Source: Caecitellus pseudoparvulus
Taxonomy: Eukaryota; Protista; Bigyra: Bicosoecida
Reading direction: 5' to 3'
NCBI GenBank assembly: GCA_965644315.1
Contig: CBFFRQ010000054.1
Coordinates: 1 to 64,000, forward strand
Length of the DNA: 64,000 nt
Position 1 is the stretch's first letter, and every line of letters begins with the position of its first letter. Below, one piece after another: positions 1 through 64,000 of the stretch. A program made the translations under genes and the position numbers. A model generated the notes under the pieces. It had not been told where the DNA came from. It saw only the letters and a list, made by a program, of their open reading frames with translations, and ran no database searches.

Positions 1-185
1 CTTCAAAATGCTCTCAGCCCTGGCGCGGCGTGTAGGGCAGGGTTGCGGTGCGGAAGTTGACTTGCCACAGGCGCTTGCAAACCTGCACAGCACAGCAGCA
101 CGCACCCTGAGAGCATGACGACATACACAAAGTTATTCAGCAGACCCAGCAGCCACCATGCGCTCATGAGCTGTGCGTACTTCAT
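1..185 (-). CDS. CLN3: Battenin/CLN3 family lysosomal membrane protein, 5' part (runs off window)
   Basis: MKYAQLMSAWWLLGLLNNFVYVVMLSG matches the CLN3 N-terminal motif (F/W-x-L-G-L-x-N-N-x-x-Y-V-x-M-L-S-A-A). A GTGCGT..CCAG intron is followed by AESILK. Confidence 0.85.
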
Positions 186-434
186 GTTGCAGGGGGAGCC
201 CTGGTGCCGCTCCATTCCGGCCCGGCGCACACGCTGCTGCCTCCCAGACCAGTTTGCGCAGGGACAGGTGTGAAGGGCAACAGTTGAGGGTCATCAAATA
301 CCAACTCCACACATTGAACCCGGAGATTCGTTTATTCAAATTGCTGTGTTCCTGCCGCTACTTTGCTGGAAGCTCGCAACAGCAGGAGCTGGGCGTGCCT
401 GCGTTTCGCAAGCCTCGCGTTTCGCCTTGACAGC

Positions 435-1167
435 ATGGCCACTGCCACGTCCCTGTCCGCCATGGACGCCCTGGGCAACGCCCGAACGGGCGCCCAAAAG
501 CTCTTTGGTCCAAAGCAAGAGGAGGGCATGATGGGCGAGCTCAATGCCATGTGCAACCTCACGTATTCCCAGGTGCGAGCAGAGTGCGAGCTGGCTTCCA
601 GCTGCTGCTCCTGCACCACTGTCACCAGCGCCCCCGCCCCCCCCCGCCCAGCGCATGTATGGCTTCGCGGCCTGTTTCGTCCTTGGGACCATCTTGTCCA
701 TCATCGTGCGTCGTGCGCGAGCAAGAGGCACGCGCGCCGCTCCCCGTGACACCCCGCCTTCGCCGCGGCTCCCAGTCGGCATTCTTCATCACACAGCCGG
801 TGAAGTTCGCCGTCCTGTACTCCATCGGCAACGTCATCGCCCTCATCAGGTCCGGCGGCAGGGCGTCCCTGCAAGCCCCTCACAGCCTACCCTGCACCCC
901 CCTTCCCCCCTGCACAGCACCTCCTTCCTCCTCGGACCCTGCACCCAGCTCAAGTACATGTTCCACCGCAAGCGGCTGGTGGCCACCATCCTGTACCTGG
1001 TCATGATTGTCGTCACAGTGCTGGTGGCAGTGCTGACGCAGAATGAGGGCCTGACCTTCCTGTGCATCATCGTGCAGTACTTGGCGCTCACCTGGTATGC
1101 GTTGTCCTACATTCCCTTTGCTCGGGACATGGCCAAGCGGTGCTGCGGCAGCGTCATGTCAGGGTGA
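435..1167 (+). CDS. SFT2: Got1/Sft2-family vesicle transport protein, 4 exons (435-572, 652-705, 776-849, 918-1167)
   Basis: The spliced product contains LTYSQRMYGFAACFVLG, KFAVLYSIGN, STSFLLGP..QLKYMF..KRL and Q..ALTWYALSYIPFAR, all SFT2 signatures. The three introns are GT-AG and preserve frame. Confidence 0.92.
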
Positions 1168-1189
1168 GCCAACCATACAATACATGCAT

Positions 1190-3069
1190 TCAGCGTTGCT
1201 TCGCTGCTGCCAGCTCCGACTGCACGCCGCGCAGCAGTGCTGTTGTCGGCTCGCCGGGCAACGCGCCCAGCTTCACGGCGACTCTGGCGAGGACGCAGAG
1301 ACTGGGCATGGCGGCGGCCACCTCCTCCACTGCACTGCGGCGATTGCCCACTAATAGCCGCACTGCTGCCTGCAGCGCACTGAGCAGGGCGGTGGCCAGG
1401 GCTGCCGCCACATCCAGTGGGCCAGAGTCGTGTTGCTCCACCGGCCGCCCCGCGTCACCGTCTTCCGCCGCCTTGCGCTGGAGGAACGCGCGGCCACATG
1501 CGATGGCCACGGTGGCTTCGCTGCTCGCCCAGGCTGAGACGCCCTCCTCCGCGTCCCCACGCACGATGCCTTGATGTGCGGCTGATGTGGAAGGCAGCGC
1601 GCCCAGCGCCACGTCAGCGGCGGCCGCGTGCGATTCCACACCGTGCAACAGCGCACCCGCACCAGCCCATGCACAAGCTGCAAGTGCAACGACATCTCCC
1701 GGCTCGGGCAACTGCTGTGCAACAGCTTTCACGCCAACCATAGGCAGCAGCAAGCCTGGGTGAGTGGGCTCAGCAGCGCTCGAGTGCACTGCCCACAGCG
1801 GCTGGGCGGACAGCTGCCCCACCCAGGCATCCTTGGCCTGCCACTGGGTCAAGGCGTGAGCCAGCATGGCCAAAAATGCGCCCGCCAGAGCAGCGTCTTG
1901 CGGGTCCAAGCCTTGCTCAAGGGCCGCGTCCGGAGTGGCGGCGCGTATGCGTGACGTAAGAGCGCCAGGCAGGCCACCTAGCGGGCTCATGACTGGCAGC
2001 ACGCCACCCATGCGACTGGATCCGGATGAGGACCGGCGCCTGCGACCTGCCGAAGGCACCACGGCGTAAGACTGTCGCAGGCGCTCGAACGCTGCGCCCA
2101 CATCTGCGGCTGCCGACCGCTGCACGGAGCTCGTCGCAACCGTCGACCCACTCGGAACTGGGGCAGGCACGCTTGGGTTCAGCAGCGGGTGGGCGAAGAA
2201 CTCCACGAAGGAGATGCGGTCCACTGGGTCTGGGCGCAGTAGCATGCGCAGCAGGTGGTGCAGTGACTCAGGCACGCCGGTCGCGATGCCGGGAGGCATG
2301 GTGGGGGTGGCGGAGCGAATGGTGTCGAGCAGAGCAGCAGGCGAGTCAGCTGTGAAGGGCGGAGCACCAGTCAGCATCTCCCACGCAATGCAGCCCACCG
2401 ACCACAGATCGCACTTGGCGTCGTACTGCTGTCGGTCCAGCACCTCCGGAGCCATGTACAGCGGGCTGCCGCACAGCGTCGCTGCCATGCCCTCGTCCGG
2501 CAGCGTGCGTGCGAAGCCAAAGTCTCCGATGCGCAGCACGCTGTCTTCTGCCAGCAGCAGGTTCTGCGGCTTCAAGTCGCGGTGGATGACGTTGTTGGAG
2601 TGCAGGTACGCCAGCCCCGCCGCAAGCTGGCTGAGGAAGGCGAGCGCTTGCGGCACCGGCAAGCCGCCATCGTCCTGGGCCATGAGCATGGACAGGTCCC
2701 CCTGCTGGCAGTACTCCAGCACGATGAAGATGTGCTTCTCTGACTTCTGCGGTGAGGCGAGGCGAAGCCTGCAGGCGCCAGCGGCACAGCCCGGGCAGCG
2801 CACGTGCAACGACGCACCATGACGTCCAGCAGTCGGACGATGTTCGGGTGTTCAAGCTTGCGCAGGAGGCCGATCTCCAGCTCCAGGTTTCGCACCACCT
2901 TGGCTGTCAAGGAGCGTGTCTTGATGGCCTTCAGCGCCACATGCTCCCCCGTCTCCTCGTGCACGGCATGGTACACGTGTGCGAAGCTGCCGGCACCCAG
3001 CAGAGACTTCACAAGGTACTTTCCGACTTTTCCCTGTCCATCGCCCCCCAGGCCGCCTACGCCTGCCAT
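1190..3069 (-). CDS. ATG1: ATG1/ULK-family Ser/Thr kinase, 2 exons (intron 2747-2817)
   Basis: Kinase motifs GAGSFA, VALK, HRDLKPQNLLL, DFGFAR, ATLCGSPLYMAPE and YDAKCDLWSVG are ULK-type. An AIM/LIR-like SYAVV follows the kinase domain. Confidence 0.85.
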
Positions 3070-3487
3070 GTGCGGAGCCAAGTGTGGAGTGGTAGTGGCA
3101 GAAACGCTGCCGCAACGCTGGCCAGCACGCCGGCCTTCACGTAGCGTGAGGGCGCTGGGGTGGATGCGGGCACGTCAATGCGTGCATACATCAAAGAGGT
3201 GGTCGTTTGTTGTACGTGCAGGCTTTGGAACGCTTGAATTTTGTTGAATGCGGAGCCTATGCCCGAGTTGTTGCTCAAGTCTGGCGTTGTCCAACCGTGC
3301 TTCACCGAAAGCCCAGCACGCGAGCCCAACCTGCACCTAATTTGTAAACACACTGCAATACGATCGTCTACGGGCTGGTTCCTTGGCTTCCGGCAGTGCT
3401 TGGCTCTGCAGTGTGGCGCCATTCGTCATCTTCTTCGCCAGCCCGTGTGCGGTGCCTGGTTCAACGCAGGCAGCTTCCTCGCACAGT

Positions 3488-4263
3488 TCACACCTTGGAC
3501 TCTGACGGGGCACTCGTAGGAGCCGCGCTGTGCACCTGCACGCCCCGGCACAGCGGCTCCAGGGGCGTGGGGCCGACGACACCGGCTGGCTCCTGTGTGC
3601 TCAATTGCAGCGACGGGCGCTTGGACAGGGTGCACTTGTACAGGCGGAAGTGGCGGAAGTAGTGCTGGAGGAGGAACTCTGACACTGACGCCACCTCCTC
3701 TTCACTGAACAGGCACACAGAGGCTGGGCTGTGGTCCACTGCGTGCTGCAGCAGCAGCTCAGAGGCGTACGCGTAGCTCTCCGTGCACGTCGTGTTCCAC
3801 GTGGCAGCATCCACATATGCACACTGATATATGATGCCCAGCACGACTGATGCTTGGGCTGGCTTGAGCTTGTGCTCCCGGCAAAACCTGCACGAGTTTG
3901 GGGGGCGCGAAACGTTGGCGAAACGCCGTCTGAAGCACGCAGCATCGACGTGCCGTACCCCAGCGTGTAGTACAGCAGTTCTCCAAGCACAGGCAACGAA
4001 GCTTCATCATCCCATTCAATGCCTTCGACCAGCGCCCTGGAAATCACAGAGAGAGGAGGGCGTTGCGCAATGAGAGGCAGGGGGTGCAGAAACGCGCGAC
4101 CATGCCGCACCGCTCGATTTCTTCCCGGTCCTTCAGCTCTGCCAACGCCTGCATGCACTCTTCGCTGAACACCTTGTACTCCATGGATGCCGCCTGAGAC
4201 AGGCATTGCATTCGAGGGTGCAGTGGCGCTTGTGAGCTTGCACGGCATTGAAAGCCTCACCAT
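3488..4263 (-). CDS. CFAP119: Flagellar central-pair C1a subunit C1a-32 / CFAP119 (CLAMP family), 4 exons; first coding exon is only the ATG
   Basis: Spliced product MAASMEYKVFSEE...LLYYTLGFCREHKL...LLLQHAVDHSPASVCLFSEEEV...QHYFRHFRLYK. The LLxHxVxRPPxSxxxF and YFRHxxLY patterns are typical of the family. Confidence 0.75.
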
Positions 4264-4475
4264 GCCGAGTTTGCTGGCGCAATCCTAGGGAGACTGCACA
4301 GTCGGCGCGAGCCCGCTCACAGGGGCAGAGGGCAGCACGCCAGGGGTGAGCTGGCGTACACAGAGGGTGCTTGGGGCATTGGCCAGCAGCTGGCTGCAGC
4401 TTTGCCGACTCGTATGAAGTTTGACCCGCGCTCGAAAGTGTCATCATGCACCGGCACGAAGCACGGCCGCTGACC

Positions 4476-5957
4476 CTACCGCAAGAAGATGGCAAAGTGG
4501 GGGGGGTTCCCCTGTGTCAGTGCCGAGTGCACAGCGCTGTAGCTCATGTGCGCGGCGCAGCACACCTCGTCCAAGCAGTGCCCCCCTCCCAGCAGGTGCC
4601 GCACGCGCCACAGTGCAGGTGGCAGCCCCAACACATTCCCGCCGGCCGCAGAGTCCATGGGCGGCGCCACACTCCCTGCAATAGCCTTCACACCATGCCC
4701 ACTCTCACTTCCGTCCACCGCATCTGTGCTGGTCGGCGGGGTCGCCCCTCCCCCCACCACAGCACCGGCCCCCGCCTCACCACCGGCCGACGCCGAAACC
4801 TCGCTCTGCCCGCCTGCGACAGTGCCTGGGCCGGCAGAGCGAGTAGCTTGTGTAGCCACTGGGGTGAGGGGTGTGGCATGCGCGTGCATGCGACGTAGCA
4901 GTCCATGCAGAACACCGAACACCACCAGGGCCCGGTCGTCGATGCCGCACTCTGCAGTGCGGCCACCCACCACCACATCTTGCACCCGTGTGCCAGTGCC
5001 AAAGCGCACCAGCACCCGGAAAATATCAGCGGCATCGGGCACCACGCTGCTCCCCTGTGCCGTGGCATACTGCACTGCTGCTGCAGCCAGTTCCGCCTTG
5101 GCGGGAGACAGTAAGTCACACGCCGCAGGCGTGATGGCATACACGTTGGAGTACTGGAACAAGTCCACAAGGCCCACGAACCCGTAGTGCAGCATGTGCT
5201 CCACCACCCGGCGCACGAGGTGTGGCTCCACGTCTGCTGCCTCTGCGATGGCACCCGTGTGTGTGACGCCGTCAATCAGAGGCAGCACCCGCCGAAGACA
5301 CATGTCCCAATCCTCCCCCGCCAACGCATCCAGGTCCTTGACTCGCACGGGGACATCATGGTCGCCGACCACCACAGGGCCCTGCAGCACTGGGAATAGC
5401 TTCAAAGCCAGCGTGGTGCCTGCCAGCACCGGCACCACGCACTCCCCCCGACTGGACAGGCCAGCGAACACCTCGTCCAGCAGCAGACCCATGGCTGCGT
5501 GGCCCTGCGCATCCCGCCGCAGGAAGCCCTGCTCACGCTCCATAGATGCCAGCACGGAAGCGAGCTTGCGTAGTACAGAGACGTACGGCCGCCATTGGGC
5601 ATGTGGGTCCAAGATGAAGCCAACGTTGAACATCAGCGCGTTGCGCGCGTACGCCGCGTCTTCCAGGCGAACCGGGAAGCCAAGGATGCGCTGCTTCCCC
5701 ACCACGACAGACACGACCTTCTCCACCAGGAACTTCTTCGTGATGATATACTCAGAAATTGAAGAAAACGCTGACGCGGAAAGCACACTGCACGGCAGGT
5801 CACGGCAGGGGAGCGGCCCCAGGCAGTGCGGGCAGGGTTTCGCTGGCGTTTCGTGATTTGCCCTCGCTCACTTTGCAGGGGTCTGGCACTCAAGCACTGG
5901 GCCATGGGTGTTGTCGAACTTCGCAAAGAATACGCCTTGCAGCATGGCAGCGGCCAT
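4476..5957 (-). CDS. NPRL2: GATOR1 complex subunit NPRL2, 2 exons (intron 5788-5871)
   Basis: GVFFAKFDNTHGPVLECQTP, YIITK, YARNALMFNVGF, LRKLA...EREQGFL, WDMCLRRVLPLIDG, DLFQYSNVY, FGVLHGLLRRMH and LDEVCC are NPR2 family motifs. Confidence 0.93.
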
Positions 5958-6410
5958 GGTGACAAAAAGCTGGGCGCATCAGCGCCGACTCTGTTGCCGT
6001 CTCAGAGGGCACTCCCCGGCACAGGCTGTGCTGACGTGCAACAGGCCGGCAAGTGGAGTCGGGGGAGAGCTGGCCTTCTAACCCAAGGAAATTTAGCGCG
6101 AGTGTCTTGCCAGGTTCAGTGAGGTGTGCGTTTTGTTGGTGGTGTGATGGTGGGGCAGCCATAGTAGCTCCAGTGTCATGGCATGTGCAGGCAGTACAAG
6201 CATCCCGTGCAATTCAAGGCAGTCAGTGAATGTGACTTGCGGTGCTGGTGAGCAAAAAGCTGTATCGTAGTACACCTTGCATCGGCATCTACTCTCATCC
6301 TCCGCCTGGCTTGGCTGGACCTGGCGTGGCAGACATAGGCTTAGATCGGCCAGCCGTCCCAAGAAGCAAGGACTGAAAAAGAAGAAGCGAGTAAAGTGCC
6401 TGCAGTAGCC

Positions 6411-8477
6411 ATGGAGGACGATGCCGCGGCACCCGCCCCTCCTTCGCCGGGACTTGGTGAGAGTGTCAGCGTTGCAACTGCGCCGACGCCGCGGGAAGTG
6501 TCGGGCAGGCTGACACCGGAACTGACCCCCAATTCGACAGCTCAAGCAACCACCAAGAGGAAACCAGCTTCATGGACATGGAAGCATGTTCAACGGGAAA
6601 TTCGCTTGGCATGGATGTCAGGTGCACCCCGCGACGAGCTTCAGTTGCGGAATATGGATTTGACTGAAGACAGCAACGCAGAGTGCATGCGGCTGCCATC
6701 CCCATTGCCTTTCGACGCAAGCGAAGTTGGGGGCGCAAACACTCTCCTCCGTGTCCTTCTGGACAATGTAAGAATCTCACGATGGGCTCCAGAGTGGTAC
6801 AAGGCTGCTCCGCAACTGGAGGAGCTGACGCTGGCGCGGTGCGGCATCAGTGACCTGCCCCGCCTCCCGCCGACCCTTCGAGTACTGAACCTGCCTCACA
6901 ACAAGCTCAAGCATGTAAATTTAGGAGCTGCTGCAGCAAGCATTGAATCTCTTGACATCAGCTTCAACCAGATCTCGAGGCTTGCCGCTCTCAGAGACCT
7001 TTCCGTCGTGATGAGCTTGAAGCAGCTTGCGTTGCACCCGAACCCTGTCACTGTGTCAGGGCCCACTGGAGGAGGAGGAAGTCCGCGCCGGCAAAGTCGA
7101 GAAGTGGGCAACGCCGAGAGTACCTGTACCGCGTCGCCCGCGTGGAGGCGGGTCAAGGCCAACCTGAGAAACTGGCTGCCGACCCTTGAGTGCCTGGACG
7201 GTCACCCAGTTTGCTCCAGCAAAGCCGGCAGAGCTGAAGCAAGCCCAAGTGGGCCACCACCACGCTACTCAAGACAGCCACTCACGGCTAGCAGTGGCAA
7301 AATCAAGCCACCTGGCTTGCCTCAGAGAACAGCAGGGCCAGTGTCCCCGGCCGCAGCCTCTGCAGCCCGAAACCCTGAACAGCGGACACCTTCCAGCCCT
7401 AGGAATGGGAGCGCTGGCCGTGTCCCACGGGTAGCTATCTTAGCCTCAGCCCGCGTCGCGCGCGAACTCACCATGCGCTCCAGCGCAAAAGCATCTCAGC
7501 TTGAAGCACAATCAGAAGGCAGAAGGAAAGCTGCAGCGCGTCGAAGTACTGCCCGTGCGCTCGCGTTTGGGCGCAGCAGTCACCTGCCAGATGAAGTGCT
7601 CAGGCAGGCCAAGGTAGCCGCAAGGCTGGCGGAACCAAAGGCTACTCCTCGAGCCCCAAGGTGGATTGGAAGTGGCTCTGCACATGAAGTTGGGGACGCG
7701 CGGGACGCATGGCTCTACGGTCGAGACGTGGAAGTATCAACAGGAGACATCCTTCACATTGCCCCGCCGGTGCCTCCCTTGACCGAGGAGGAGTGTCTGG
7801 CGATCCAGGTTCGTGAAAAGGCCTTCAAGGGGTCGGTCACGACGCCTCACAAAGTGCGACAGCTGGCCCAGCCGGCAAGCTCGCCACGCCGAGAGCCACA
7901 CAAAGCACAGAAAGCCCCTACAAGACAGCGACGCAAGAAGCCTGGCATGGACAGCCAGGTAGTCTTGCGGCAGTGGATGGCGCACATGTCTCACATCCTG
8001 ACAAGTGCAGGAGTCGTCGCAGGAATGGTGGCCGAGCTACTCGCCGCTACGGGCCTTGGCGAGACTGAATTTGAAGACCTGCTGAAGTACGCAGCTCTGC
8101 AAGCTGTCAAACTCGGACTACTGGAGTCCAGTCAAGAGCCAGAAGGTAGTGTTCAGACCAAGCCGGCACGTCTCCCGGGTATCCCTGTGCATGCGTTGCA
8201 AGGGGTGCTTCCCGCTGTTCGCCAGGTCCACGAACGAACCGCGGCCGACACGAGCCGCGCCTTGAGCATCCTGGCAGACCTTGTGCAGCAGACAAGCCCA
8301 CAACGTGTTGAGCGCTACCTCACCCAGCTTGTGTCCCTTGTGCCACTGGAAAGCATGGCGGAGCCACACGAGGCAGGCGGAGCCGAATCAGAAGCCTCAG
8401 CCTCCCCGGGAGTCGACCAGGAGACGGAGAGTGCACAAGGCCGCTCAGCTTTCCGGCGCGTTTCTGGCTATGCATAG
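6411..8477 (+). CDS. Leucine-rich repeat protein (N-terminal LRRs plus low-complexity tail), intronless
   Basis: LEELTLARCGI, LRVLNLPHNKL, IESLDISFNQI and LKQLALHPNPV, then an LRRcap-like LPTLECLDG. Confidence 0.8.
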   Translation: MEDDAAAPAPPSPGLGESVSVATAPTPREVSGRLTPELTPNSTAQATTKRKPASWTWKHVQREIRLAWMSGAPRDELQLRNMDLTEDSNAECMRLPSPLPFDASEVGGANTLLRVLLDNVRISRWAPEWYKAAPQLEELTLARCGISDLPRLPPTLRVLNLPHNKLKHVNLGAAAASIESLDISFNQISRLAALRDLSVVMSLKQLALHPNPVTVSGPTGGGGSPRRQSREVGNAESTCTASPAWRRVKANLRNWLPTLECLDGHPVCSSKAGRAEASPSGPPPRYSRQPLTASSGKIKPPGLPQRTAGPVSPAAASAARNPEQRTPSSPRNGSAGRVPRVAILASARVARELTMRSSAKASQLEAQSEGRRKAAARRSTARALAFGRSSHLPDEVLRQAKVAARLAEPKATPRAPRWIGSGSAHEVGDARDAWLYGRDVEVSTGDILHIAPPVPPLTEEECLAIQVREKAFKGSVTTPHKVRQLAQPASSPRREPHKAQKAPTRQRRKKPGMDSQVVLRQWMAHMSHILTSAGVVAGMVAELLAATGLGETEFEDLLKYAALQAVKLGLLESSQEPEGSVQTKPARLPGIPVHALQGVLPAVRQVHERTAADTSRALSILADLVQQTSPQRVERYLTQLVSLVPLESMAEPHEAGGAESEASASPGVDQETESAQGRSAFRRVSGYA

Positions 8478-8570
8478 CAATGCAACGATAGGTGAATGCT
8501 TCGAGCTCCTGCAAGCGTGCGCCAGCCACGGGCCCGAAACGGAATCGGACGGCCACGAACGCAGAGGTGC

Positions 8571-10241
8571 TCATGTTGCCCACCACCTTCCAAGCAAGTG
8601 ACTGTACCTTCCGTTGGGTGGCTCCTTTGCCTGCTGACTCATCAACTCATACATGAGCTTTACGGTGTCGCGAACGTTTTCTGTCTCGTACTCGGCCTGC
8701 ACAGCTTCCTCGATGTCCGTCTTCGTCATTGTCATGGAAGGCTGCAAAATCCGGACACTTCGTCGCGATGCAGGCTTCTCGCGCTTGCTGCCTCCTTTTC
8801 GTCTTAGAGAACTCACGCCTTGGCCGCTTCGATGCGAGGACCCACCCCGCTTCCCATGCGCCAAGCTTCTCGGCTGGAGCTGTGGTTTTGGGGAATGCTG
8901 CTTGGCAACCGTCCGCCGCGCTTGAGCATCTTTGGCTGCAGTGCCTGCCCTGGGTATTTTGGCAGTAGCAGCCAAGGACCCTTGTGTAAGCAATGCAAGT
9001 TCTGCTCCCGCAGCGGTGCCCTCCAGAATAGCCGAATGCTGTGCTGAGCTCATGTCATACTTAGGCGGCGCTGCGTCCCACTCAGTCCTGCCCCGCAGCC
9101 GCCCATCCACCCACACCTTCACTCTGCGCTTGATCTGTGCTGCTTCCTTCTTCCTCAGGTCAGGCTTCTTTTTTAACTCAGCAGCCCATCGCTTTGCCTC
9201 GCGCTTTGTTGCCTTGTCTTGTGCGGACTCCGCAAGCATGTCATCAGTCACCAGCTCAGCCAAGTCCTTCGCGACGCCCTGACTGTCGCGCCCGACCCGC
9301 CGCCCGTCTCGAATACCGCCTAACTCTCGCAAGAGCATTGCTTCTTCTGCCTCGAGAGTGCCTTCTAAGTACTCCAGCATGACAGACTGCTTGATCAGCC
9401 CGTACCCGTGAAGAATGCGCATGATCCAGTCTGCAGCTTCAGCTCGCTCACGAGCAACTTCCCAGCGCTTCCGGGCAACGTCTTCAGGTTTCGCATCATA
9501 CAGTGCCTTCTGACGGGAAATCTCGCACTCCATTTCTCTCGTCAGCAGCGAAAGCACGTGCTCGCCTCGCTGCCGCTTCTGTTTCAACCCCATCGCCTGC
9601 ACCTTGCTCCACCGCAAGCCCTGCACAAAGGGACTACGAGAAGTCGGGGGATGATCCTTGTCCACTTGGGTTTCGTGGCCCCGGGACCCAGAATTCGAGC
9701 CCACTCCGGCTCGCCTTGTCGCTGACGCTCCCGCCGCAGCAAGCGCAGTACGCTCCGCTGCCACGTCAGCAGCTGGGCGTTTCCACACCGCTTTGCGATC
9801 GAAACAGTACTGCCCTTCCGTGCCAGATAGCTGCGCAGCTCGGCGTTTAGCTTTCACCGCGGCGCGCTGAGAATGGAAGTACTCTGGATGCTCGGCCTGC
9901 ACCTCAGCAGGAGCAAACCCTCCCTTTAACACGGGGAAGGAAGGCAGCTCAAAGGTGCCTGCAGGCTCCTTCTCCAAAAGCAGTTTTCGCAACGCAGAAA
10001 TTAGTGTGCGTAGCACGCTTGTGTAGTTTGTCTGCTCTGGAGCTGTTTGCCTTGCTAGCTCATGAAAGCGCTGTGCGTGTTGGTCAGCCGGAGGAGGCGC
10101 GCTTGGAACCTTGCCAACAGGGACAAACGGAGTCAAAGGGCCAGTCCCTTTCTTCCCTCCTAGTGCACCCTTCTGCCTCCCCCAGAAGAAACCTCCTGCA
10201 GTGTCCTGGGTCACCATGTCTTGATTGTACAGGCCCGCCAT
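8571..10241 (-). CDS. Hypothetical protein with charged helical segments (556 aa)
   Basis: Long ORF with a gccATG start context, convergent with the LRR gene. No family recognised. Confidence 0.7.
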   Translation of the reverse strand: MAGLYNQDMVTQDTAGGFFWGRQKGALGGKKGTGPLTPFVPVGKVPSAPPPADQHAQRFHELARQTAPEQTNYTSVLRTLISALRKLLLEKEPAGTFELPSFPVLKGGFAPAEVQAEHPEYFHSQRAAVKAKRRAAQLSGTEGQYCFDRKAVWKRPAADVAAERTALAAAGASATRRAGVGSNSGSRGHETQVDKDHPPTSRSPFVQGLRWSKVQAMGLKQKRQRGEHVLSLLTREMECEISRQKALYDAKPEDVARKRWEVARERAEAADWIMRILHGYGLIKQSVMLEYLEGTLEAEEAMLLRELGGIRDGRRVGRDSQGVAKDLAELVTDDMLAESAQDKATKREAKRWAAELKKKPDLRKKEAAQIKRRVKVWVDGRLRGRTEWDAAPPKYDMSSAQHSAILEGTAAGAELALLTQGSLAATAKIPRAGTAAKDAQARRTVAKQHSPKPQLQPRSLAHGKRGGSSHRSGQGVSSLRRKGGSKREKPASRRSVRILQPSMTMTKTDIEEAVQAEYETENVRDTVKLMYELMSQQAKEPPNGRYSHLLGRWWAT

Positions 10242-10504
10242 GGCGTTTCACACGAAACGTTCGAGTCACCAAACAGTACAATCACACAGACAAGTGGGGC
10301 AAGTGACCATGCTGGTGCATTCACACTCTCTTCGACTAGGCGGGATCGGCCATTGAGGGTTTGATTTCCCCCGTCGAGTGCTGCTGTGGAATCACGGCTC
10401 ATGACCCACCTCAAGGGGACAACAAAGCGGTGGAAGAAAACGATGCAAGCCTAGGTGGCCATACAATGCAAGAAAGAGTGCGACATCAGGGACACCATCC
10501 GGCC

Positions 10505-11222
10505 TCACATCTCCCCACACTCATCGACTCGGACCTCCAACTTGGGCTGGTGGGACTTTGGGTCCACAGACACCTCCTCGATCTTGCGCACCAGAAGCAT
10601 GCCATCCTCATCCAGAACTCGACCGAAAACAACATGCTTGCCATCCAACCACGGTGTTGCTGCCGCTGTGATGAAGAACTGGCACCCATTTGTGCCGGGA
10701 CCGCTGTTTGCCATGGACAGGAGTCCCGCGCTATCGTGTGCAATGTCAAAGTTCTCGTCCTCGAAACTGGGCCCATAGATACTCGTGCGACCACGCCCGT
10801 TGCCCTTCACAAAGTCTCCGCCTTGCAGCATGAATTCCTTGATCACCTGCGCAAGGTTCCACAGTTCAGTCGGGGGGCTGACGCGGCCAACTGCAGTGCG
10901 AGCCAGCAACGCCTCGCTTACTCGGTGGAACGTGCAGCCCTTGTACCCAACTGGAAGTCCCCCACTCCTGAATTCCCCCGTGCAAAACTGCCTGAAGTTT
11001 TCAACCGTCTGAGGGCATCGGAAAGGCTGGCGATGGGCTGTGGCCGGACGCGGAAATTGCTGCTCTACTCACCTTCGGCACTACGTCCTTGAAAAGCTCC
11101 ATGAATAGGCGGCCCTGGGGCACACCACCAATGGAGATATCAAAAAATACCACAACAGACCCCCTCTTTAGTGCCTCTTGCACAGTCCCTGCCGCCCCAG
11201 CCACCTTGCTATCACTTGCCAT
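10505..11222 (-). CDS. PPIH: Cyclophilin H-type peptidyl-prolyl isomerase (U4/U6 snRNP), 3 exons
   Basis: [24 protein letters not shown]|[27 protein letters not shown]|[22 protein letters not shown], plus [16 protein letters not shown] and [12 protein letters not shown]. The [10 protein letters not shown] and NGCQFF variants point to PPIH. Confidence 0.9.
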
Positions 11223-11574
11223 GCCGCTGGTGCTGCTGCTGCTGCTGCAGAATCACTCTATCGCCACGCGAGCGCCAAGTGTGGCATGCAGGGAGAGACT
11301 GTAAAGCCCACAAGCATGCAGAAGTGTGATTGGGGCACCTGCTTTATTTTGACGTGTCATGTGTGAGGGTGGTGCTCTCCGCCTGGCGGAGCTGGAGTTG
11401 CTCGGTTGAGTCTGTAGGTGAATGGTCATGTGCTGACAGCATCCAGATGTACGGTGCAATGTCTTGAAAGGACTGTGCATTGCTCAATCAAGTTTCCACT
11501 GTCAAGAGGCAGTACCTTGTCCTCTCAAGAACTCCCTAAGTTCACTTCCCACGTGAGCAAGCGCGTCGCTTCTC

Positions 11575-14500
11575 TCACCGCTTGCCAGAGCCCGATTCCG
11601 AGTCAGAGCCTTCGGCCATGAATGCAAAGGCGTCAATTGCGTGACGCCGGCCTTCCGTCGGAGGCTCTTCGTCACTTTCACTCGCTGTCACCATGAAACG
11701 GCTCATGGAAATGTGTGTTGCTGCAGGGCGCCAGCCGTCTGCACCTGCGCCTGCTGCAGCAGGAGCCTCCTCATCCGAAGACGCCGTGTCGTCTGACGAG
11801 GACGACACCATATCCAATCCGAACTCGTCAAAGGACACCTCCGTCCACATCGGTGCAGGTGCTTCGCCAGCCTGGTCGGGCTCTGCCTCCTCCTGCTGGG
11901 CAGTGGCTTCCTCCACCAGCCGCTCAATGGCGTCACCACCAGCGGGAGTATCTTCATCGCCAATGCCAGCATCATCCGAAGAGTCTGTGGTCTCGTCCAT
12001 GGAGGCGGCAGTAAACGCGAATGCATCCACTGCAGGGCGAGCACCCAGCCCCACCAGCAAGCTGCCACGGCGGGACTCAGCCAGCACCTTGGATAGCTCG
12101 CCTTCCTCATCGTCGTCGCTGGTGTCGGTCAAGTCATCCAGGTTGGTCCCCATCATGGCTTGCAGACGGGCAACCAGCTGCCCCGTGGTCTGCTCTGGCG
12201 GGAACACCTTGGTCAGGGCGCTGTACGTGCCAGAGCGCTTGACACTTGATCCAACGCCTTCCTCCCAGTTCCTGAACAGCGGAACACCTGCGAAACGCTG
12301 GCGGTCTTGCACAATCGCCACGGCAATGGCCCCAGCGGCGATGAGCAGCCACAGCACAGCCGCTACAATCACTCCTGGCGCACCGGCCGCGTACTCATCC
12401 GCGTTGTCAGACAGCGCGAAGTTGCTCGCATCCACATCAGCCTGCTCGGCGTTCACCTGCAAGTCCTGCACACCAGTTGTCGCGTAGGTGACAGGCACCT
12501 TCGGAGCCGTGCCCCATGAAAGCAGCAGCAGCCAAGCCGTGGCCGCGGCCGTGCCGTACACCAGCGGTACGACCGCCTGCAGGCGTTTCAACACAAAGGT
12601 GTCGGCAGGCTTCAGCCAACTCCAGACTGCAAGGCCAGTCAGTGCCAGCGCGCCCAGCACTAGGGCAGCAGGGGTGTTACTGCGCCCCAACACAATGCCA
12701 GCCCACGCCACGATGAACTTGACCACCACGAGTGCCAGGAAGAAGGGCAGCATCGGGTGAGCTTCGAAGGTTTGCACCCATCGGCGCAGGGACGCAACCA
12801 GACGCTCGTGCACCAGCTTCCGTGGGTTGAACTCTGCCTGTGTGTCATCGTCGCCTGTGCCGGTGGCCTCTCCAGGTGTCGTCGCGCCCTTGGTGAGGGC
12901 ATGCACACGTCGCGCCAGAATGTACCCCAGAACACCCTGCATGTCCACGTCTTGCTCCAGGGTGCGATCATCATGCATGCGCTTGGGCACCCACACGAAC
13001 AGGCTGTGCCCGAGAACAGCAAGCAGCAGCGCCGAGAACACTGCAAGGAGGATGTGCAGGTTGCTCCAGCACGGGTCTGGGAGGCAGTTGCCGGCTTCGT
13101 CACGGCTGTACCCGCCGAATGGGAAGCCACAAGTGAACGGCTGCAACAGGATCACATACGTTGGCACGAGCAGAATGGTGGCGAAGCAGTACAGCATGAC
13201 GGGCAGCACACCACTGTACCAGGACGTGTGGTACGCCACGTGGTGCTCTTGCTGTGCGGTCAACTTCGGGTCGCCGTGCTTGTTGAAGGAGGTGACTTGC
13301 TCTGTCACGCCCTTCTTCAGGGTTTTGCCAGGTTGAATAGACGCCAAGGGAGATCGGCCCAGTGACGGACTCAGGACAGCACTCGACCCAAACGAGTCGC
13401 TCTTTGATCTGCCGGCTTGGCTGCTAGTGTCAGACAACTGGCTGCCCGAAGTCTTCAGAGGTGCCAGCGTGCGCCGCCCGCGAGACTTGGGAACGTCCAC
13501 CAGAGCGCCCAAGTCACTTGAAGCAGAATCACCACCAGGGGGGGATCCGGTGGTGGACTCGGCGCCGCGCACGCCAGACGCCTTTGCCCAAGGTGACAGC
13601 GGCCCTGCCCCAACATGCTGCACAGGTGATGGTGATGCCAGTGGCACAATCTGCGAAGGCTTTGTCGGAGTGCGCGGGGAATCAGGCACTGCCACAACCA
13701 TGCCTTCCACTGGCTTGCGCTTCAGCTGCCGCACTGCTTGAGCTCGCCAGAACTGAAGCAGGGGCAGCAAGACTAGCAGTGTAGTCAGTGCGCAGGCGAT
13801 GAGAACGTAGAAGAAGGAGTACAGGGGCAGGTACTTGACAGCAGACAGCGAGAACAGGCGGGCCACTGCCTTGAGCGGGATGTACGGAAGCCACGGCACC
13901 TGCTCCATGAAAAGCGGCGCCACACTCATGACGCCATCTGTGGCCAGCAGCACGACCAGCAGGACGTTGCGCCAGTTCACCCACAGTTGGGGCGACAGAT
14001 AGCTCGCCGTGCGTGTTGCCCCCAGCACGGCCGAGGCAGGGAGCTTGGCCACGTTCCCGTCTTCAGCAGGCATTTTGGGAGGAGTAGCCAGGGCTGCCTC
14101 GCCGCGTTGTGCTGACACTGCCATGCCTGCTGGTGCGACAGCCGATGCCTGCTCACCTTCGCTGTCGGAGTCGCTTTCAAGTGCAGGCGCTGTCTTGCTC
14201 GGGCCCTCTGTGCGTTGCAGCATGGACTGTGCGTGCTCGTGCATGGCGCCTCCGCCGTAAACCTTCAGCATCGTCGCCGCCCGGTCACGCACAGCGCTGA
14301 GGGCTGGCACGACCCACCGAAGCACGGCGAAGCGCTCAAACCAGCTCACAGACCACATCCAAGCCATTAACACCGCGCCGGCAATGACCATGAAAAAGAA
14401 AATGCTCAGGGTCGCGGTCAGCTGCTGCGAAGAGGTGTCCAGGGGCAGGGACGCCGAGATGCGGAAGCCAGTGTCGGCAGCATCGCAGGCCTCGCTTGGC

Positions 14501-17500
14501 GCAGCGGCGGCAGGCCTGCTCTCACACTCTGCCAGAGTGCATGGAAGATTCTCGACCAGACTGCTTGGGCACGCTTCGCCACCGTAAGCAGATGGCAGCA
14601 GAATCTCCCGCGTGCGCGTCATGTTGCCAGCCAGGAATCCAGACGCAGTGCGATCCGCGGTGAAGTTGGACCAGGGGCTCACCAAGCAATCCATGGCACA
14701 CTTCCCGTTCTCACACACCCCAGGCTCATCGCTGCAGGCCACTCCCCGGCAGAAGGGATCCTGGTCCTGCCCCCCAAAGCCCTCGTCACACTGGCACTGA
14801 CCTCCGGCTGGCCTTCCCCATACAGATGCGCCGTAACCAGCACAGGTCCCGTGTCCGTGGCAAATGTCGGCCGCATCTGCAGTAGGATCGCAGAAGCAGC
14901 ACGATGTGCCAGTCCACCCAGCCTTGCACACGCACTGTGCATCGGTAGAGTACACCCGCCCAGCATCGACTGCGCTGCCCTCCAGTGGAATGGCCTGGTC
15001 GGGCAAAACGTCGCCAGCTGTCTTATTGCTAGGCAGACAGACGCCATTGCCGCCACAGGAGTACCACGCATCGCAAGTAACTGTCTTGGTCACGACTGCA
15101 GACTGCAGCAGAAACGTGGGGGCCGCCAACAACGACGCGTCTTGCGCAGGGACGCCCGACCAGGAAAGAGCAGCCAGGTGGGGAATGCGCGTCCCGGGCG
15201 GTGTGTGGGCCAGCACTTGCATGTTGAAGATGCTGTCAAGGCTCTCGCCACTGCGCATGGCAGGCACCGTCACAGTGAGCACGTTGAAGCTCGCTGGGGT
15301 TGCCCGCCGTGCCCCAGTTGTGAGGGAGGGGAGAAGGTTGCGGAGCGCTGCAGCTGCCTGCTTGCTGCCACCCAGCAAAGCAGCTGCGGCCTGCAGACTC
15401 ACACCAGTGTGTTCTTGGAACACTGCATCACTGGTTGCCTGTTGTACGAACTGAGGGTCTGCAGTTGCTGGGCTTGTGCTCATGGTCTGAGCGCTGAGCG
15501 TCACAATCGCCAAGGACACATCCCGAGCCGCTGCGGCAAGGGACACATCAGCTGCTGTTGCGGTCAGGTTAAAAGTGTATGGCTGCTCGGACGAAACCAC
15601 AATGCTCTCAATGTCGTAGTTCAGGGTCAACGCCAGGACAGGGAGGACAGTCACAGGTTCAGATGTCTGCGCCACAGTGTTGCCTCGGGAGGTGAATGTG
15701 CCAACGGCCAGCGGGCTGCCACCCGTCGCATTCAGAGCAGCGGGGGTGGTAAACCCTGAGAGGGAGAACGTCAGTGTGTCTTCCGCGTCGTTGTCTCGAT
15801 CCAAGTTCGCGATGTGGCAAGTGCGGAAGGCGATCCATGCGCCACTGGGGTCCCGCACCACTTCCTCGATGAAGCTGTTGTAGGATGTTGCCGAGGCGCA
15901 CTGAGGGACCAGCTGGAGTCCAAGTCGAGGCGTCGCGTCGATGGCGACACCTTCCTCAAAGAGCAGAGCCCCTGGTGTGCCGGCTGTGATGTTGACCAGC
16001 CCACCTGGCACGTTACCTTCGGGTAGCAGTGCAGACAGGGAGAACTCAACCTCCTCCCCGACAGCGGCGGCTGCAGTTGCGCCAGGATCAGTCGGCACCA
16101 GTCCGGATGGAGTTGCCGCGAAGGTAGTGAAGGACACGCCAGGCACCGCGAGGGAGAGGTTGGCCGCTCCTGCCAACGTCGAAGTCCACTCACCAGCTCC
16201 GATGAGCGAAGCACTGGAGAACAGCTTGGCGTTTGCGGAGGTGGGGTGGGATCGCCACTGCAGCTCCAGATCGGGTGTGTATGTCCCACTGGCGTTCACA
16301 GCTCCCGTCATGCGCACAGTCCAGGTGACGTTGGATGTTTGACCTGGTGGGAGTGATGCTACAAACATGACTGCGTCGGATGCCGCTGCCTTCGTGGCTC
16401 CGAGAGTGTCAACGCCGTCCACACTTGCTGCCACCAGTTCATACGCGCCGGAGGCCAGACCCGCATCCAGCAGCGTCATGGAGAAAGCCGTTGCGGCAGT
16501 GGATGCAGCTAGATCATGTGTGACGAACAGGGAGAACGTCACTTCATCGCCAGCGTCCCCTGAGAAACTCGAGGCACTGGTCAGCACTGGTTGTCCAGCT
16601 GAAGGCTGCGCGACCACAAGAGGAAGCGAAGACGCGGCCATTGATGAGTCAGGCACAAAGACAATGGAGGACCCTGAGGGTGCAATGCTGCCGGCTGCTG
16701 CTTCTGTGAAGGCTGTCGTGACGGCACTGGCACCCACTGCAGCCAGGGGAGGTAGGGCTCCCGGCCCAGAGCCGCTCACAGTCGCGTCCACGACGAATGT
16801 CAAGTTCAGGCTTGAGTGCCCTGCCAGCGGTCCAATGGAGCGGCCAGTGACATCTTGTGGCGGAATCTGGACGAGCGTGCACAGGCTAATGCCAGCAGTG
16901 CTGCCCGACATGGACACGGCGTGAGGCGACAGATCAGCCAGCGTGCCAAAAGCGGCATCGTTCTCAAGCACACCAGGAGGGCAGTCTCGCAGCTGCACGA
17001 GCGAAGTTACGTCTGTCACGCTGCCTGAAACGGGGTCAACGACTGTCGCGGATGCCGACGAAAGAGATGGGTTGCCAACTGCCCCCGGAGTCGGGTGCAG
17101 CGGGATAGCTGCCGTCACGTTGGGCAACGTGCCAAGCGGCACACTGAGGGTCACTGTGGACTGCAAACCTTGACCATGCACGACAGGCACGGAAGCAGGA
17201 GAACCCACGATCACCGCCCCCGAACTCGCACCAGCGTCCTGTGGGTCCACTGCGACTTCAACAGAGAGCACCTTCAGCACAGTGCCTTGCTGCACATGCG
17301 TGGCAGCGTCCTGTGCTGACGATAGTCCCACAGGGCCAAGCTCTCGGGCATAAATGTTGGCGGGGTCCTTGTGTGTGCTGAAGCGCACAGACAGCTCAGG
17401 AGCCACAGTCAGCTGCGGCACGACACCTTCCAGTAGCTTCCACGAGTACACAAGGTCGCCTTGTCCGTCAGTCGTGGTGAGTTCAGGGGCGCCGCTCGTG

Positions 17501-20500
17501 GACAGCGACATGCCTACAGGGAGCAGCTCGCCATTCCCACTGGAGAAAGCCGAAGCTGATCCGAGCGCCGCAACAGGGGACAGAAGTTCGTTGCCCATCG
17601 AGACCAGGGACAGTGGCTGGTACAGCCTGTCTGAGATGGCCCCGGACTGCAGGTTTGTGTCGAGGAGACGAGTGTGGAAGGCAGTGCCTTCCGAGGAGGC
17701 TTCGTGGGACACCCGAATGGTTGTGTCGATGACGTCGCCCGCCACCCCAGCGCTTTCGGTGTTATTCACGCTTACGATCTCCAGCCTTGGCTCCACAACT
17801 CTGGTGCTTGGAGTTGCAGAAGTCAAATTAGCCGCACTGGGTACGACGTTTGCTCCCGCGATCACACCGGCGCTGGCATTGACTGGAGCACTCGGTTCTG
17901 GAACCGCATCACTCAGCACCCGAACAGCGCCGGCGATGGTGGCGCCATTCAAAGACGTAGTCAAGGGCAGAATGCGGCCATCAACGTGGCCCTGCAGGCG
18001 AATCTGCATGGCTTGGCTGATGGAGTTGACGTCGTCCTTGTTCTGCACAGAGCACATGGGGATACGGACCATGGTCTCGTGGCCCGCCGACTGCTCAGTA
18101 GTGGATATTGTTGCAGCTGCCGCAAGAGCAGGGAAGGTCGGCCCAGACATGACCCCCTGGTCTGCAAGTGCCACACCTGCACATCCTGTAGCGTTCACTT
18201 CGATAAGCCCGATGCCGCCTGGACTTGCCTGAACAGACACGACTTGGACATCAGCCGAGAGAGGCCCGTTGGTCGCAGCTGCGCTGACCCCAGGAGGAAG
18301 CAGGGAAGACAAGTTGAAGGCAACGACCACGCCAGTGGAGACGCCTTCAGGCAGTGCCACTTCAATGTCCCAAGATACAAGTGCACCCACAGCAGCCTCC
18401 GCATCCAGCACAGTCGAGTCATCTGTGCTGCGCTGGACGGCAACAGCTGGAGCCTGCACGCCGATCACTGGATCTGCAGCTGCAGGAACCCAGTAGGCAC
18501 GCGCTGCAGATTTCACGGGGCTGGAGTACCAAGTCACGTTGAACTGAGGGCGAACAGCTGTCGCCGCTGCAACACCTTCCCAAAGCCGCACAGTCATGGA
18601 GACCGGAACAGTCTGCCCCAGGGTTATGTTGCGAATGATGCCCCACAGGCCAGAGTTGACTGAGGATGTCGCCAAGCCGTACGGGTCCAGCCCAAGAGCT
18701 GCGTCATACTGCACCTCGCCTCCGACCACAACCCTGCGCAGGTCGTAGGCTCGTGCGTGGATAACTTCCGAGGCCACAGATGCCCCAGAGAGCGTGATGT
18801 AGTCCACCTTTCCATGCACTAAACTCCTATCGAACAGCTCAATGGTGTGGGCAGTGGAGTCGCTCACGGGAGAGTGCTCGATGGTGGTGGAGAAAGTCAC
18901 TTCATCGCCTGCATCTACATCTGCGACTGCCAAAGGTGAGAATGACGGAGCTTGCACCGTCGGCTCCACAACAGTCAACGGAGGCAAGCTCATCTCAAAT
19001 GGCGGGAAAGTGCCACTAGAACCAGCGAATCGCACACTCCCGCTGCTGCTCACGCCACGAGCGACTTGACTTGCGGTTGTAGCAGTGGCTGTGATTGTGA
19101 GGTTGAGCGTCACCGGCGCTCCTGACCCGCCCGTAGCCGGCGCAGCAGCAGGGACAGGGGAGTACAGCCCTGCCAACTCGTTGCCGATGCGCCACGCAGC
19201 GGGACTCAGCAAAGCATGAGTGCTGTTCAAATGGAGCTCAGAGGCCGTGGGCGGAACCCCGCCACTTGTGACGAAGCTCACGACATCTGCTGTGGAACTA
19301 ACAAAGCCATCGACACCAACTGCTGCTGAAGTCGGCAAGTGGACTTGGACCACGTCCACGGACGGGGGAGCCAAGCCTGCCACAGACGAAGGTGAGGCTG
19401 CACTTGGCACAGCTGCAGGCACAAATGTGAGCGCAGCCGCCTCAAGCGTATCGAAGAGACTATCTGCCCCGACAAGGTCGAGGGAGAACTCGGCACCTTC
19501 AATTGTTGCAAGAGGAAGCTGCAGACTCAACGTCCAAGCAGCAGAAGTTCCTGGCGCGACCGTTGGAGCGCCGTCTCCGTTGCCAGCATGCGCTGAGCCC
19601 TCTGCACTGACCTGCGCAGCAGGGGCAGCCATGCGCAACTCCTGCACAGAAGTGGCAGGGTCAATGGTCGCCATGTATCGCCTGGCCCGCGTGGTGTTTG
19701 GGTGCGAGAAGTACTCCAGCTGCAGGGTCTGTGCCGGCCATGCGCTGGCTGCCGCTTCTGAGGCAGGCGCGATGACGATGCTGAAGTCAAGTGCTACCGA
19801 AGAACTGTTCAGGGGCAGATTCAAGCCTTGGACAACGATGTCGGCTTCGGCATGTGAAGTGCTCACCCCATGTCCAGCCCATGCAGCCGCTGTGACTTGG
19901 TAGAACATCCGCGAGGCTGCGGCCACTGAGCTGGGCGTTGCTGCCACGGGAAGAGATGATCCCAGCCAGGCATCTTTCAGTGTCACCCCAAACGCCTGCC
20001 AGGAGCTGGAAGGCAGGTGCCCCACTTGAAGGCCAAACTGAACGTGGTCGCCTGCACCGAGCCCAAGCACGACCAAGGAGGAGTTGTCAAGAGTGCTACC
20101 TGTGGCCGTCAACACCAAGTTCTCGTCGATGGCAGGCTCAAGGATCGTCAGCGTGGGCAGCGTCGCGTTCAAGCTTGCAAAAGGCACATCCAAGGTTACG
20201 CCACCCTCAATGCGCACTCCATCAACGAGAGCAGAGTGGTCCTCAACGAGCCCAGTAAACGTGAGCAAGATCGGATCGCCGCTGGCACTGCCGCCGTTGC
20301 CCGGGTCATTGGTGATGTTGAAGAAAGTGAAGACAAACGAACCGGCCTGCGCGTCAGCCTCCAGGGCAACATGCACACCGTTCAGCGAAGCCACCTGCCC
20401 GTTGTTGAAAGTGACGCCTGCTCCGCCAGAAACAGCAGCGAGAGTCAAGTCACCCAGCACATCTCCTGGCTGCAGCGCCACATCGGATGAGTTGAACACA

Positions 20501-23500
20501 TTTCCGAGCAACACGCTCACGTTGGCAGCCGAGAGGCGGCCCAGCGGGAACTGTAAAGGAACTGTGAAGGACACTTGAGAGCCGATGCTAGCCGCTGCAT
20601 CACTGCCCGAAATGTCCAAAGTGACCACAGGGTTGATGTCTTCAAGCTTGAACACACCACCGACACCCGAGCTTGCAACGTAGGTGTAGTTCTCAGCCAG
20701 GGCCAGCTCAGGGTAGCTGCTTGCCCGCGCTCCAATTCGCATTGCAAGCCCATCCTCTGTACGGGCAAGAGGGTTCACTTGCAGGGTCAAGGTAACTTGG
20801 GTGCTCGAGGAGCGGGCAATGAGCGGCACAACGCTTGAACTGGATGCTTGCGCAAGGTTGGCACCACCCATGCTCAGCACCGTTGAGCCTCCGGGAACAA
20901 AGTCAACCTCAGCTGAACGATCCAGGACAAGTGCGTCACCCGCGAACACTTTCGAGATGTCGTACTGACCAGATACGAGCCCTTCGTCGAAAAGCACAAC
21001 TCCATACGCATGAGACGGGAACGGGCCCGAGTTCGCGATGGTAAACGAGACGTTGTACGATTCTCCAGCAACTACATCAGTAAGCAGGGCTGGGGAGAAG
21101 CTGCCGAACTGCAGAACAGGCGCAAGCATGGACACATTTGCTGTAGCTGTCAAGCACCCATCGCAAACGCCCAGGGATCGCGACTCAACCACAAGGTCAG
21201 AGACAGCTCCAGCAACGTGGGCTGCCGAAACATTGGAGGGTCGAAGCGATGCTGTAAGCACAAGCAGCTCAGTTGCCGAGTTGTTTACGTCAGAATTGAT
21301 AAGCGTACCCAAATCAACGTAGATGCCTGTCTCCCCAGCAGCAGGAGACACAGAAGCAGCCACAGCGTTCCAATCCCCGGCAGAGCGAGATGTCGTGACA
21401 GATGCAGGGGTAGTGATAGATACAGAGCCTTCCACAAGAACAAAGGCCCCAGAATCTGCCCATGAAACAGTCAGGTTCGCATTTGACATGGTACCTTCCG
21501 AAATGACCTGCGCAACCGTAACGATAACCTCTGACCCAACTACAACTTGGCCGAAACCAGCTGTGACTGGATCACTTTGTACAGCCACATTCAGCTCTGG
21601 AGGTTCGATTGAATACTGAACGCCGGCGGAGTTCATCGAAAAAGAACGAGCGTCTGAAGATGCTCTTGAGGTTGAAGCACCATGGACAGTCAGTACCGCA
21701 ACAGGCAAAGAGCTGCTACTCTCAGCATCTGTGGAAACTCGCATGAGCACCTCAAAATCTAACGTGCTGCCCACCGGCAGCTCAGACACCAGCACCGCCA
21801 CGCCGTCCGCGTTCAGCGCAGACACCACGCCCGCACCCAGGCTGGACCCGCCCACCAGCACATCCACCACCGGCAACAGACCGCTGCCCAGCACACCCGA
21901 CAGGTCTGCACTGATGTTGAAGCCCGGCGCACTGCTGGCACCCGTGTGCCCCACGCTCCAGCTCACACTGATCACATCCCCGGCGTCCACAGGCAAAGCA
22001 GGTGAGGGTGACCACACAGGCCCCGCGCTCAGCTCCAGGTCAGGCGCACCCACCACCAGCCCGTACCCAGCCGACGACACGGCCGACCCCCCACTCGTGC
22101 TGCCAGCGCTCAGCAGACCCACACTGCTCAGCGTCGCCACAGCCGTCACGACGTCACCTGGCACCAGCCCCGCCACGTCACGCACTGACAGCGACACCGT
22201 CAGGTTCACAGTCTCCCCCACGCTGTTGTCAGTGTCGTTGTTCACAAGCGTGCCCAGCGGCACAGTCACACTCGTGCCATCGCCAGACACGACGGCGCCC
22301 GCCGCCACACCGCCCAGGCCCCCCGACACGTCACTGGCCACACCGCCACTGCCAGACACACCCGACACGCCAGCAATCACCACCGGCGATGTGCCGCTGG
22401 TCCACCCCGACAAGTCCACAGTCACTGACGCGCCGCTCACGGTGCCCTCAGGCACACCCACGCTCACCGACACGTCCACGGCGCTGCCAGGGAACACCTG
22501 CCGCGGCACGGCACTGCCACTGGACGCCGCCGTCACAGCGTCCAGGCCGCCCTCAGACACCGACACAGACGGCGACCCCGCAGGCAGGCTGATGGACCCG
22601 CTCACCAGCACATCCGACCCCGCACCCGCGTCGCTGCGTGACGTCGTCGTGTACGGCACAGACAGCTGCAGGGCCGGCAGCGCCGCAGCGCCCTCCATGC
22701 TCAACGGCACGCCCAGCACCACGGACAGGTCCGCCGTGCTGCCCACCGGCAGCTCAGACACCAGCACCGCCACGCCGTCCGCGTTCAGCGTCGACACCAC
22801 GCCCGCACCCAGGCTGGACCCGCCCACCAGCACATCCACCACCGGCAACAGACCGCTGCCCAGCACACCCGACAGGTCTGCACTGATGTTGAAGCCCGGC
22901 GCACTGCTGGCACCCGTGTGCCCCACGCTCCAGCTCACACTGATCACATCCCCGGCGTCCACAGACGTCCCGTCCACTGGCACCCACACAGGCCCCGCGC
23001 TCAGCTCCAGGTCAGGCGCACCCACCACCAGCCCGTACCCAGCCGACGACACGGCCGACCCCCCACTCGTGCTGCCAGCGCTCAGCAGACCCACACTGCT
23101 CAGCGTCGCCACAGCCGTCACGACGTCACCTGGCACCAGCCCCGCCACGTCACGCACCGACAGCGACACCGTCAGGTCCACAGTCTCACCCACGCTGTTG
23201 TCAGTGTCGGCGTTCACAAGCGTGCCCAGCGGCACAGTCACACTCGTGCCATCGCCAGACACGACGGCGCCCGCCGCCACACCGCCCAGGCCCCCCGACA
23301 CGTCACTGGCCACACCGCCACTGCCAGACACACCCGACACGCCAGCAATCACCACCGGCGACGTGCCGCTGGTCCACCCCGACAAGTCCACAGTCACTGA
23401 CGCGCCGCTGGTCGTGCCCTCAGGCACACCCACGCTCACCGACACGTCCACGGCGCTGCCAGGGAACACCTGCCGCGGCACGGCACTGCCACTGGACGCC

Positions 23501-26500
23501 GCCGTCACAGCGTCCAGGCCGCCCTCAGACACCGACACAGACGGCGACCCCGCAGGCAGGCTGATGGACCCGCTCACCAGCACATCCGACCCCGCACCCG
23601 CGTCGCTGCGTGACGTCGTCGTGTACGGCACAGACAGCTGCAGGGCCGGCAGCGCCGCGCCGCCCTCCATGCTCAACGGCACGCCCAGCACCACGGACAG
23701 GTCCGCCGTGCTGCCCACCGGCAGCTCAGACACCAGCACCGCCACGCCGTCCGCGTTCAGCGTCGACACCACGCCCGCACCCAGGCTGGACCCGCCCACC
23801 AGCACATCCACCACCGGCAACAGACCGCTGCCCAGCACACCCGACAGGTCTGCACTGATGTTGAAGCCCGGCGCACTGCTGGCACCCGTGTGCCCCACGC
23901 TCCAGCTCACACTGATCACATCCCCGGCGTCCACAGACGTCCCGTCCACTGGCACCCACACAGGCCCCGCGCTCAGCTCCAGGTCAGGCGCACCCACCAC
24001 CAGCCCGTACCCAGCCGACGACACGGCCGACCCCCCACTCGTGCTGCCAGCGCTCAGCAGACCCACACTGCTCAGCGTCGCCACAGCCGTCACGACGTCA
24101 CCTGGCACCAGCCCCGCCACGTCACGCACCGTCAGCGACACCGTCAGGTCCACAGTCTCACCCACACTGTTGTCAGTGTCGTTGTTCACAAGCGTGCCCA
24201 GCGGCACAGTCACACTCGTGCCATCGCCAGACACGACGGCGCCCGCCGCCACACCGCCCAGGCCCCCCGACACGTCACTGGCCACACCGCCACTGCCAGA
24301 CACACCCGACACGCCAGCAACCACCACCGGCGACGTGCCGCTGGTCCACCCCGACAAGTCCACAGTCACTGACGCGCCGCTGGTCGTGCCCTCAGGCACA
24401 CCCACGCTCACCGACACGTCCACGGCGCTGCCAGGGAACACCTGCCGCGGCACGGCACTGCCACTGGACGCCGCCGTCACAGCGTCCAGGCCGCCCTCAG
24501 ACACCGACACAGACGGCGACCCCGCAGGCAGGCTGATGGACCCGCTCACCAGCACATCCGACCCCGCACCCGCGTCGCTGCGTGACGTCGTCGTGTACGG
24601 CACAGACAGCTGCAGGGCCGGCAGCGCCGCAGCGCCCTCCATGCTCAACGGCACGCCCAGCACCACGGACAGGTCCGCCGTGCTGCCCACCGGCAGCTCA
24701 GACACCAGCACCGCCACGCCGTCCGCGTTCAGCGTCGACACCACGCCCGCACCCAGGCTGGACCCGCCCACCAGCACATCCACCACCGGCAACAGACCGC
24801 TGCCCAGCACACCCGACAGGTCTGCACTGATGTTGAAGCCCGGCGCACTGCTGGCACCCGTGTGCCCCACGCTCCAGCTCACACTGATCACATCCCCGGC
24901 GTCCACAGACGTCCCGTCCACTGGCACCCACACAGGCCCCGCGCTCAGCTCCAGGTCAGGCGCTCCCACCACCAGCCCGTACCCAGCCGACGACACGGCC
25001 GACCCCCCACTCGTGCTGCCAGCGCTCAGCAGACCCACACTGCTCAGCGTCGCCACAGCCGTCACGACGTCACCTGGCACCAGCCCCGCCACGTCACGCA
25101 CTGACAGCGACACCGTCAGGTTCACAGTCTCCCCCACGCTGTTGTCAGTGTCGTTGTTCACAAGCGTGCCCAGCGGCACAGTCACACTCGTGCCATCGCC
25201 AGACACGACGGCGCCCGCCGCCACACCGCCCAGGCCCCCCGACACGTCACTGGCCACACCGCCACTGCCAGACACACCCGACACGCCAGCAATCACCACC
25301 GGCGACGTGCCGCTGGTCCACCCCGACAAGTCCACAGTCACTGACGCGCCGCTGGTCGTGCCCTCAGGCACACCCACGCTCACCGACACGTCCACGGCGC
25401 TGCCAGGGAACACCTGCCGCGGCACGGCACTGCCACTGGACGCCGCCGTCACAGCGTCCAGGCCGCCCTCAGACACCGACACAGACGGCGACCCCGCAGG
25501 CAGGCTGATGGACCCGCTCACCAGCACATCCGACCCCGCACCCGCGTCGCTGCGTGACGTCGTCGTGTACGGCACAGACAGCTGCAGGGCCGGCAGCGCC
25601 GCAGCGCCCTCCATGCTCAACGGCACGCCCAGCACCACGGACAGGTCCGCCGTGCTGCCCACCGGCAGCTCAGACACCAGCACCGCCACGCCGTCCGCGT
25701 TCAGCGTCGACACCACGCCCGCACCCAGGCTGGACCCGCCCACCAGCACATCCACCACCGGCAACAGACCGCTGCCCAGCACACCCGACAGGTCTGCACT
25801 GATGTTGAAGCCCGGCGCACTGCTGGCACCCGTGTGCCCCACGCTCCAGCTCACACTGATCACATCCCCGGCGTCCACAGACGTCCCGTCCACTGGCACC
25901 CACACAGGCCCCGCGCTCAGCTCCAGGTCAGGCGCACCCACCACCAGCCCGTACCCAGCCGACGACACGGCCGACCCCCCACTCGTGCTGCCAGCGCTCA
26001 GCAGACCCACACTGCTCAGCGTCGCCACAGCCGTCACGACGTCACCTGGCACCAGCCCCGCCACGTCACGCACCGTCAGCGACACCGTCAGGTCCACAGT
26101 CTCACCCACGCTGTTGTCAGTGTCGTTGTTCACAAGCGTGCCCAGCGGCACAGTCACACTCGTGCCATCGCCAGACACGACGGCGCCCGCCGCCACACCG
26201 CCCAGGCCCCCCGACACGTCACTGGCCACACCGCCACTGCCAGACACACCCGACACGCCGGCAACCACCACCGGCGATGTGCCGCTGGTCCACCCCGACA
26301 AGTCCACAGTCACTGACGCGCCGCTGGTCGTGCCCTCAGGCACACCCACGCTCACCGACACGTCCACGGCGCTGCCAGGGAACACCTGCCGCGGCACGGC
26401 ACTGCCACTGGACGCCGCCGTCACAGCGTCCAGGCCGCCCTCAGACACCGACACAGACGGCGACCCCGCAGGCAGGCTGATGGACCCGCTCACCAGCACA

Positions 26501-29500
26501 TCCGACCCCGCACCCGCGTCGCTGCGTGACGTCGTCGTGTACGGCACAGACAGCTGCAGGGCCGGCAGCGCCGCGCCGCCCTCCATGCTCAACGGCACGC
26601 CCAGCACCACGGACAGGTCCGCCGTGCTGCCCACCGGCAGCTCAGACACCAGCACCGCCACGCCGTCCGCGTTCAGCGTCGACACCACGCCCGCACCCAG
26701 GCTGGACCCGCCCACCAGCACATCCACCACCGGCAACAGACCGCTGCCCAGCACACCCGACAGGTCTGCACTGATGTTGAAGCCCGGCGCACTGCTGGCA
26801 CCCGTGTGCCCCACGCTCCAGCTCACACTGATCACATCCCCGGCGTCCACAGACGTCCCGTCCACTGGCACCCACACAGGCCCCGCGCTCAGCTCCAGGT
26901 CAGGCGCACCCACCACCAGCCCGTACCCAGCCGACGACACGGCCGACCCCCCACTCGTGCTGCCAGCGCTCAGCAGACCCACACTGCTCAGCGTCGCCAC
27001 AGCCGTCACGACGTCACCTGGCACCAGCCCCGCCACGTCACGCACCGACAGCGACACCGTCAGGTCCACAGTCTCCCCCACACTGTTGTCAGTGTCGTTG
27101 TTCACAAGCGTGCCCAGCGGCACAGTCACACTCGTGCCATCGCCAGACACGACGGCGCCCGCCGCCACACCGCCCAGGCCCCCCGACACGTCACTGGCCA
27201 CACCGCCACTGCCAGACACACCCGACACGCCAGCAACCACCACCGGCGATGTGCCGCTGGTCCACCCCGACAAGTCCACAGTCACTGACGCGCCGCTGGT
27301 CGTGCCCTCAGGCACACCCACGCTCACCGACACGTCCACGGCGCTGCCAGGGAACACCTGCCGCGGCACGGCACTGCCACTGGACGCCGCCGTCACAGCG
27401 TCCAGGCCGCCCTCAGACACCGACACAGACGGCGACCCCGCAGGCAGGCTGATGGACCCGCTCACCAGCACATCCGACCCCGCGCCCGCGTCGCTGCGTG
27501 ACGTCGTCGTGTACGGCACAGACAGCTGCAGGGCCGGCAGCGCCGCAGCGCCCTCCATGCTCAACGGCACGCCCAGCACCACGGACAGGTCCGCCGTGCT
27601 GCCCACCGGCAGCTCAGACACCAGCACCGCCACGCCGTCCGCGTTCAGCGTCGACACCACGCCCGCACCCAGGCTGGACCCGCCCACCAGCACATCCACC
27701 ACCGGCAACAGACCGCTGCCCAGCACACCCGACAGGTCTGCACTGATGTTGAAGCCCGGCGCACTGCTGGCACCCGTGTGCCCCACGCTCCAGCTCACAC
27801 TGATCACATCCCCGGCGTCCACAGACGTCCCGTCCACTGGCACCCACACAGGCCCCGCGCTCAGCTCCAGGTCAGGCGCACCCACCACCAGCCCGTACCC
27901 AGCCGACGACACGGCCGACCCCCCACTCGTGCTGCCAGCGCTCAGCAGACCCACACTGCTCAGCGTCGCCACAGCCGTCACGACGTCACCTGGCACCAGC
28001 CCCGCCACGTCACGCACCGTCAGCGACACCGTCAGGTCCACAGTCTCACCCACACTGTTGTCAGTGTCGTTGTTCACAAGCGTGCCCAGCGGCACAGTCA
28101 CACTCGTGCCATCGCCAGACACGACGGCGCCCGCCGCCACACCGCCCAGGCCCCCCGACACGTCACTGGCCACACCGCCACTGCCAGACACACCCGACAC
28201 GCCGGCAACCACCACCGGCGATGTGCCGCTGGTCCACCCCGACAAGTCCACAGTCACTGACGCGCCGCTGGTCGTGCCCTCAGGCACACCCACGCTCACC
28301 GACACGTCCACGGCGCTGCCAGGGAACACCTGCCGCGGCACGGCACTGCCACTGGACGCCGCCGTCACAGCGTCCAGGCCGCCCTCAGACACCGACACAG
28401 ACGGCGACCCCGCAGGCAGGCTGATGGACCCGCTCACCAGCACATCCGACCCCGCGCCCGCGTCGCTGCGTGACGTCGTCGTGTACGGCACAGACAGCTG
28501 CAGGGCCGGCAGCGCCGCAGCGCCCTCCATGCTCAACGGCACGCCCAGCACCACGGACAGGTCCGCCGTGCTGCCCACCGGCAGCTCAGACACCAGCACC
28601 GCCACGCCGTCCGCGTTCAGCGTCGACACCACGCCCGCACCCAGGCTGGACCCGCCCACCAGCACATCCACCACCGGCAACAGACCGCTGCCCAGCACAC
28701 CCGACAGGTCTGCACTGATGTTGAAGCCCGGCGCACTGCTGGCACCCGTGTGCCCCACGCTCCAGCTCACACTGATCACATCCCCGGCGTCCACAGACGT
28801 CCCGTCCACTGGCACCCACACAGGCCCCGCGCTCAGCTCCAGGTCAGGCGCACCCACCACCAGCCCGTACCCAGCCGACGACACGGCCGACCCCCCACTC
28901 GTGCTGCCAGCGCTCAGCAGACCCACACTGCTCAGCGTCGCCACAGCCGTCACGACGTCACCTGGCACCAGCCCCGCCACGTCACGCACCGTCAGCGACA
29001 CCGTCAGGTCCACAGTCTCCCCCACACTGTTGTCAGTGTCGTTGTTCACAAGCGTGCCCAGCGGCACAGTCACACTCGTGCCATCGCCAGACACGACGGC
29101 GCCCGCCGCCACACCGCCCAGGCCCCCCGACACGTCACTGGCCACACCGCCACTGCCAGACACACCCGACACGCCGGCAACCACCACCGGCGATGTGCCG
29201 CTGGTCCACCCCGACAAGTCCACAGTCACTGACGCGCCGCTGGTCGTGCCCTCAGGCACACCCACGCTCACCGACACGTCCACGGCGCTGCCAGGGAACA
29301 CCTGCCGCGGCACGGCACTGCCACTGGACGCCGCCGTCACAGCGTCCAGGCCGCCCTCAGACACCGACACAGACGGCGACCCCGCAGGCAGGCTGATGGA
29401 CCCGCTCACCAGCACATCCGACCCCGCGCCCGCGTCGCTGCGTGACGTCGTCGTGTACGGCACAGACAGCTGCAGGGCCGGCAGCGCCGCAGCGCCCTCC

Positions 29501-32500
29501 ATGCTCAACGGCACGCCCAGCACCACGGACAGGTCCGCCGTGCTGCCCACCGGCAGCTCAGACACCAGCACCGCCACGCCGTCCGTGTTCAACGCAGACA
29601 CCACGCCCGCACCCAGGCTGGACCCGCCCACCAGCACATCCACCACCGGCAACAGACCGCTGCCCAGCACACCCGACAGGTCTGCACTGATGTTGAAGCC
29701 CGGCGCACTGCTGGCACCCGTGTGCCCCACGCTCCAGCTCACACTGATCACATCCCCGGCGTCCACAGACGTCCCGTCCACTGGCACCCACACAGGCCCC
29801 GCGCTCAGCTCCAGGTCAGGCGCACCCACCACCAGCCCGTACCCAGCCGACGACACGGCCGACCCCCCACTCGTGCTGCCAGCGCTCAGCAGACCCACAC
29901 TGCTCAGCGTCGCCACAGCCGTCACGACGTCACCTGGCACCAGCCCCGCCACGTCACGCACCGTCAGCGACACCGTCAGGTCCACAGTCTCCCCCACACT
30001 GTTGTCAGTGTCGTTGTTCACAAGCGTGCCCAGCGGCACAGTCACACTCGTGCCATCGCCAGACACGACGGCGCCCGCCGCCACACCGCCCAGGCCCCCC
30101 GACACGTCACTGGCCACACCGCCACTGCCAGACACACCCGACACGCCGGCAACCACCACCGGCGATGTGCCGCTGGTCCACCCCGACAAGTCCACAGTCA
30201 CTGACGCGCCGCTGGTCGTGCCCTCAGGCACACCCACGCTCACTGACACGTCCACGGCGCTGCCAGGGAACACCTGCCGCGGCACGGCACTGCCACTGGA
30301 CGCCGCCGTCACAGCGTCCAGGCCCCCTTCGGTCGCAGATGCGCTTGGGGTGGCAGTCAAGATTGTTGTCGTTTGGGGTGTTGATGCGTAAGTTGCTGCG
30401 GGCTGACCAGCCACAGCTGGTGCAGGATGAGAATCGTACGAGATTGAGTACTCTGCTTCGACGTGGGAACTTGCCTCGATAGAAATGTAAGCGACAAGTT
30501 CAACCTCAATAATAGTAGCTGTTCCAGCTTGAAGCATAGCAACGTTCGCTAATAGCTGCTGGTTGCCGCCTCCTCCTGGTCCACGCCCAACGCTGGCGAG
30601 GCCGTCCTGCGGATCCCCCGCAGTGTTTGCAGTGAAAACTGCCGTCCCATTCACAGAAACGGAATGTACACGGTAGTTGTCGCTTGCAAGGTTCGCATCT
30701 TGCAGCAGCAAGGCGTAAGCGTTGGCTCTGCCCGGGCCGCCTGCAGCGTTCAGGGTGAACTGTTGCGTCCAGTGGTCGCCTGCATCTATCGGACCCGTCG
30801 GGGTGCCCACAAGAACCATGGTGACATCGGGAGTTCCGATGGTGAAGGCAGCACTCGCTGATGTCACCAGCTGGAAGGGCCCGAGAGGGGGTGTGTTCGG
30901 CGCGAGGTCGCCAGTGGACGGGCGCTGAAACGAAAGCTGCGCATTGAGGCTGACGTCTGCACTGGAAGGCGCCGTGGTCGGCACAACACACTGGAAGACA
31001 ATGTCAATCGTCCTCTGAGCATCTGCAGCATTCTCCAGCACGCCGAGGTCGACAGAGAGGGAGGTGGACGTCGCGGTGGTTGCGCCAGCCACATTTGCGG
31101 CGGTCAGGCTCACGCCAGAGAAGTGTGGTGGGTTTGTCGCAGTGACATCCCCAGTTGGCTCCGTCAAGCTCACAAGGGAGTGCAGCTGCATAACATCTTG
31201 CGGGCTACCTGCATGGGAGGTGGAGGACAGCTGGACGTCAAGCTGGGCGCCGTGCAAGCGTCCCGTAAAGGGCAGCTCCACCTGCAGGGTCACTGTGATC
31301 ACCTCAGCGGGAGTGAGAACAGAGGGAGAGGCACCTGAAGCGTCTCCCACAACAGACAGCGGCTGCATGTTCGCGTCGTTCACCTGAGCCCACACCGTGG
31401 GTGCCGACGCGGAGTCTACCACTGCTGGGATGGCAAGCGGGTTGACGAAGCCCGGGTCCGTGGCGCCCATCGGCTCTCGAATATCGTAGCCGTGTGCAGC
31501 AGAAAGCACAGGTAGCGGAATGTTCTGCCCCTGGCCATCAGCTGAGCCAGTCACTTGCAGTACAACTCCAATTGTGGTTACCTGTGTTGGCACCGTCTCA
31601 AGCGTGAACACGGCTCCAGGAACACCTGAGCCGACAGCCGTGGCACGAGCTGTAGCTCCAGCCCCCGTGTTACCGTTCACAGCGATGCTTTGCACGGTGT
31701 ACGCGCCAGCAGCAAGCGTAGCGTCCACAAAGGCCACGTCCCTGACGCCCACATCCAAGGCAGGGTCTGTCCGGCGAGTCAGCGTGACTGAGTACGTAAG
31801 CGTGTCAGGTCTGAAGGTGACAGCTGTGCTCTCCGAGATGACCTGCACGCTGGAGAAGACGTCTCGTGGGTAGTACACGACCAAGTCGTCTTCATAGTAC
31901 GTGAAGACGCCGCAGGATGCCGCGTTGGAGACTGAGAAGTTGGCAAAGGGCACAAATGGGCTGCTACTGTCCAGATCCAAGTCATCGTATTCGGCCATGC
32001 GGCACCGGATCTCGGAGGAGGTGATGTAGTCTGCCCGGTCAAACACCTTGCTCGCTTCAGGCTCGCCTTCGAGCAGCAGGGCGCAATTCAAGTCTGACGA
32101 CTGTTCAAAGTCTGTACCAAGAATGGTCACGTCCAGATCCGTGCCAGTGGCATCACTCCAGAAGGACAAGGGGGACACAGACGAAATGGGCGGGGCCAGA
32201 ACGGAGGTCGGGCCAGGCACAAAGAGGTCCACGACGATGTTGCGGGAGAGCGCGTTGGCGTTGTCCCGAGCGAAGAACGTCATGGAGTAACTGCCAACCT
32301 GTCCGCCTGTCGGCGTCCAATCGAAGGTCATGGTGAGCGGGTTTGCCGTTGGCGCGTTGCTGTGGGTGAGGGTCGCGCCAGTGGGCAGGTCTGATGAGAT
32401 GAGCTCAATGTTGTCGCAGACATCGATGCCGTCCACGGCAGTGACATCGAAAGTCAGGGGCTGGTTGGAGAAGACGCAGTTTGCGACTGGGGACCCCTCA

Positions 32501-33876
32501 AAAGCTGAGGTGATGTTGGGGGCGGCATTTTCTAGGCAAAGGGCGCCTGGTGTGTCACACCCTGATGCGCCTCCCACGAGGCAATCCACGTCTTGCCCAC
32601 ACTGGCGGCAGTTGTGGCCGCCACTGCAACCAATGCAGTACTTATCAGGCTCCACAACCTTCACGAGGAAGTCGATCACCGACTGGCAGCTGCCATCACT
32701 GATGACAATGACGACAGGGTGGAGGTCTCCTGCAGAGCTTGTCGTTGCGTCGAATGTGATGAGGCCTGTCTCGTTGTTCACTTGCACACCAGTGTACTGG
32801 GGGATGTTGCCGTTCTCAGCAGTCGTGGCAAGTCGGAATGTCACCGGGTCGTTGTTCTGGTCAATGACAGGGAGGAACCACGTCACGACGCGCGCGTTGC
32901 TGACGAGCTGGATGGGCACCTGAGTGGACTCAGGGCAGGAGTTGATGAAGGACTTGCCACGCGTGTCCAGGTCCACGTTGGCCCACAAGTTCCACGCCCC
33001 ATCTGTGCAGAATCGGAGATAAAAGTCAGCCAGACAAGCAAAAGCAAGCCGACATACACCGTACATACTCCTTCCGTTTTTCAGCGTGGACAGGCGGCAG
33101 CAGGAAGCGTAGTTCACGTAGTAAGGCGCCCCGTTGTTGGTCGCATTGGGATACGTGTAGGTCCACGTCTTCGTGCCAATAATGTAATCATCGACATTAT
33201 TCTGGACGGTGACTTGGTAGTCGCGAAGGTTGTTGGAGCCCGAACCGTCGCCCATCCGGAATGAACCCTGCATGCGGAGGAAGGATGGAGCGTGCTCAGC
33301 TGCGCATGCGCGCCGTCAACTCACAGGCTTCGCAGCAGACTATTGCCTTAAGGAGGTGAAACAGAGTTCAACGTACCCCGTGATGGTAGAGATCCCCGAC
33401 GTTGGGCCGGGGGTTGAAGAAGGTTCGCCGCCTGAAGGCCGGAAGCAAGGTCAAGTGCAACGTGATCGCCTGCACGACCGGCCGAAGCAGGGGACGCTTA
33501 CCAGGCAATCACCGAGGTAAACTCGACTGTATAGTCGGTCAATCCAGTCCCGATGTGGCGCCATGACAGCTTTCCGAACCTGTGGGCGTGGCGCGGTGCG
33601 CGTGCAACGCTGCTCCGTGCAGACCGGGCAGAACAAGAGAAACGCTGCCGGCAAGCAGAAGGTGGCACGGCCAAGAAGTAGTTTTCACGCATGCAAGCAC
33701 TTCTGTCCGTGGCCTGCGCCCATTGGCGCAGCCTCGAGCTTCCAGAGAGGACGGCGTGTCAGCTCGCACGCCAGCAGGCACGCCGAGCGCGCTGCACCGC
33801 GAACTCACCGCCAATGCGTCGCTCGCACGCCTACCAAGGCAGCAAGGAGTAGAACAATAGGCTTGAATCTTCCCAT
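11575..33876 (-). CDS. Giant (~7,270 aa) cell-surface protein: signal peptide, N-terminal THWRFG/CCR domain, Ig/cadherin-like modules, ~30 DUF11/fimbrial-isopeptide-like beta-sandwich domains, EGF-like and TSP1 modules, ~9 TM helices, acidic tail
   Basis: 7232-aa ORF extended upstream by exons 33876-33809, 33579-33502 and 33431-33377 (GT-AG, frame consistent), giving MGRFKPIVLLLAALVGVRA-THWRFGKLSW. A probable in-frame 66-nt intron lies at 33003-33068. Cys-rich CGGNGVC..CVCKAGWTG and DCLVSPWS..TRTREIL..YGGEACP precede the hydrophobic helices at ~12300-14420. Confidence 0.88.
21763..30323 (-). repeat. Intragenic tandem repeat, 972-bp (324-aa) unit x ~8.8, near-identical
   Basis: Identical small ORFs recur at an exact 972-bp period (22754, 23726, 24698, 25670, 26642, 27614, 28586, 29558). 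Units differ by only a few substitutions. Confidence 0.98.
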
Positions 33877-35121
33877 GGTGGTCAACCAGCGCTTGGAGGG
33901 TGAGGAACTGGTGCACAGTTACACTCCCAGTCAGCTGGTGGGAGAGCTCGAGCCAGCAACGAGAACGGTGCAGCTCGTGTCGAAGATGAAGGCCACAAGG
34001 ACGAAGGTCAGAGGAAAGCACAGTCTAAGGCTGTGCTTGGGTTGATGAGTGATGATTGTTGTTTGTGCTGGCCACGGAGAACTGTCGAGTTCGTGGGGAC
34101 CCCCCTGCTCGACCCGACGAAGCTTTTTCGGAAGCTTGTGGCTGCTCGCGCTGTGAGTACGGTCAACGACAAGGCGTCGCGAAGTGGCTCCAGAGCTGAC
34201 AGGAAGACTTTCGGTATCTACACAGGTCACATTCTTCGTGTCCTGCCACTCGGCAGAGGCTTCGACGCACAGGCTTGGTTCGAAGCCGGAAACACGCAAA
34301 GCTGGCTTGCCTTCGCACGTGATGCAAACCACGCGAAGCTGCTGCTTGGTCTGCCCAGAGAGCCCCACCGTGTCTTCCCTAGAGAAAACTCTTATCACAC
34401 GAAACAGTGGATACTTATAAGATTTCCGCCCAGTTGCCATTGAAGGCGGCACAGCTTTCACTTGCTGAACGGTGAAGCTGTTCGTCGCTCCGCATGTACC
34501 GCTGGAGGAGCGCCGTTCTCTTCATCTGTTTTGACGAGCGGAGAAGTTGGACATCCATTTAAGTTGTCATAGTACTAGAAGATCAGCTGGGGTCTCGCAT
34601 GTTGTTGTGACATCGCCGCGGGTGAGTTTCGGTCTGGGAAGCTTCAGAGGCCAAATTGCGTGAGGTGGGCCTTGCCCGAGGGCACGACCCAGTACAGAAA
34701 GCAACCAAACATCAGAGAAAGACAGCTATTGCCACCTTCATCATTTGCAAAGGACCTAGCCCCTCGTGACATAGAGCACATTGCCGCCGCTGCCTCAGCT
34801 GACGCGCGAGGAGAAAGCATGGGCCAATCCCAATGATGCGCGAATCGAGCAACCCCCAGCACAGGCATGTGGTGCACCTGCATTTCCAGGCACAGGACTC
34901 GGTGAGCCTACTTTCCTTTGAGGCTTTGGCGCGTTTCGAGTTCTCGGCCTGGCGAGCAAAACCAATGAACTGGTCGCTTGCCGACGGACAGCTCTCAGCT
35001 ACACCCGGAGCTGCATGCCCAGCGCCAAGGGAGCGTGCTACAGCACCTTGCTTTTGGCGCGATCCCGTGCACGTTCATCCATCGCTCGCAGTTGACTGCG
35101 GTTTGTGCAGGCACCGAGCTT

Positions 35122-36169
35122 TCAGCCGTCGGCTGGAGCTGGCGAGACTTCCCCACAATCCAGCGCCGCCAGCTCGCCCCCTTGGTCCCAGCAAGACAGG
35201 TCCCCTGCCCCGATGAAGCCGGAGAGCGACGCCTGTTCGCCTGCTGGACAGCCATGGAATGCGTGCTGGGCTGCTGCCAGCGTGGCGACGAGGTCCTCCC
35301 CGCCCTTGAATCCGCTGCAGACGACGAATGCTTCCACGGACGAGTCCCGCGAAGAGGCAGGCTTGGCGAGGCGCACGACGTCGAAGGCTGGCCGCAGGTG
35401 CCCCGTGAGCAGGGACACATCGGCGCCTCGGAAGACCTTGGCGACAAACGTGCCGCCTGGTTGCAGCACATTTGCAGTGATGGACAGCGCCGCCAACAGG
35501 AGCTGCGCCTGCACGTACTCGTCCAGGGCGTGGAGGCCTGTGACATCTGGCGCGCCATCGCACACGACGAGGTGGGCCAGCTGGCCGCCCAGGTGCCCCA
35601 GGACGTGCGCTTGGGTCGTCTCGGCTGTGATGTCGCCCTGCACCTGCACCACTCCGTCAATGGGCGCCATCTCTTGCAAATCCACTGCCACGATGGTGAC
35701 GCCGGCTGGGGCAGGGGCCGCGGCGTCAGAAGCAACTGCAGTAGCTGCAGATGAGCCTGGGGTGGTTGCAGCCAGCTGTTCACTCTCATCGGCGCCGGAA
35801 GACGCTGTGGCCGCAGTGGATGGGGATGCTCGGTGCAGGAGCTGGCGAGAAAGGAGTTGGCTCCAGCTGCCAGGAGCGGCACAAAGGTCCACTGCCCGCG
35901 TCACGCCATCGAAGATGCCGAATTCTTCGTGTAGTTGCAGGAGTTTGAAGGCACTCCGTGCCCGGAAGCCGACTTCCTTCGCCTTGCGGTAGTAAATGTC
36001 CTGCATGCGGAAAATGAAGCAGCGAGGTTGCCAGCCAAACAAACGCCGCCGCAAGGGGGGGAGGCACGCACGCGTTTTTCCTTCGCAAACCTGTGATGGA
36101 ACATGATTAGATACAATGCTGGCGCAGTGCATCCTGCAGCACGTCATCCAGGCGCTCTCACCGTCCCAT
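35122..36169 (-). CDS. TRM7: tRNA (C32/G34) 2'-O-methyltransferase, FtsJ/RrmJ family, 3 exons
   Basis: Spliced N-terminus MGR|FAKEKR|[23 protein letters not shown], plus [35 protein letters not shown] and [16 protein letters not shown]. Confidence 0.93.
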
Positions 36170-36336
36170 GGCAGAAGGCACACTTCGCTTCGGGGAGATG
36201 CTCTGGCGCAGCGGGTCCGAGCAGACTGGGGCGGGGAAAGTTCAACGCTGGAGGCTGCCATACAGGCCACCGTAAGCTGTGGGTGCATTTAGCAGAACAG
36301 TTGTGGGCGGTCTGGTCACCTGACTGCCGTGCGGTT

Positions 36337-38689
36337 TCAAGCCTCGCAGCACCAGCGCTGCACATCCAGCACGGCCTGGTCGGCCAGCGGCAGGAAGTCG
36401 AACGAAAAGAAGCCGTGGGGCAGGGAGCGGTACACTTTCATGCTGCCGGGCACGCCCAGGCGCCGGAGGCGTGTGATGAAGTCGATGCTGTCGTCCAGCA
36501 GTGGGTCCAGCCCGCCGTTCACGACGAAGGTGGGTGGAAAAGCGGACAGGACTGCGTCGCTTGCGAGGCAGGGGGAGAGGTATGGGTTGGCATGGGGGCG
36601 CCCCAGCATGTGCTGTGGGACGTATGCATCCGACACCGTCGTCATGAGGCCGCGGGGGATGAGGGGGTCGTTCAAGTGCAGGGCTCGACTGGGGCCCGGC
36701 GCGTGGTTCACGTTCAGGGAGGGGTACGCTAGCAGGAGCGCATCTGGCAGGGGCAGGCCCTCTGCCACGCAGCGTGTGGTGATGGCAGCCACGTAGTTGC
36801 CCCCTGCCGAGTCCCCGAACAGCACCACCTTACCGAAGCGCGCCCGGCACCAGGCGTACGCGGTCATGCACTGGTTCAGCGCTGTCGGGAAGCGCGCCTC
36901 GGGGGCGAGTGTGTAGTGCATGTACGCGACAGAGAAGTGCCCACCTGCAGCCCACTTGGCACAGCGCAGTCGGTCCACAGCGAAGGAGCCTGCGACAAAG
37001 CCGCCGCCGTGGACGTACAGCAAGACCGTGCTGCTCGCCGTGGAGGGGGGGAGGGGCGTGTGGGGGGGGGGCTGAGGAGGCGGCACGGCCTGGGGCGGCA
37101 CTGTTGCCTGGTGAAGCGTGTACTGTTCCACCTCCCCTCCGTGCAGCAAGGCTGTGGTTTCTGTAAGGGCGGGGAGGCGTGCGTGGGACCCTGCCCGCCC
37201 AGCGGTCCTGGTGCAGTGCACTTCGTGTGGCTTCACAGCCGCAGCGGGGATGTCTGCTCCCTCGGCGGTGAGAAGAGGTGGCACGAGGTGCTGTGGCGGG
37301 GGCGCCACCCACCACTCCTCCGGCACGGGCACACTGCAGAAGACGTGCAGGGAGCCGCCTGGATGCGGCAAGTGCACCTCCCCCTCCGCGGGTGGCTCAT
37401 CCGCCACGACCGCGGTGAGGCTGCGCAGGAGAGGCGCATCCACCGCGTTCCAGACTTCCTTCACGAAGTCCACGTGGCAGTGCTGCAGGGTGGTGGTGGC
37501 GACCTCCGCAGCCTCGCTGGGGCGCACGGCATACCACCCTGCCGCCACCAGTGTGGCGGGAATGGCCAGGGCACTCCACGCAGTGCCACGCAGGCGGAAG
37601 CCCTCAGAGACGCTGGCGTACACGATGTCCAGTGCGCGTTTGAGGAGGAAGAGGCGCCAGTTCTTGGTGCACCAGATGGCGGCGTCGCTGGGCAGGGAGG
37701 TGTTGATGAGCATGCGGCGAACGGGGACGGCGTTTGCGGTGGTGGGGTCCAAGTGTGCGCCCTCACGCAGGTCGGCGATGTTCAAGGCGTAGGATTTGCT
37801 GCTGCTCAGCGTGGCATTGGTGGTGGAGAACTGGTCCAGCGTGATGACCCACAGGCGGGTCAGGAGGGAGAGTTGCCGGGTGGCCAGGGACACCCGTTCC
37901 GCCGCATCGCTGTGGCTGGACAAGCGTGTGTACAGGAGGATGGAGAGCAGGCCGATGGAGGCCGTGGAGCGGAAATGCCAGGGCATGCCGGGCACCTGCA
38001 CCCTTGCCCTGTGGATGGCGACGATGAGGGCCAGGGTGGCCAGTGGGTACAGCCACCGGGAGGCCAGGGTCCAGGTGGAGCTGGATGTGCCTCCCAGCCC
38101 CTGCACTGCCGTGCGAACGTCTTCCAGAGTGGATGAGAAGTGGTACAGGAGGGAGTTCATGCCTCCCGGTGGGATGAGCTTGGTCTGCAGCGTGCTGGGC
38201 AGTCCTTGCAGCCTGCGCAGCGGAGCAGTGCAGCGGCGTGCGGCATTTGGCGGCTGCGGCAGTGCACTTGGCACCCCACACTCACGCCGCAACGGCTTGC
38301 AGGACGCTGGAGCCAGCCGGAGGCGGGCGCACACCCGCATGCTGCAGGCGCTCGACGATGAAGTTGAACAGCATGCGGTCCCACGTGGCCAGGGACAGCG
38401 CCAGCTCGCGCACTGCCGCAATCTCGGGCGCTGAGAGGCCGCCTGGCACCCTCGCTGGCGCAGCTGGGTCTGGCTGCGTCAGGTCAGCCAGCTGGCTGCT
38501 GACGCGCTCCATGAGCAGGGCCACACGAGCCACTCGGTCCGTCGCGTGGCTGATGCCCAGCAGCTCGGCAGGCTCACCGCCGCCTTCACCTCTCGCGCTG
38601 GCCAGGCTGGCGGTGGAGGCGACACGCCGCGCCCACGGCGAGGCACTGCTGCCGAGGCGAGGCGCCTTCTCAACAGCCTGGCCCGCCAT
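36337..38689 (-). CDS. Hormone-sensitive-lipase (GDXG) family alpha/beta hydrolase with N-terminal hydrophobic segments, 2 exons
   Basis: HGGGF oxyanion motif, GDSAGG nucleophile, DPLLDDS (catalytic Asp) and LPHGF (catalytic His). Confidence 0.88.
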
Positions 38690-38982
38690 GGCGCAGACTG
38701 TGGGAACAGGGCATGCCTGGATCGGCGGCCTCCTTGGCCAGCGGACACCTGCATTGGCGCAGAGTGGGTGTATTGAATTGAGAGCAGATCCTGGCTGCTG
38801 TCGAAGGCAAGGCTGTCTCCACTGCACATACGCCCTGCATCAGTCATGTACGCAGCTCAAAAATAGCTCTTCTACAACATGATCACTGCAACATAATCGG
38901 CAACTTCATCTCTTGTCTGTGCGACTCCTCAAGTCCAACGATTTACGTGGTCCCACTGCGGAATTTGACCACACCGGTCACA

Positions 38983-39402
38983 ATGGCTGACAGCGTCCAC
39001 GAGAGGCTTTACGGCACCATCACTGGGCTGACCAAGGCAGAGAAACGTGCACTTGCGTCCACGACAGGGGCGGCGCCCGAGCCAGTCTCCGTTCGGGAGC
39101 TGCAGGTTCGTGCATGCTGGGGCAGAGAAACGCCCCCGCGCCCCTGCACATGATCTGCTGCTTGCTGCACCTCAGAAGCAAAACCGTGCAGCAAAAGTCG
39201 CCCGCATTCCTGGACATGGACTGACGATTGTGCAGTACCCACCGGTGCGCTGCCCTTTGCGAATTTCCACAGCGACTTTCGAGCTCTCGTACACACGCCA
39301 CGCCTGCTCCGCTCGCAGGGAAAGAAGGAGCAGAAGCAAAACACAGAAGTCACCAGCAGGGGCTACACTCGCAACACGCTGGGGGGCTTTTACTCCAGTT
39401 AG
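38983..39402 (+). CDS. CFAP276: Small ciliary microtubule-inner-protein, FAP276/C1orf194-like, 3 exons
   Basis: Spliced MADSVHERLY...RELQ|KQNRAAK...QYPP|GKKEQKQNTEVTSRGYTRNTLGGFYSS*. The C-terminal TxxGYxRxxxGGFY motif is recalled as characteristic of this family. Confidence 0.6.
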
Positions 39403-39658
39403 CTCGGGGCAGTCTCGCCTGCTTGCAAGGCATGTCAGTGCCCTGGAGGAGATGGCGTGGCAGCGCGTGCCACATGTGCAGGTCTGTCACGTGCAACGCT
39501 GTGCAGGGATCGACCATGCATTCAGACCGGCGGAAGATGCAAAACGTTGCGTAGTTTGGCAGTGCAATTGTGCTGACATGGCCCTGCTCAGCTGAGGCAG
39601 GGCGAGGCCTGCCGGCAGCGACTGTGCAATGCATTCAATTTCCGCAGCGCACCAGCCC

Positions 39659-39897
39659 ATGTTGCGGGGGCGTTTCCTCGGGCAGCTGCGGGACAGAAAT
39701 CATGCCAACCGGGTGTGGAAAAGGATATTTGGTTGCCGTGCTGACAGGTCAGGATCTTGTTGCTATTCTTGACCAAATGAGCGAGCTTTGGCAGAAAAGC
39801 GCGCAGCTCCCTCCAGCCTTACGAGACTCAGTCAAGACTCTATGAGTACAAGTTGAATTACTACGCCAAAATCGAAGAGCACACAAGATGGTGCTAG
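39659..39897 (+). CDS. Candidate 44-aa microprotein, 2 exons (39659-39712, 39817-39897)
   Basis: MLRGRFLGQLRDRNHANR|PYETQSRLYEYKLNYYAKIEEHTRWC*. Joined by a GT..polypyrimidine-CAG intron; fills an otherwise empty intergenic gap. Confidence 0.4.
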
Positions 39898-39985
39898 GGC
39901 ACGCGTCCATGACCGGCGGCAATGTCAAACAAGGCGGCGCAATACGCCACATCACACATGTCATGCATTCACACCGCTTGCTGCG

Positions 39986-40945
39986 TTACACTCCTGACGC
40001 GCCAACGCCACTGGTGTGCACACGCACTCCAGGCGGTGCAGGGGGCACGGGGCCCATTTCCAGGCCCTGAGCGCTGCGGTCTGTAGCGCTACTGGGAGGA
40101 GGGGGCACGGCCTCAGCTCCGGCAGACGTATGCCGGTTGCCACCTCCAAAGTGCTTCAGGCGGGCCGCTTGGTACACCACCCCTGCGTAGTGCAGGGTGA
40201 CCAGGGCGCCGAGGAGGGCTTTCAGGCCAGCAAAGAACACGCCGACGTTCATGTACGATGGAGCCAGAATGCCAGCAGTGAACTGCACCACCGCCTGCAC
40301 CACCGCCATGCCCATCCACGCCTCAGCGGCGTAACGCAGCGTGAGCGGGGGGGCTCCACAGAACAAGGAGGAAGCAGCCGTCCCGGCAATGACTAGCCAC
40401 ACCACACCCTGCACGATTTGCACGACGCCCATAGCCGCCATGTAGTCTCCCTGCGCGTGCAGCCGCTTGACCACGGCGGGGTCGCTGAGGTTGAAGCCGA
40501 AATCGGCCAGAGCGTCCACGATGTCGTCGCCAGAGGCGGTGGGCGGTGGTGCGAAGGGGTTGTCGGGCTTGGCGGGCTCGCGGGGGGATGTGGCCACCCA
40601 CTGCCACGCTGCTGCCGCCAAGCTGCGCCCCCCACCTGCTGGCTTCTGCTGCTGGTGTTGCTGCCGCATGTACTTCTGAATGCTCTCCTGGTCCTCCTCT
40701 ATGCTGTGCACGTAATCCGCCCCGCTGGAAGGCGCGGTTGCGCCCATGCTGATTGAGGCGGCGCCACTGAGCAGCGTGAGGATGGCCAGAACCGCTGCAC
40801 CAGTCGGGATGGCGCAGAGACACCAGCAGCACTTGGCGGGGTGCACGTAGCGGTAGACGGGGTCTGGCAAGTGGCTGAACCACGCAGGCTCAAAGTCGTC
40901 CAAAGCAGCGTCTGCTGCTTGACCTGGTGCCGCGTACCGTGCCAT
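39986..40945 (-). CDS. Four-TM membrane protein, LAPTM-like
   Basis: KCCWCLCAIPTGAAVLAILTLL resembles the CC-x-C...TG-TM1 start of LAPTM/tetraspan-like proteins. Four hydrophobic helices are present. Confidence 0.65.
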   Translation of the reverse strand: MARYAAPGQAADAALDDFEPAWFSHLPDPVYRYVHPAKCCWCLCAIPTGAAVLAILTLLSGAASISMGATAPSSGADYVHSIEEDQESIQKYMRQQHQQQKPAGGGRSLAAAAWQWVATSPREPAKPDNPFAPPPTASGDDIVDALADFGFNLSDPAVVKRLHAQGDYMAAMGVVQIVQGVVWLVIAGTAASSLFCGAPPLTLRYAAEAWMGMAVVQAVVQFTAGILAPSYMNVGVFFAGLKALLGALVTLHYAGVVYQAARLKHFGGGNRHTSAGAEAVPPPPSSATDRSAQGLEMGPVPPAPPGVRVHTSGVGASGV

Positions 40946-41433
40946 GTTGGCGCGTAAGGTTGAGCCGAAAACGTGTGCTGCGCCGGCGCGGAACTTGCGG
41001 TGAAACACGCTGCTCTCTGCAACGCGGCATTGCAGGGCAGTCTGTGCCGCAACGGGGTGCTGCACGTACTAGGACAGGGGAGGAAGCCTGCAGCCCCAAG
41101 CCTTGACGCTGCAGGTCGCAAGGAGGCAGTGCTGGAGCGACAAGCTTCCACGTGTGTCGGTCGGTCCTCCTGGTGGACTCGATGCTGTAAGATCAGGTGA
41201 GTCCGACCAGCGCTGCGGAGGGTCGGCACACAAAGTTGCAATGAGAAGGGTTTTGGGTGGATGAGTAAAAATTCTGCATCCCTTATAAAGGCTCAACTAG
41301 GCCCGCTGCGCACCGCCGCCACTGCGCTTGTGAGCTTCATTTGCGACTGCTGCTGGAGGCTTCAGCGTTTCACTGAGCCGGGGGAGCCTGCGGCGTGCAC
41401 CTCTTCCCCGCCGCTGAGCGCGGCTGCCGTGCC

Positions 41434-42913
41434 ATGGCGGCAAGCCAGCAGTTTTACGCTGTGGAAGACGCGGGCAGTGGCGACGTGTACTACTTCAATG
41501 CCGAAACCAAGGTGAGCGGGGGTGCCTGCACGCCTGGCGTTTCACCTGGACGCCACAGTTACACTGCGCTTGCTGCGCGCAGGAGACGGTGTGGGAGCTG
41601 CCACCGGGTGCAGTGCTGCTGGCGAAAGTCGTGCCAGAAGGCTCGGATGCCAGTCTGGAGGGCCAGACGGTGACTGAGGGTGCGTGCAGCGCGGCGTGTG
41701 CTTGGCTGTGTGTGTGGTGCAGGGACGGACAGCCAGCTTCCCCTGCGCAGGGTGGATTTTCAAGAGTGACCCACGGGGGCGCACCTTCAAGCGGCGGTGG
41801 ATCGTGGTGGACGCCAGCACGCAAAGCGCCCTGTACTACGCCAACAACCCCCGCATCACCATGGCGCGGTACCACGTAACCGAGCAGCCCAAAGGCACGT
41901 TTGATCTGAAGGGGGCCAGTGTGGCGGAGGTGGCCGAGGCGCCCACCGCCGCCCCTGCCCCCTTCTGTTTCCAGCTGTTCATGGGCAAGAAGGAACCCAT
42001 CTTCGCCTGCAAGAAGGCAGAGTCCCGGGCGAAGTGGATGGAGGTCCTGCGAGCCGCCGCCAGCGGGGAGGGCGCTGGGCGGGGGGGGGACCTGTCTGTC
42101 GCAGCCGCTGTGAAGGTGGAGCAGGTGCCGCCTGCGCCGTGGGAGGGCTGGATGTTCAAGGCCGACCCCGAGGGGCGCAAGTGGACCAAGCGGTACGGGT
42201 ACCTGGATGCGGCCGCCTACACCTTCGCATACTTCACGGACAACACGCGGGTGACGGCCAAGGGCTGCATTGACCTGCGGGGGGCGGCGCTGGAGCTGGG
42301 CCCAGGTGCGGAGGTGGCCCGCATGATGGGCCCAGCCGCCTCCCGCGAAACGCCCGCCCTGAACATCACCACGGGCGGCACCAAGCGCCGCACCTACGCC
42401 ATCCGCGTCGCCGACATCCCCACCTTGCAGGACCTCTTCAACAAGGCCTGTGCCGTGGCGCGAGCTGCGGCGGCGTCAGCTCAGCCTGGGACTGCCGCTG
42501 CGGCAGGTGGCGTGGCTGCGGGGAACCCACTGCGCAGCGCCGCTGTGACCGCGTCCACTGTGAAGGGGGCCCGTGGGTGGCTGCACAAGGCCAACCCCGC
42601 CGGCAAGTACTGGAAACGGCGGTGGGCAGACCTAGTGGTGGCGCCACCTGACTCCACGCATGGCGTGTGTCTGAAGTACCACACTGACGCGCCGTCGGCA
42701 GGCGGTGTGTTGAAAGGCGCCATCCCGCTGTCAGGCGCCACAGTGGAGTTGGTGGACCGCAGCACCTGCCCACAAGTCAAGAACGCGCCGACAGTGTTCG
42801 CGCTCGTCGTGCGCACAGCTGAGCGGAACTGGTGGCTGGCTGCGGAGAACGGCCCAGACCGTAACAGCTGGTACGTTGCTCTGGCCGCTGCCTGTGCGGC
42901 GGCTGGCAAGTGA
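41434..42913 (+). CDS. WW-domain plus three PH-domain protein, 3 exons
   Basis: GDVYYFNAETK|ETVWELP is WW-like. Three repeats of GW(I/M/L)xKxxPxGxxWxxR...Y....KGxIxLxGA...W are PH domains. Confidence 0.88.
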
Positions 42914-42975
42914 CGCGCGCTCGCTCTCAGTCCCTCTGTCCGCTGTCCTGGCTCACAATGCACTGCGTTTGTCCG

Positions 42976-44040
42976 TCACCCCGGGCCAGGCATCCACGCT
43001 GGCTCGAAGGCTGGCGCGTGCACGTTGAACACCCGTCTGGGCCCATCAGCGGGGGGGGCTTCACCTGCCGCCGGCTCAGGCAGTGGCGTGCTGGCCGCTG
43101 CCCATGCGCTGCGCAGGTCTGCCAGGCGCTCATGTAACGCATCAGCGGACAACAGCGCCACGGCAGTGACTCGGGCATGGATGTCCAGGGCCTTGCCCAG
43201 AGCGCGTTTGGACAGTGGCTGCAGGAACAGAACCCCCCGCTGTTCGCAGTGCTCCCGCAGACGTGCCACGCCATCCGCGACACTCGGAACACCGAACACG
43301 ACGCGGGGGGCCAGCACCAGCAACGCAGCACCCGACGTCACAGCGCGTGTCGCCTGGCGAATGCCCAGGGCCAGCCACTGGTGCTGGCCTTTGGGCGTCA
43401 ACGCCGCCCCCCGCCCCCTCCGCCTAGCAGCCTTGCGAGCAGTCTTGGGCAGGGGGGTGGCGATGGCCGTGCCTGCTGCTGCCGCCGCCGCCAGCTGAGC
43501 TGCGTGCTGTACGCGCATGTGCAGGAAGCGGGCCTGGGCGAGGATGTCCTGCACTGCCTCCTGCAGCGCTGCCACGGCAGCAGGTGGCCCGGGCAGAGGT
43601 GGCAGTGGTGTATCCGGCAGGCGCTGGGCGCTAGGGCCGGTGCGGAGGGGGTGACTGAGTGCCGAGCGCGGGACAGCGCTGCCGGGGGGCAGCACGTCCT
43701 GCAGGATGTCCCGCTTCATCGTCGTGAGCGTCTTCTTGCGGGAGCCTTGTGGGGCCGTCTTGGTTTGCCGCAGGCGCAGACCAGGCGGAGGCGGCGCCGG
43801 CACAGCTGCCGCAGACGGTGCAGCTGACCCCAGCACAGCCTTCACATCCGACTTTAGCTGCTTCAGGCGCTGCAGAGGCGAGGCAGGGCCTGCGCTCGGC
43901 GCCGGCGCCTGCTTGGCGGGTGGCCTGCTGCGTGGAGCTGCGGTAATTGGCCCAGGCACGCTGCGGCGTGGACTGAAAGCGGCACCACGTTGTGACGCCC
44001 TGCCCCCCCCGCCTGCCGCCGCAGCGTACGACTGTGCCAT
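42976..44040 (-). CDS. SECISBP2: SECIS-binding protein 2-like (L7Ae domain) with C-terminal PAM2-like motif
   Basis: KKTLTTMKRDIL (SID-like K-rich motif), AVQDILAQARFLHMR, LALGIRQATRAV, LLVLAP and LSKRALGKAL...VTAVALLSAD align by eye with the SBP2 L7Ae module. The protein ends FNVHAPAFEP. Confidence 0.72.
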   Translation of the reverse strand: MAQSYAAAAGGGGRASQRGAAFSPRRSVPGPITAAPRSRPPAKQAPAPSAGPASPLQRLKQLKSDVKAVLGSAAPSAAAVPAPPPPGLRLRQTKTAPQGSRKKTLTTMKRDILQDVLPPGSAVPRSALSHPLRTGPSAQRLPDTPLPPLPGPPAAVAALQEAVQDILAQARFLHMRVQHAAQLAAAAAAGTAIATPLPKTARKAARRRGRGAALTPKGQHQWLALGIRQATRAVTSGAALLVLAPRVVFGVPSVADGVARLREHCEQRGVLFLQPLSKRALGKALDIHARVTAVALLSADALHERLADLRSAWAAASTPLPEPAAGEAPPADGPRRVFNVHAPAFEPAWMPGPG

Positions 44041-44337
44041 GGTGTCTCCGCAGAGTCCTGCTCTCCCCCACCAGGCGCAACCCGCTTCATCACAGCTTGC
44101 GATGTTGTGAACGGGTGTGCATGCAGAGCGAGAGGGGGCCCTTACACCCCCCCCCCCTTCACACTGCGACGGTGCCTGCGACGCGGCATGACCGCAGCGC
44201 GGCGCCCCGCAGCGCACTTTCGACACCGACCCCGAACAGCCACCGTGACAAGGCGTGCCTGCATTCGGCTTGCCTGACTCTGCCGCCGTGCAGAGCGCTG
44301 TGTTGTGCTGGTGCAGTTCCCCGACCGCAATTCCGCA

Positions 44338-45973
44338 AGTGCGTGCCAGCACACCGCCGCCGCGGGACGCCTCCCAGCCCCCGCACACGTGCGCCCCCCC
44401 CCTCCCTCAGTGACGCGCATTCTGGACACTCTGGAGCCTTTCATGGCGTACCTGCCCGAGGTGCAGCGCGCCAACGGCCCAGTGCGTGCCCTTGCTGACA
44501 AGCACACGTGGCCTGCCTCCGCACACCGCACTCCCACCCTCGCCGCCAGGTTCGCTTCCAAGACAAGCTGCTGTACACACTGTTCACCCTGCTGGTGTTC
44601 CTGGTCATGAGCCAGATCCCCCTGTACGGCGTGGCCATCAAGAACTCCTCCGACCCCTTCTACTGGATGCGTGTCATCATGGCCTCCAACCGGTGCGTGC
44701 GCTGCGGCACTGGCGCAGCGCCGCTGGCCGTCACCACACCTGCCCCCCCCCTCCCCTCCGCAGCGGCACCCTCATGGAGCTGGGCATCACGCCTGTGATC
44801 TCCTCTGGCATGATCGCTCAGCTGCTGGCTGGCGCCAAGATCATCGACGTGAACATGTCCCAGCCCAAGGACCAGACGCTGTTCAACGGCGCCCAGAAGC
44901 TGCTGGCCATCCTCATCACCCTGGGCGAGGCGGTCACGTACATCGCCTCGGGCGTGTACGGCGAGCTGGGCGACCTGGGCATCGTGAACGCTCTGCTGCT
45001 GCTGGCCCAGCTCATGGTGGCGGGCCTCGTCGTCATCCTCCTGGACGAGCTGCTGCAGAAGGGCTACGGCATGGGCTCCGGCATTTCCCTCTTCATCGCC
45101 ACCAACATCTGCGAGACTGTCGTGTGGAAGTCCTTCTCCCCCACCACCGTCAACGTCGGCCGCGGCCCCGAGTTCGAGGGCGCCATCATCGCCCTCTTCC
45201 ACTACCTCTTCACCCAGGACAACAAGCTCAAGGCCCTGCGCATGGCCTTCTTCCGGGAGGGCCTGCCCAACTGCGGCAACCTCATCGCCACCGTCGTCGT
45301 CTTCGTCGTCGTCATCTACCTGCAGGGCTTCAAGGTCACCCTGGCCCGCCGCCACAAGCGCTCCGGCTTCACCGCGCCCCTGGACATCAAGCTCTTCTAC
45401 ACCTCCAACATCCCCATCATCCTCCAGACCGCCCTCGTCTCCAACCTCTACTTCCTCTCCCAGCTCCTCTGGAAGCGCTATGGCACCAACCCCATCGTGC
45501 GCCTGCTGGGCACGTGGGCCGACCTGGAGTCGGGCGCCTCCCGCCCCGTCGGCGGCCTGGCGTACTACATGTCCCCCCCCCACAACCTGTACGCCGTCGT
45601 GGAGGACCCCTTCCACACGCTCTTCTACCTCACCTTCATCCTCGCCACCTGCGCCATCTTCTCACGCTTCTGGATCGAAATCTCCCCCGGCCAGTCCTCC
45701 ACCGACATGGCCCAGCAGCTGCTGAGCCAGGACTTCACCCTGGGCGGTGCCGACCGCGCCTCCAAGGAGTCCGTCAAGAAGACCCTGGACCGCTACATCC
45801 CCGTCGCCGCTGCCTTCGGCGGCATGTGCATCGGCGCGCTCTCCGTCTTCGCAGACTTCCTCGGCGCCATCGGCTCCGGCACCGGTATCCTGCTCAGCGT
45901 CACCATCATCTACTCCTACCTGGAGGAGAACCGCAAGCGCCAGCGCGAGGGCGAGAGCATCGGCATCTTCTAA
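44338..45973 (+). CDS. SEC61A: Protein translocon subunit Sec61 alpha, 4 exons; ATG apparently split by intron 44339-44410
   Basis: [86 protein letters not shown] and [11 protein letters not shown] are Sec61 alpha signatures. Confidence 0.96.
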
Positions 45974-46066
45974 GCCCCCACCACAATGCAGGCACACCCT
46001 GGCAGGCAGCCGCCAGCGTGAGAAGAACGTGCATGCATTCCACAGGCCGCGACGGCTGGCGCCGCG

Positions 46067-46818
46067 TCACTCCTCGTCCCCTTCCAGCGCGAACATGAGC
46101 CCCCCTGCGTCGCCCCCCTCGCCCCCCTCGCCATCACTGGACAGGGCGTCTGCGGAGAACACGCCCAGCCCAGCCGCTGGCTCAGACGGCACGTCCTTGG
46201 CGTCAGCGCCAGCGGAGCCAGGCGGGCCATCGGCCGCTGCCTTGCTGCTGCCTGTGTGGTCCACGTGAGGCGCCGTCTTGGCCTTGACACTGGAAAGCAA
46301 ATCCATCGCTGTTCGAGCACTGCCACTTCCAGGCGTGGACGTCCTGCGGCGCAGCGCAGGCACAGCAGGTGGCAGGGCAGGCGTTGCGGCGGAGACGGCT
46401 GACGCAAAACGCACATGCTTGCTCCTCGGCGGCCCGCCATCGCCATGGCACTCCTAGCTGGCGCAGACGCTGCTATGGCCCGCATACTCCCACTGGGCAC
46501 CGTTTTCTGCGCGCAGGCGGGGCGAGGGGGGACGACGTGCCCAGCGCACAGGTAGCGGAGCCACATGTGCACTGCACTTCACAGCCTCGACCACGCCACC
46601 CGGCAGCCGGCACGCACCAGCACGCTGGACGCCTGGGGGGACGGATCTGGAAGCTGCATCTCTGGCATGTCCATGGCCAGCTTGGGCGCCGGCAAAGACC
46701 CAATCACCGGCGCCGCCGGCGGCATACTCTGTGAGATGTCCACACCGCCTCGCTTGCCACGGCCCCGGGCAGGCCCCCGGGGCGCGATGGGGATGGGGTT
46801 AGATCGCTGCGCTGCCAT
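46067..46818 (-). CDS. Hypothetical disordered protein, 3 exons
   Basis: MAAQRSNPIPIAP...QASSVL|KTVPSG...GASM|TSTPGS...GLMFALEGDEE*. Joined by two GTGCGT..GCAG introns that preserve frame. Confidence 0.6.
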
Positions 46819-47548
46819 GCTGCAGTCTGACACGCGAACGCTTGCGTTGGGCCCAAGGCACCAGCCGCGGGCGGGCTTGGCGTGGCTGAGCTGGACGAAG
46901 CGCCTGGGTGCGGAACTACAGGTGGCTTCGCTAACCGTGGCGAACGCTCAGACGGCGCTGCTGCACGTGCAGACAACTGCAGAGCACAGCCAAGGCGCTT
47001 GGATAGACTTGGAGGTTGTGTCGTTTGTATAGTGGTGACACATGCGCACTGCGCTTTCCGTTGATCCGGGCAGACTTTGGCCTTCGCATCTGAGGAACGT
47101 GTGTGCGGGTGGCTGGAAGGTGGGCACAGACTTCCCCAGGCCTCCTTGCAAATGGGAGGACCTTGTATTGGTGCTTTGCGCCGCAGGATGTCAACCAGGG
47201 CCGGTGCTTGGCGGCGCGGCACGGATTGGTACGTCGTTCGTGGGCGACATCAAACTTCGGTTCGCAGACCGTGACCACTTACACAGCTGACCGAACAGGG
47301 AATTGCCTAGATGCCCCCTTGTTTTGTGAGACGGCAGGCGAAAGGAGGCAGCAGCCAGCTGTACGCCAAGTCTGGTATGCGGGGCGGGGGCTGGTGAGTC
47401 ACGGCGGTGAGCAGAAGTCCAAGGTGATGGATCCTCCACATTTGGGTCACTAAACGCAAAGCATAGGGACGAAGAAGTGACGCACGGCCCACCCAGCCAC
47501 CTGCAGATTACTGTGCAAGTCAAGGGGCGGCTAGCAGTGTGTTGCGCT

Positions 47549-47735
47549 GCCGAGGACTGCCTCTCACACCCATCGAGGTGCCCGAGTCAGTCCCGCGCTC
47601 ACTGCACCTAACTTGCTGACCCAGCAGCCCCCCTCGCGAGGCGCAGTTTGAGCACAATGGGGTCATGCGTGTAGGTGGATCGAGCGTTGGCAGGTTTGAC
47701 CAAGCTCCTGACTGAAGCTTGCCAGCTGCACTCAC
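47549..47735. repeat. ~185-bp direct repeat, copy 1 (copy 2 at 50110-50295)
   Basis: tgcctctcacacccatcgaggtgcccgagtcagtcccgcgctcactgcacc...gctgcactca aligns with 50119-50294, with scattered substitutions. Confidence 0.93.
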
Positions 47736-47941
47736 AAATGTCACACATGTCAAAAAACGATTTTGCGAAATGATTCATTACATTCAAGTATCACTCAGCA
47801 TTGTTTTCAGTGAGTGGTTGATGCTCGTTGACTTGCTTTCCCTTCAGCAAGTGCAACCACTTGCCAGCGGAAGTACCCACAGGCTTGCCGCAAACTCACC
47901 ACTGCAAACTACATTGCTGCGCTGGCACATCGCGGGGGGAC

Positions 47942-49939
47942 ATGGCTGCAGCATCTCCAGATGAGCTCAGAATGGGCATTGGCCCTGTTGATGCGTTGGT
48001 GGACGTCGCTCGAGGGCCATGTGTGAGCAGCGTTGCTGTGAGTGATAAAATTGCTGGTGCGCTGTTGGGCCTGGCTGGTGCGGTGGGTGAGCCCAGATCC
48101 GATTCCGGGCAGTGGCTGGGATTGGAAGGCCAGGTGGCAGCATTGAGGAGTATTGAGGTTGGCTTGATCCGCTTGCTGGGAGAAGTGAAGGACAAGGCAA
48201 CAGGTCGTCTTGAGCGTGGACTCACCCGCTTGTGCTGGCAAGTGCAAGTGTTGCAGCGTGCTGTTCGAGACATGGTACGAGGGACTCTGGTGCAAGGTGA
48301 ATGGGTAGATAGAATGCGGCTGCGTGGTGGATATAACGACCTTGTCCGCGCCTGGGAGCGCGTTTCCTTCTGGTTGGAGCAGGGAGAGGGTGCTGATCAC
48401 GCGGTACTTCGCGGAATGGCACTCTCAGTTCCAAGGCTTCCAACAGGTGCACCAAAGTGCCAACAACATGGGCATGCCATGCGAGATGGCAAGATAGCAG
48501 CTGCACAGCGTGCAGTTTCCTCGTGGGGTGAAAATCTACAACGGCAGCCAGCAGGAGAAGTGAAGTCTGCTAGTGGTGACTTGCGGCTGGTGTCCGAATC
48601 CCTTCAGCTGCTGCGGAAGCTCAATTTGCCTGAGGAGGAAGTTATGCAAGGCGGAAGTGTGGGCGAGCCTGTACCTGTGCAGGTTGCTGGGGGCGGTCGC
48701 GCATTTGTTCGGGCAGACGGGGGAGGGATTGTGTTTGAGTGGCGGAGTGAGTTTCGGGCACCAGTCCTTGCCGCGGACGAAGACGAAGTAGCCTGGGCTC
48801 GAAGGACTCGCGAGATGATACACAGTGCAGTATCTGGCCTTCTGCTTGGTAAAGCAGTGAATCAGTGGGCGGAGAAAGAGGGGGCAGACTCCCCGGTGCA
48901 AGAGTTGCGGAGCATCGCACTCGAGGCAGTGTCTGAAGGGGGCTCCCACATTTTCCTCGATTCTCCTCTCGGGGGGCTTGCGTTCATTGTGCTGCAAGTC
49001 ACAGTGGACGTCTGCGTCCCATTGGCTGTCATGATCAAAGATGCTGCTTGGCAAGAAGATGACAGCGACGAGATCAAGGCAGGTGTGGCGCGTGAGTGCT
49101 TGTCTCTTTTGAGCACTTGTGAGCAGTCAGGGGCCGGGCACGTGCCGGGTCAGGGCATTGGGGCCCTGGTTATCGAAGGAAACACAGACTGCCCAGCGAG
49201 TAGCGTGGCACGGGGCTTGGCAAAGGTGCGCATTTGTGCAGGCAGCGTTGCTCTGCTGATGACTGCGGAGAACGGCGAGGCCGGGCAATGGGGGGACGCT
49301 GTGGCCAGTGTGTTTAGTTCCGAAGAGCTGAGCAGCATGGGTGGTGCCTTCGAAAGTCGTGTCGCCACTGTCAATGGTGCCACCTCCGGTTCTTTTGGGA
49401 GCATGCTGACTGGCTTTGAAAGACGCGGTGTGTGGGGGAACCTTGTTCATGTGCACAAACCTGACAGTGCAGTCGCTGCTGTACACGGCATGGGGGTAGT
49501 ATGTAGTGCTGGCCTGTCTTGGGCCCGAGATGAGGTGGGAAGCGCCGCGATGGGGCAAGTGTGGGACCGAGTGGTTGAAAGTGGCAGCACTGTTGTCGAC
49601 AGCCTTTGGGATGGGATGAGTGGATGGCGTATCGGTGTGCAGCAAGCAGGGACGATCAACGCAGCGGGACGATGTGGTGGTGTTGATGTATTAGTGAAGC
49701 ATGCAAACGACTTGTGCAAGGGCTGTGTTGATGAAGATTGTGTGGGAGTGTGGCGTTGCTTGCTGGGTGGTGTCGGTGTTGTGGAAAGAGTTGTGGAGTA
49801 CGTCAAGGGTGTTGTGAAAGGAAAAGACCAACACAACCTCGCAGGAGAGGAGGCTTTGCTGGCCAGAAAGGTAGGAGGGCCTGGGATGGGAGGGGTACAC
49901 TTTGGCCATCGAGCAGGAAAGTCTCGATATCGAAGGTGA
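47942..49939 (+). CDS. Orphan intronless 665-aa protein of atypical G/T-rich codon usage
   Basis: Long uninterrupted ORF, flanked by AT-richer DNA and the direct repeats. No recognisable domain. Confidence 0.65.
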   Translation: MAAASPDELRMGIGPVDALVDVARGPCVSSVAVSDKIAGALLGLAGAVGEPRSDSGQWLGLEGQVAALRSIEVGLIRLLGEVKDKATGRLERGLTRLCWQVQVLQRAVRDMVRGTLVQGEWVDRMRLRGGYNDLVRAWERVSFWLEQGEGADHAVLRGMALSVPRLPTGAPKCQQHGHAMRDGKIAAAQRAVSSWGENLQRQPAGEVKSASGDLRLVSESLQLLRKLNLPEEEVMQGGSVGEPVPVQVAGGGRAFVRADGGGIVFEWRSEFRAPVLAADEDEVAWARRTREMIHSAVSGLLLGKAVNQWAEKEGADSPVQELRSIALEAVSEGGSHIFLDSPLGGLAFIVLQVTVDVCVPLAVMIKDAAWQEDDSDEIKAGVARECLSLLSTCEQSGAGHVPGQGIGALVIEGNTDCPASSVARGLAKVRICAGSVALLMTAENGEAGQWGDAVASVFSSEELSSMGGAFESRVATVNGATSGSFGSMLTGFERRGVWGNLVHVHKPDSAVAAVHGMGVVCSAGLSWARDEVGSAAMGQVWDRVVESGSTVVDSLWDGMSGWRIGVQQAGTINAAGRCGGVDVLVKHANDLCKGCVDEDCVGVWRCLLGGVGVVERVVEYVKGVVKGKDQHNLAGEEALLARKVGGPGMGGVHFGHRAGKSRYRR

Positions 49940-50109
49940 CCACTGTGTGTCAAAGTGCATGTGCTCGGCTTCAATACGGACATCGTGCCGCAGGAGTCTG
50001 GTTCAAATCCATTCCCATCACCTGCTCTGTAAACACCCCCATTCATATCAAATGCCAAATCTTAAAGGGCTTCGATCGTCGCGCAAGAGCGATCAAGTTT
50101 CCCCGTATA

Positions 50110-50295
50110 GCCAAGGGATGCCTCTCATACCCATCGAGGTGCCCGAGTCAGTCCCGCGCTCACTGCACCCAACGTGCTGACCCAGCAGCCCCCCTCGCGA
50201 GGGCCGGTTGAGCACATTGGGGTCATGTGTGTGGGTGGGTCGAGCGTTGACAAGGATGACCAAGCTCTTGACTTGAGCCTGCCAACTGCACTCAA
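50110..50295. repeat. ~185-bp direct repeat, copy 2; lies immediately 3' of the last ankyrin gene
   Basis: Aligns with 47549-47735 and contains the palindrome ccctcgcgaggg. Confidence 0.93.
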
Positions 50296-50310
50296 AAGCA
50301 CCCGGCCCCA

Positions 50311-52308
50311 CTAGCCCATTGCAGCTGCCCGCAGCAGCAGCATGCCACGCCGACCCTGTCGGGTGCTGGTACCGTGCCAGACAGAGTCTTTGGCAGGCTG
50401 CATAGCCACTTCACCCGCCCTCAGCCGTGCCTGAAGGGGAATGGATCGATGCCCAGTGAGGCCCAGCAGCTCGCGCACAATACCTGGATACCCTTCACTG
50501 CATGCCAGGTGAAAGCCGGCGTCAGGCTTACCCCGTGATTCGGCATGCACATCCACTTCGCGGTCATCCGTCAGGGTAAGAAGCTCCCGCACCACTCCGG
50601 CGTGCCCGTTCGCACAGGCAAGCCGGAACCCAGCCTCAGACCCGTTCCAGTCTCTTGCGTGGACATTTACTGCCCGACCAGCACCCAGGGCGAGCAGCTC
50701 CTTCACCACTGCAAGATGGCCGCGATGGCAAGCCGCCCGAAAGCCGGCATCTGGCCCTCCACTGCCACCGGCATGCACGTCTACTGCTCTTGCACCGGTC
50801 AAGGCCAACAGCTCGCGCACAACAGGCGTGCGGCCATGCATGCACGCCAGTCGAAACCCAGCTTCTGGGCCTTCAGAGTCGGCTGCGTGCACGTCAATGG
50901 CACGGTCAACGGGCAGGGCGAGCAGCTCTTGCAAGACGCCAACGTGGCCACATCGGCACGCAACAAGGAAGCCGGCCTCGAAAATGAGGCCCCCTCCCAT
51001 TGAACGCGGGCCAGTCAGCGCAAGGAGCTCTCGGACAACAGCAGTGTAGCCTTGCTGGCATGCCACTTTGAAGCCGTAGTCATCCTGGACGTGCACGTCC
51101 ACTGCCCGCCTGCCTCGCACGGCCAGGAGTTCCCGCACAATACCCGCATGGCCGAACCTGCAGGCACTGCGAAACGCAGCTTCAGGGCCATGCCTATCTC
51201 CAGCACGCACCTTGGCTTTGCGTCGCCTAGTGAGGGCGAGCAGCTCTGACACGACAGCCAAGTGACCCTTCACGCAGGCCACGCGCAGGCCAGCCTCTGG
51301 CCCAGCCTTGTCAGGAGCGTGCACATCCACTGCCCGGTCACCTGTCAGGCTCAGTAAAGCGCGCACAACGTCAGCATGACCATGTTGACAAGCTTGCCGG
51401 AAGCCAGCCTCTGGGCCGTCGCCATCTGCCGCGTGCACGTCGACTTCCCTCGCCCCGCCCAGCCCCAACAGCTCCTGCACCACAGCTGTGTGGCCTTCTC
51501 GGCAGGCCCAGCGAAAGGCAGCTTCTGATCCAGCAGCATCCATCGCATGCACATCCACCGCTTGATGCCCACACAAGGCCAGGAGTTCGCGTAGTACCTC
51601 CAAGTGCCCGCCCCCAGCCGCCCATCGAACACAGGCGTCTCCATCGACGTGCACATCCACTGCTCGAGGCCCAGTGAGGGCCAGGAGCTGCCGCACCGCC
51701 TCCAAGTGCCCACCAACGCATGCTGATCGGAAAGCCCCTTCCTGATTTGCATACACATCCACCTCGCGGTGCCCGGTAAGGGCCAGCAGCACGCGCACGA
51801 CATCCGTGTGACCATGCTCACATGCCAGACGGAAGGCAGCCTCAGGCCCGCAGGAATCACGCGCATGCACATCTACAGTCCGGTCCCCGCTCAGGGCAAG
51901 GAGTTCACGGACAACGTCAACGTGGCCGTGGGCGCAGGCCACCCGAAAGGCGTCTTCCCCCGCTGCGTGAACGTCCACCTCTCTGCTGCCACTCAATGCC
52001 AGGAGCTCGCGCACGACATCAGCGTGACCGCCCATGCAAGCCATGCGAAATCCCGCTTCTTCTAGGGCGTGGACATCCACTGCATGCCCCCCTTCGAGCG
52101 CCAGCAGCTCCAGAAGCAGTCCCACGTGCCCCGCTCTGCAAGCAGCCCAAAACCCTTGCAAGCAGTTTCTCCCGGTCAAGCAGCTCAAGACTGCCACTTG
52201 GCCATCGTCACGAGGCCGCAGAAGCTGTAACAGAGCATCTGCATCTGAACGACTGCATGCTGCTGTCCAATCTGCCACTACTGAAGCCTCGGTGCTCTGC
52301 GCAGCCAT
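50311..52308 (-). CDS. Ankyrin-repeat array gene 1 (16 repeats)
   Basis: Repeated VDVHA..E.(G/A)FR.AC..GH..VVRELLAL.G.R; shared C-cap QPAKDSVW.GT..RQGR..MLLLR. Confidence 0.92.
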   Translation of the reverse strand: MAAQSTEASVVADWTAACSRSDADALLQLLRPRDDGQVAVLSCLTGRNCLQGFWAACRAGHVGLLLELLALEGGHAVDVHALEEAGFRMACMGGHADVVRELLALSGSREVDVHAAGEDAFRVACAHGHVDVVRELLALSGDRTVDVHARDSCGPEAAFRLACEHGHTDVVRVLLALTGHREVDVYANQEGAFRSACVGGHLEAVRQLLALTGPRAVDVHVDGDACVRWAAGGGHLEVLRELLALCGHQAVDVHAMDAAGSEAAFRWACREGHTAVVQELLGLGGAREVDVHAADGDGPEAGFRQACQHGHADVVRALLSLTGDRAVDVHAPDKAGPEAGLRVACVKGHLAVVSELLALTRRRKAKVRAGDRHGPEAAFRSACRFGHAGIVRELLAVRGRRAVDVHVQDDYGFKVACQQGYTAVVRELLALTGPRSMGGGLIFEAGFLVACRCGHVGVLQELLALPVDRAIDVHAADSEGPEAGFRLACMHGRTPVVRELLALTGARAVDVHAGGSGGPDAGFRAACHRGHLAVVKELLALGAGRAVNVHARDWNGSEAGFRLACANGHAGVVRELLTLTDDREVDVHAESRGKPDAGFHLACSEGYPGIVRELLGLTGHRSIPLQARLRAGEVAMQPAKDSVWHGTSTRQGRRGMLLLRAAAMG

Positions 52309-52331
52309 GGCGTGGTGGGGTCAGATTCCGC
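52304..52331 (-). promoter_or_regulatory. Near-invariant start-proximal motif TGCGGAATCTGA(G/C/A)CCCACCA(C/G)(G/A)CCATGGC, representative copy; present at all 8 ankyrin genes
   Basis: On the + strand, gccatggcgtggtggg(g/c)tcagattccgca or a 1-2 nt variant occurs at the ATG of every array gene (52308, 53613, 54918, 56465, 57602, 59487, 60816, 61997). Confidence 0.75.
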
Positions 52332-52581
52332 AACCTGCACTTGACGCACAGCGCCCTCCGCTGTCCTGCTCAGTCTGGCAATGGCAGAAGATCCACCTGC
52401 CCCACAAGCGTGACTTTGTCCTGTATATGCATGATTGAATTTGGACTGCGCTCCGAACTGCATCCCTCTGAATGGCGCAGGCTACGTGCAGAAAGCAGGC
52501 AAGTGAGTAACCACCTGGCTCATGGCTCGCTGCCAGCTGTGCCAGGCCAGCAAGGGCCCCAACTTGCGTGCGGCTGGAGGC

Positions 52582-53613
52582 TCAGGCACGGCGGGCAGTC
52601 CGCAGCAGCAGCATGGCACACCGGCCTTGCCGAGTGCACGTGCCGTGCCAGACCGCATCTTTGGCAGGCTGCACAGCCACGTCTCCAGCAGCAAGGCGAG
52701 TTTGTCGCGGAATGGCTCGATGGCCAGTGAGGCCCAGCAGCTCACGCATGAGAGACACACGCTCCATACTGCATGCACCGCGGAATGCGTGGTCTGGCCT
52801 TCCCCACGCACAAGCATGCACATCTACTTCCCGATGCCCGCTCAGCTTGAGCAGCTCACGTACCACATCCACGTGTCCATTTCGACAGGCTTGTTGAAAG
52901 GCATGCTCAGCCTCACCAATAGGTCCTGCGTGCACATCCACTTCGCGTTCGCCGGTCAGGGCCAGCAGCTCCCGCACAACATTCACACGCCCAAGTGCAC
53001 ATGCAAGTCGGAAGGCAGCCTCGGGCACGCCTTTGGACGGGGCATGCACATCTATTTCTCGATCACCAGACAGAGCCAGCAGCTCACGCACCACAGCCAC
53101 TTTTCCATTCTGACAGGCGAGCCGGAAGGCATGGTTTGAGTCGCCCCTGAACCCCGCGTGCACGTCCACTTCACGGTGTCCGGTCAAGGCCAGCAGCTCT
53201 CGTACCACATCCACGTGTCCATTGCAGCAGGCAAACCGGAAGCCTTGCTCAGGCTCGCCTTCTGGCCCAGCATGCACATTCACTGCACGGTGCCCAGTCA
53301 GAGCAAGCAGCTCACGTAGCACATCCACGTGGCCGCAGACACACGCATCCCGAAAGCCGCGCTCATTCTCGGCGTGCACATCCACGGCCTTCTTCCCCCC
53401 CACCTTCAGCAGCTCACGCAGCAGTCCAACATGCCCCATCCGACAAGCAAGCAGAAAGCCAGCCGTAATGTCGCCACTTAAAAGCGCCCTCAGCACTGAT
53501 GCTTGGCCATGGACGGACGCTTGCAGCATGTCCATCAGCACGGTCGCCCGATGCTGGTCACATGCAGCCCTCCACTGCCCCAGAATCTCCACCCCAGCGC
53601 CCTTCGCAGCCAT
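52582..53613 (-). CDS. Ankyrin-repeat array gene 2 (7 repeats)
   Basis: Same repeat consensus and caps; close paralog of gene 3. Confidence 0.92.
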   Translation of the reverse strand: MAAKGAGVEILGQWRAACDQHRATVLMDMLQASVHGQASVLRALLSGDITAGFLLACRMGHVGLLRELLKVGGKKAVDVHAENERGFRDACVCGHVDVLRELLALTGHRAVNVHAGPEGEPEQGFRFACCNGHVDVVRELLALTGHREVDVHAGFRGDSNHAFRLACQNGKVAVVRELLALSGDREIDVHAPSKGVPEAAFRLACALGRVNVVRELLALTGEREVDVHAGPIGEAEHAFQQACRNGHVDVVRELLKLSGHREVDVHACAWGRPDHAFRGACSMERVSLMRELLGLTGHRAIPRQTRLAAGDVAVQPAKDAVWHGTCTRQGRCAMLLLRTARRA

Positions 53614-53886
53614 GGCGTGGTGGGCTCAGATTCCGCAACCCTCGCTCAAGGCAAAGCGCCCCGCTGCACTGACCAGTCTGACAGTGGCAGAAGATACACC
53701 TGCCCCTCAATCATGGCCTGGTCTTGCTCGCTCATGCTTGAATTTAGGCATTGCTCATAACTGCCACCCACTGCCTGGCGTGGTCAATGGCGGAGGGGGA
53801 GGGGCAAGCAAGTGGCGACCTCATACTTGGCTTGTGGCGAGCTGTGCCCCGCGAGTGAGAGTCCATTGCCGTGCATGTCAGTGGAA

Positions 53887-54918
53887 TCAGACATGCCAGG
53901 CAGTCCGCAGCAGCAGCATGGCACGCCGACCCTGCCGGGTGCACGTGCCAGCCCACACCGCATCCTTGGCGGGCTGCACGGCCACCTCTCCAGCGGCATG
54001 GCGTTCTTTCAGTGAGACGGCTCGATGGCCGGTGAGGCCCAGCAGCTCGCGCATGACTGACACGCGCTCCATCCTGCATGCACTACGAAATGCGCCGTAT
54101 GGCCTTCCCCACGAACGTGCATGCACATCTACTTCACGATGCCCGCTCAGCTTCAGCAGCTCCCGCACCACATCCACGCGCCCGTTCTCGCAGGCTTGTT
54201 GGAAGGCATACTCACGCTCACCAGCAGGTCCTGCGTGCACATCCACTTCGCGTTCATCGGTCAGGGCCAGCAGAAGCCGCACAATATCCACACGCCCAAG
54301 TGCGCATGCAAGTTGGAAGGCAGCCTCGGGCACGCCCTTGCACGGGGCATGTACATCAATGGCCCGCTCGCCAGTCAGCGCCAGCAGCTCACGCACCACA
54401 GCCACTTTTCCTTTCTGACAGGCGAGCCTGAAACCATGCTCCGGGTCTCCTCTGAACCCCGTGTGCACGTCCACTTCACGGTGCCCACTCAGAGTTAACA
54501 GCTCTCGCACAACGCCCACATGTCCATAGCAGCAGGCAAACCGGAAGCCTTGCTCAGGCTCGCCCTCAGGCCCTGCATGAACATCCACCTCGCGGTGTCC
54601 AGTCAGCGCCAGCAGCTCACGAAGCACATCCACGTGGCCGCAGACACACGCATCCCGAAAGCCGCGCTCATTCTCGGCGTGCACATCCACGGCCTTCTCC
54701 CCGCCCACCGACAGCATCTCTCGCAATAGCCCAACATGCCCCGTCCGACAAGCAAGCAAAAAGCCAGCCGTGGTGTCGCCACATGATAGCGCCTCCAGAA
54801 CCGATGCTCGACCATGGGCGGACGCTTGCAGGATGTCCATCAGTGTTTCCGCTCGATGCTGGTCACATGCAGCCCTCCACTGCCCCACAATGTCCGCACC
54901 GGCGCCCTTTGCAGCCAT
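53887..54918 (-). CDS. Ankyrin-repeat array gene 3 (7 repeats)
   Basis: Same consensus; C-cap identical to gene 4 except one residue. Confidence 0.92.
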   Translation of the reverse strand: MAAKGAGADIVGQWRAACDQHRAETLMDILQASAHGRASVLEALSCGDTTAGFLLACRTGHVGLLREMLSVGGEKAVDVHAENERGFRDACVCGHVDVLRELLALTGHREVDVHAGPEGEPEQGFRFACCYGHVGVVRELLTLSGHREVDVHTGFRGDPEHGFRLACQKGKVAVVRELLALTGERAIDVHAPCKGVPEAAFQLACALGRVDIVRLLLALTDEREVDVHAGPAGEREYAFQQACENGRVDVVRELLKLSGHREVDVHARSWGRPYGAFRSACRMERVSVMRELLGLTGHRAVSLKERHAAGEVAVQPAKDAVWAGTCTRQGRRAMLLLRTAWHV

Positions 54919-55193
54919 GGCCTGGTGGGCTCAGATTCCGCACCTTGCACTTGACACGAAACACCCCCCGCTGCACTGACCGGTCTGACAGTGGCAGAAG
55001 ATCCACCTGCCCCACAAGCGTAACCTAGTCCTCAATCTGCATGATTGAATTTATACTGCGCCTCAAACTTCATCCCCCTGCCTGGCGTAGTTCGTGGCGG
55101 ACGAAGGATGCCAAGCAAGCGGCGACCTCATACTTGGCTTGTGGCGAGCTGTGCCCCGCGAGTGAGAGTCCATTGCCGTGCATGTCAGTGGAA

Positions 55194-56465
55194 TCAGACA
55201 TGCCAGGCAGTCCGCAGCAGCAGCATGGCACAGCGACCCTGCCGGGTGCACGTGCCAGCCCACACCGCATCCTTGGCTGGCTGCACGGCCACTTCTCCAG
55301 CGGCATGGCGTTCTTTCAGTGAGACGGCTCGATGGCCGGTGAGGCCCAGCAGCTCGCGCACCACATCTTCATGACCTTTCTTCCAAGCAAGTCGGAAGCC
55401 AGCTTCGGGGTTTCCATCGAACGGTGCATGGACATCAACTTCACGAGCGCCGTTCAGACATAGCAGCTCCCGCACCACACCCACGCGCCCCTTGCGGCAG
55501 GCGAGACGGAAGCCTGCCTCAGGATTCCCATGAAACGCTGCATGAACATCTACCTCACGATGTCCGGTCAGCGCCAGAAGCTCCCGCACCACACCCAAGT
55601 GCCCTCCCCCACAGGCAAGTCGGAAGCCAGCCTCATGCCCATACTGATCCCCAGCATGCACATCGACCGCCCGATCACCCGTCAGTGCTAGCAGTGCGCG
55701 CACCACATCCAGGTGCCCATTGTGACAGGCGAGTCGGAGGCCTGCTTCAGGGTTTCCATTGAACGGCGCATGGACATCAACTTCACGATGCCCGCCCAGC
55801 GCCAGAAGCTCACGTACCACATCCACATGTCCATTGCGACAGGCACCTCGGAAGCCAGCCTCACGCCCATACGGATCCCCAGCATGCACATCCACGTATC
55901 GATGATCTGTCAGTGCCAGCAGCTCCCGCACCACATCCACATGCCCCTTGCGACAGGCAAGTCGAAAGCCGTACTCTGGCTCGTCTTCAGGCCCAGCATG
56001 TACATCCACCCGACGAGTACCGCCCAGCGCCAGTAGCTCTCGCACCACATCCAAGTGTCCATTTTCACAGGCAAGTATAAAGCCATACTCAGGGTTTCCC
56101 CCGCCCCAAACATGTACATCTACTTCTCGATCACCTGTCAACGACAACAGCTCGCGCACCACTTGCACATGCCCGTGCTCGCAGGCAGCTAGAAAGCCAG
56201 CCTCAGACCCGTATGGATCGCCCGCATGCACATTCACCGCACCTTCTCCAGCCAGCCCAAGCAGCTCGCGCAGCAGCCCAACGTGCCCCGACCGGCAAGC
56301 AACAAGGAAGCCAGCCGTCGTCTCGACACTTGACAGCGCCTCCAGGAGTGGCGTCTCTTCCTGGTCGGACCCCTGCACCATTTTCAGCAGCTCAGCTGCC
56401 TGCTCAGCATCACATGCAGCCTTCCATCGCGCCACCACCAACTGTCTATCGCCCTCATCAGCCAT
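55194..56465 (-). CDS. Ankyrin-repeat array gene 4 (9 repeats)
   Basis: N-terminal ~200 aa nearly identical to gene 6; C-cap as in gene 3. Confidence 0.92.
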   Translation of the reverse strand: MADEGDRQLVVARWKAACDAEQAAELLKMVQGSDQEETPLLEALSSVETTAGFLVACRSGHVGLLRELLGLAGEGAVNVHAGDPYGSEAGFLAACEHGHVQVVRELLSLTGDREVDVHVWGGGNPEYGFILACENGHLDVVRELLALGGTRRVDVHAGPEDEPEYGFRLACRKGHVDVVRELLALTDHRYVDVHAGDPYGREAGFRGACRNGHVDVVRELLALGGHREVDVHAPFNGNPEAGLRLACHNGHLDVVRALLALTGDRAVDVHAGDQYGHEAGFRLACGGGHLGVVRELLALTGHREVDVHAAFHGNPEAGFRLACRKGRVGVVRELLCLNGAREVDVHAPFDGNPEAGFRLAWKKGHEDVVRELLGLTGHRAVSLKERHAAGEVAVQPAKDAVWAGTCTRQGRCAMLLLRTAWHV

Positions 56466-56830
56466 GGCGTGGTGGGGTCAGATTCCGCAACCTGCACTTG
56501 ACGCACAACGCACTCCGCTGTCCAGCTCAGTCTGGCAATGGCAGAGGATCCACCTGCCCCACGAGCACCAACCTGTCCTGTGAACACATGATTGAATTTA
56601 GGCTTCGCTCCCAACTGGATCCCTGTGACTGGCGCCAGGCAAGGAGAATCCATCCCACCCTTGGCTCGCTGCCATCTGTGCACGGAGAGGGGCAGATCCA
56701 GGCCTTGACTGTCAGTGGGCTCAGACATGCTGGGCTGCCCGCAGCAGCAACATGGCCACGCGGCCTTGCCGGGTGCTTGTGCCAGCCCAGACCGCATCTT
56801 TGGCGGGCTGCACTGCCACCTTTCCAGCGG
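55840..56830. repeat. ~1-kb segmental duplication, second copy at ~58860-59850 (offset 3022 bp)
   Basis: Covers the 5' half of genes 4/6, the whole 255-bp spacer and the 3' end of genes 5/7; near-identical DNA. Confidence 0.9.
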
Positions 56831-57602
56831 CATGGCGTTCTTGCATGGGAATGGCTCGATGGCCGGTGAGGCCCAGCAGCTCACGGAGCACCTGTACATG
56901 CTCCCGACTGCATGCGCTGCAAAATGCTCCGTCTGCCCTTCCCCACGCCCAGGCGTGCACGTCAACTTCACGAGGCCCGCTCAGTGCCAGCAGCTCTTGC
57001 AGAACACCAAGATGGCCACCGTTACATGCAGCCCGCAATGCCCCTTCGTTGTGTGCATGCACGTCCACGGTGCGGCTCCCGCCTAAACTGAGCAGCAGAC
57101 GCACAACCTCCACATGTCCTTTCGTGCACGCCCAACGAAAACCGCACTCGTGCTCAGCATGCACGTCCACCTCTTGCTCCCCAGTCAGCGCAAGCAGCTC
57201 ACGCACCACCTCCAGCTGCCCGTAAGCACACGCCGCCCTGAAGGCGTAGTGATTGTCAGCGCCGACACTAATTGAGCGATCGCCGTCCAGATCCAGGAGC
57301 AGCCGGACGACGTCCAGGAAGCCGCTCTGGCATGCAAACCAGAAACCAAACTCTTCCCTCGCATGAACATCGACTGCAAGATTTCCCTCCAGCGCCAGCA
57401 GCTCGCGCAGCAGCCCAACGTGACCAACCTTGCAAGCAACCAGGAAGCCATCCGTTGTCTCGACGCTTGACAGCGCCTCCAGGAGTGGCGTCTCTTCCTG
57501 GTCGGACCCCTGCACCATTTTCAGCAACTCAGCTGCTTGCTCAGCATCACATGCAGCCTTCCATCGCACTACCACTGACGTACTGTCGCCCACATCAGCC
57601 AT
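56721..57602 (-). CDS. Ankyrin-repeat array gene 5 (6 repeats)
   Basis: Mostly short 34-aa repeats; N-cap shared with gene 7. Confidence 0.92.
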   Translation of the reverse strand: MADVGDSTSVVVRWKAACDAEQAAELLKMVQGSDQEETPLLEALSSVETTDGFLVACKVGHVGLLRELLALEGNLAVDVHAREEFGFWFACQSGFLDVVRLLLDLDGDRSISVGADNHYAFRAACAYGQLEVVRELLALTGEQEVDVHAEHECGFRWACTKGHVEVVRLLLSLGGSRTVDVHAHNEGALRAACNGGHLGVLQELLALSGPREVDVHAWAWGRADGAFCSACSREHVQVLRELLGLTGHRAIPMQERHAAGKVAVQPAKDAVWAGTSTRQGRVAMLLLRAAQHV

Positions 57603-57873
57603 GGCGTGGTGGGCTCAGATTCCGCAACCCGCGCTCAAGGCAAAGCGCCCCCCGCTGCACTGACCAGTCTGACGATGGCAGAAGATACACCCGCCCCTCA
57701 ATCATGGCCTAGTCTTGCTCACTCATGCTTGAATTTAGGCTTTGCTCATAACTGCCACCCACTGCCTGGCGTGGTCAATGGCGGAGGGGGAGGGGCAAGC
57801 AAGTGATCACACTTGGCGTGTGGCAAGCTGTGCCCAGGCCAGAAAGAGGCCCAGGCGGTGATCAGCAGTGAGG

Positions 57874-59487
57874 TCAGACATGCTGGGCTGCCCGCAGCAG
57901 CAACATGGCACACCGGCCTTGCCGGCTGCACGTACCATGCCAGACCGCATCCTTGGCCGGCTGCACAGCCACCTCTCCAGCCTTCAGCCGTGCCTGGAGG
58001 GGGATGGCTCGATGGCCGATGAGACCCAACAGCTCACGGAGCACGTATACATGTCCATTGCGACAGGCAAGTCGAAAGGCATGTTCAGGCACTCCTTTAT
58101 ACCCTGCATGTACGTCCACCTCTCTATGTCCAGAGAGGCCCAGCAGCTCACGCACCACACCGACTTGCCCATTGCGACAGGCGAAGAAGAATCCAGCCTC
58201 AGGCTTCCCGTTCCACCCCGCATGTACATCCACCTCACGATGCCCGCCAAGCGCCAGCAACTCTCTTACCACGTTCAAGTGCCCATTCTGACAAGCGAGG
58301 CGGAAGCCAGCCTCAGGACTACGCTCAGGACCCGCATGCACATCTACCTCACGCTCACCTGTCAGAGCCAGAAGATCTTGTACAATCTCGATGTGACCTT
58401 TGCGACAGGAATCTTGGAACCCAGCCTCTGGCACACCATCACGCCCTGCATGTACATCCACAGCACGGTCGCCCGTCAGAGCCAGCAACTCTCGAACAAC
58501 ATCCAAATGACCATTGCAACAGGCAAGCCGAAAGCCATACTCAGCGTTGCCGGCCAGCCCCGCGTGCACATCCACAAGACGGTCGCCAGAAAGGGCCAGC
58601 AACTCTCGAACAATCTCAGTGTGTCCGTAGAAACAGGCAACTCGAAAACCGTACTCTGGCTCGCCTTTGAACCCTGCATGCACATCCACGGCTCGATGCC
58701 CCGTCAAAGCCAGAAGCTCGCGCACCACTTCCAGGTGCCCGTTCTTGCAGGCATCTAGGAAGCCAGCCTCGGGATCGCCGTTGCAGGCCGCATGCACGTC
58801 GACCGCTCGGTGTCCGCTCAGCGACAGCAGCTCCCGAACCACATAGATGTGCCCATTGCCACAGGCACCTCGGAAGCCAGCCTCACGCCCATACGGATTC
58901 CCAGCATGCACATCCACGGATCGATGACCTGTCAGTGCTAGCAGCTCCCGCACCACATCCACATGCCCCTTGCGACAGGCAAGTCGAAAGCCGTACTCTG
59001 GCTCGTCTTCAGGCCCAGCATGTACATCCACCCGACGAGTACCGCCCAGCGCCAGTAGCTCTCGCACCACATCCAAGTGTCCATTTTCACAGGCAAGTAT
59101 AAAGCCATACTCAGGGTTTCCCCCGCCCCAAACATGTACATCTACTTCTCGGTCGCCTCTCAACGACAACAGCTCGCGCACCACTTGCACATGCCCGTGC
59201 TCGCAGGCAGCTAGAAAGCCAGCCTCAGACCCGTATGGATCGCCCGCATGCACATTCACAGCACCCTCTCCAGCCAACCCAAGTAGTTTACGCAGCAGCC
59301 CAACGTGCCCCGACCGGCAAGCAACAAGGAAGCCAGCCGTCGTCTCGACACTTGACAGCGCCTCCAGGAGTGGCGTCTCTTCCTGGTCGGACCCCTGCAC
59401 CATTTTCAGCAACTCAGCTGCTTGCTCAGCAGCACACGCAGCCTTCCATCGCGCCACCACCGGCTGTCTATCGCCCTCATCAGCCAT
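57874..59487 (-). CDS. Ankyrin-repeat array gene 6 (12 repeats)
   Basis: All long 38-aa repeats; 114 aa (3 x 38) longer than gene 4. Confidence 0.92.
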   Translation of the reverse strand: MADEGDRQPVVARWKAACAAEQAAELLKMVQGSDQEETPLLEALSSVETTAGFLVACRSGHVGLLRKLLGLAGEGAVNVHAGDPYGSEAGFLAACEHGHVQVVRELLSLRGDREVDVHVWGGGNPEYGFILACENGHLDVVRELLALGGTRRVDVHAGPEDEPEYGFRLACRKGHVDVVRELLALTGHRSVDVHAGNPYGREAGFRGACGNGHIYVVRELLSLSGHRAVDVHAACNGDPEAGFLDACKNGHLEVVRELLALTGHRAVDVHAGFKGEPEYGFRVACFYGHTEIVRELLALSGDRLVDVHAGLAGNAEYGFRLACCNGHLDVVRELLALTGDRAVDVHAGRDGVPEAGFQDSCRKGHIEIVQDLLALTGEREVDVHAGPERSPEAGFRLACQNGHLNVVRELLALGGHREVDVHAGWNGKPEAGFFFACRNGQVGVVRELLGLSGHREVDVHAGYKGVPEHAFRLACRNGHVYVLRELLGLIGHRAIPLQARLKAGEVAVQPAKDAVWHGTCSRQGRCAMLLLRAAQHV

Positions 59488-59742
59488 GGCGTGGTGGGGT
59501 CAGATTCCGCAACCTGCACTTGACGCACAACGCACTCCGCTGTCCAGCTCAGTCTGGCAATGGCAGAGGATCCACCTGCCCCACGAGCACCAACCTGTCC
59601 TGTGAACACATGATTGAATTTAGGCTTCGCTCCCAACTGGATCCCTGTGACTGGCGCCAGGCAAGGAGAATCCATCCCACCCTTGGCTCGCTGCCATCTG
59701 TGCACGGCGAGGGGTAGATCCAGGCCTTGACTGGCAGTGGGC

Positions 59743-60816
59743 TCAGACATGCTGGGCTGCCCGCAGCAGCAACATGGCCACGCGGCCTTGCCGGGTGCTG
59801 GTGCCCGCCCAGACCGCATCCTTGGCGGGCTGCACGGCCACATCTCCAGCATTCAGCCGTGCCTGGAGGGGGATGGCTCGATGGCCAGTGAGGCCCAGCA
59901 ATTGACGGACAACATCCGCATGGCCGTTCTTACAGGCGTATTGGAAGGCTTCTCCTTCTCGAGCATGGACATGCACGGCCTGGCCTGCGTTTCTGCTCAG
60001 CAGCTCAATAACGACGTCAACATGACCACGGGCGCACGCTGCCCGGAACCCAGCATCATCCCACACCCGCACATGCACCGTACGATCAGCGCATAAGGAA
60101 AGCAGCTCCTGAACCACGTGGACGTGGCCATTGGCGCATGCCTCGCGAAATGCGTATTCACTTCTGGCGTGCACATCAACTCGTCGGTCACCTGTCAGGA
60201 CCAGGAGCTCACGCAACACATCAAGTCGACCACAACGGGCTGCCCAACGAAATCCGCCCTCGTGATCAGCGTGTACATCAACGGCACGATAGCCGTCCAA
60301 TGACAGCAACTCTCGAACGACCGCCACTTGCCCAGCTCCGCAAGCCATCCGAAACGCAGACTCATCGCACGCATGGACGTTCATCTCGCGATCATCTGCG
60401 AGTGACAATAGCAAACGCACTACGCTTACATTGCCATTGACACATGCTGTTTGCAGTGCGCGCCCTGCCTGCACATGAACGTCCACAGAGCGGGAACCAG
60501 TCAGCTGAAGCAGCTCACGAAGCACACCCACGTGACCACCGCAGCAAGCACCCCGAAAGCCGCGCTCATTCTCAGCGTGCACATCCACGGCCTTCTCCCC
60601 CTCCACCGATAGCATCTCTCGCAACAGCCCAACATGCCCCATCCGACAAGCAACCAAGAAGCCAGCCGTCGTCTCGACACTTGACAGCGCCTCCAGGAGT
60701 GGCGTCTCTTCCTGGTCGGACCCCTGCACCATTTCAAGCAGCTCAGCTGCCTGCTCAGCAGCACATGCAGCCTTCCATCGCACTACCACTGACGTACTGT
60801 CGCCCTCATCAGCCAT
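59743..60816 (-). CDS. Ankyrin-repeat array gene 7 (8 repeats)
   Basis: Short 34-aa repeats; chimeric N-terminus. Confidence 0.92.
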   Translation of the reverse strand: MADEGDSTSVVVRWKAACAAEQAAELLEMVQGSDQEETPLLEALSSVETTAGFLVACRMGHVGLLREMLSVEGEKAVDVHAENERGFRGACCGGHVGVLRELLQLTGSRSVDVHVQAGRALQTACVNGNVSVVRLLLSLADDREMNVHACDESAFRMACGAGQVAVVRELLSLDGYRAVDVHADHEGGFRWAARCGRLDVLRELLVLTGDRRVDVHARSEYAFREACANGHVHVVQELLSLCADRTVHVRVWDDAGFRAACARGHVDVVIELLSRNAGQAVHVHAREGEAFQYACKNGHADVVRQLLGLTGHRAIPLQARLNAGDVAVQPAKDAVWAGTSTRQGRVAMLLLRAAQHV

Positions 60817-61079
60817 GGTGTGGTGGGTTCAGATTCCGCAACTTGCACTTGACACACAGCACCCTCCGCTGCATTGACCAGTCTGGCGATGGCAGAGGAT
60901 CCACCTGCCCCATAAATACGGCATAGTCCTGTACCTGCATGCTTGAATTTAGACTGCGCTCCAAACTGCCACTCGCTGCCTGAGACAGTTTGCGCTTTGG
61001 AGGCGTGCCCACCTCAAACTTCACTTGTGACCAGCTCTTCCAGGCCAGCAAGAGTTCCAACCAGCGCGCAGCTGCAGAC

Positions 61080-61997
61080 TCAAGCATGCTGGGTTGCCCG
61101 CAGCAGTACCACAGCCACACGGCCCCGTCTCGTGCTGGTACCGCCCCAGACTGCATCTTTGGCTGGCTGTACAGCAGACGCCCCAGCCGCCTTACGAGCA
61201 GCAGGAGTAGCAGCACGAGAACCGGTGAGGCCTAGCAGCTCGCGTGCAACGCCTGAGAATCCAAACTGGCACGCGGTGCGCAAGCCAGCTTCCGTCCCTC
61301 GGCCATCCTGAGCGTACACATGCGCGGTCCGGTCACCAGTCAGGCTCAGCAGCTCCCGCACTGCCGCCTCGTGGCCATTGCGGCACGCCACTCGAAAGGC
61401 AGCCTCAGGTCCATCCCTATCAGCGGCGTGCACATCCACTGCTCGGTCGCCCTCCAAGGCCAGGAGCTCGCGCATGACGGCCACATGGCCGCCCCAGCAA
61501 GCCCAGCGAAACGCGGCTTCCCACCCTCCAACATCTCTCGCATGCACGTCTATTTTCCTGTCACCCTCAAGTGCCAGCAACTCGCGCACAAGCTCCACGT
61601 GGCCGCCAGCACACGCTGCCCTGAAGGGGGTTTCGGGGCCGTCTCGATCCCTAACGTGCACATCAACTCTGCGAGCGCCAGTCAAAGACAGCAGCTCACG
61701 CACGACGGCGAGGTGGCCTTTGTGACACGCCAATCTGAGCGCAGCCCCATTCATTGCGTGCACATTAACGGCGAGCTTGCCTTCGAGCGCCAGCAGCTCA
61801 CGCAGCAGGCCGACGTGGCCCACGCGGCAAGCAGTGCAGAGGGCCTCCGCAGTGTCATTCCGAGTCAGGAAGGTCAAGTCAGGCTGCCCACCATCTGCAC
61901 TGCATCGCAAAAGGCTCATCAGGGAATCAACATTCCCAGACGAACAAGCTACCATCCAGTGCAAGTCCGGGGTTCGAAGGGAGAAAGGCTGGGCCAT
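61080..61997 (-). CDS. Ankyrin-repeat array gene 8 (6 repeats), first in transcription order
   Basis: Same consensus, more diverged caps. Confidence 0.92.
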   Translation of the reverse strand: MAQPFSLRTPDLHWMVACSSGNVDSLMSLLRCSADGGQPDLTFLTRNDTAEALCTACRVGHVGLLRELLALEGKLAVNVHAMNGAALRLACHKGHLAVVRELLSLTGARRVDVHVRDRDGPETPFRAACAGGHVELVRELLALEGDRKIDVHARDVGGWEAAFRWACWGGHVAVMRELLALEGDRAVDVHAADRDGPEAAFRVACRNGHEAAVRELLSLTGDRTAHVYAQDGRGTEAGLRTACQFGFSGVARELLGLTGSRAATPAARKAAGASAVQPAKDAVWGGTSTRRGRVAVVLLRATQHA

Positions 61998-62306
61998 GGC
62001 GTGGTGGGCTCAGATTCCGCAGCAGCAGGAGCTGCTTGCTCGCAGCGGCTCGGCGACTGGTCGAAAGCTGCTGTTTCCTGTACCAAAATGCACCACGCAA
62101 AGGCATTACTTTCAGGATCGCTTCATCTTGGCTTTACCAAACAGGTTTGGTGTGCCCATCCACATGTCCCGCACATCCACCACCGTCCTGGTGTATCACA
62201 ACTTCTTGTGCGAGACACACCCACCCTTGCGAGCCCCGCAAAAAGCAAACTTCGCGTCCAACTTCGGACTTGTACCTTCTGGTGATACTGTCGCACACCC
62301 CGCACT

Positions 62307-64000
62307 ATGTCAGTTGGGCTGCCGGCGCTGCAGCTGCCGCCGGCTCGGCCGGGCGGGCTGCTCCCTGCGCTGCCAGCAAGCCCGGCCGCAGCAGCTGTGA
62401 CTCGCCCCCAGGGCACGTTTAGCGGTGCAGCCTCTAAACCTCACATGCGTGGGGCGGACTTTGTCAGCACTGTGCTCGGACAGGCGGCTACAAAAGATAG
62501 TCTGGTGGCTAGAGCTCGGGAGGAGTGCGTGGAGCGTTCATTCCTTGCGCCGGCTCATGCGCCCGTTTCACGCACTGGCGTTTCACCTCGCCAGCTCCTG
62601 CACCCCCGTCCATCTCGCGAACATGCAGGGGTTTCACGCTGCAGCCAGTGCCCTTGGCAAAGCTTCGCAATCACAGCATTGACGAGGTTCGGGGGCGGCG
62701 CCAGCCCATTGAGATTCCGCGGGATGTGGCAGACATGTACGCAGACCTCACGGCTGAGCGAGAGCGGGTGACGGCGTCCATGTGGGAGTTGCTCGTGGCC
62801 TACGTAAGGCGAACGCTACCGCCAATACGCCGCTGGTTCGAAGCCGCACTTGCCTTTCACACCTCCCACCCCGCAGCGGCGTCTGGTGAAGGCGCTACCT
62901 GAGCGCTTCCACTGGCCAGCTTTCCGCAGTGTGATGGAGCAGCACGCGGACGAGCACATCCTGGACCAGCGCACGTTCACAGCTTGTGTGCAAGACAAGT
63001 ATCGCTTGCCACATGGGTACATTGAGAACGAGGAGAACGAGCTGCTGCGGGCCCGAAAGCTGGCTTGGAAGCTGCAGCTGGAGGAGGTGGAGAGCAAGCT
63101 GCTGGCTTTGTTTCCCATGATGGCACAAGAGGTCGGGAGCCCTCCTTTCTTGCAGCGCTTCCTGGATGTTCGGGACTTCCGGGTGTGCATGTAGTGCGTG
63201 CTTGGCCCTGCCGCGCTCATGCACACACCCTGCCTCACTGCAGCCGCCCGCTTGCCCCAGCTTTCTCAATGAAAAGGAGCAGCCTCTGCACGTCATCATT
63301 GCCCGGGGCGCTCGCATCTATGGCTTTAAACCCCCGGGCCGCAAGGGCGAGCATGTCGTGTCATTGCGGCACTTCATGCGCATTTTGACCCTGCCCGTGT
63401 TCCGGAACCAAGCTCGGCGCGACCTTGCAGTCAGCATCGTCAAAGCAGCTCAGGCAGGAACAGTGCCCTTCAGTGACGTTGCCCCGCTGCACTTCTCCGA
63501 GAGTGGCGTCGCCATGCTGCTCAAGGCGTCCCGGTTGTCCACACTCTTGCTGCCGAACAAGGTCGCCAGCAGCCTGTACTGCAAGGTGAGCAATTTGGAG
63601 GCCATGTACGCTCCAGCGCTTCGCGCGAAGCTGCTTCGCCGCAAGGAGAAGCTGGGCAAGCTGCGGAGTGCAGACCTCTTCTTCCTTCGGCGAAGAGGCC
63701 GACCCCTATTCCAGCACTGGGCCAGCCTGTACCAGAGACGCAAGCGTCTCGCTACGTTGCTCGGCAATATGGAGCGCATGGTGGTGCACAGCTGGGGAAG
63801 GCTCAGCATGCGGCAGTGGCGGGACTTTCTCCTGCAGACGCAGGAGGCTGTTCGGGTGCAGGCACTGTTCCGTGGCTACCGCATCCGCATGGCGTTCTAC
63901 AGAGCCAGCCAGGCACGGTTCATCGCGCAGCACATCAGCAAGGCCCGCCACTGGCAGATCAAAGCCAAGTACGAGTTGCAGAAGGCGGTGGAAGAGGAGC
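62307..64000 (+). CDS. Multi-exon protein with IQ calmodulin-binding motif, 5' part (runs off window)
   Basis: ORF segments joined by GT-AG introns. The last open segment contains VQALFRGYRIR (~63856-63888) and Sfi1-like F..W helices. Exon boundaries are approximate. Confidence 0.65.

What the first reader, a model, noticed from the sequence alone, without database searches (positions are those of the whole stretch)
50311..62025. Cassette-like array of 8 intronless ankyrin genes: a natural DARPin-like diversifying library
Seen: eight co-oriented intact genes with one architecture, N-cap (W-x-x-A-C) + 6-16 repeats + conserved C-cap, 71 repeats in total. The framework (VDVHA, F.AC, GH, VVRELLAL.G.R) is fixed. 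Variation concentrates in the finger loop after VDVHA and in the residues around AC, and repeats come in two lengths (34 aa, or 38 aa with a 4-aa finger insert). Spacers are near-constant (273, 273, 275, 255, 271, 255, 263 bp), and there are no pseudogenes or introns, whereas most neighbouring genes are spliced. Known: those positions form the ankyrin binding face and are the ones randomised in DARPins. Inference: a rapidly diversifying intracellular recognition system, e.g. antiviral or anti-symbiont immunity, or substrate adaptors.
Basis: partly seen in the sequence, partly recalled or inferred. Interest (0 to 1): 0.85.

Follow-up and report, generated by a model that had tools for sequence, protein, structure and literature searches.

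The report
Tandem array of capped ankyrin-repeat genes
Eight intact, head-to-tail ankyrin-repeat genes belong to a family of at least 150 such genes in a small marine protist genome; they differ mainly on the usual ankyrin binding face, but the tests run here show an old, conserved gene family, not a fast-diversifying "library".

Summary
Eight minus-strand ORFs (293-665 aa) have spacers of 255-275 bp and 71 repeats of 34 or 38 aa, each with an N-cap and a conserved C-terminal tail. Pfam, AlphaFold2 and Foldseek all say ankyrin.

Variation sits on the finger tip and one face of helix 1. However, these are also the high-entropy positions of unrelated natural ankyrin repeats.

Selection tests:
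- Framework dN/dS is about 0.12.
- Face positions give 0.6-0.8 (CI reaching 1.0). No column is significantly above 1.
- Recently diverged copies keep their face residues (0.2-0.46).

Repeats within a gene are old: 54% aa identity, with synonymous sites near saturation. Each repeat's nearest relative lies at the same ordinal position in a paralogue, so I found no sign of cassette shuffling.

Caps and spacers are mosaic, which points to unequal crossing-over and gene conversion.

The genome holds at least 150 tails (283 candidates) on 55 contigs. The tail is almost absent elsewhere: 14 of 1.84 billion representatives.

Putative giant-virus contigs carry the same repeat subtype.

The scan had already flagged this family many times in this genome.

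Verdict: a large lineage-specific ankyrin binder family evolving by birth-and-death. An immune role is unproven.

The parts
50311..52308 (-). gene 1: 665 aa, 16 repeats. No close copy elsewhere in the genome.
52582..53613 (-). gene 2: 343 aa, 7 repeats. Colinear paralogue of gene 3 (82.5% aa identity, dS 0.37).
53887..54918 (-). gene 3: 343 aa, 7 repeats. Its tail is 97% nt identical to the tail of gene 4.
55194..56465 (-). gene 4: 423 aa, 9 repeats. Its upstream spacer, N-cap and repeats 1-3 are 96-100% identical to those of gene 6. It is 91% aa identical to a copy on contig C166.
56721..57602 (-). gene 5: 293 aa, 6 repeats, mostly the 34-aa type. Its repeats have no close relative in the sample.
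57874..59487 (-). gene 6: 537 aa, 12 repeats, all internal ones of the 38-aa type.
59743..60816 (-). gene 7: 357 aa, 8 repeats, all of the 34-aa type.
61080..61997 (-). gene 8: 305 aa, 6 repeats. It is 94% aa identical to a copy on C166. Modelled with AF2 (pLDDT 80).
52309..61079 (-). The seven conserved spacers (255-275 bp) lie within this span. Each carries an AAATTCAAKCATG box and a GGCAG-N9-CTGCC inverted repeat. Spacers 7-6 and 5-4 are 99% identical.
62003..62021 (-). One of eight copies of the motif TGCGGAATCTGASCCCACC, which lies 5 nt upstream of each start codon. The others are at 52314, 53619, 54924, 56471, 57608, 59493 and 60822.
   Evidence: 0 matches expected by chance; 17 copies genome-wide

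Best explanation
This is one array of a large, lineage-specific multigene family: at least 150 and perhaps about 280 genes in a 30.6-Mb protist genome.

The proteins. Each is a soluble protein made only of ankyrin repeats. It is a capped solenoid of 6-16 repeats. The predicted binding groove is formed by the beta-finger tip and one face of helix 1, and it differs from paralogue to paralogue. Each member therefore probably binds its own protein partner. That last step is inferred.

How the family evolves (shown here): by birth-and-death.
- Tandem duplication of genes or gene blocks.
- Unequal crossing-over in the 34/38-aa repeat register, which changes repeat number.
- Patchy gene conversion of caps and spacers.

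Selection (shown here):
- The framework and caps are under strong purifying selection.
- About eight face positions per repeat evolve near neutrality between old paralogues.
- Those face positions are conserved between recently separated copies.

This pattern fits members kept for stable, distinct specificities better than an ongoing arms race. The partners and the cellular role are unknown.
For: Ankyrin identity:
- Pfam.
- AF2 solenoid, pLDDT 80.
- Foldseek top matches are FEM1B and DARPins.

Family size and restriction:
- 150 tails scored out of 283 candidates, on 55 contigs, about five of them with stops.
- The tail profile finds only 14 of 1.84 billion representative proteins.

Selection:
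- 141 independent nearest-neighbour repeat pairs: framework 0.12 [0.10-0.14]; face 0.80 [0.64-1.01], or 0.61 against the overall dS.
- Whole-gene pairs pooled: face 0.48-0.70, framework 0.16, tail 0.28-0.42.
- Tree-based counts on 517 units: no column significantly above 1.
- Copies at 92% nt identity or more: face 0.32-0.46.

Age of the repeats:
- Within-gene aa identity is 0.54.
- At identical degenerate framework residues the third base agrees in 0.41 of cases, against 0.27 expected from composition.
- Each repeat's nearest relative is at the same ordinal position in a paralogue.
- Gene 1 is unique in the genome.

Recombination: upstream, N-cap, first repeat, tail and downstream segments give discordant similarity matrices.

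Structural turnover: C166 carries a copy that is 86-93% identical but has different gene and repeat numbers.
Against: - Face dN/dS of 0.6-1.0 is high, and column 12 reaches 1.24. Pooled and parsimony estimates can hide episodic positive selection and under-count multiple hits at fast sites.
- Only about a third of the family was sampled.
- No expression, partner or population data exist.
- The same repeat subtype in putative giant-virus contigs hints at host-virus interplay that a plain housekeeping-binder view does not explain.
Confidence: 0.6

Rival explanations
1. Immune-like diversifying recognition repertoire. The family would be selected for diversity on the binding face so that it can recognise viral or symbiont proteins.
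For: - Variation is concentrated on the face.
- Face dN/dS is 4-6 times that of the framework and approaches 1.
- Copy number is very high and nearly all copies are intact.
- Related arrays differ in gene and repeat number.
- Relatives occur in giant-virus-labelled contigs.
- Fungal NLR ankyrin repeats are a precedent (PMC4986451).
Against: - No column is significantly above 1.
- Recent copies and a near-orthologue conserve the face.
- Repeats are ancient, neither homogenised nor shuffled.
- No NACHT, NB-ARC, TIR, death-fold or other signalling domain is present.
- The entropy pattern is generic to ankyrin repeats.
Confidence: 0.15
2. A family exchanged with giant viruses. The repeat subtype was either acquired from a nucleocytovirus and then amplified in the host, or captured from the host by viruses. 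The host copies would take part in virus-host antagonism as targets, decoys or restriction adaptors.
For: - Proteins P0027, P0029 and P0052, labelled 'viral metagenome', share the 34-aa unit of the form F-R-x-A-C..G-H..V-V-R-E-L-L-A-L..G-D-R-x-V-D-V-H-A. Identity is 43-44% and E is 1e-40, well above generic ankyrin hits.
- The end of that contig holds at least four ankyrin genes at GC 0.65-0.71.
- The nearest ESM Atlas clusters are mostly Nucleocytoviricota ankyrins (a lead only).
- The genes are intronless.
- The layout mirrors the 148-gene tandem ankyrin arrays of Bodo saltans virus (PMC5871332).
Against: - The window is plainly host chromosome, carrying Sec61 alpha, kinase, NPR2 and lipase genes.
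- Composition matches the host.
- The caps and tail are absent from the viral proteins.
- The closest hits, P0001-P0003, lie on eukaryote-like contigs.
- No NCLDV capsid match was found in the genome, although that search had no positive control.
- The viral nature of the contigs rests on a database label alone.
Confidence: 0.15
3. Adaptor family. The variable ankyrin domain picks substrates, and the invariant C-terminal tail docks all members onto one common machine, for example a ubiquitin ligase.
For: - The tail is the most conserved part of the protein (81% column identity) and is always C-terminal.
- The top structural matches are FEM1B and FEM1C, which are CRL2 substrate receptors.
- Poxvirus ANK/F-box proteins are a precedent (cited in PMC5871332).
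Against: - No F-box, PRANC, SOCS-box or VHL-box hit was found.
- AF2 models the tail as three short helices continuing the solenoid, at pLDDT about 55.
- Its sequence reads like a degenerate capping repeat, so a structural C-cap is the simpler reading.
- The FEM1B match concerns only the ankyrin fold.
Confidence: 0.1

Closest known systems
Fungal NLR (STAND) proteins with highly conserved ANK/TPR/WD repeats (Dyrka et al. 2014, PMC4986451)
   Same: - Ankyrin repeats with a conserved framework.
- Variable positions on the concave face (inner helix and beta-hairpin).
- Repeat-number differences between related copies.
   Different: - No NACHT or NB-ARC domain and no effector domain here.
- Internal repeat identity is 54% (maximum 79%), not 85% or more.
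- No repeat homogenisation or shuffling.
- Positive selection was not demonstrated.
Giant-virus ankyrin 'genomic accordion', e.g. 148 tandem ANK genes in Bodo saltans virus (PMC5871332)
   Same: - Directional tandem arrays of intronless genes made only of ankyrin repeats.
- 4-17 repeats in the virus, 6-16 here.
- Evidence of duplication and recombination.
- A related repeat subtype occurs in putative giant-virus contigs.
   Different: - This array sits on a host chromosome next to housekeeping genes.
- Most copies are old and diverged, not near-identical.
- It has its own N-cap and tail.
- It carries no fused fragments of viral genes.
Designed ankyrin repeat proteins (DARPins, ANK-N5C libraries; PMC4308713)
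   Same: - An N-cap, internal consensus-like repeats and a C-cap.
- The variable positions correspond to randomised positions 2, 3, 5, 10, 13 and 14.
- DARPins appear among the top sequence and fold matches.
   Different: - These are natural proteins.
- The repeats are 34 or 38 aa, not 33. They have a longer linker between helix 2 and the loop and either a shortened or an extended finger.
- TPLH is replaced by G/A-F-R-x.
- Diversity arose over long evolutionary time, not by combinatorial randomisation.
Ankyrin substrate receptors of cullin-RING ligases (FEM1B/C, ASB proteins, poxvirus ANK/PRANC)
   Same: An ankyrin solenoid with a short conserved C-terminal module. FEM1B is the top Foldseek match.
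   Different: No VHL-box, SOCS-box, F-box or PRANC signature was detected. The tail is lineage-restricted and has no known partner.

Membership tests
Ankyrin repeat superfamily (Pfam clan Ank: PF12796, PF00023, PF13606) | Sequence match above the curated cut-off | tested here: met
   Ank_2 scores 57-145 bits against a cut-off of 27.3 for all eight proteins.
Ankyrin repeat superfamily (Pfam clan Ank: PF12796, PF00023, PF13606) | Helix-turn-helix plus beta-hairpin/loop units stacked into a solenoid | tested here: met
   The AF2 model of gene 8 has pLDDT 80 and pTM 0.78, with paired 8-residue helices and finger strands in each unit. Foldseek gives 310 PDB matches at E <= 0.001; the 50 listed are ankyrin-repeat proteins.
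Fungal-type NLR with hypervariable ANK repeats | Central NACHT or NB-ARC NTPase domain | tested here: not met
   Only ankyrin families were hit in Pfam.
Fungal-type NLR with hypervariable ANK repeats | High internal repeat conservation (85% or more) | tested here: not met
   Within-gene repeat identity averages 0.54 and peaks at 0.79 in aa; the nt mean is 0.59.
Fungal-type NLR with hypervariable ANK repeats | Positive selection at concave-face positions | tested here: inconclusive
   Face dN/dS is 0.6-0.8 with a CI up to 1.01. The best column is 1.24 at P = 0.035 uncorrected. No likelihood site model was available.
Poxvirus/NCLDV ANK-PRANC (F-box-like) proteins | C-terminal PRANC or F-box-like domain | tested here: not met
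   Pfam gives no hit in the tail. The tail profile finds only 14 proteins in 1.84 billion; the members examined carry ankyrin repeats.
CRL substrate receptors FEM1 / ASB | VHL-box or SOCS-box after the ankyrin domain | tested here: not met
   No such Pfam hit. The FEM1B structural match covers only the ankyrin part.
Giant-virus ANK accordion arrays | Directional tandem arrays of ankyrin-only genes with variable repeat number | tested here: met
   Eight co-oriented genes with 6-16 repeats. Other arrays in the genome are also co-oriented.
Giant-virus ANK accordion arrays | Located in a viral genome (its periphery) | tested here: not met
   The window carries Sec61 alpha, a protein kinase, NPR2 and a lipase. 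No NCLDV capsid match was found in the genome, though that search lacked a positive control.

The most novel reading that the evidence does not exclude
The capped ankyrin family of at least 150 members is this protist's intracellular recognition repertoire, engaged with giant viruses that carry the same unusual repeat subtype. The host proteins would act as sensors or restriction adaptors, and the viral copies as captured decoys or antagonists. Specificity would be encoded on the finger and helix-1 face and renewed by unequal crossing-over.
Probability: 0.15. Interest if true: 0.8.

Novelty: new member of a known kind. Interest (0 to 1): 0.4.

Why it matters
If the family were shown to recognise viral or foreign proteins, it would be an innate-immunity-like repertoire built from ankyrin repeats alone, in a poorly sampled protist lineage, and it would be mirrored in that lineage's giant viruses.

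As things stand, it is a clean and unusually large example of birth-and-death evolution of a repeat-protein family. It involves at least 150 intact genes, roughly 1% of a 30.6-Mb genome. The evidence is explicit that a conserved framework combined with a variable face can arise without rapid diversification.

It is also a natural source of stable 34- and 38-aa ankyrin scaffolds with short and long fingers.

Tried and rejected
- **Organism identity.**
  - Sec61 alpha is only 60-67% identical to any named eukaryote.
  - A paper search for the metagenome sample ids found nothing.
  - I left the organism unnamed.
- **'Cassette' idea.** I looked for repeats shared between genes at shifted positions, and for near-identical donor copies. 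Each repeat's nearest relative is at the same ordinal position in a paralogue, and gene 1 has no close copy. I rejected this reading.
- **Tail as a known docking domain.** Pfam found nothing. The profile search found the tail in only 14 proteins; the members examined carry ankyrin repeats. AF2 gives low-confidence helices. I read the tail as a probable capping module.
- **Endogenous giant virus.** There was no NCLDV capsid hit, but the control genomes gave no hit either, so this negative is weak.
- **Whole-gene colinear pairs.** Only six useful pairs turned up among the 81 sampled ORFs, so I added analyses at the level of single repeats.
- **Likelihood site models.** PAML and HyPhy were not available. 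I used NG86 pair counts and a parsimony count in the style of SLAC.
Full report
**1. The observation**

The region holds eight intact ORFs on the minus strand:

| Gene | Coordinates | Length (aa) |
|---|---|---|
| 1 | 50311-52308 | 665 |
| 2 | 52582-53613 | 343 |
| 3 | 53887-54918 | 343 |
| 4 | 55194-56465 | 423 |
| 5 | 56721-57602 | 293 |
| 6 | 57874-59487 | 537 |
| 7 | 59743-60816 | 357 |
| 8 | 61080-61997 | 305 |

- All eight score far above the Pfam Ank_2 cut-off.
- Anchoring on the A-C..G-H..V-V..L-L motif gives 16, 7, 7, 9, 6, 12, 8 and 6 repeats, 71 in all. Every spacing is 34 or 38 aa.
- Each protein opens with an 81-aa segment holding W-x-x-A-C and a first repeat. Each ends with a last repeat followed by a tail; the 48-aa C-terminal segment aligned here has 81% mean column identity.
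- Two small corrections apply. And the neighbours are not all spliced, because a 7232-aa ORF at 11575-33273 is uninterrupted.

**2. Where the variation lies**

- Entropy over the 71 repeats peaks at unit columns 1-3, 12, 15 and 16 (3.2-3.6 bits). Columns 5, 8, 20, 29 and 31 are intermediate. A13, C14, G17, L25 and L26 are almost invariant.
- The AlphaFold2 model of gene 8 (pLDDT 80, pTM 0.78) places the elements of a 38-aa unit as follows:
  - columns 2 and 5 are the two strands of the finger, with columns 3-4 at its tip;
  - columns 8-15 form helix 1;
  - columns 16-18 form the turn;
  - columns 19-26 form helix 2.
- Columns 8, 12 and 15 follow an i, i+4, i+7 spacing, so they lie on one face of helix 1. 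Variation is therefore on the canonical ankyrin binding face.
- In the 34-aa unit the finger is lost and helix 1 is longer.
- Foldseek and phmmer against the PDB return FEM1B, designed ankyrins and DARPins.
- The same positions (2, 3, 5, 10 and 13 in canonical numbering) carry the highest entropy among repeats taken from unrelated natural ankyrin proteins. That is why designers randomise them (PMC4308713). The entropy pattern alone therefore does not distinguish a 'library' from any set of ankyrin repeats.

**3. The family in the genome**

- The window is bases 1-64000 of a 439-kb contig in a 30.6-Mb assembly of 215 contigs.
- A profile of the tail finds 150 scored matches out of 283 candidates, on 55 contigs. 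Only about five have stops.
- So there are at least 150 members, perhaps about 280, and nearly all are intact.
- In 81 sampled ORFs the architecture is the same: cap, repeats, tail. Members run up to 1852 aa, and Pfam finds only ankyrin domains.
- The arrays are co-oriented.
- The tail occurs in only 14 of 1.84 billion representative proteins. Most are unnamed metagenome proteins already found as family homologues.
- Those metagenome scaffolds carry the same tandem arrays with 256-bp spacers.
- The organism is an unnamed, poorly sampled protist. Its Sec61 alpha is only 60-67% identical to any named eukaryote.
- This scan had already flagged the family many times in this genome.

**4. Selection**

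I split 547 repeat units out of the sampled genes and formed 141 disjoint nearest-neighbour pairs at 80-99% nt identity. NG86 counts give the following.

| Class | dN/dS |
|---|---|
| Framework | 0.12 [0.10-0.14] |
| A-priori face columns (1, 2, 3, 5, 12, 15, 16) | 0.80 [0.64-1.01] against their own dS; 0.61 [0.52-0.72] against overall dS |
| Face columns, pairs at 92% nt identity or more | 0.32-0.46 |

- Seven colinear whole-gene pairs were pooled, including gene 2 with gene 3, and genes 4 and 8 with their C166 copies. The result was face 0.48-0.70, framework 0.16, tail 0.28-0.42 and N-cap 0.55-0.60.
- A near-orthologue from a metagenome relative (dS 0.057) shows a single replacement at face positions.
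- A parsimony count on a FastTree of 517 distinct units gives column values of 0.83-0.91 at columns 3, 5, 8 and 15. Column 12 is 1.24 (P = 0.035 uncorrected, not significant over 38 columns). Values are below 0.3 across the framework.
- So there is a clear excess of replacements on the face, but it stays within what neutrality allows, and the face is conserved between recent copies.
- Caveats: counting methods under-correct at fast sites, recombination blurs trees, and only about a third of the family was sampled.

**5. Age and mode of evolution**

- Repeats within one gene are on average 54% identical in aa (maximum 79%) and 59% in nt.
- At identical four- or six-fold degenerate framework residues the third base agrees in 0.41 of cases, against 0.27 expected from composition. 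Synonymous sites are thus close to saturation.
- It follows that the framework is held by purifying selection and not by homogenisation.
- Each repeat's nearest relative sits at the same ordinal position in a paralogue. Genes 1, 5 and 7 have no relative above 77% nt for any repeat in the sample.
- Gene 1 has no other match in the genome at E <= 1e-100.
- This argues against cassette shuffling and against rapid turnover of the members.

Recombination between members is nevertheless evident. Different segments give discordant similarity matrices:
- spacers 7-6 and 5-4 are 99% identical;
- the N-caps of genes 4-7 are 91-96% identical;
- the first repeat of gene 3 groups with gene 7 (92%);
- the tail of gene 3 groups with gene 4 (97%).

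Contig C166 holds a copy of part of the array that is 86-93% identical but differs in gene and repeat number. I cannot tell whether it is an allele or a paralogue. Metagenome scaffolds also differ in content, but short-read assembly of repeats may be chimeric.

**6. The tail and the spacers**

- With a 55-sequence alignment, AF2 models the tail as three short helices continuing the solenoid, at pLDDT about 55.
- Its sequence resembles a degenerate repeat with an insertion, so a structural C-cap is the simplest reading.
- No F-box, PRANC, SOCS-box or VHL-box signature was found.
- Every ATG is preceded by TGCGGAATCTGASCCCACC; there are 17 copies genome-wide.
- The seven inter-gene spacers share an AAATTCAAKCATG box and a short inverted repeat.
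- These are probably promoter, 5' UTR and 3'-end signals that were duplicated along with the genes. That is inference.

**7. The link to viruses**

- Proteins labelled 'viral metagenome' (P0027, P0029, P0052) share the unusual 34-aa unit at 43-44% identity and E of about 1e-40, well above generic ankyrin hits. Their tails are different.
- The end of that contig carries at least four ankyrin genes at GC 0.65-0.71.
- The nearest ESM Atlas clusters are mostly Nucleocytoviricota ankyrins. This is a lead only.
- The layout recalls the 148 tandem ankyrin genes of Bodo saltans virus (PMC5871332).
- The window itself is host chromosome.
- No NCLDV capsid was found in the genome, but that search had no positive control.
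- Exchange between host and virus is plausible. Its direction is unknown.

**8. Verdict**

The face is variable and evolves several-fold faster than the framework. But 'rapidly diversifying', 'cassette-like' and 'immune' are not shown, and several results point the other way.
- The best explanation is a large lineage-specific family of ankyrin binders evolving by birth-and-death with unequal crossing-over and gene conversion. Each member appears to be kept for its own partner.
- The closest known systems are fungal NLR ankyrin repeats (PMC4986451) and giant-virus ankyrin arrays. Defining features of both were tested and not met: there is no NTPase domain, repeat identity is below 85%, and the array is not in a viral genome.

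Noticed in passing
window 11575-33273 (-): A single uninterrupted ORF of 7232 aa. It has weak Pfam hits to SIBA-E_N (an integrin-beta-like adhesin of Dictyostelium) and to a spondin-type TSP1 domain. Its middle 8 kb (about 22000-30000) is a compositional plateau: GC 0.70, GC skew -0.29, rich in G/V/S/A. It is probably a giant extracellular adhesin.
   Followed up: partly
window 38957-38975 (+): A near copy of the ankyrin genes' pre-ATG motif (TGCGGAATTTGACCACACC) lies 9 nt before the ATG of an unrelated gene. That gene's product also begins M-A-D and seems to have an intron after about 41 codons. A looser form of the motif may be a general start-site element of this organism.
   Followed up: partly
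L001 = G000:C166:1-6331: This whole 6.3-kb contig is an 86-93% identical partial copy of the array. It holds five genes of 305, 347, 423, 267 and at least 314 aa, and lacks counterparts of genes 7 and 5. It is either a very divergent haplotype or a segmental duplicate.
   Followed up: partly
L021/L022 = G000:C149:68000-76000 and C199:6000-14000: Two contigs carry the same four-gene ankyrin array at 99.8-100% protein identity. They are likely haplotigs or an assembly duplicate. Within the array two 519-aa genes are 98% identical, which indicates a very recent tandem duplication.
   Followed up: partly
L010 = G000:C54:236804-242362 (+) and other loci: Some family members carry a further C-terminal extension after the tail, ending in a basic K-R-P-R-P.. 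segment with S-P sites that looks like a nuclear localisation signal. One member is 1852 aa with about 47 repeats.
   Followed up: partly
G000 contigs C19, C198, C12, C170, C190, C136: Tail matches also occur in very short open frames (45-143 aa). These could be gene fragments, spliced genes or small tail-only proteins.
   Followed up: no
L031, L030 (ENA metagenome scaffolds, ZHEN20-1 ... METAG): Environmental scaffolds carry tandem genes of the same family with 256-bp spacers. One gene is nearly identical (dS 0.057) to a gene on G000 contig C48, while its neighbours differ. So a close relative of this organism occurs in that metagenome.
   Followed up: partly
L034/L035 (contigs holding P0029): The end of a contig labelled as viral metagenome has at least four ankyrin genes of the same repeat subtype, several ORFs without any Pfam hit, and GC of 0.65-0.71. 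The contig recurs in seven metagenome assemblies.
   Followed up: partly
window 44486-45973 (+): The main exon of Sec61 alpha is only 60-67% identical to any named eukaryote, and 83-89% identical to unnamed metagenome proteins. The host belongs to a poorly sampled lineage.
   Followed up: partly
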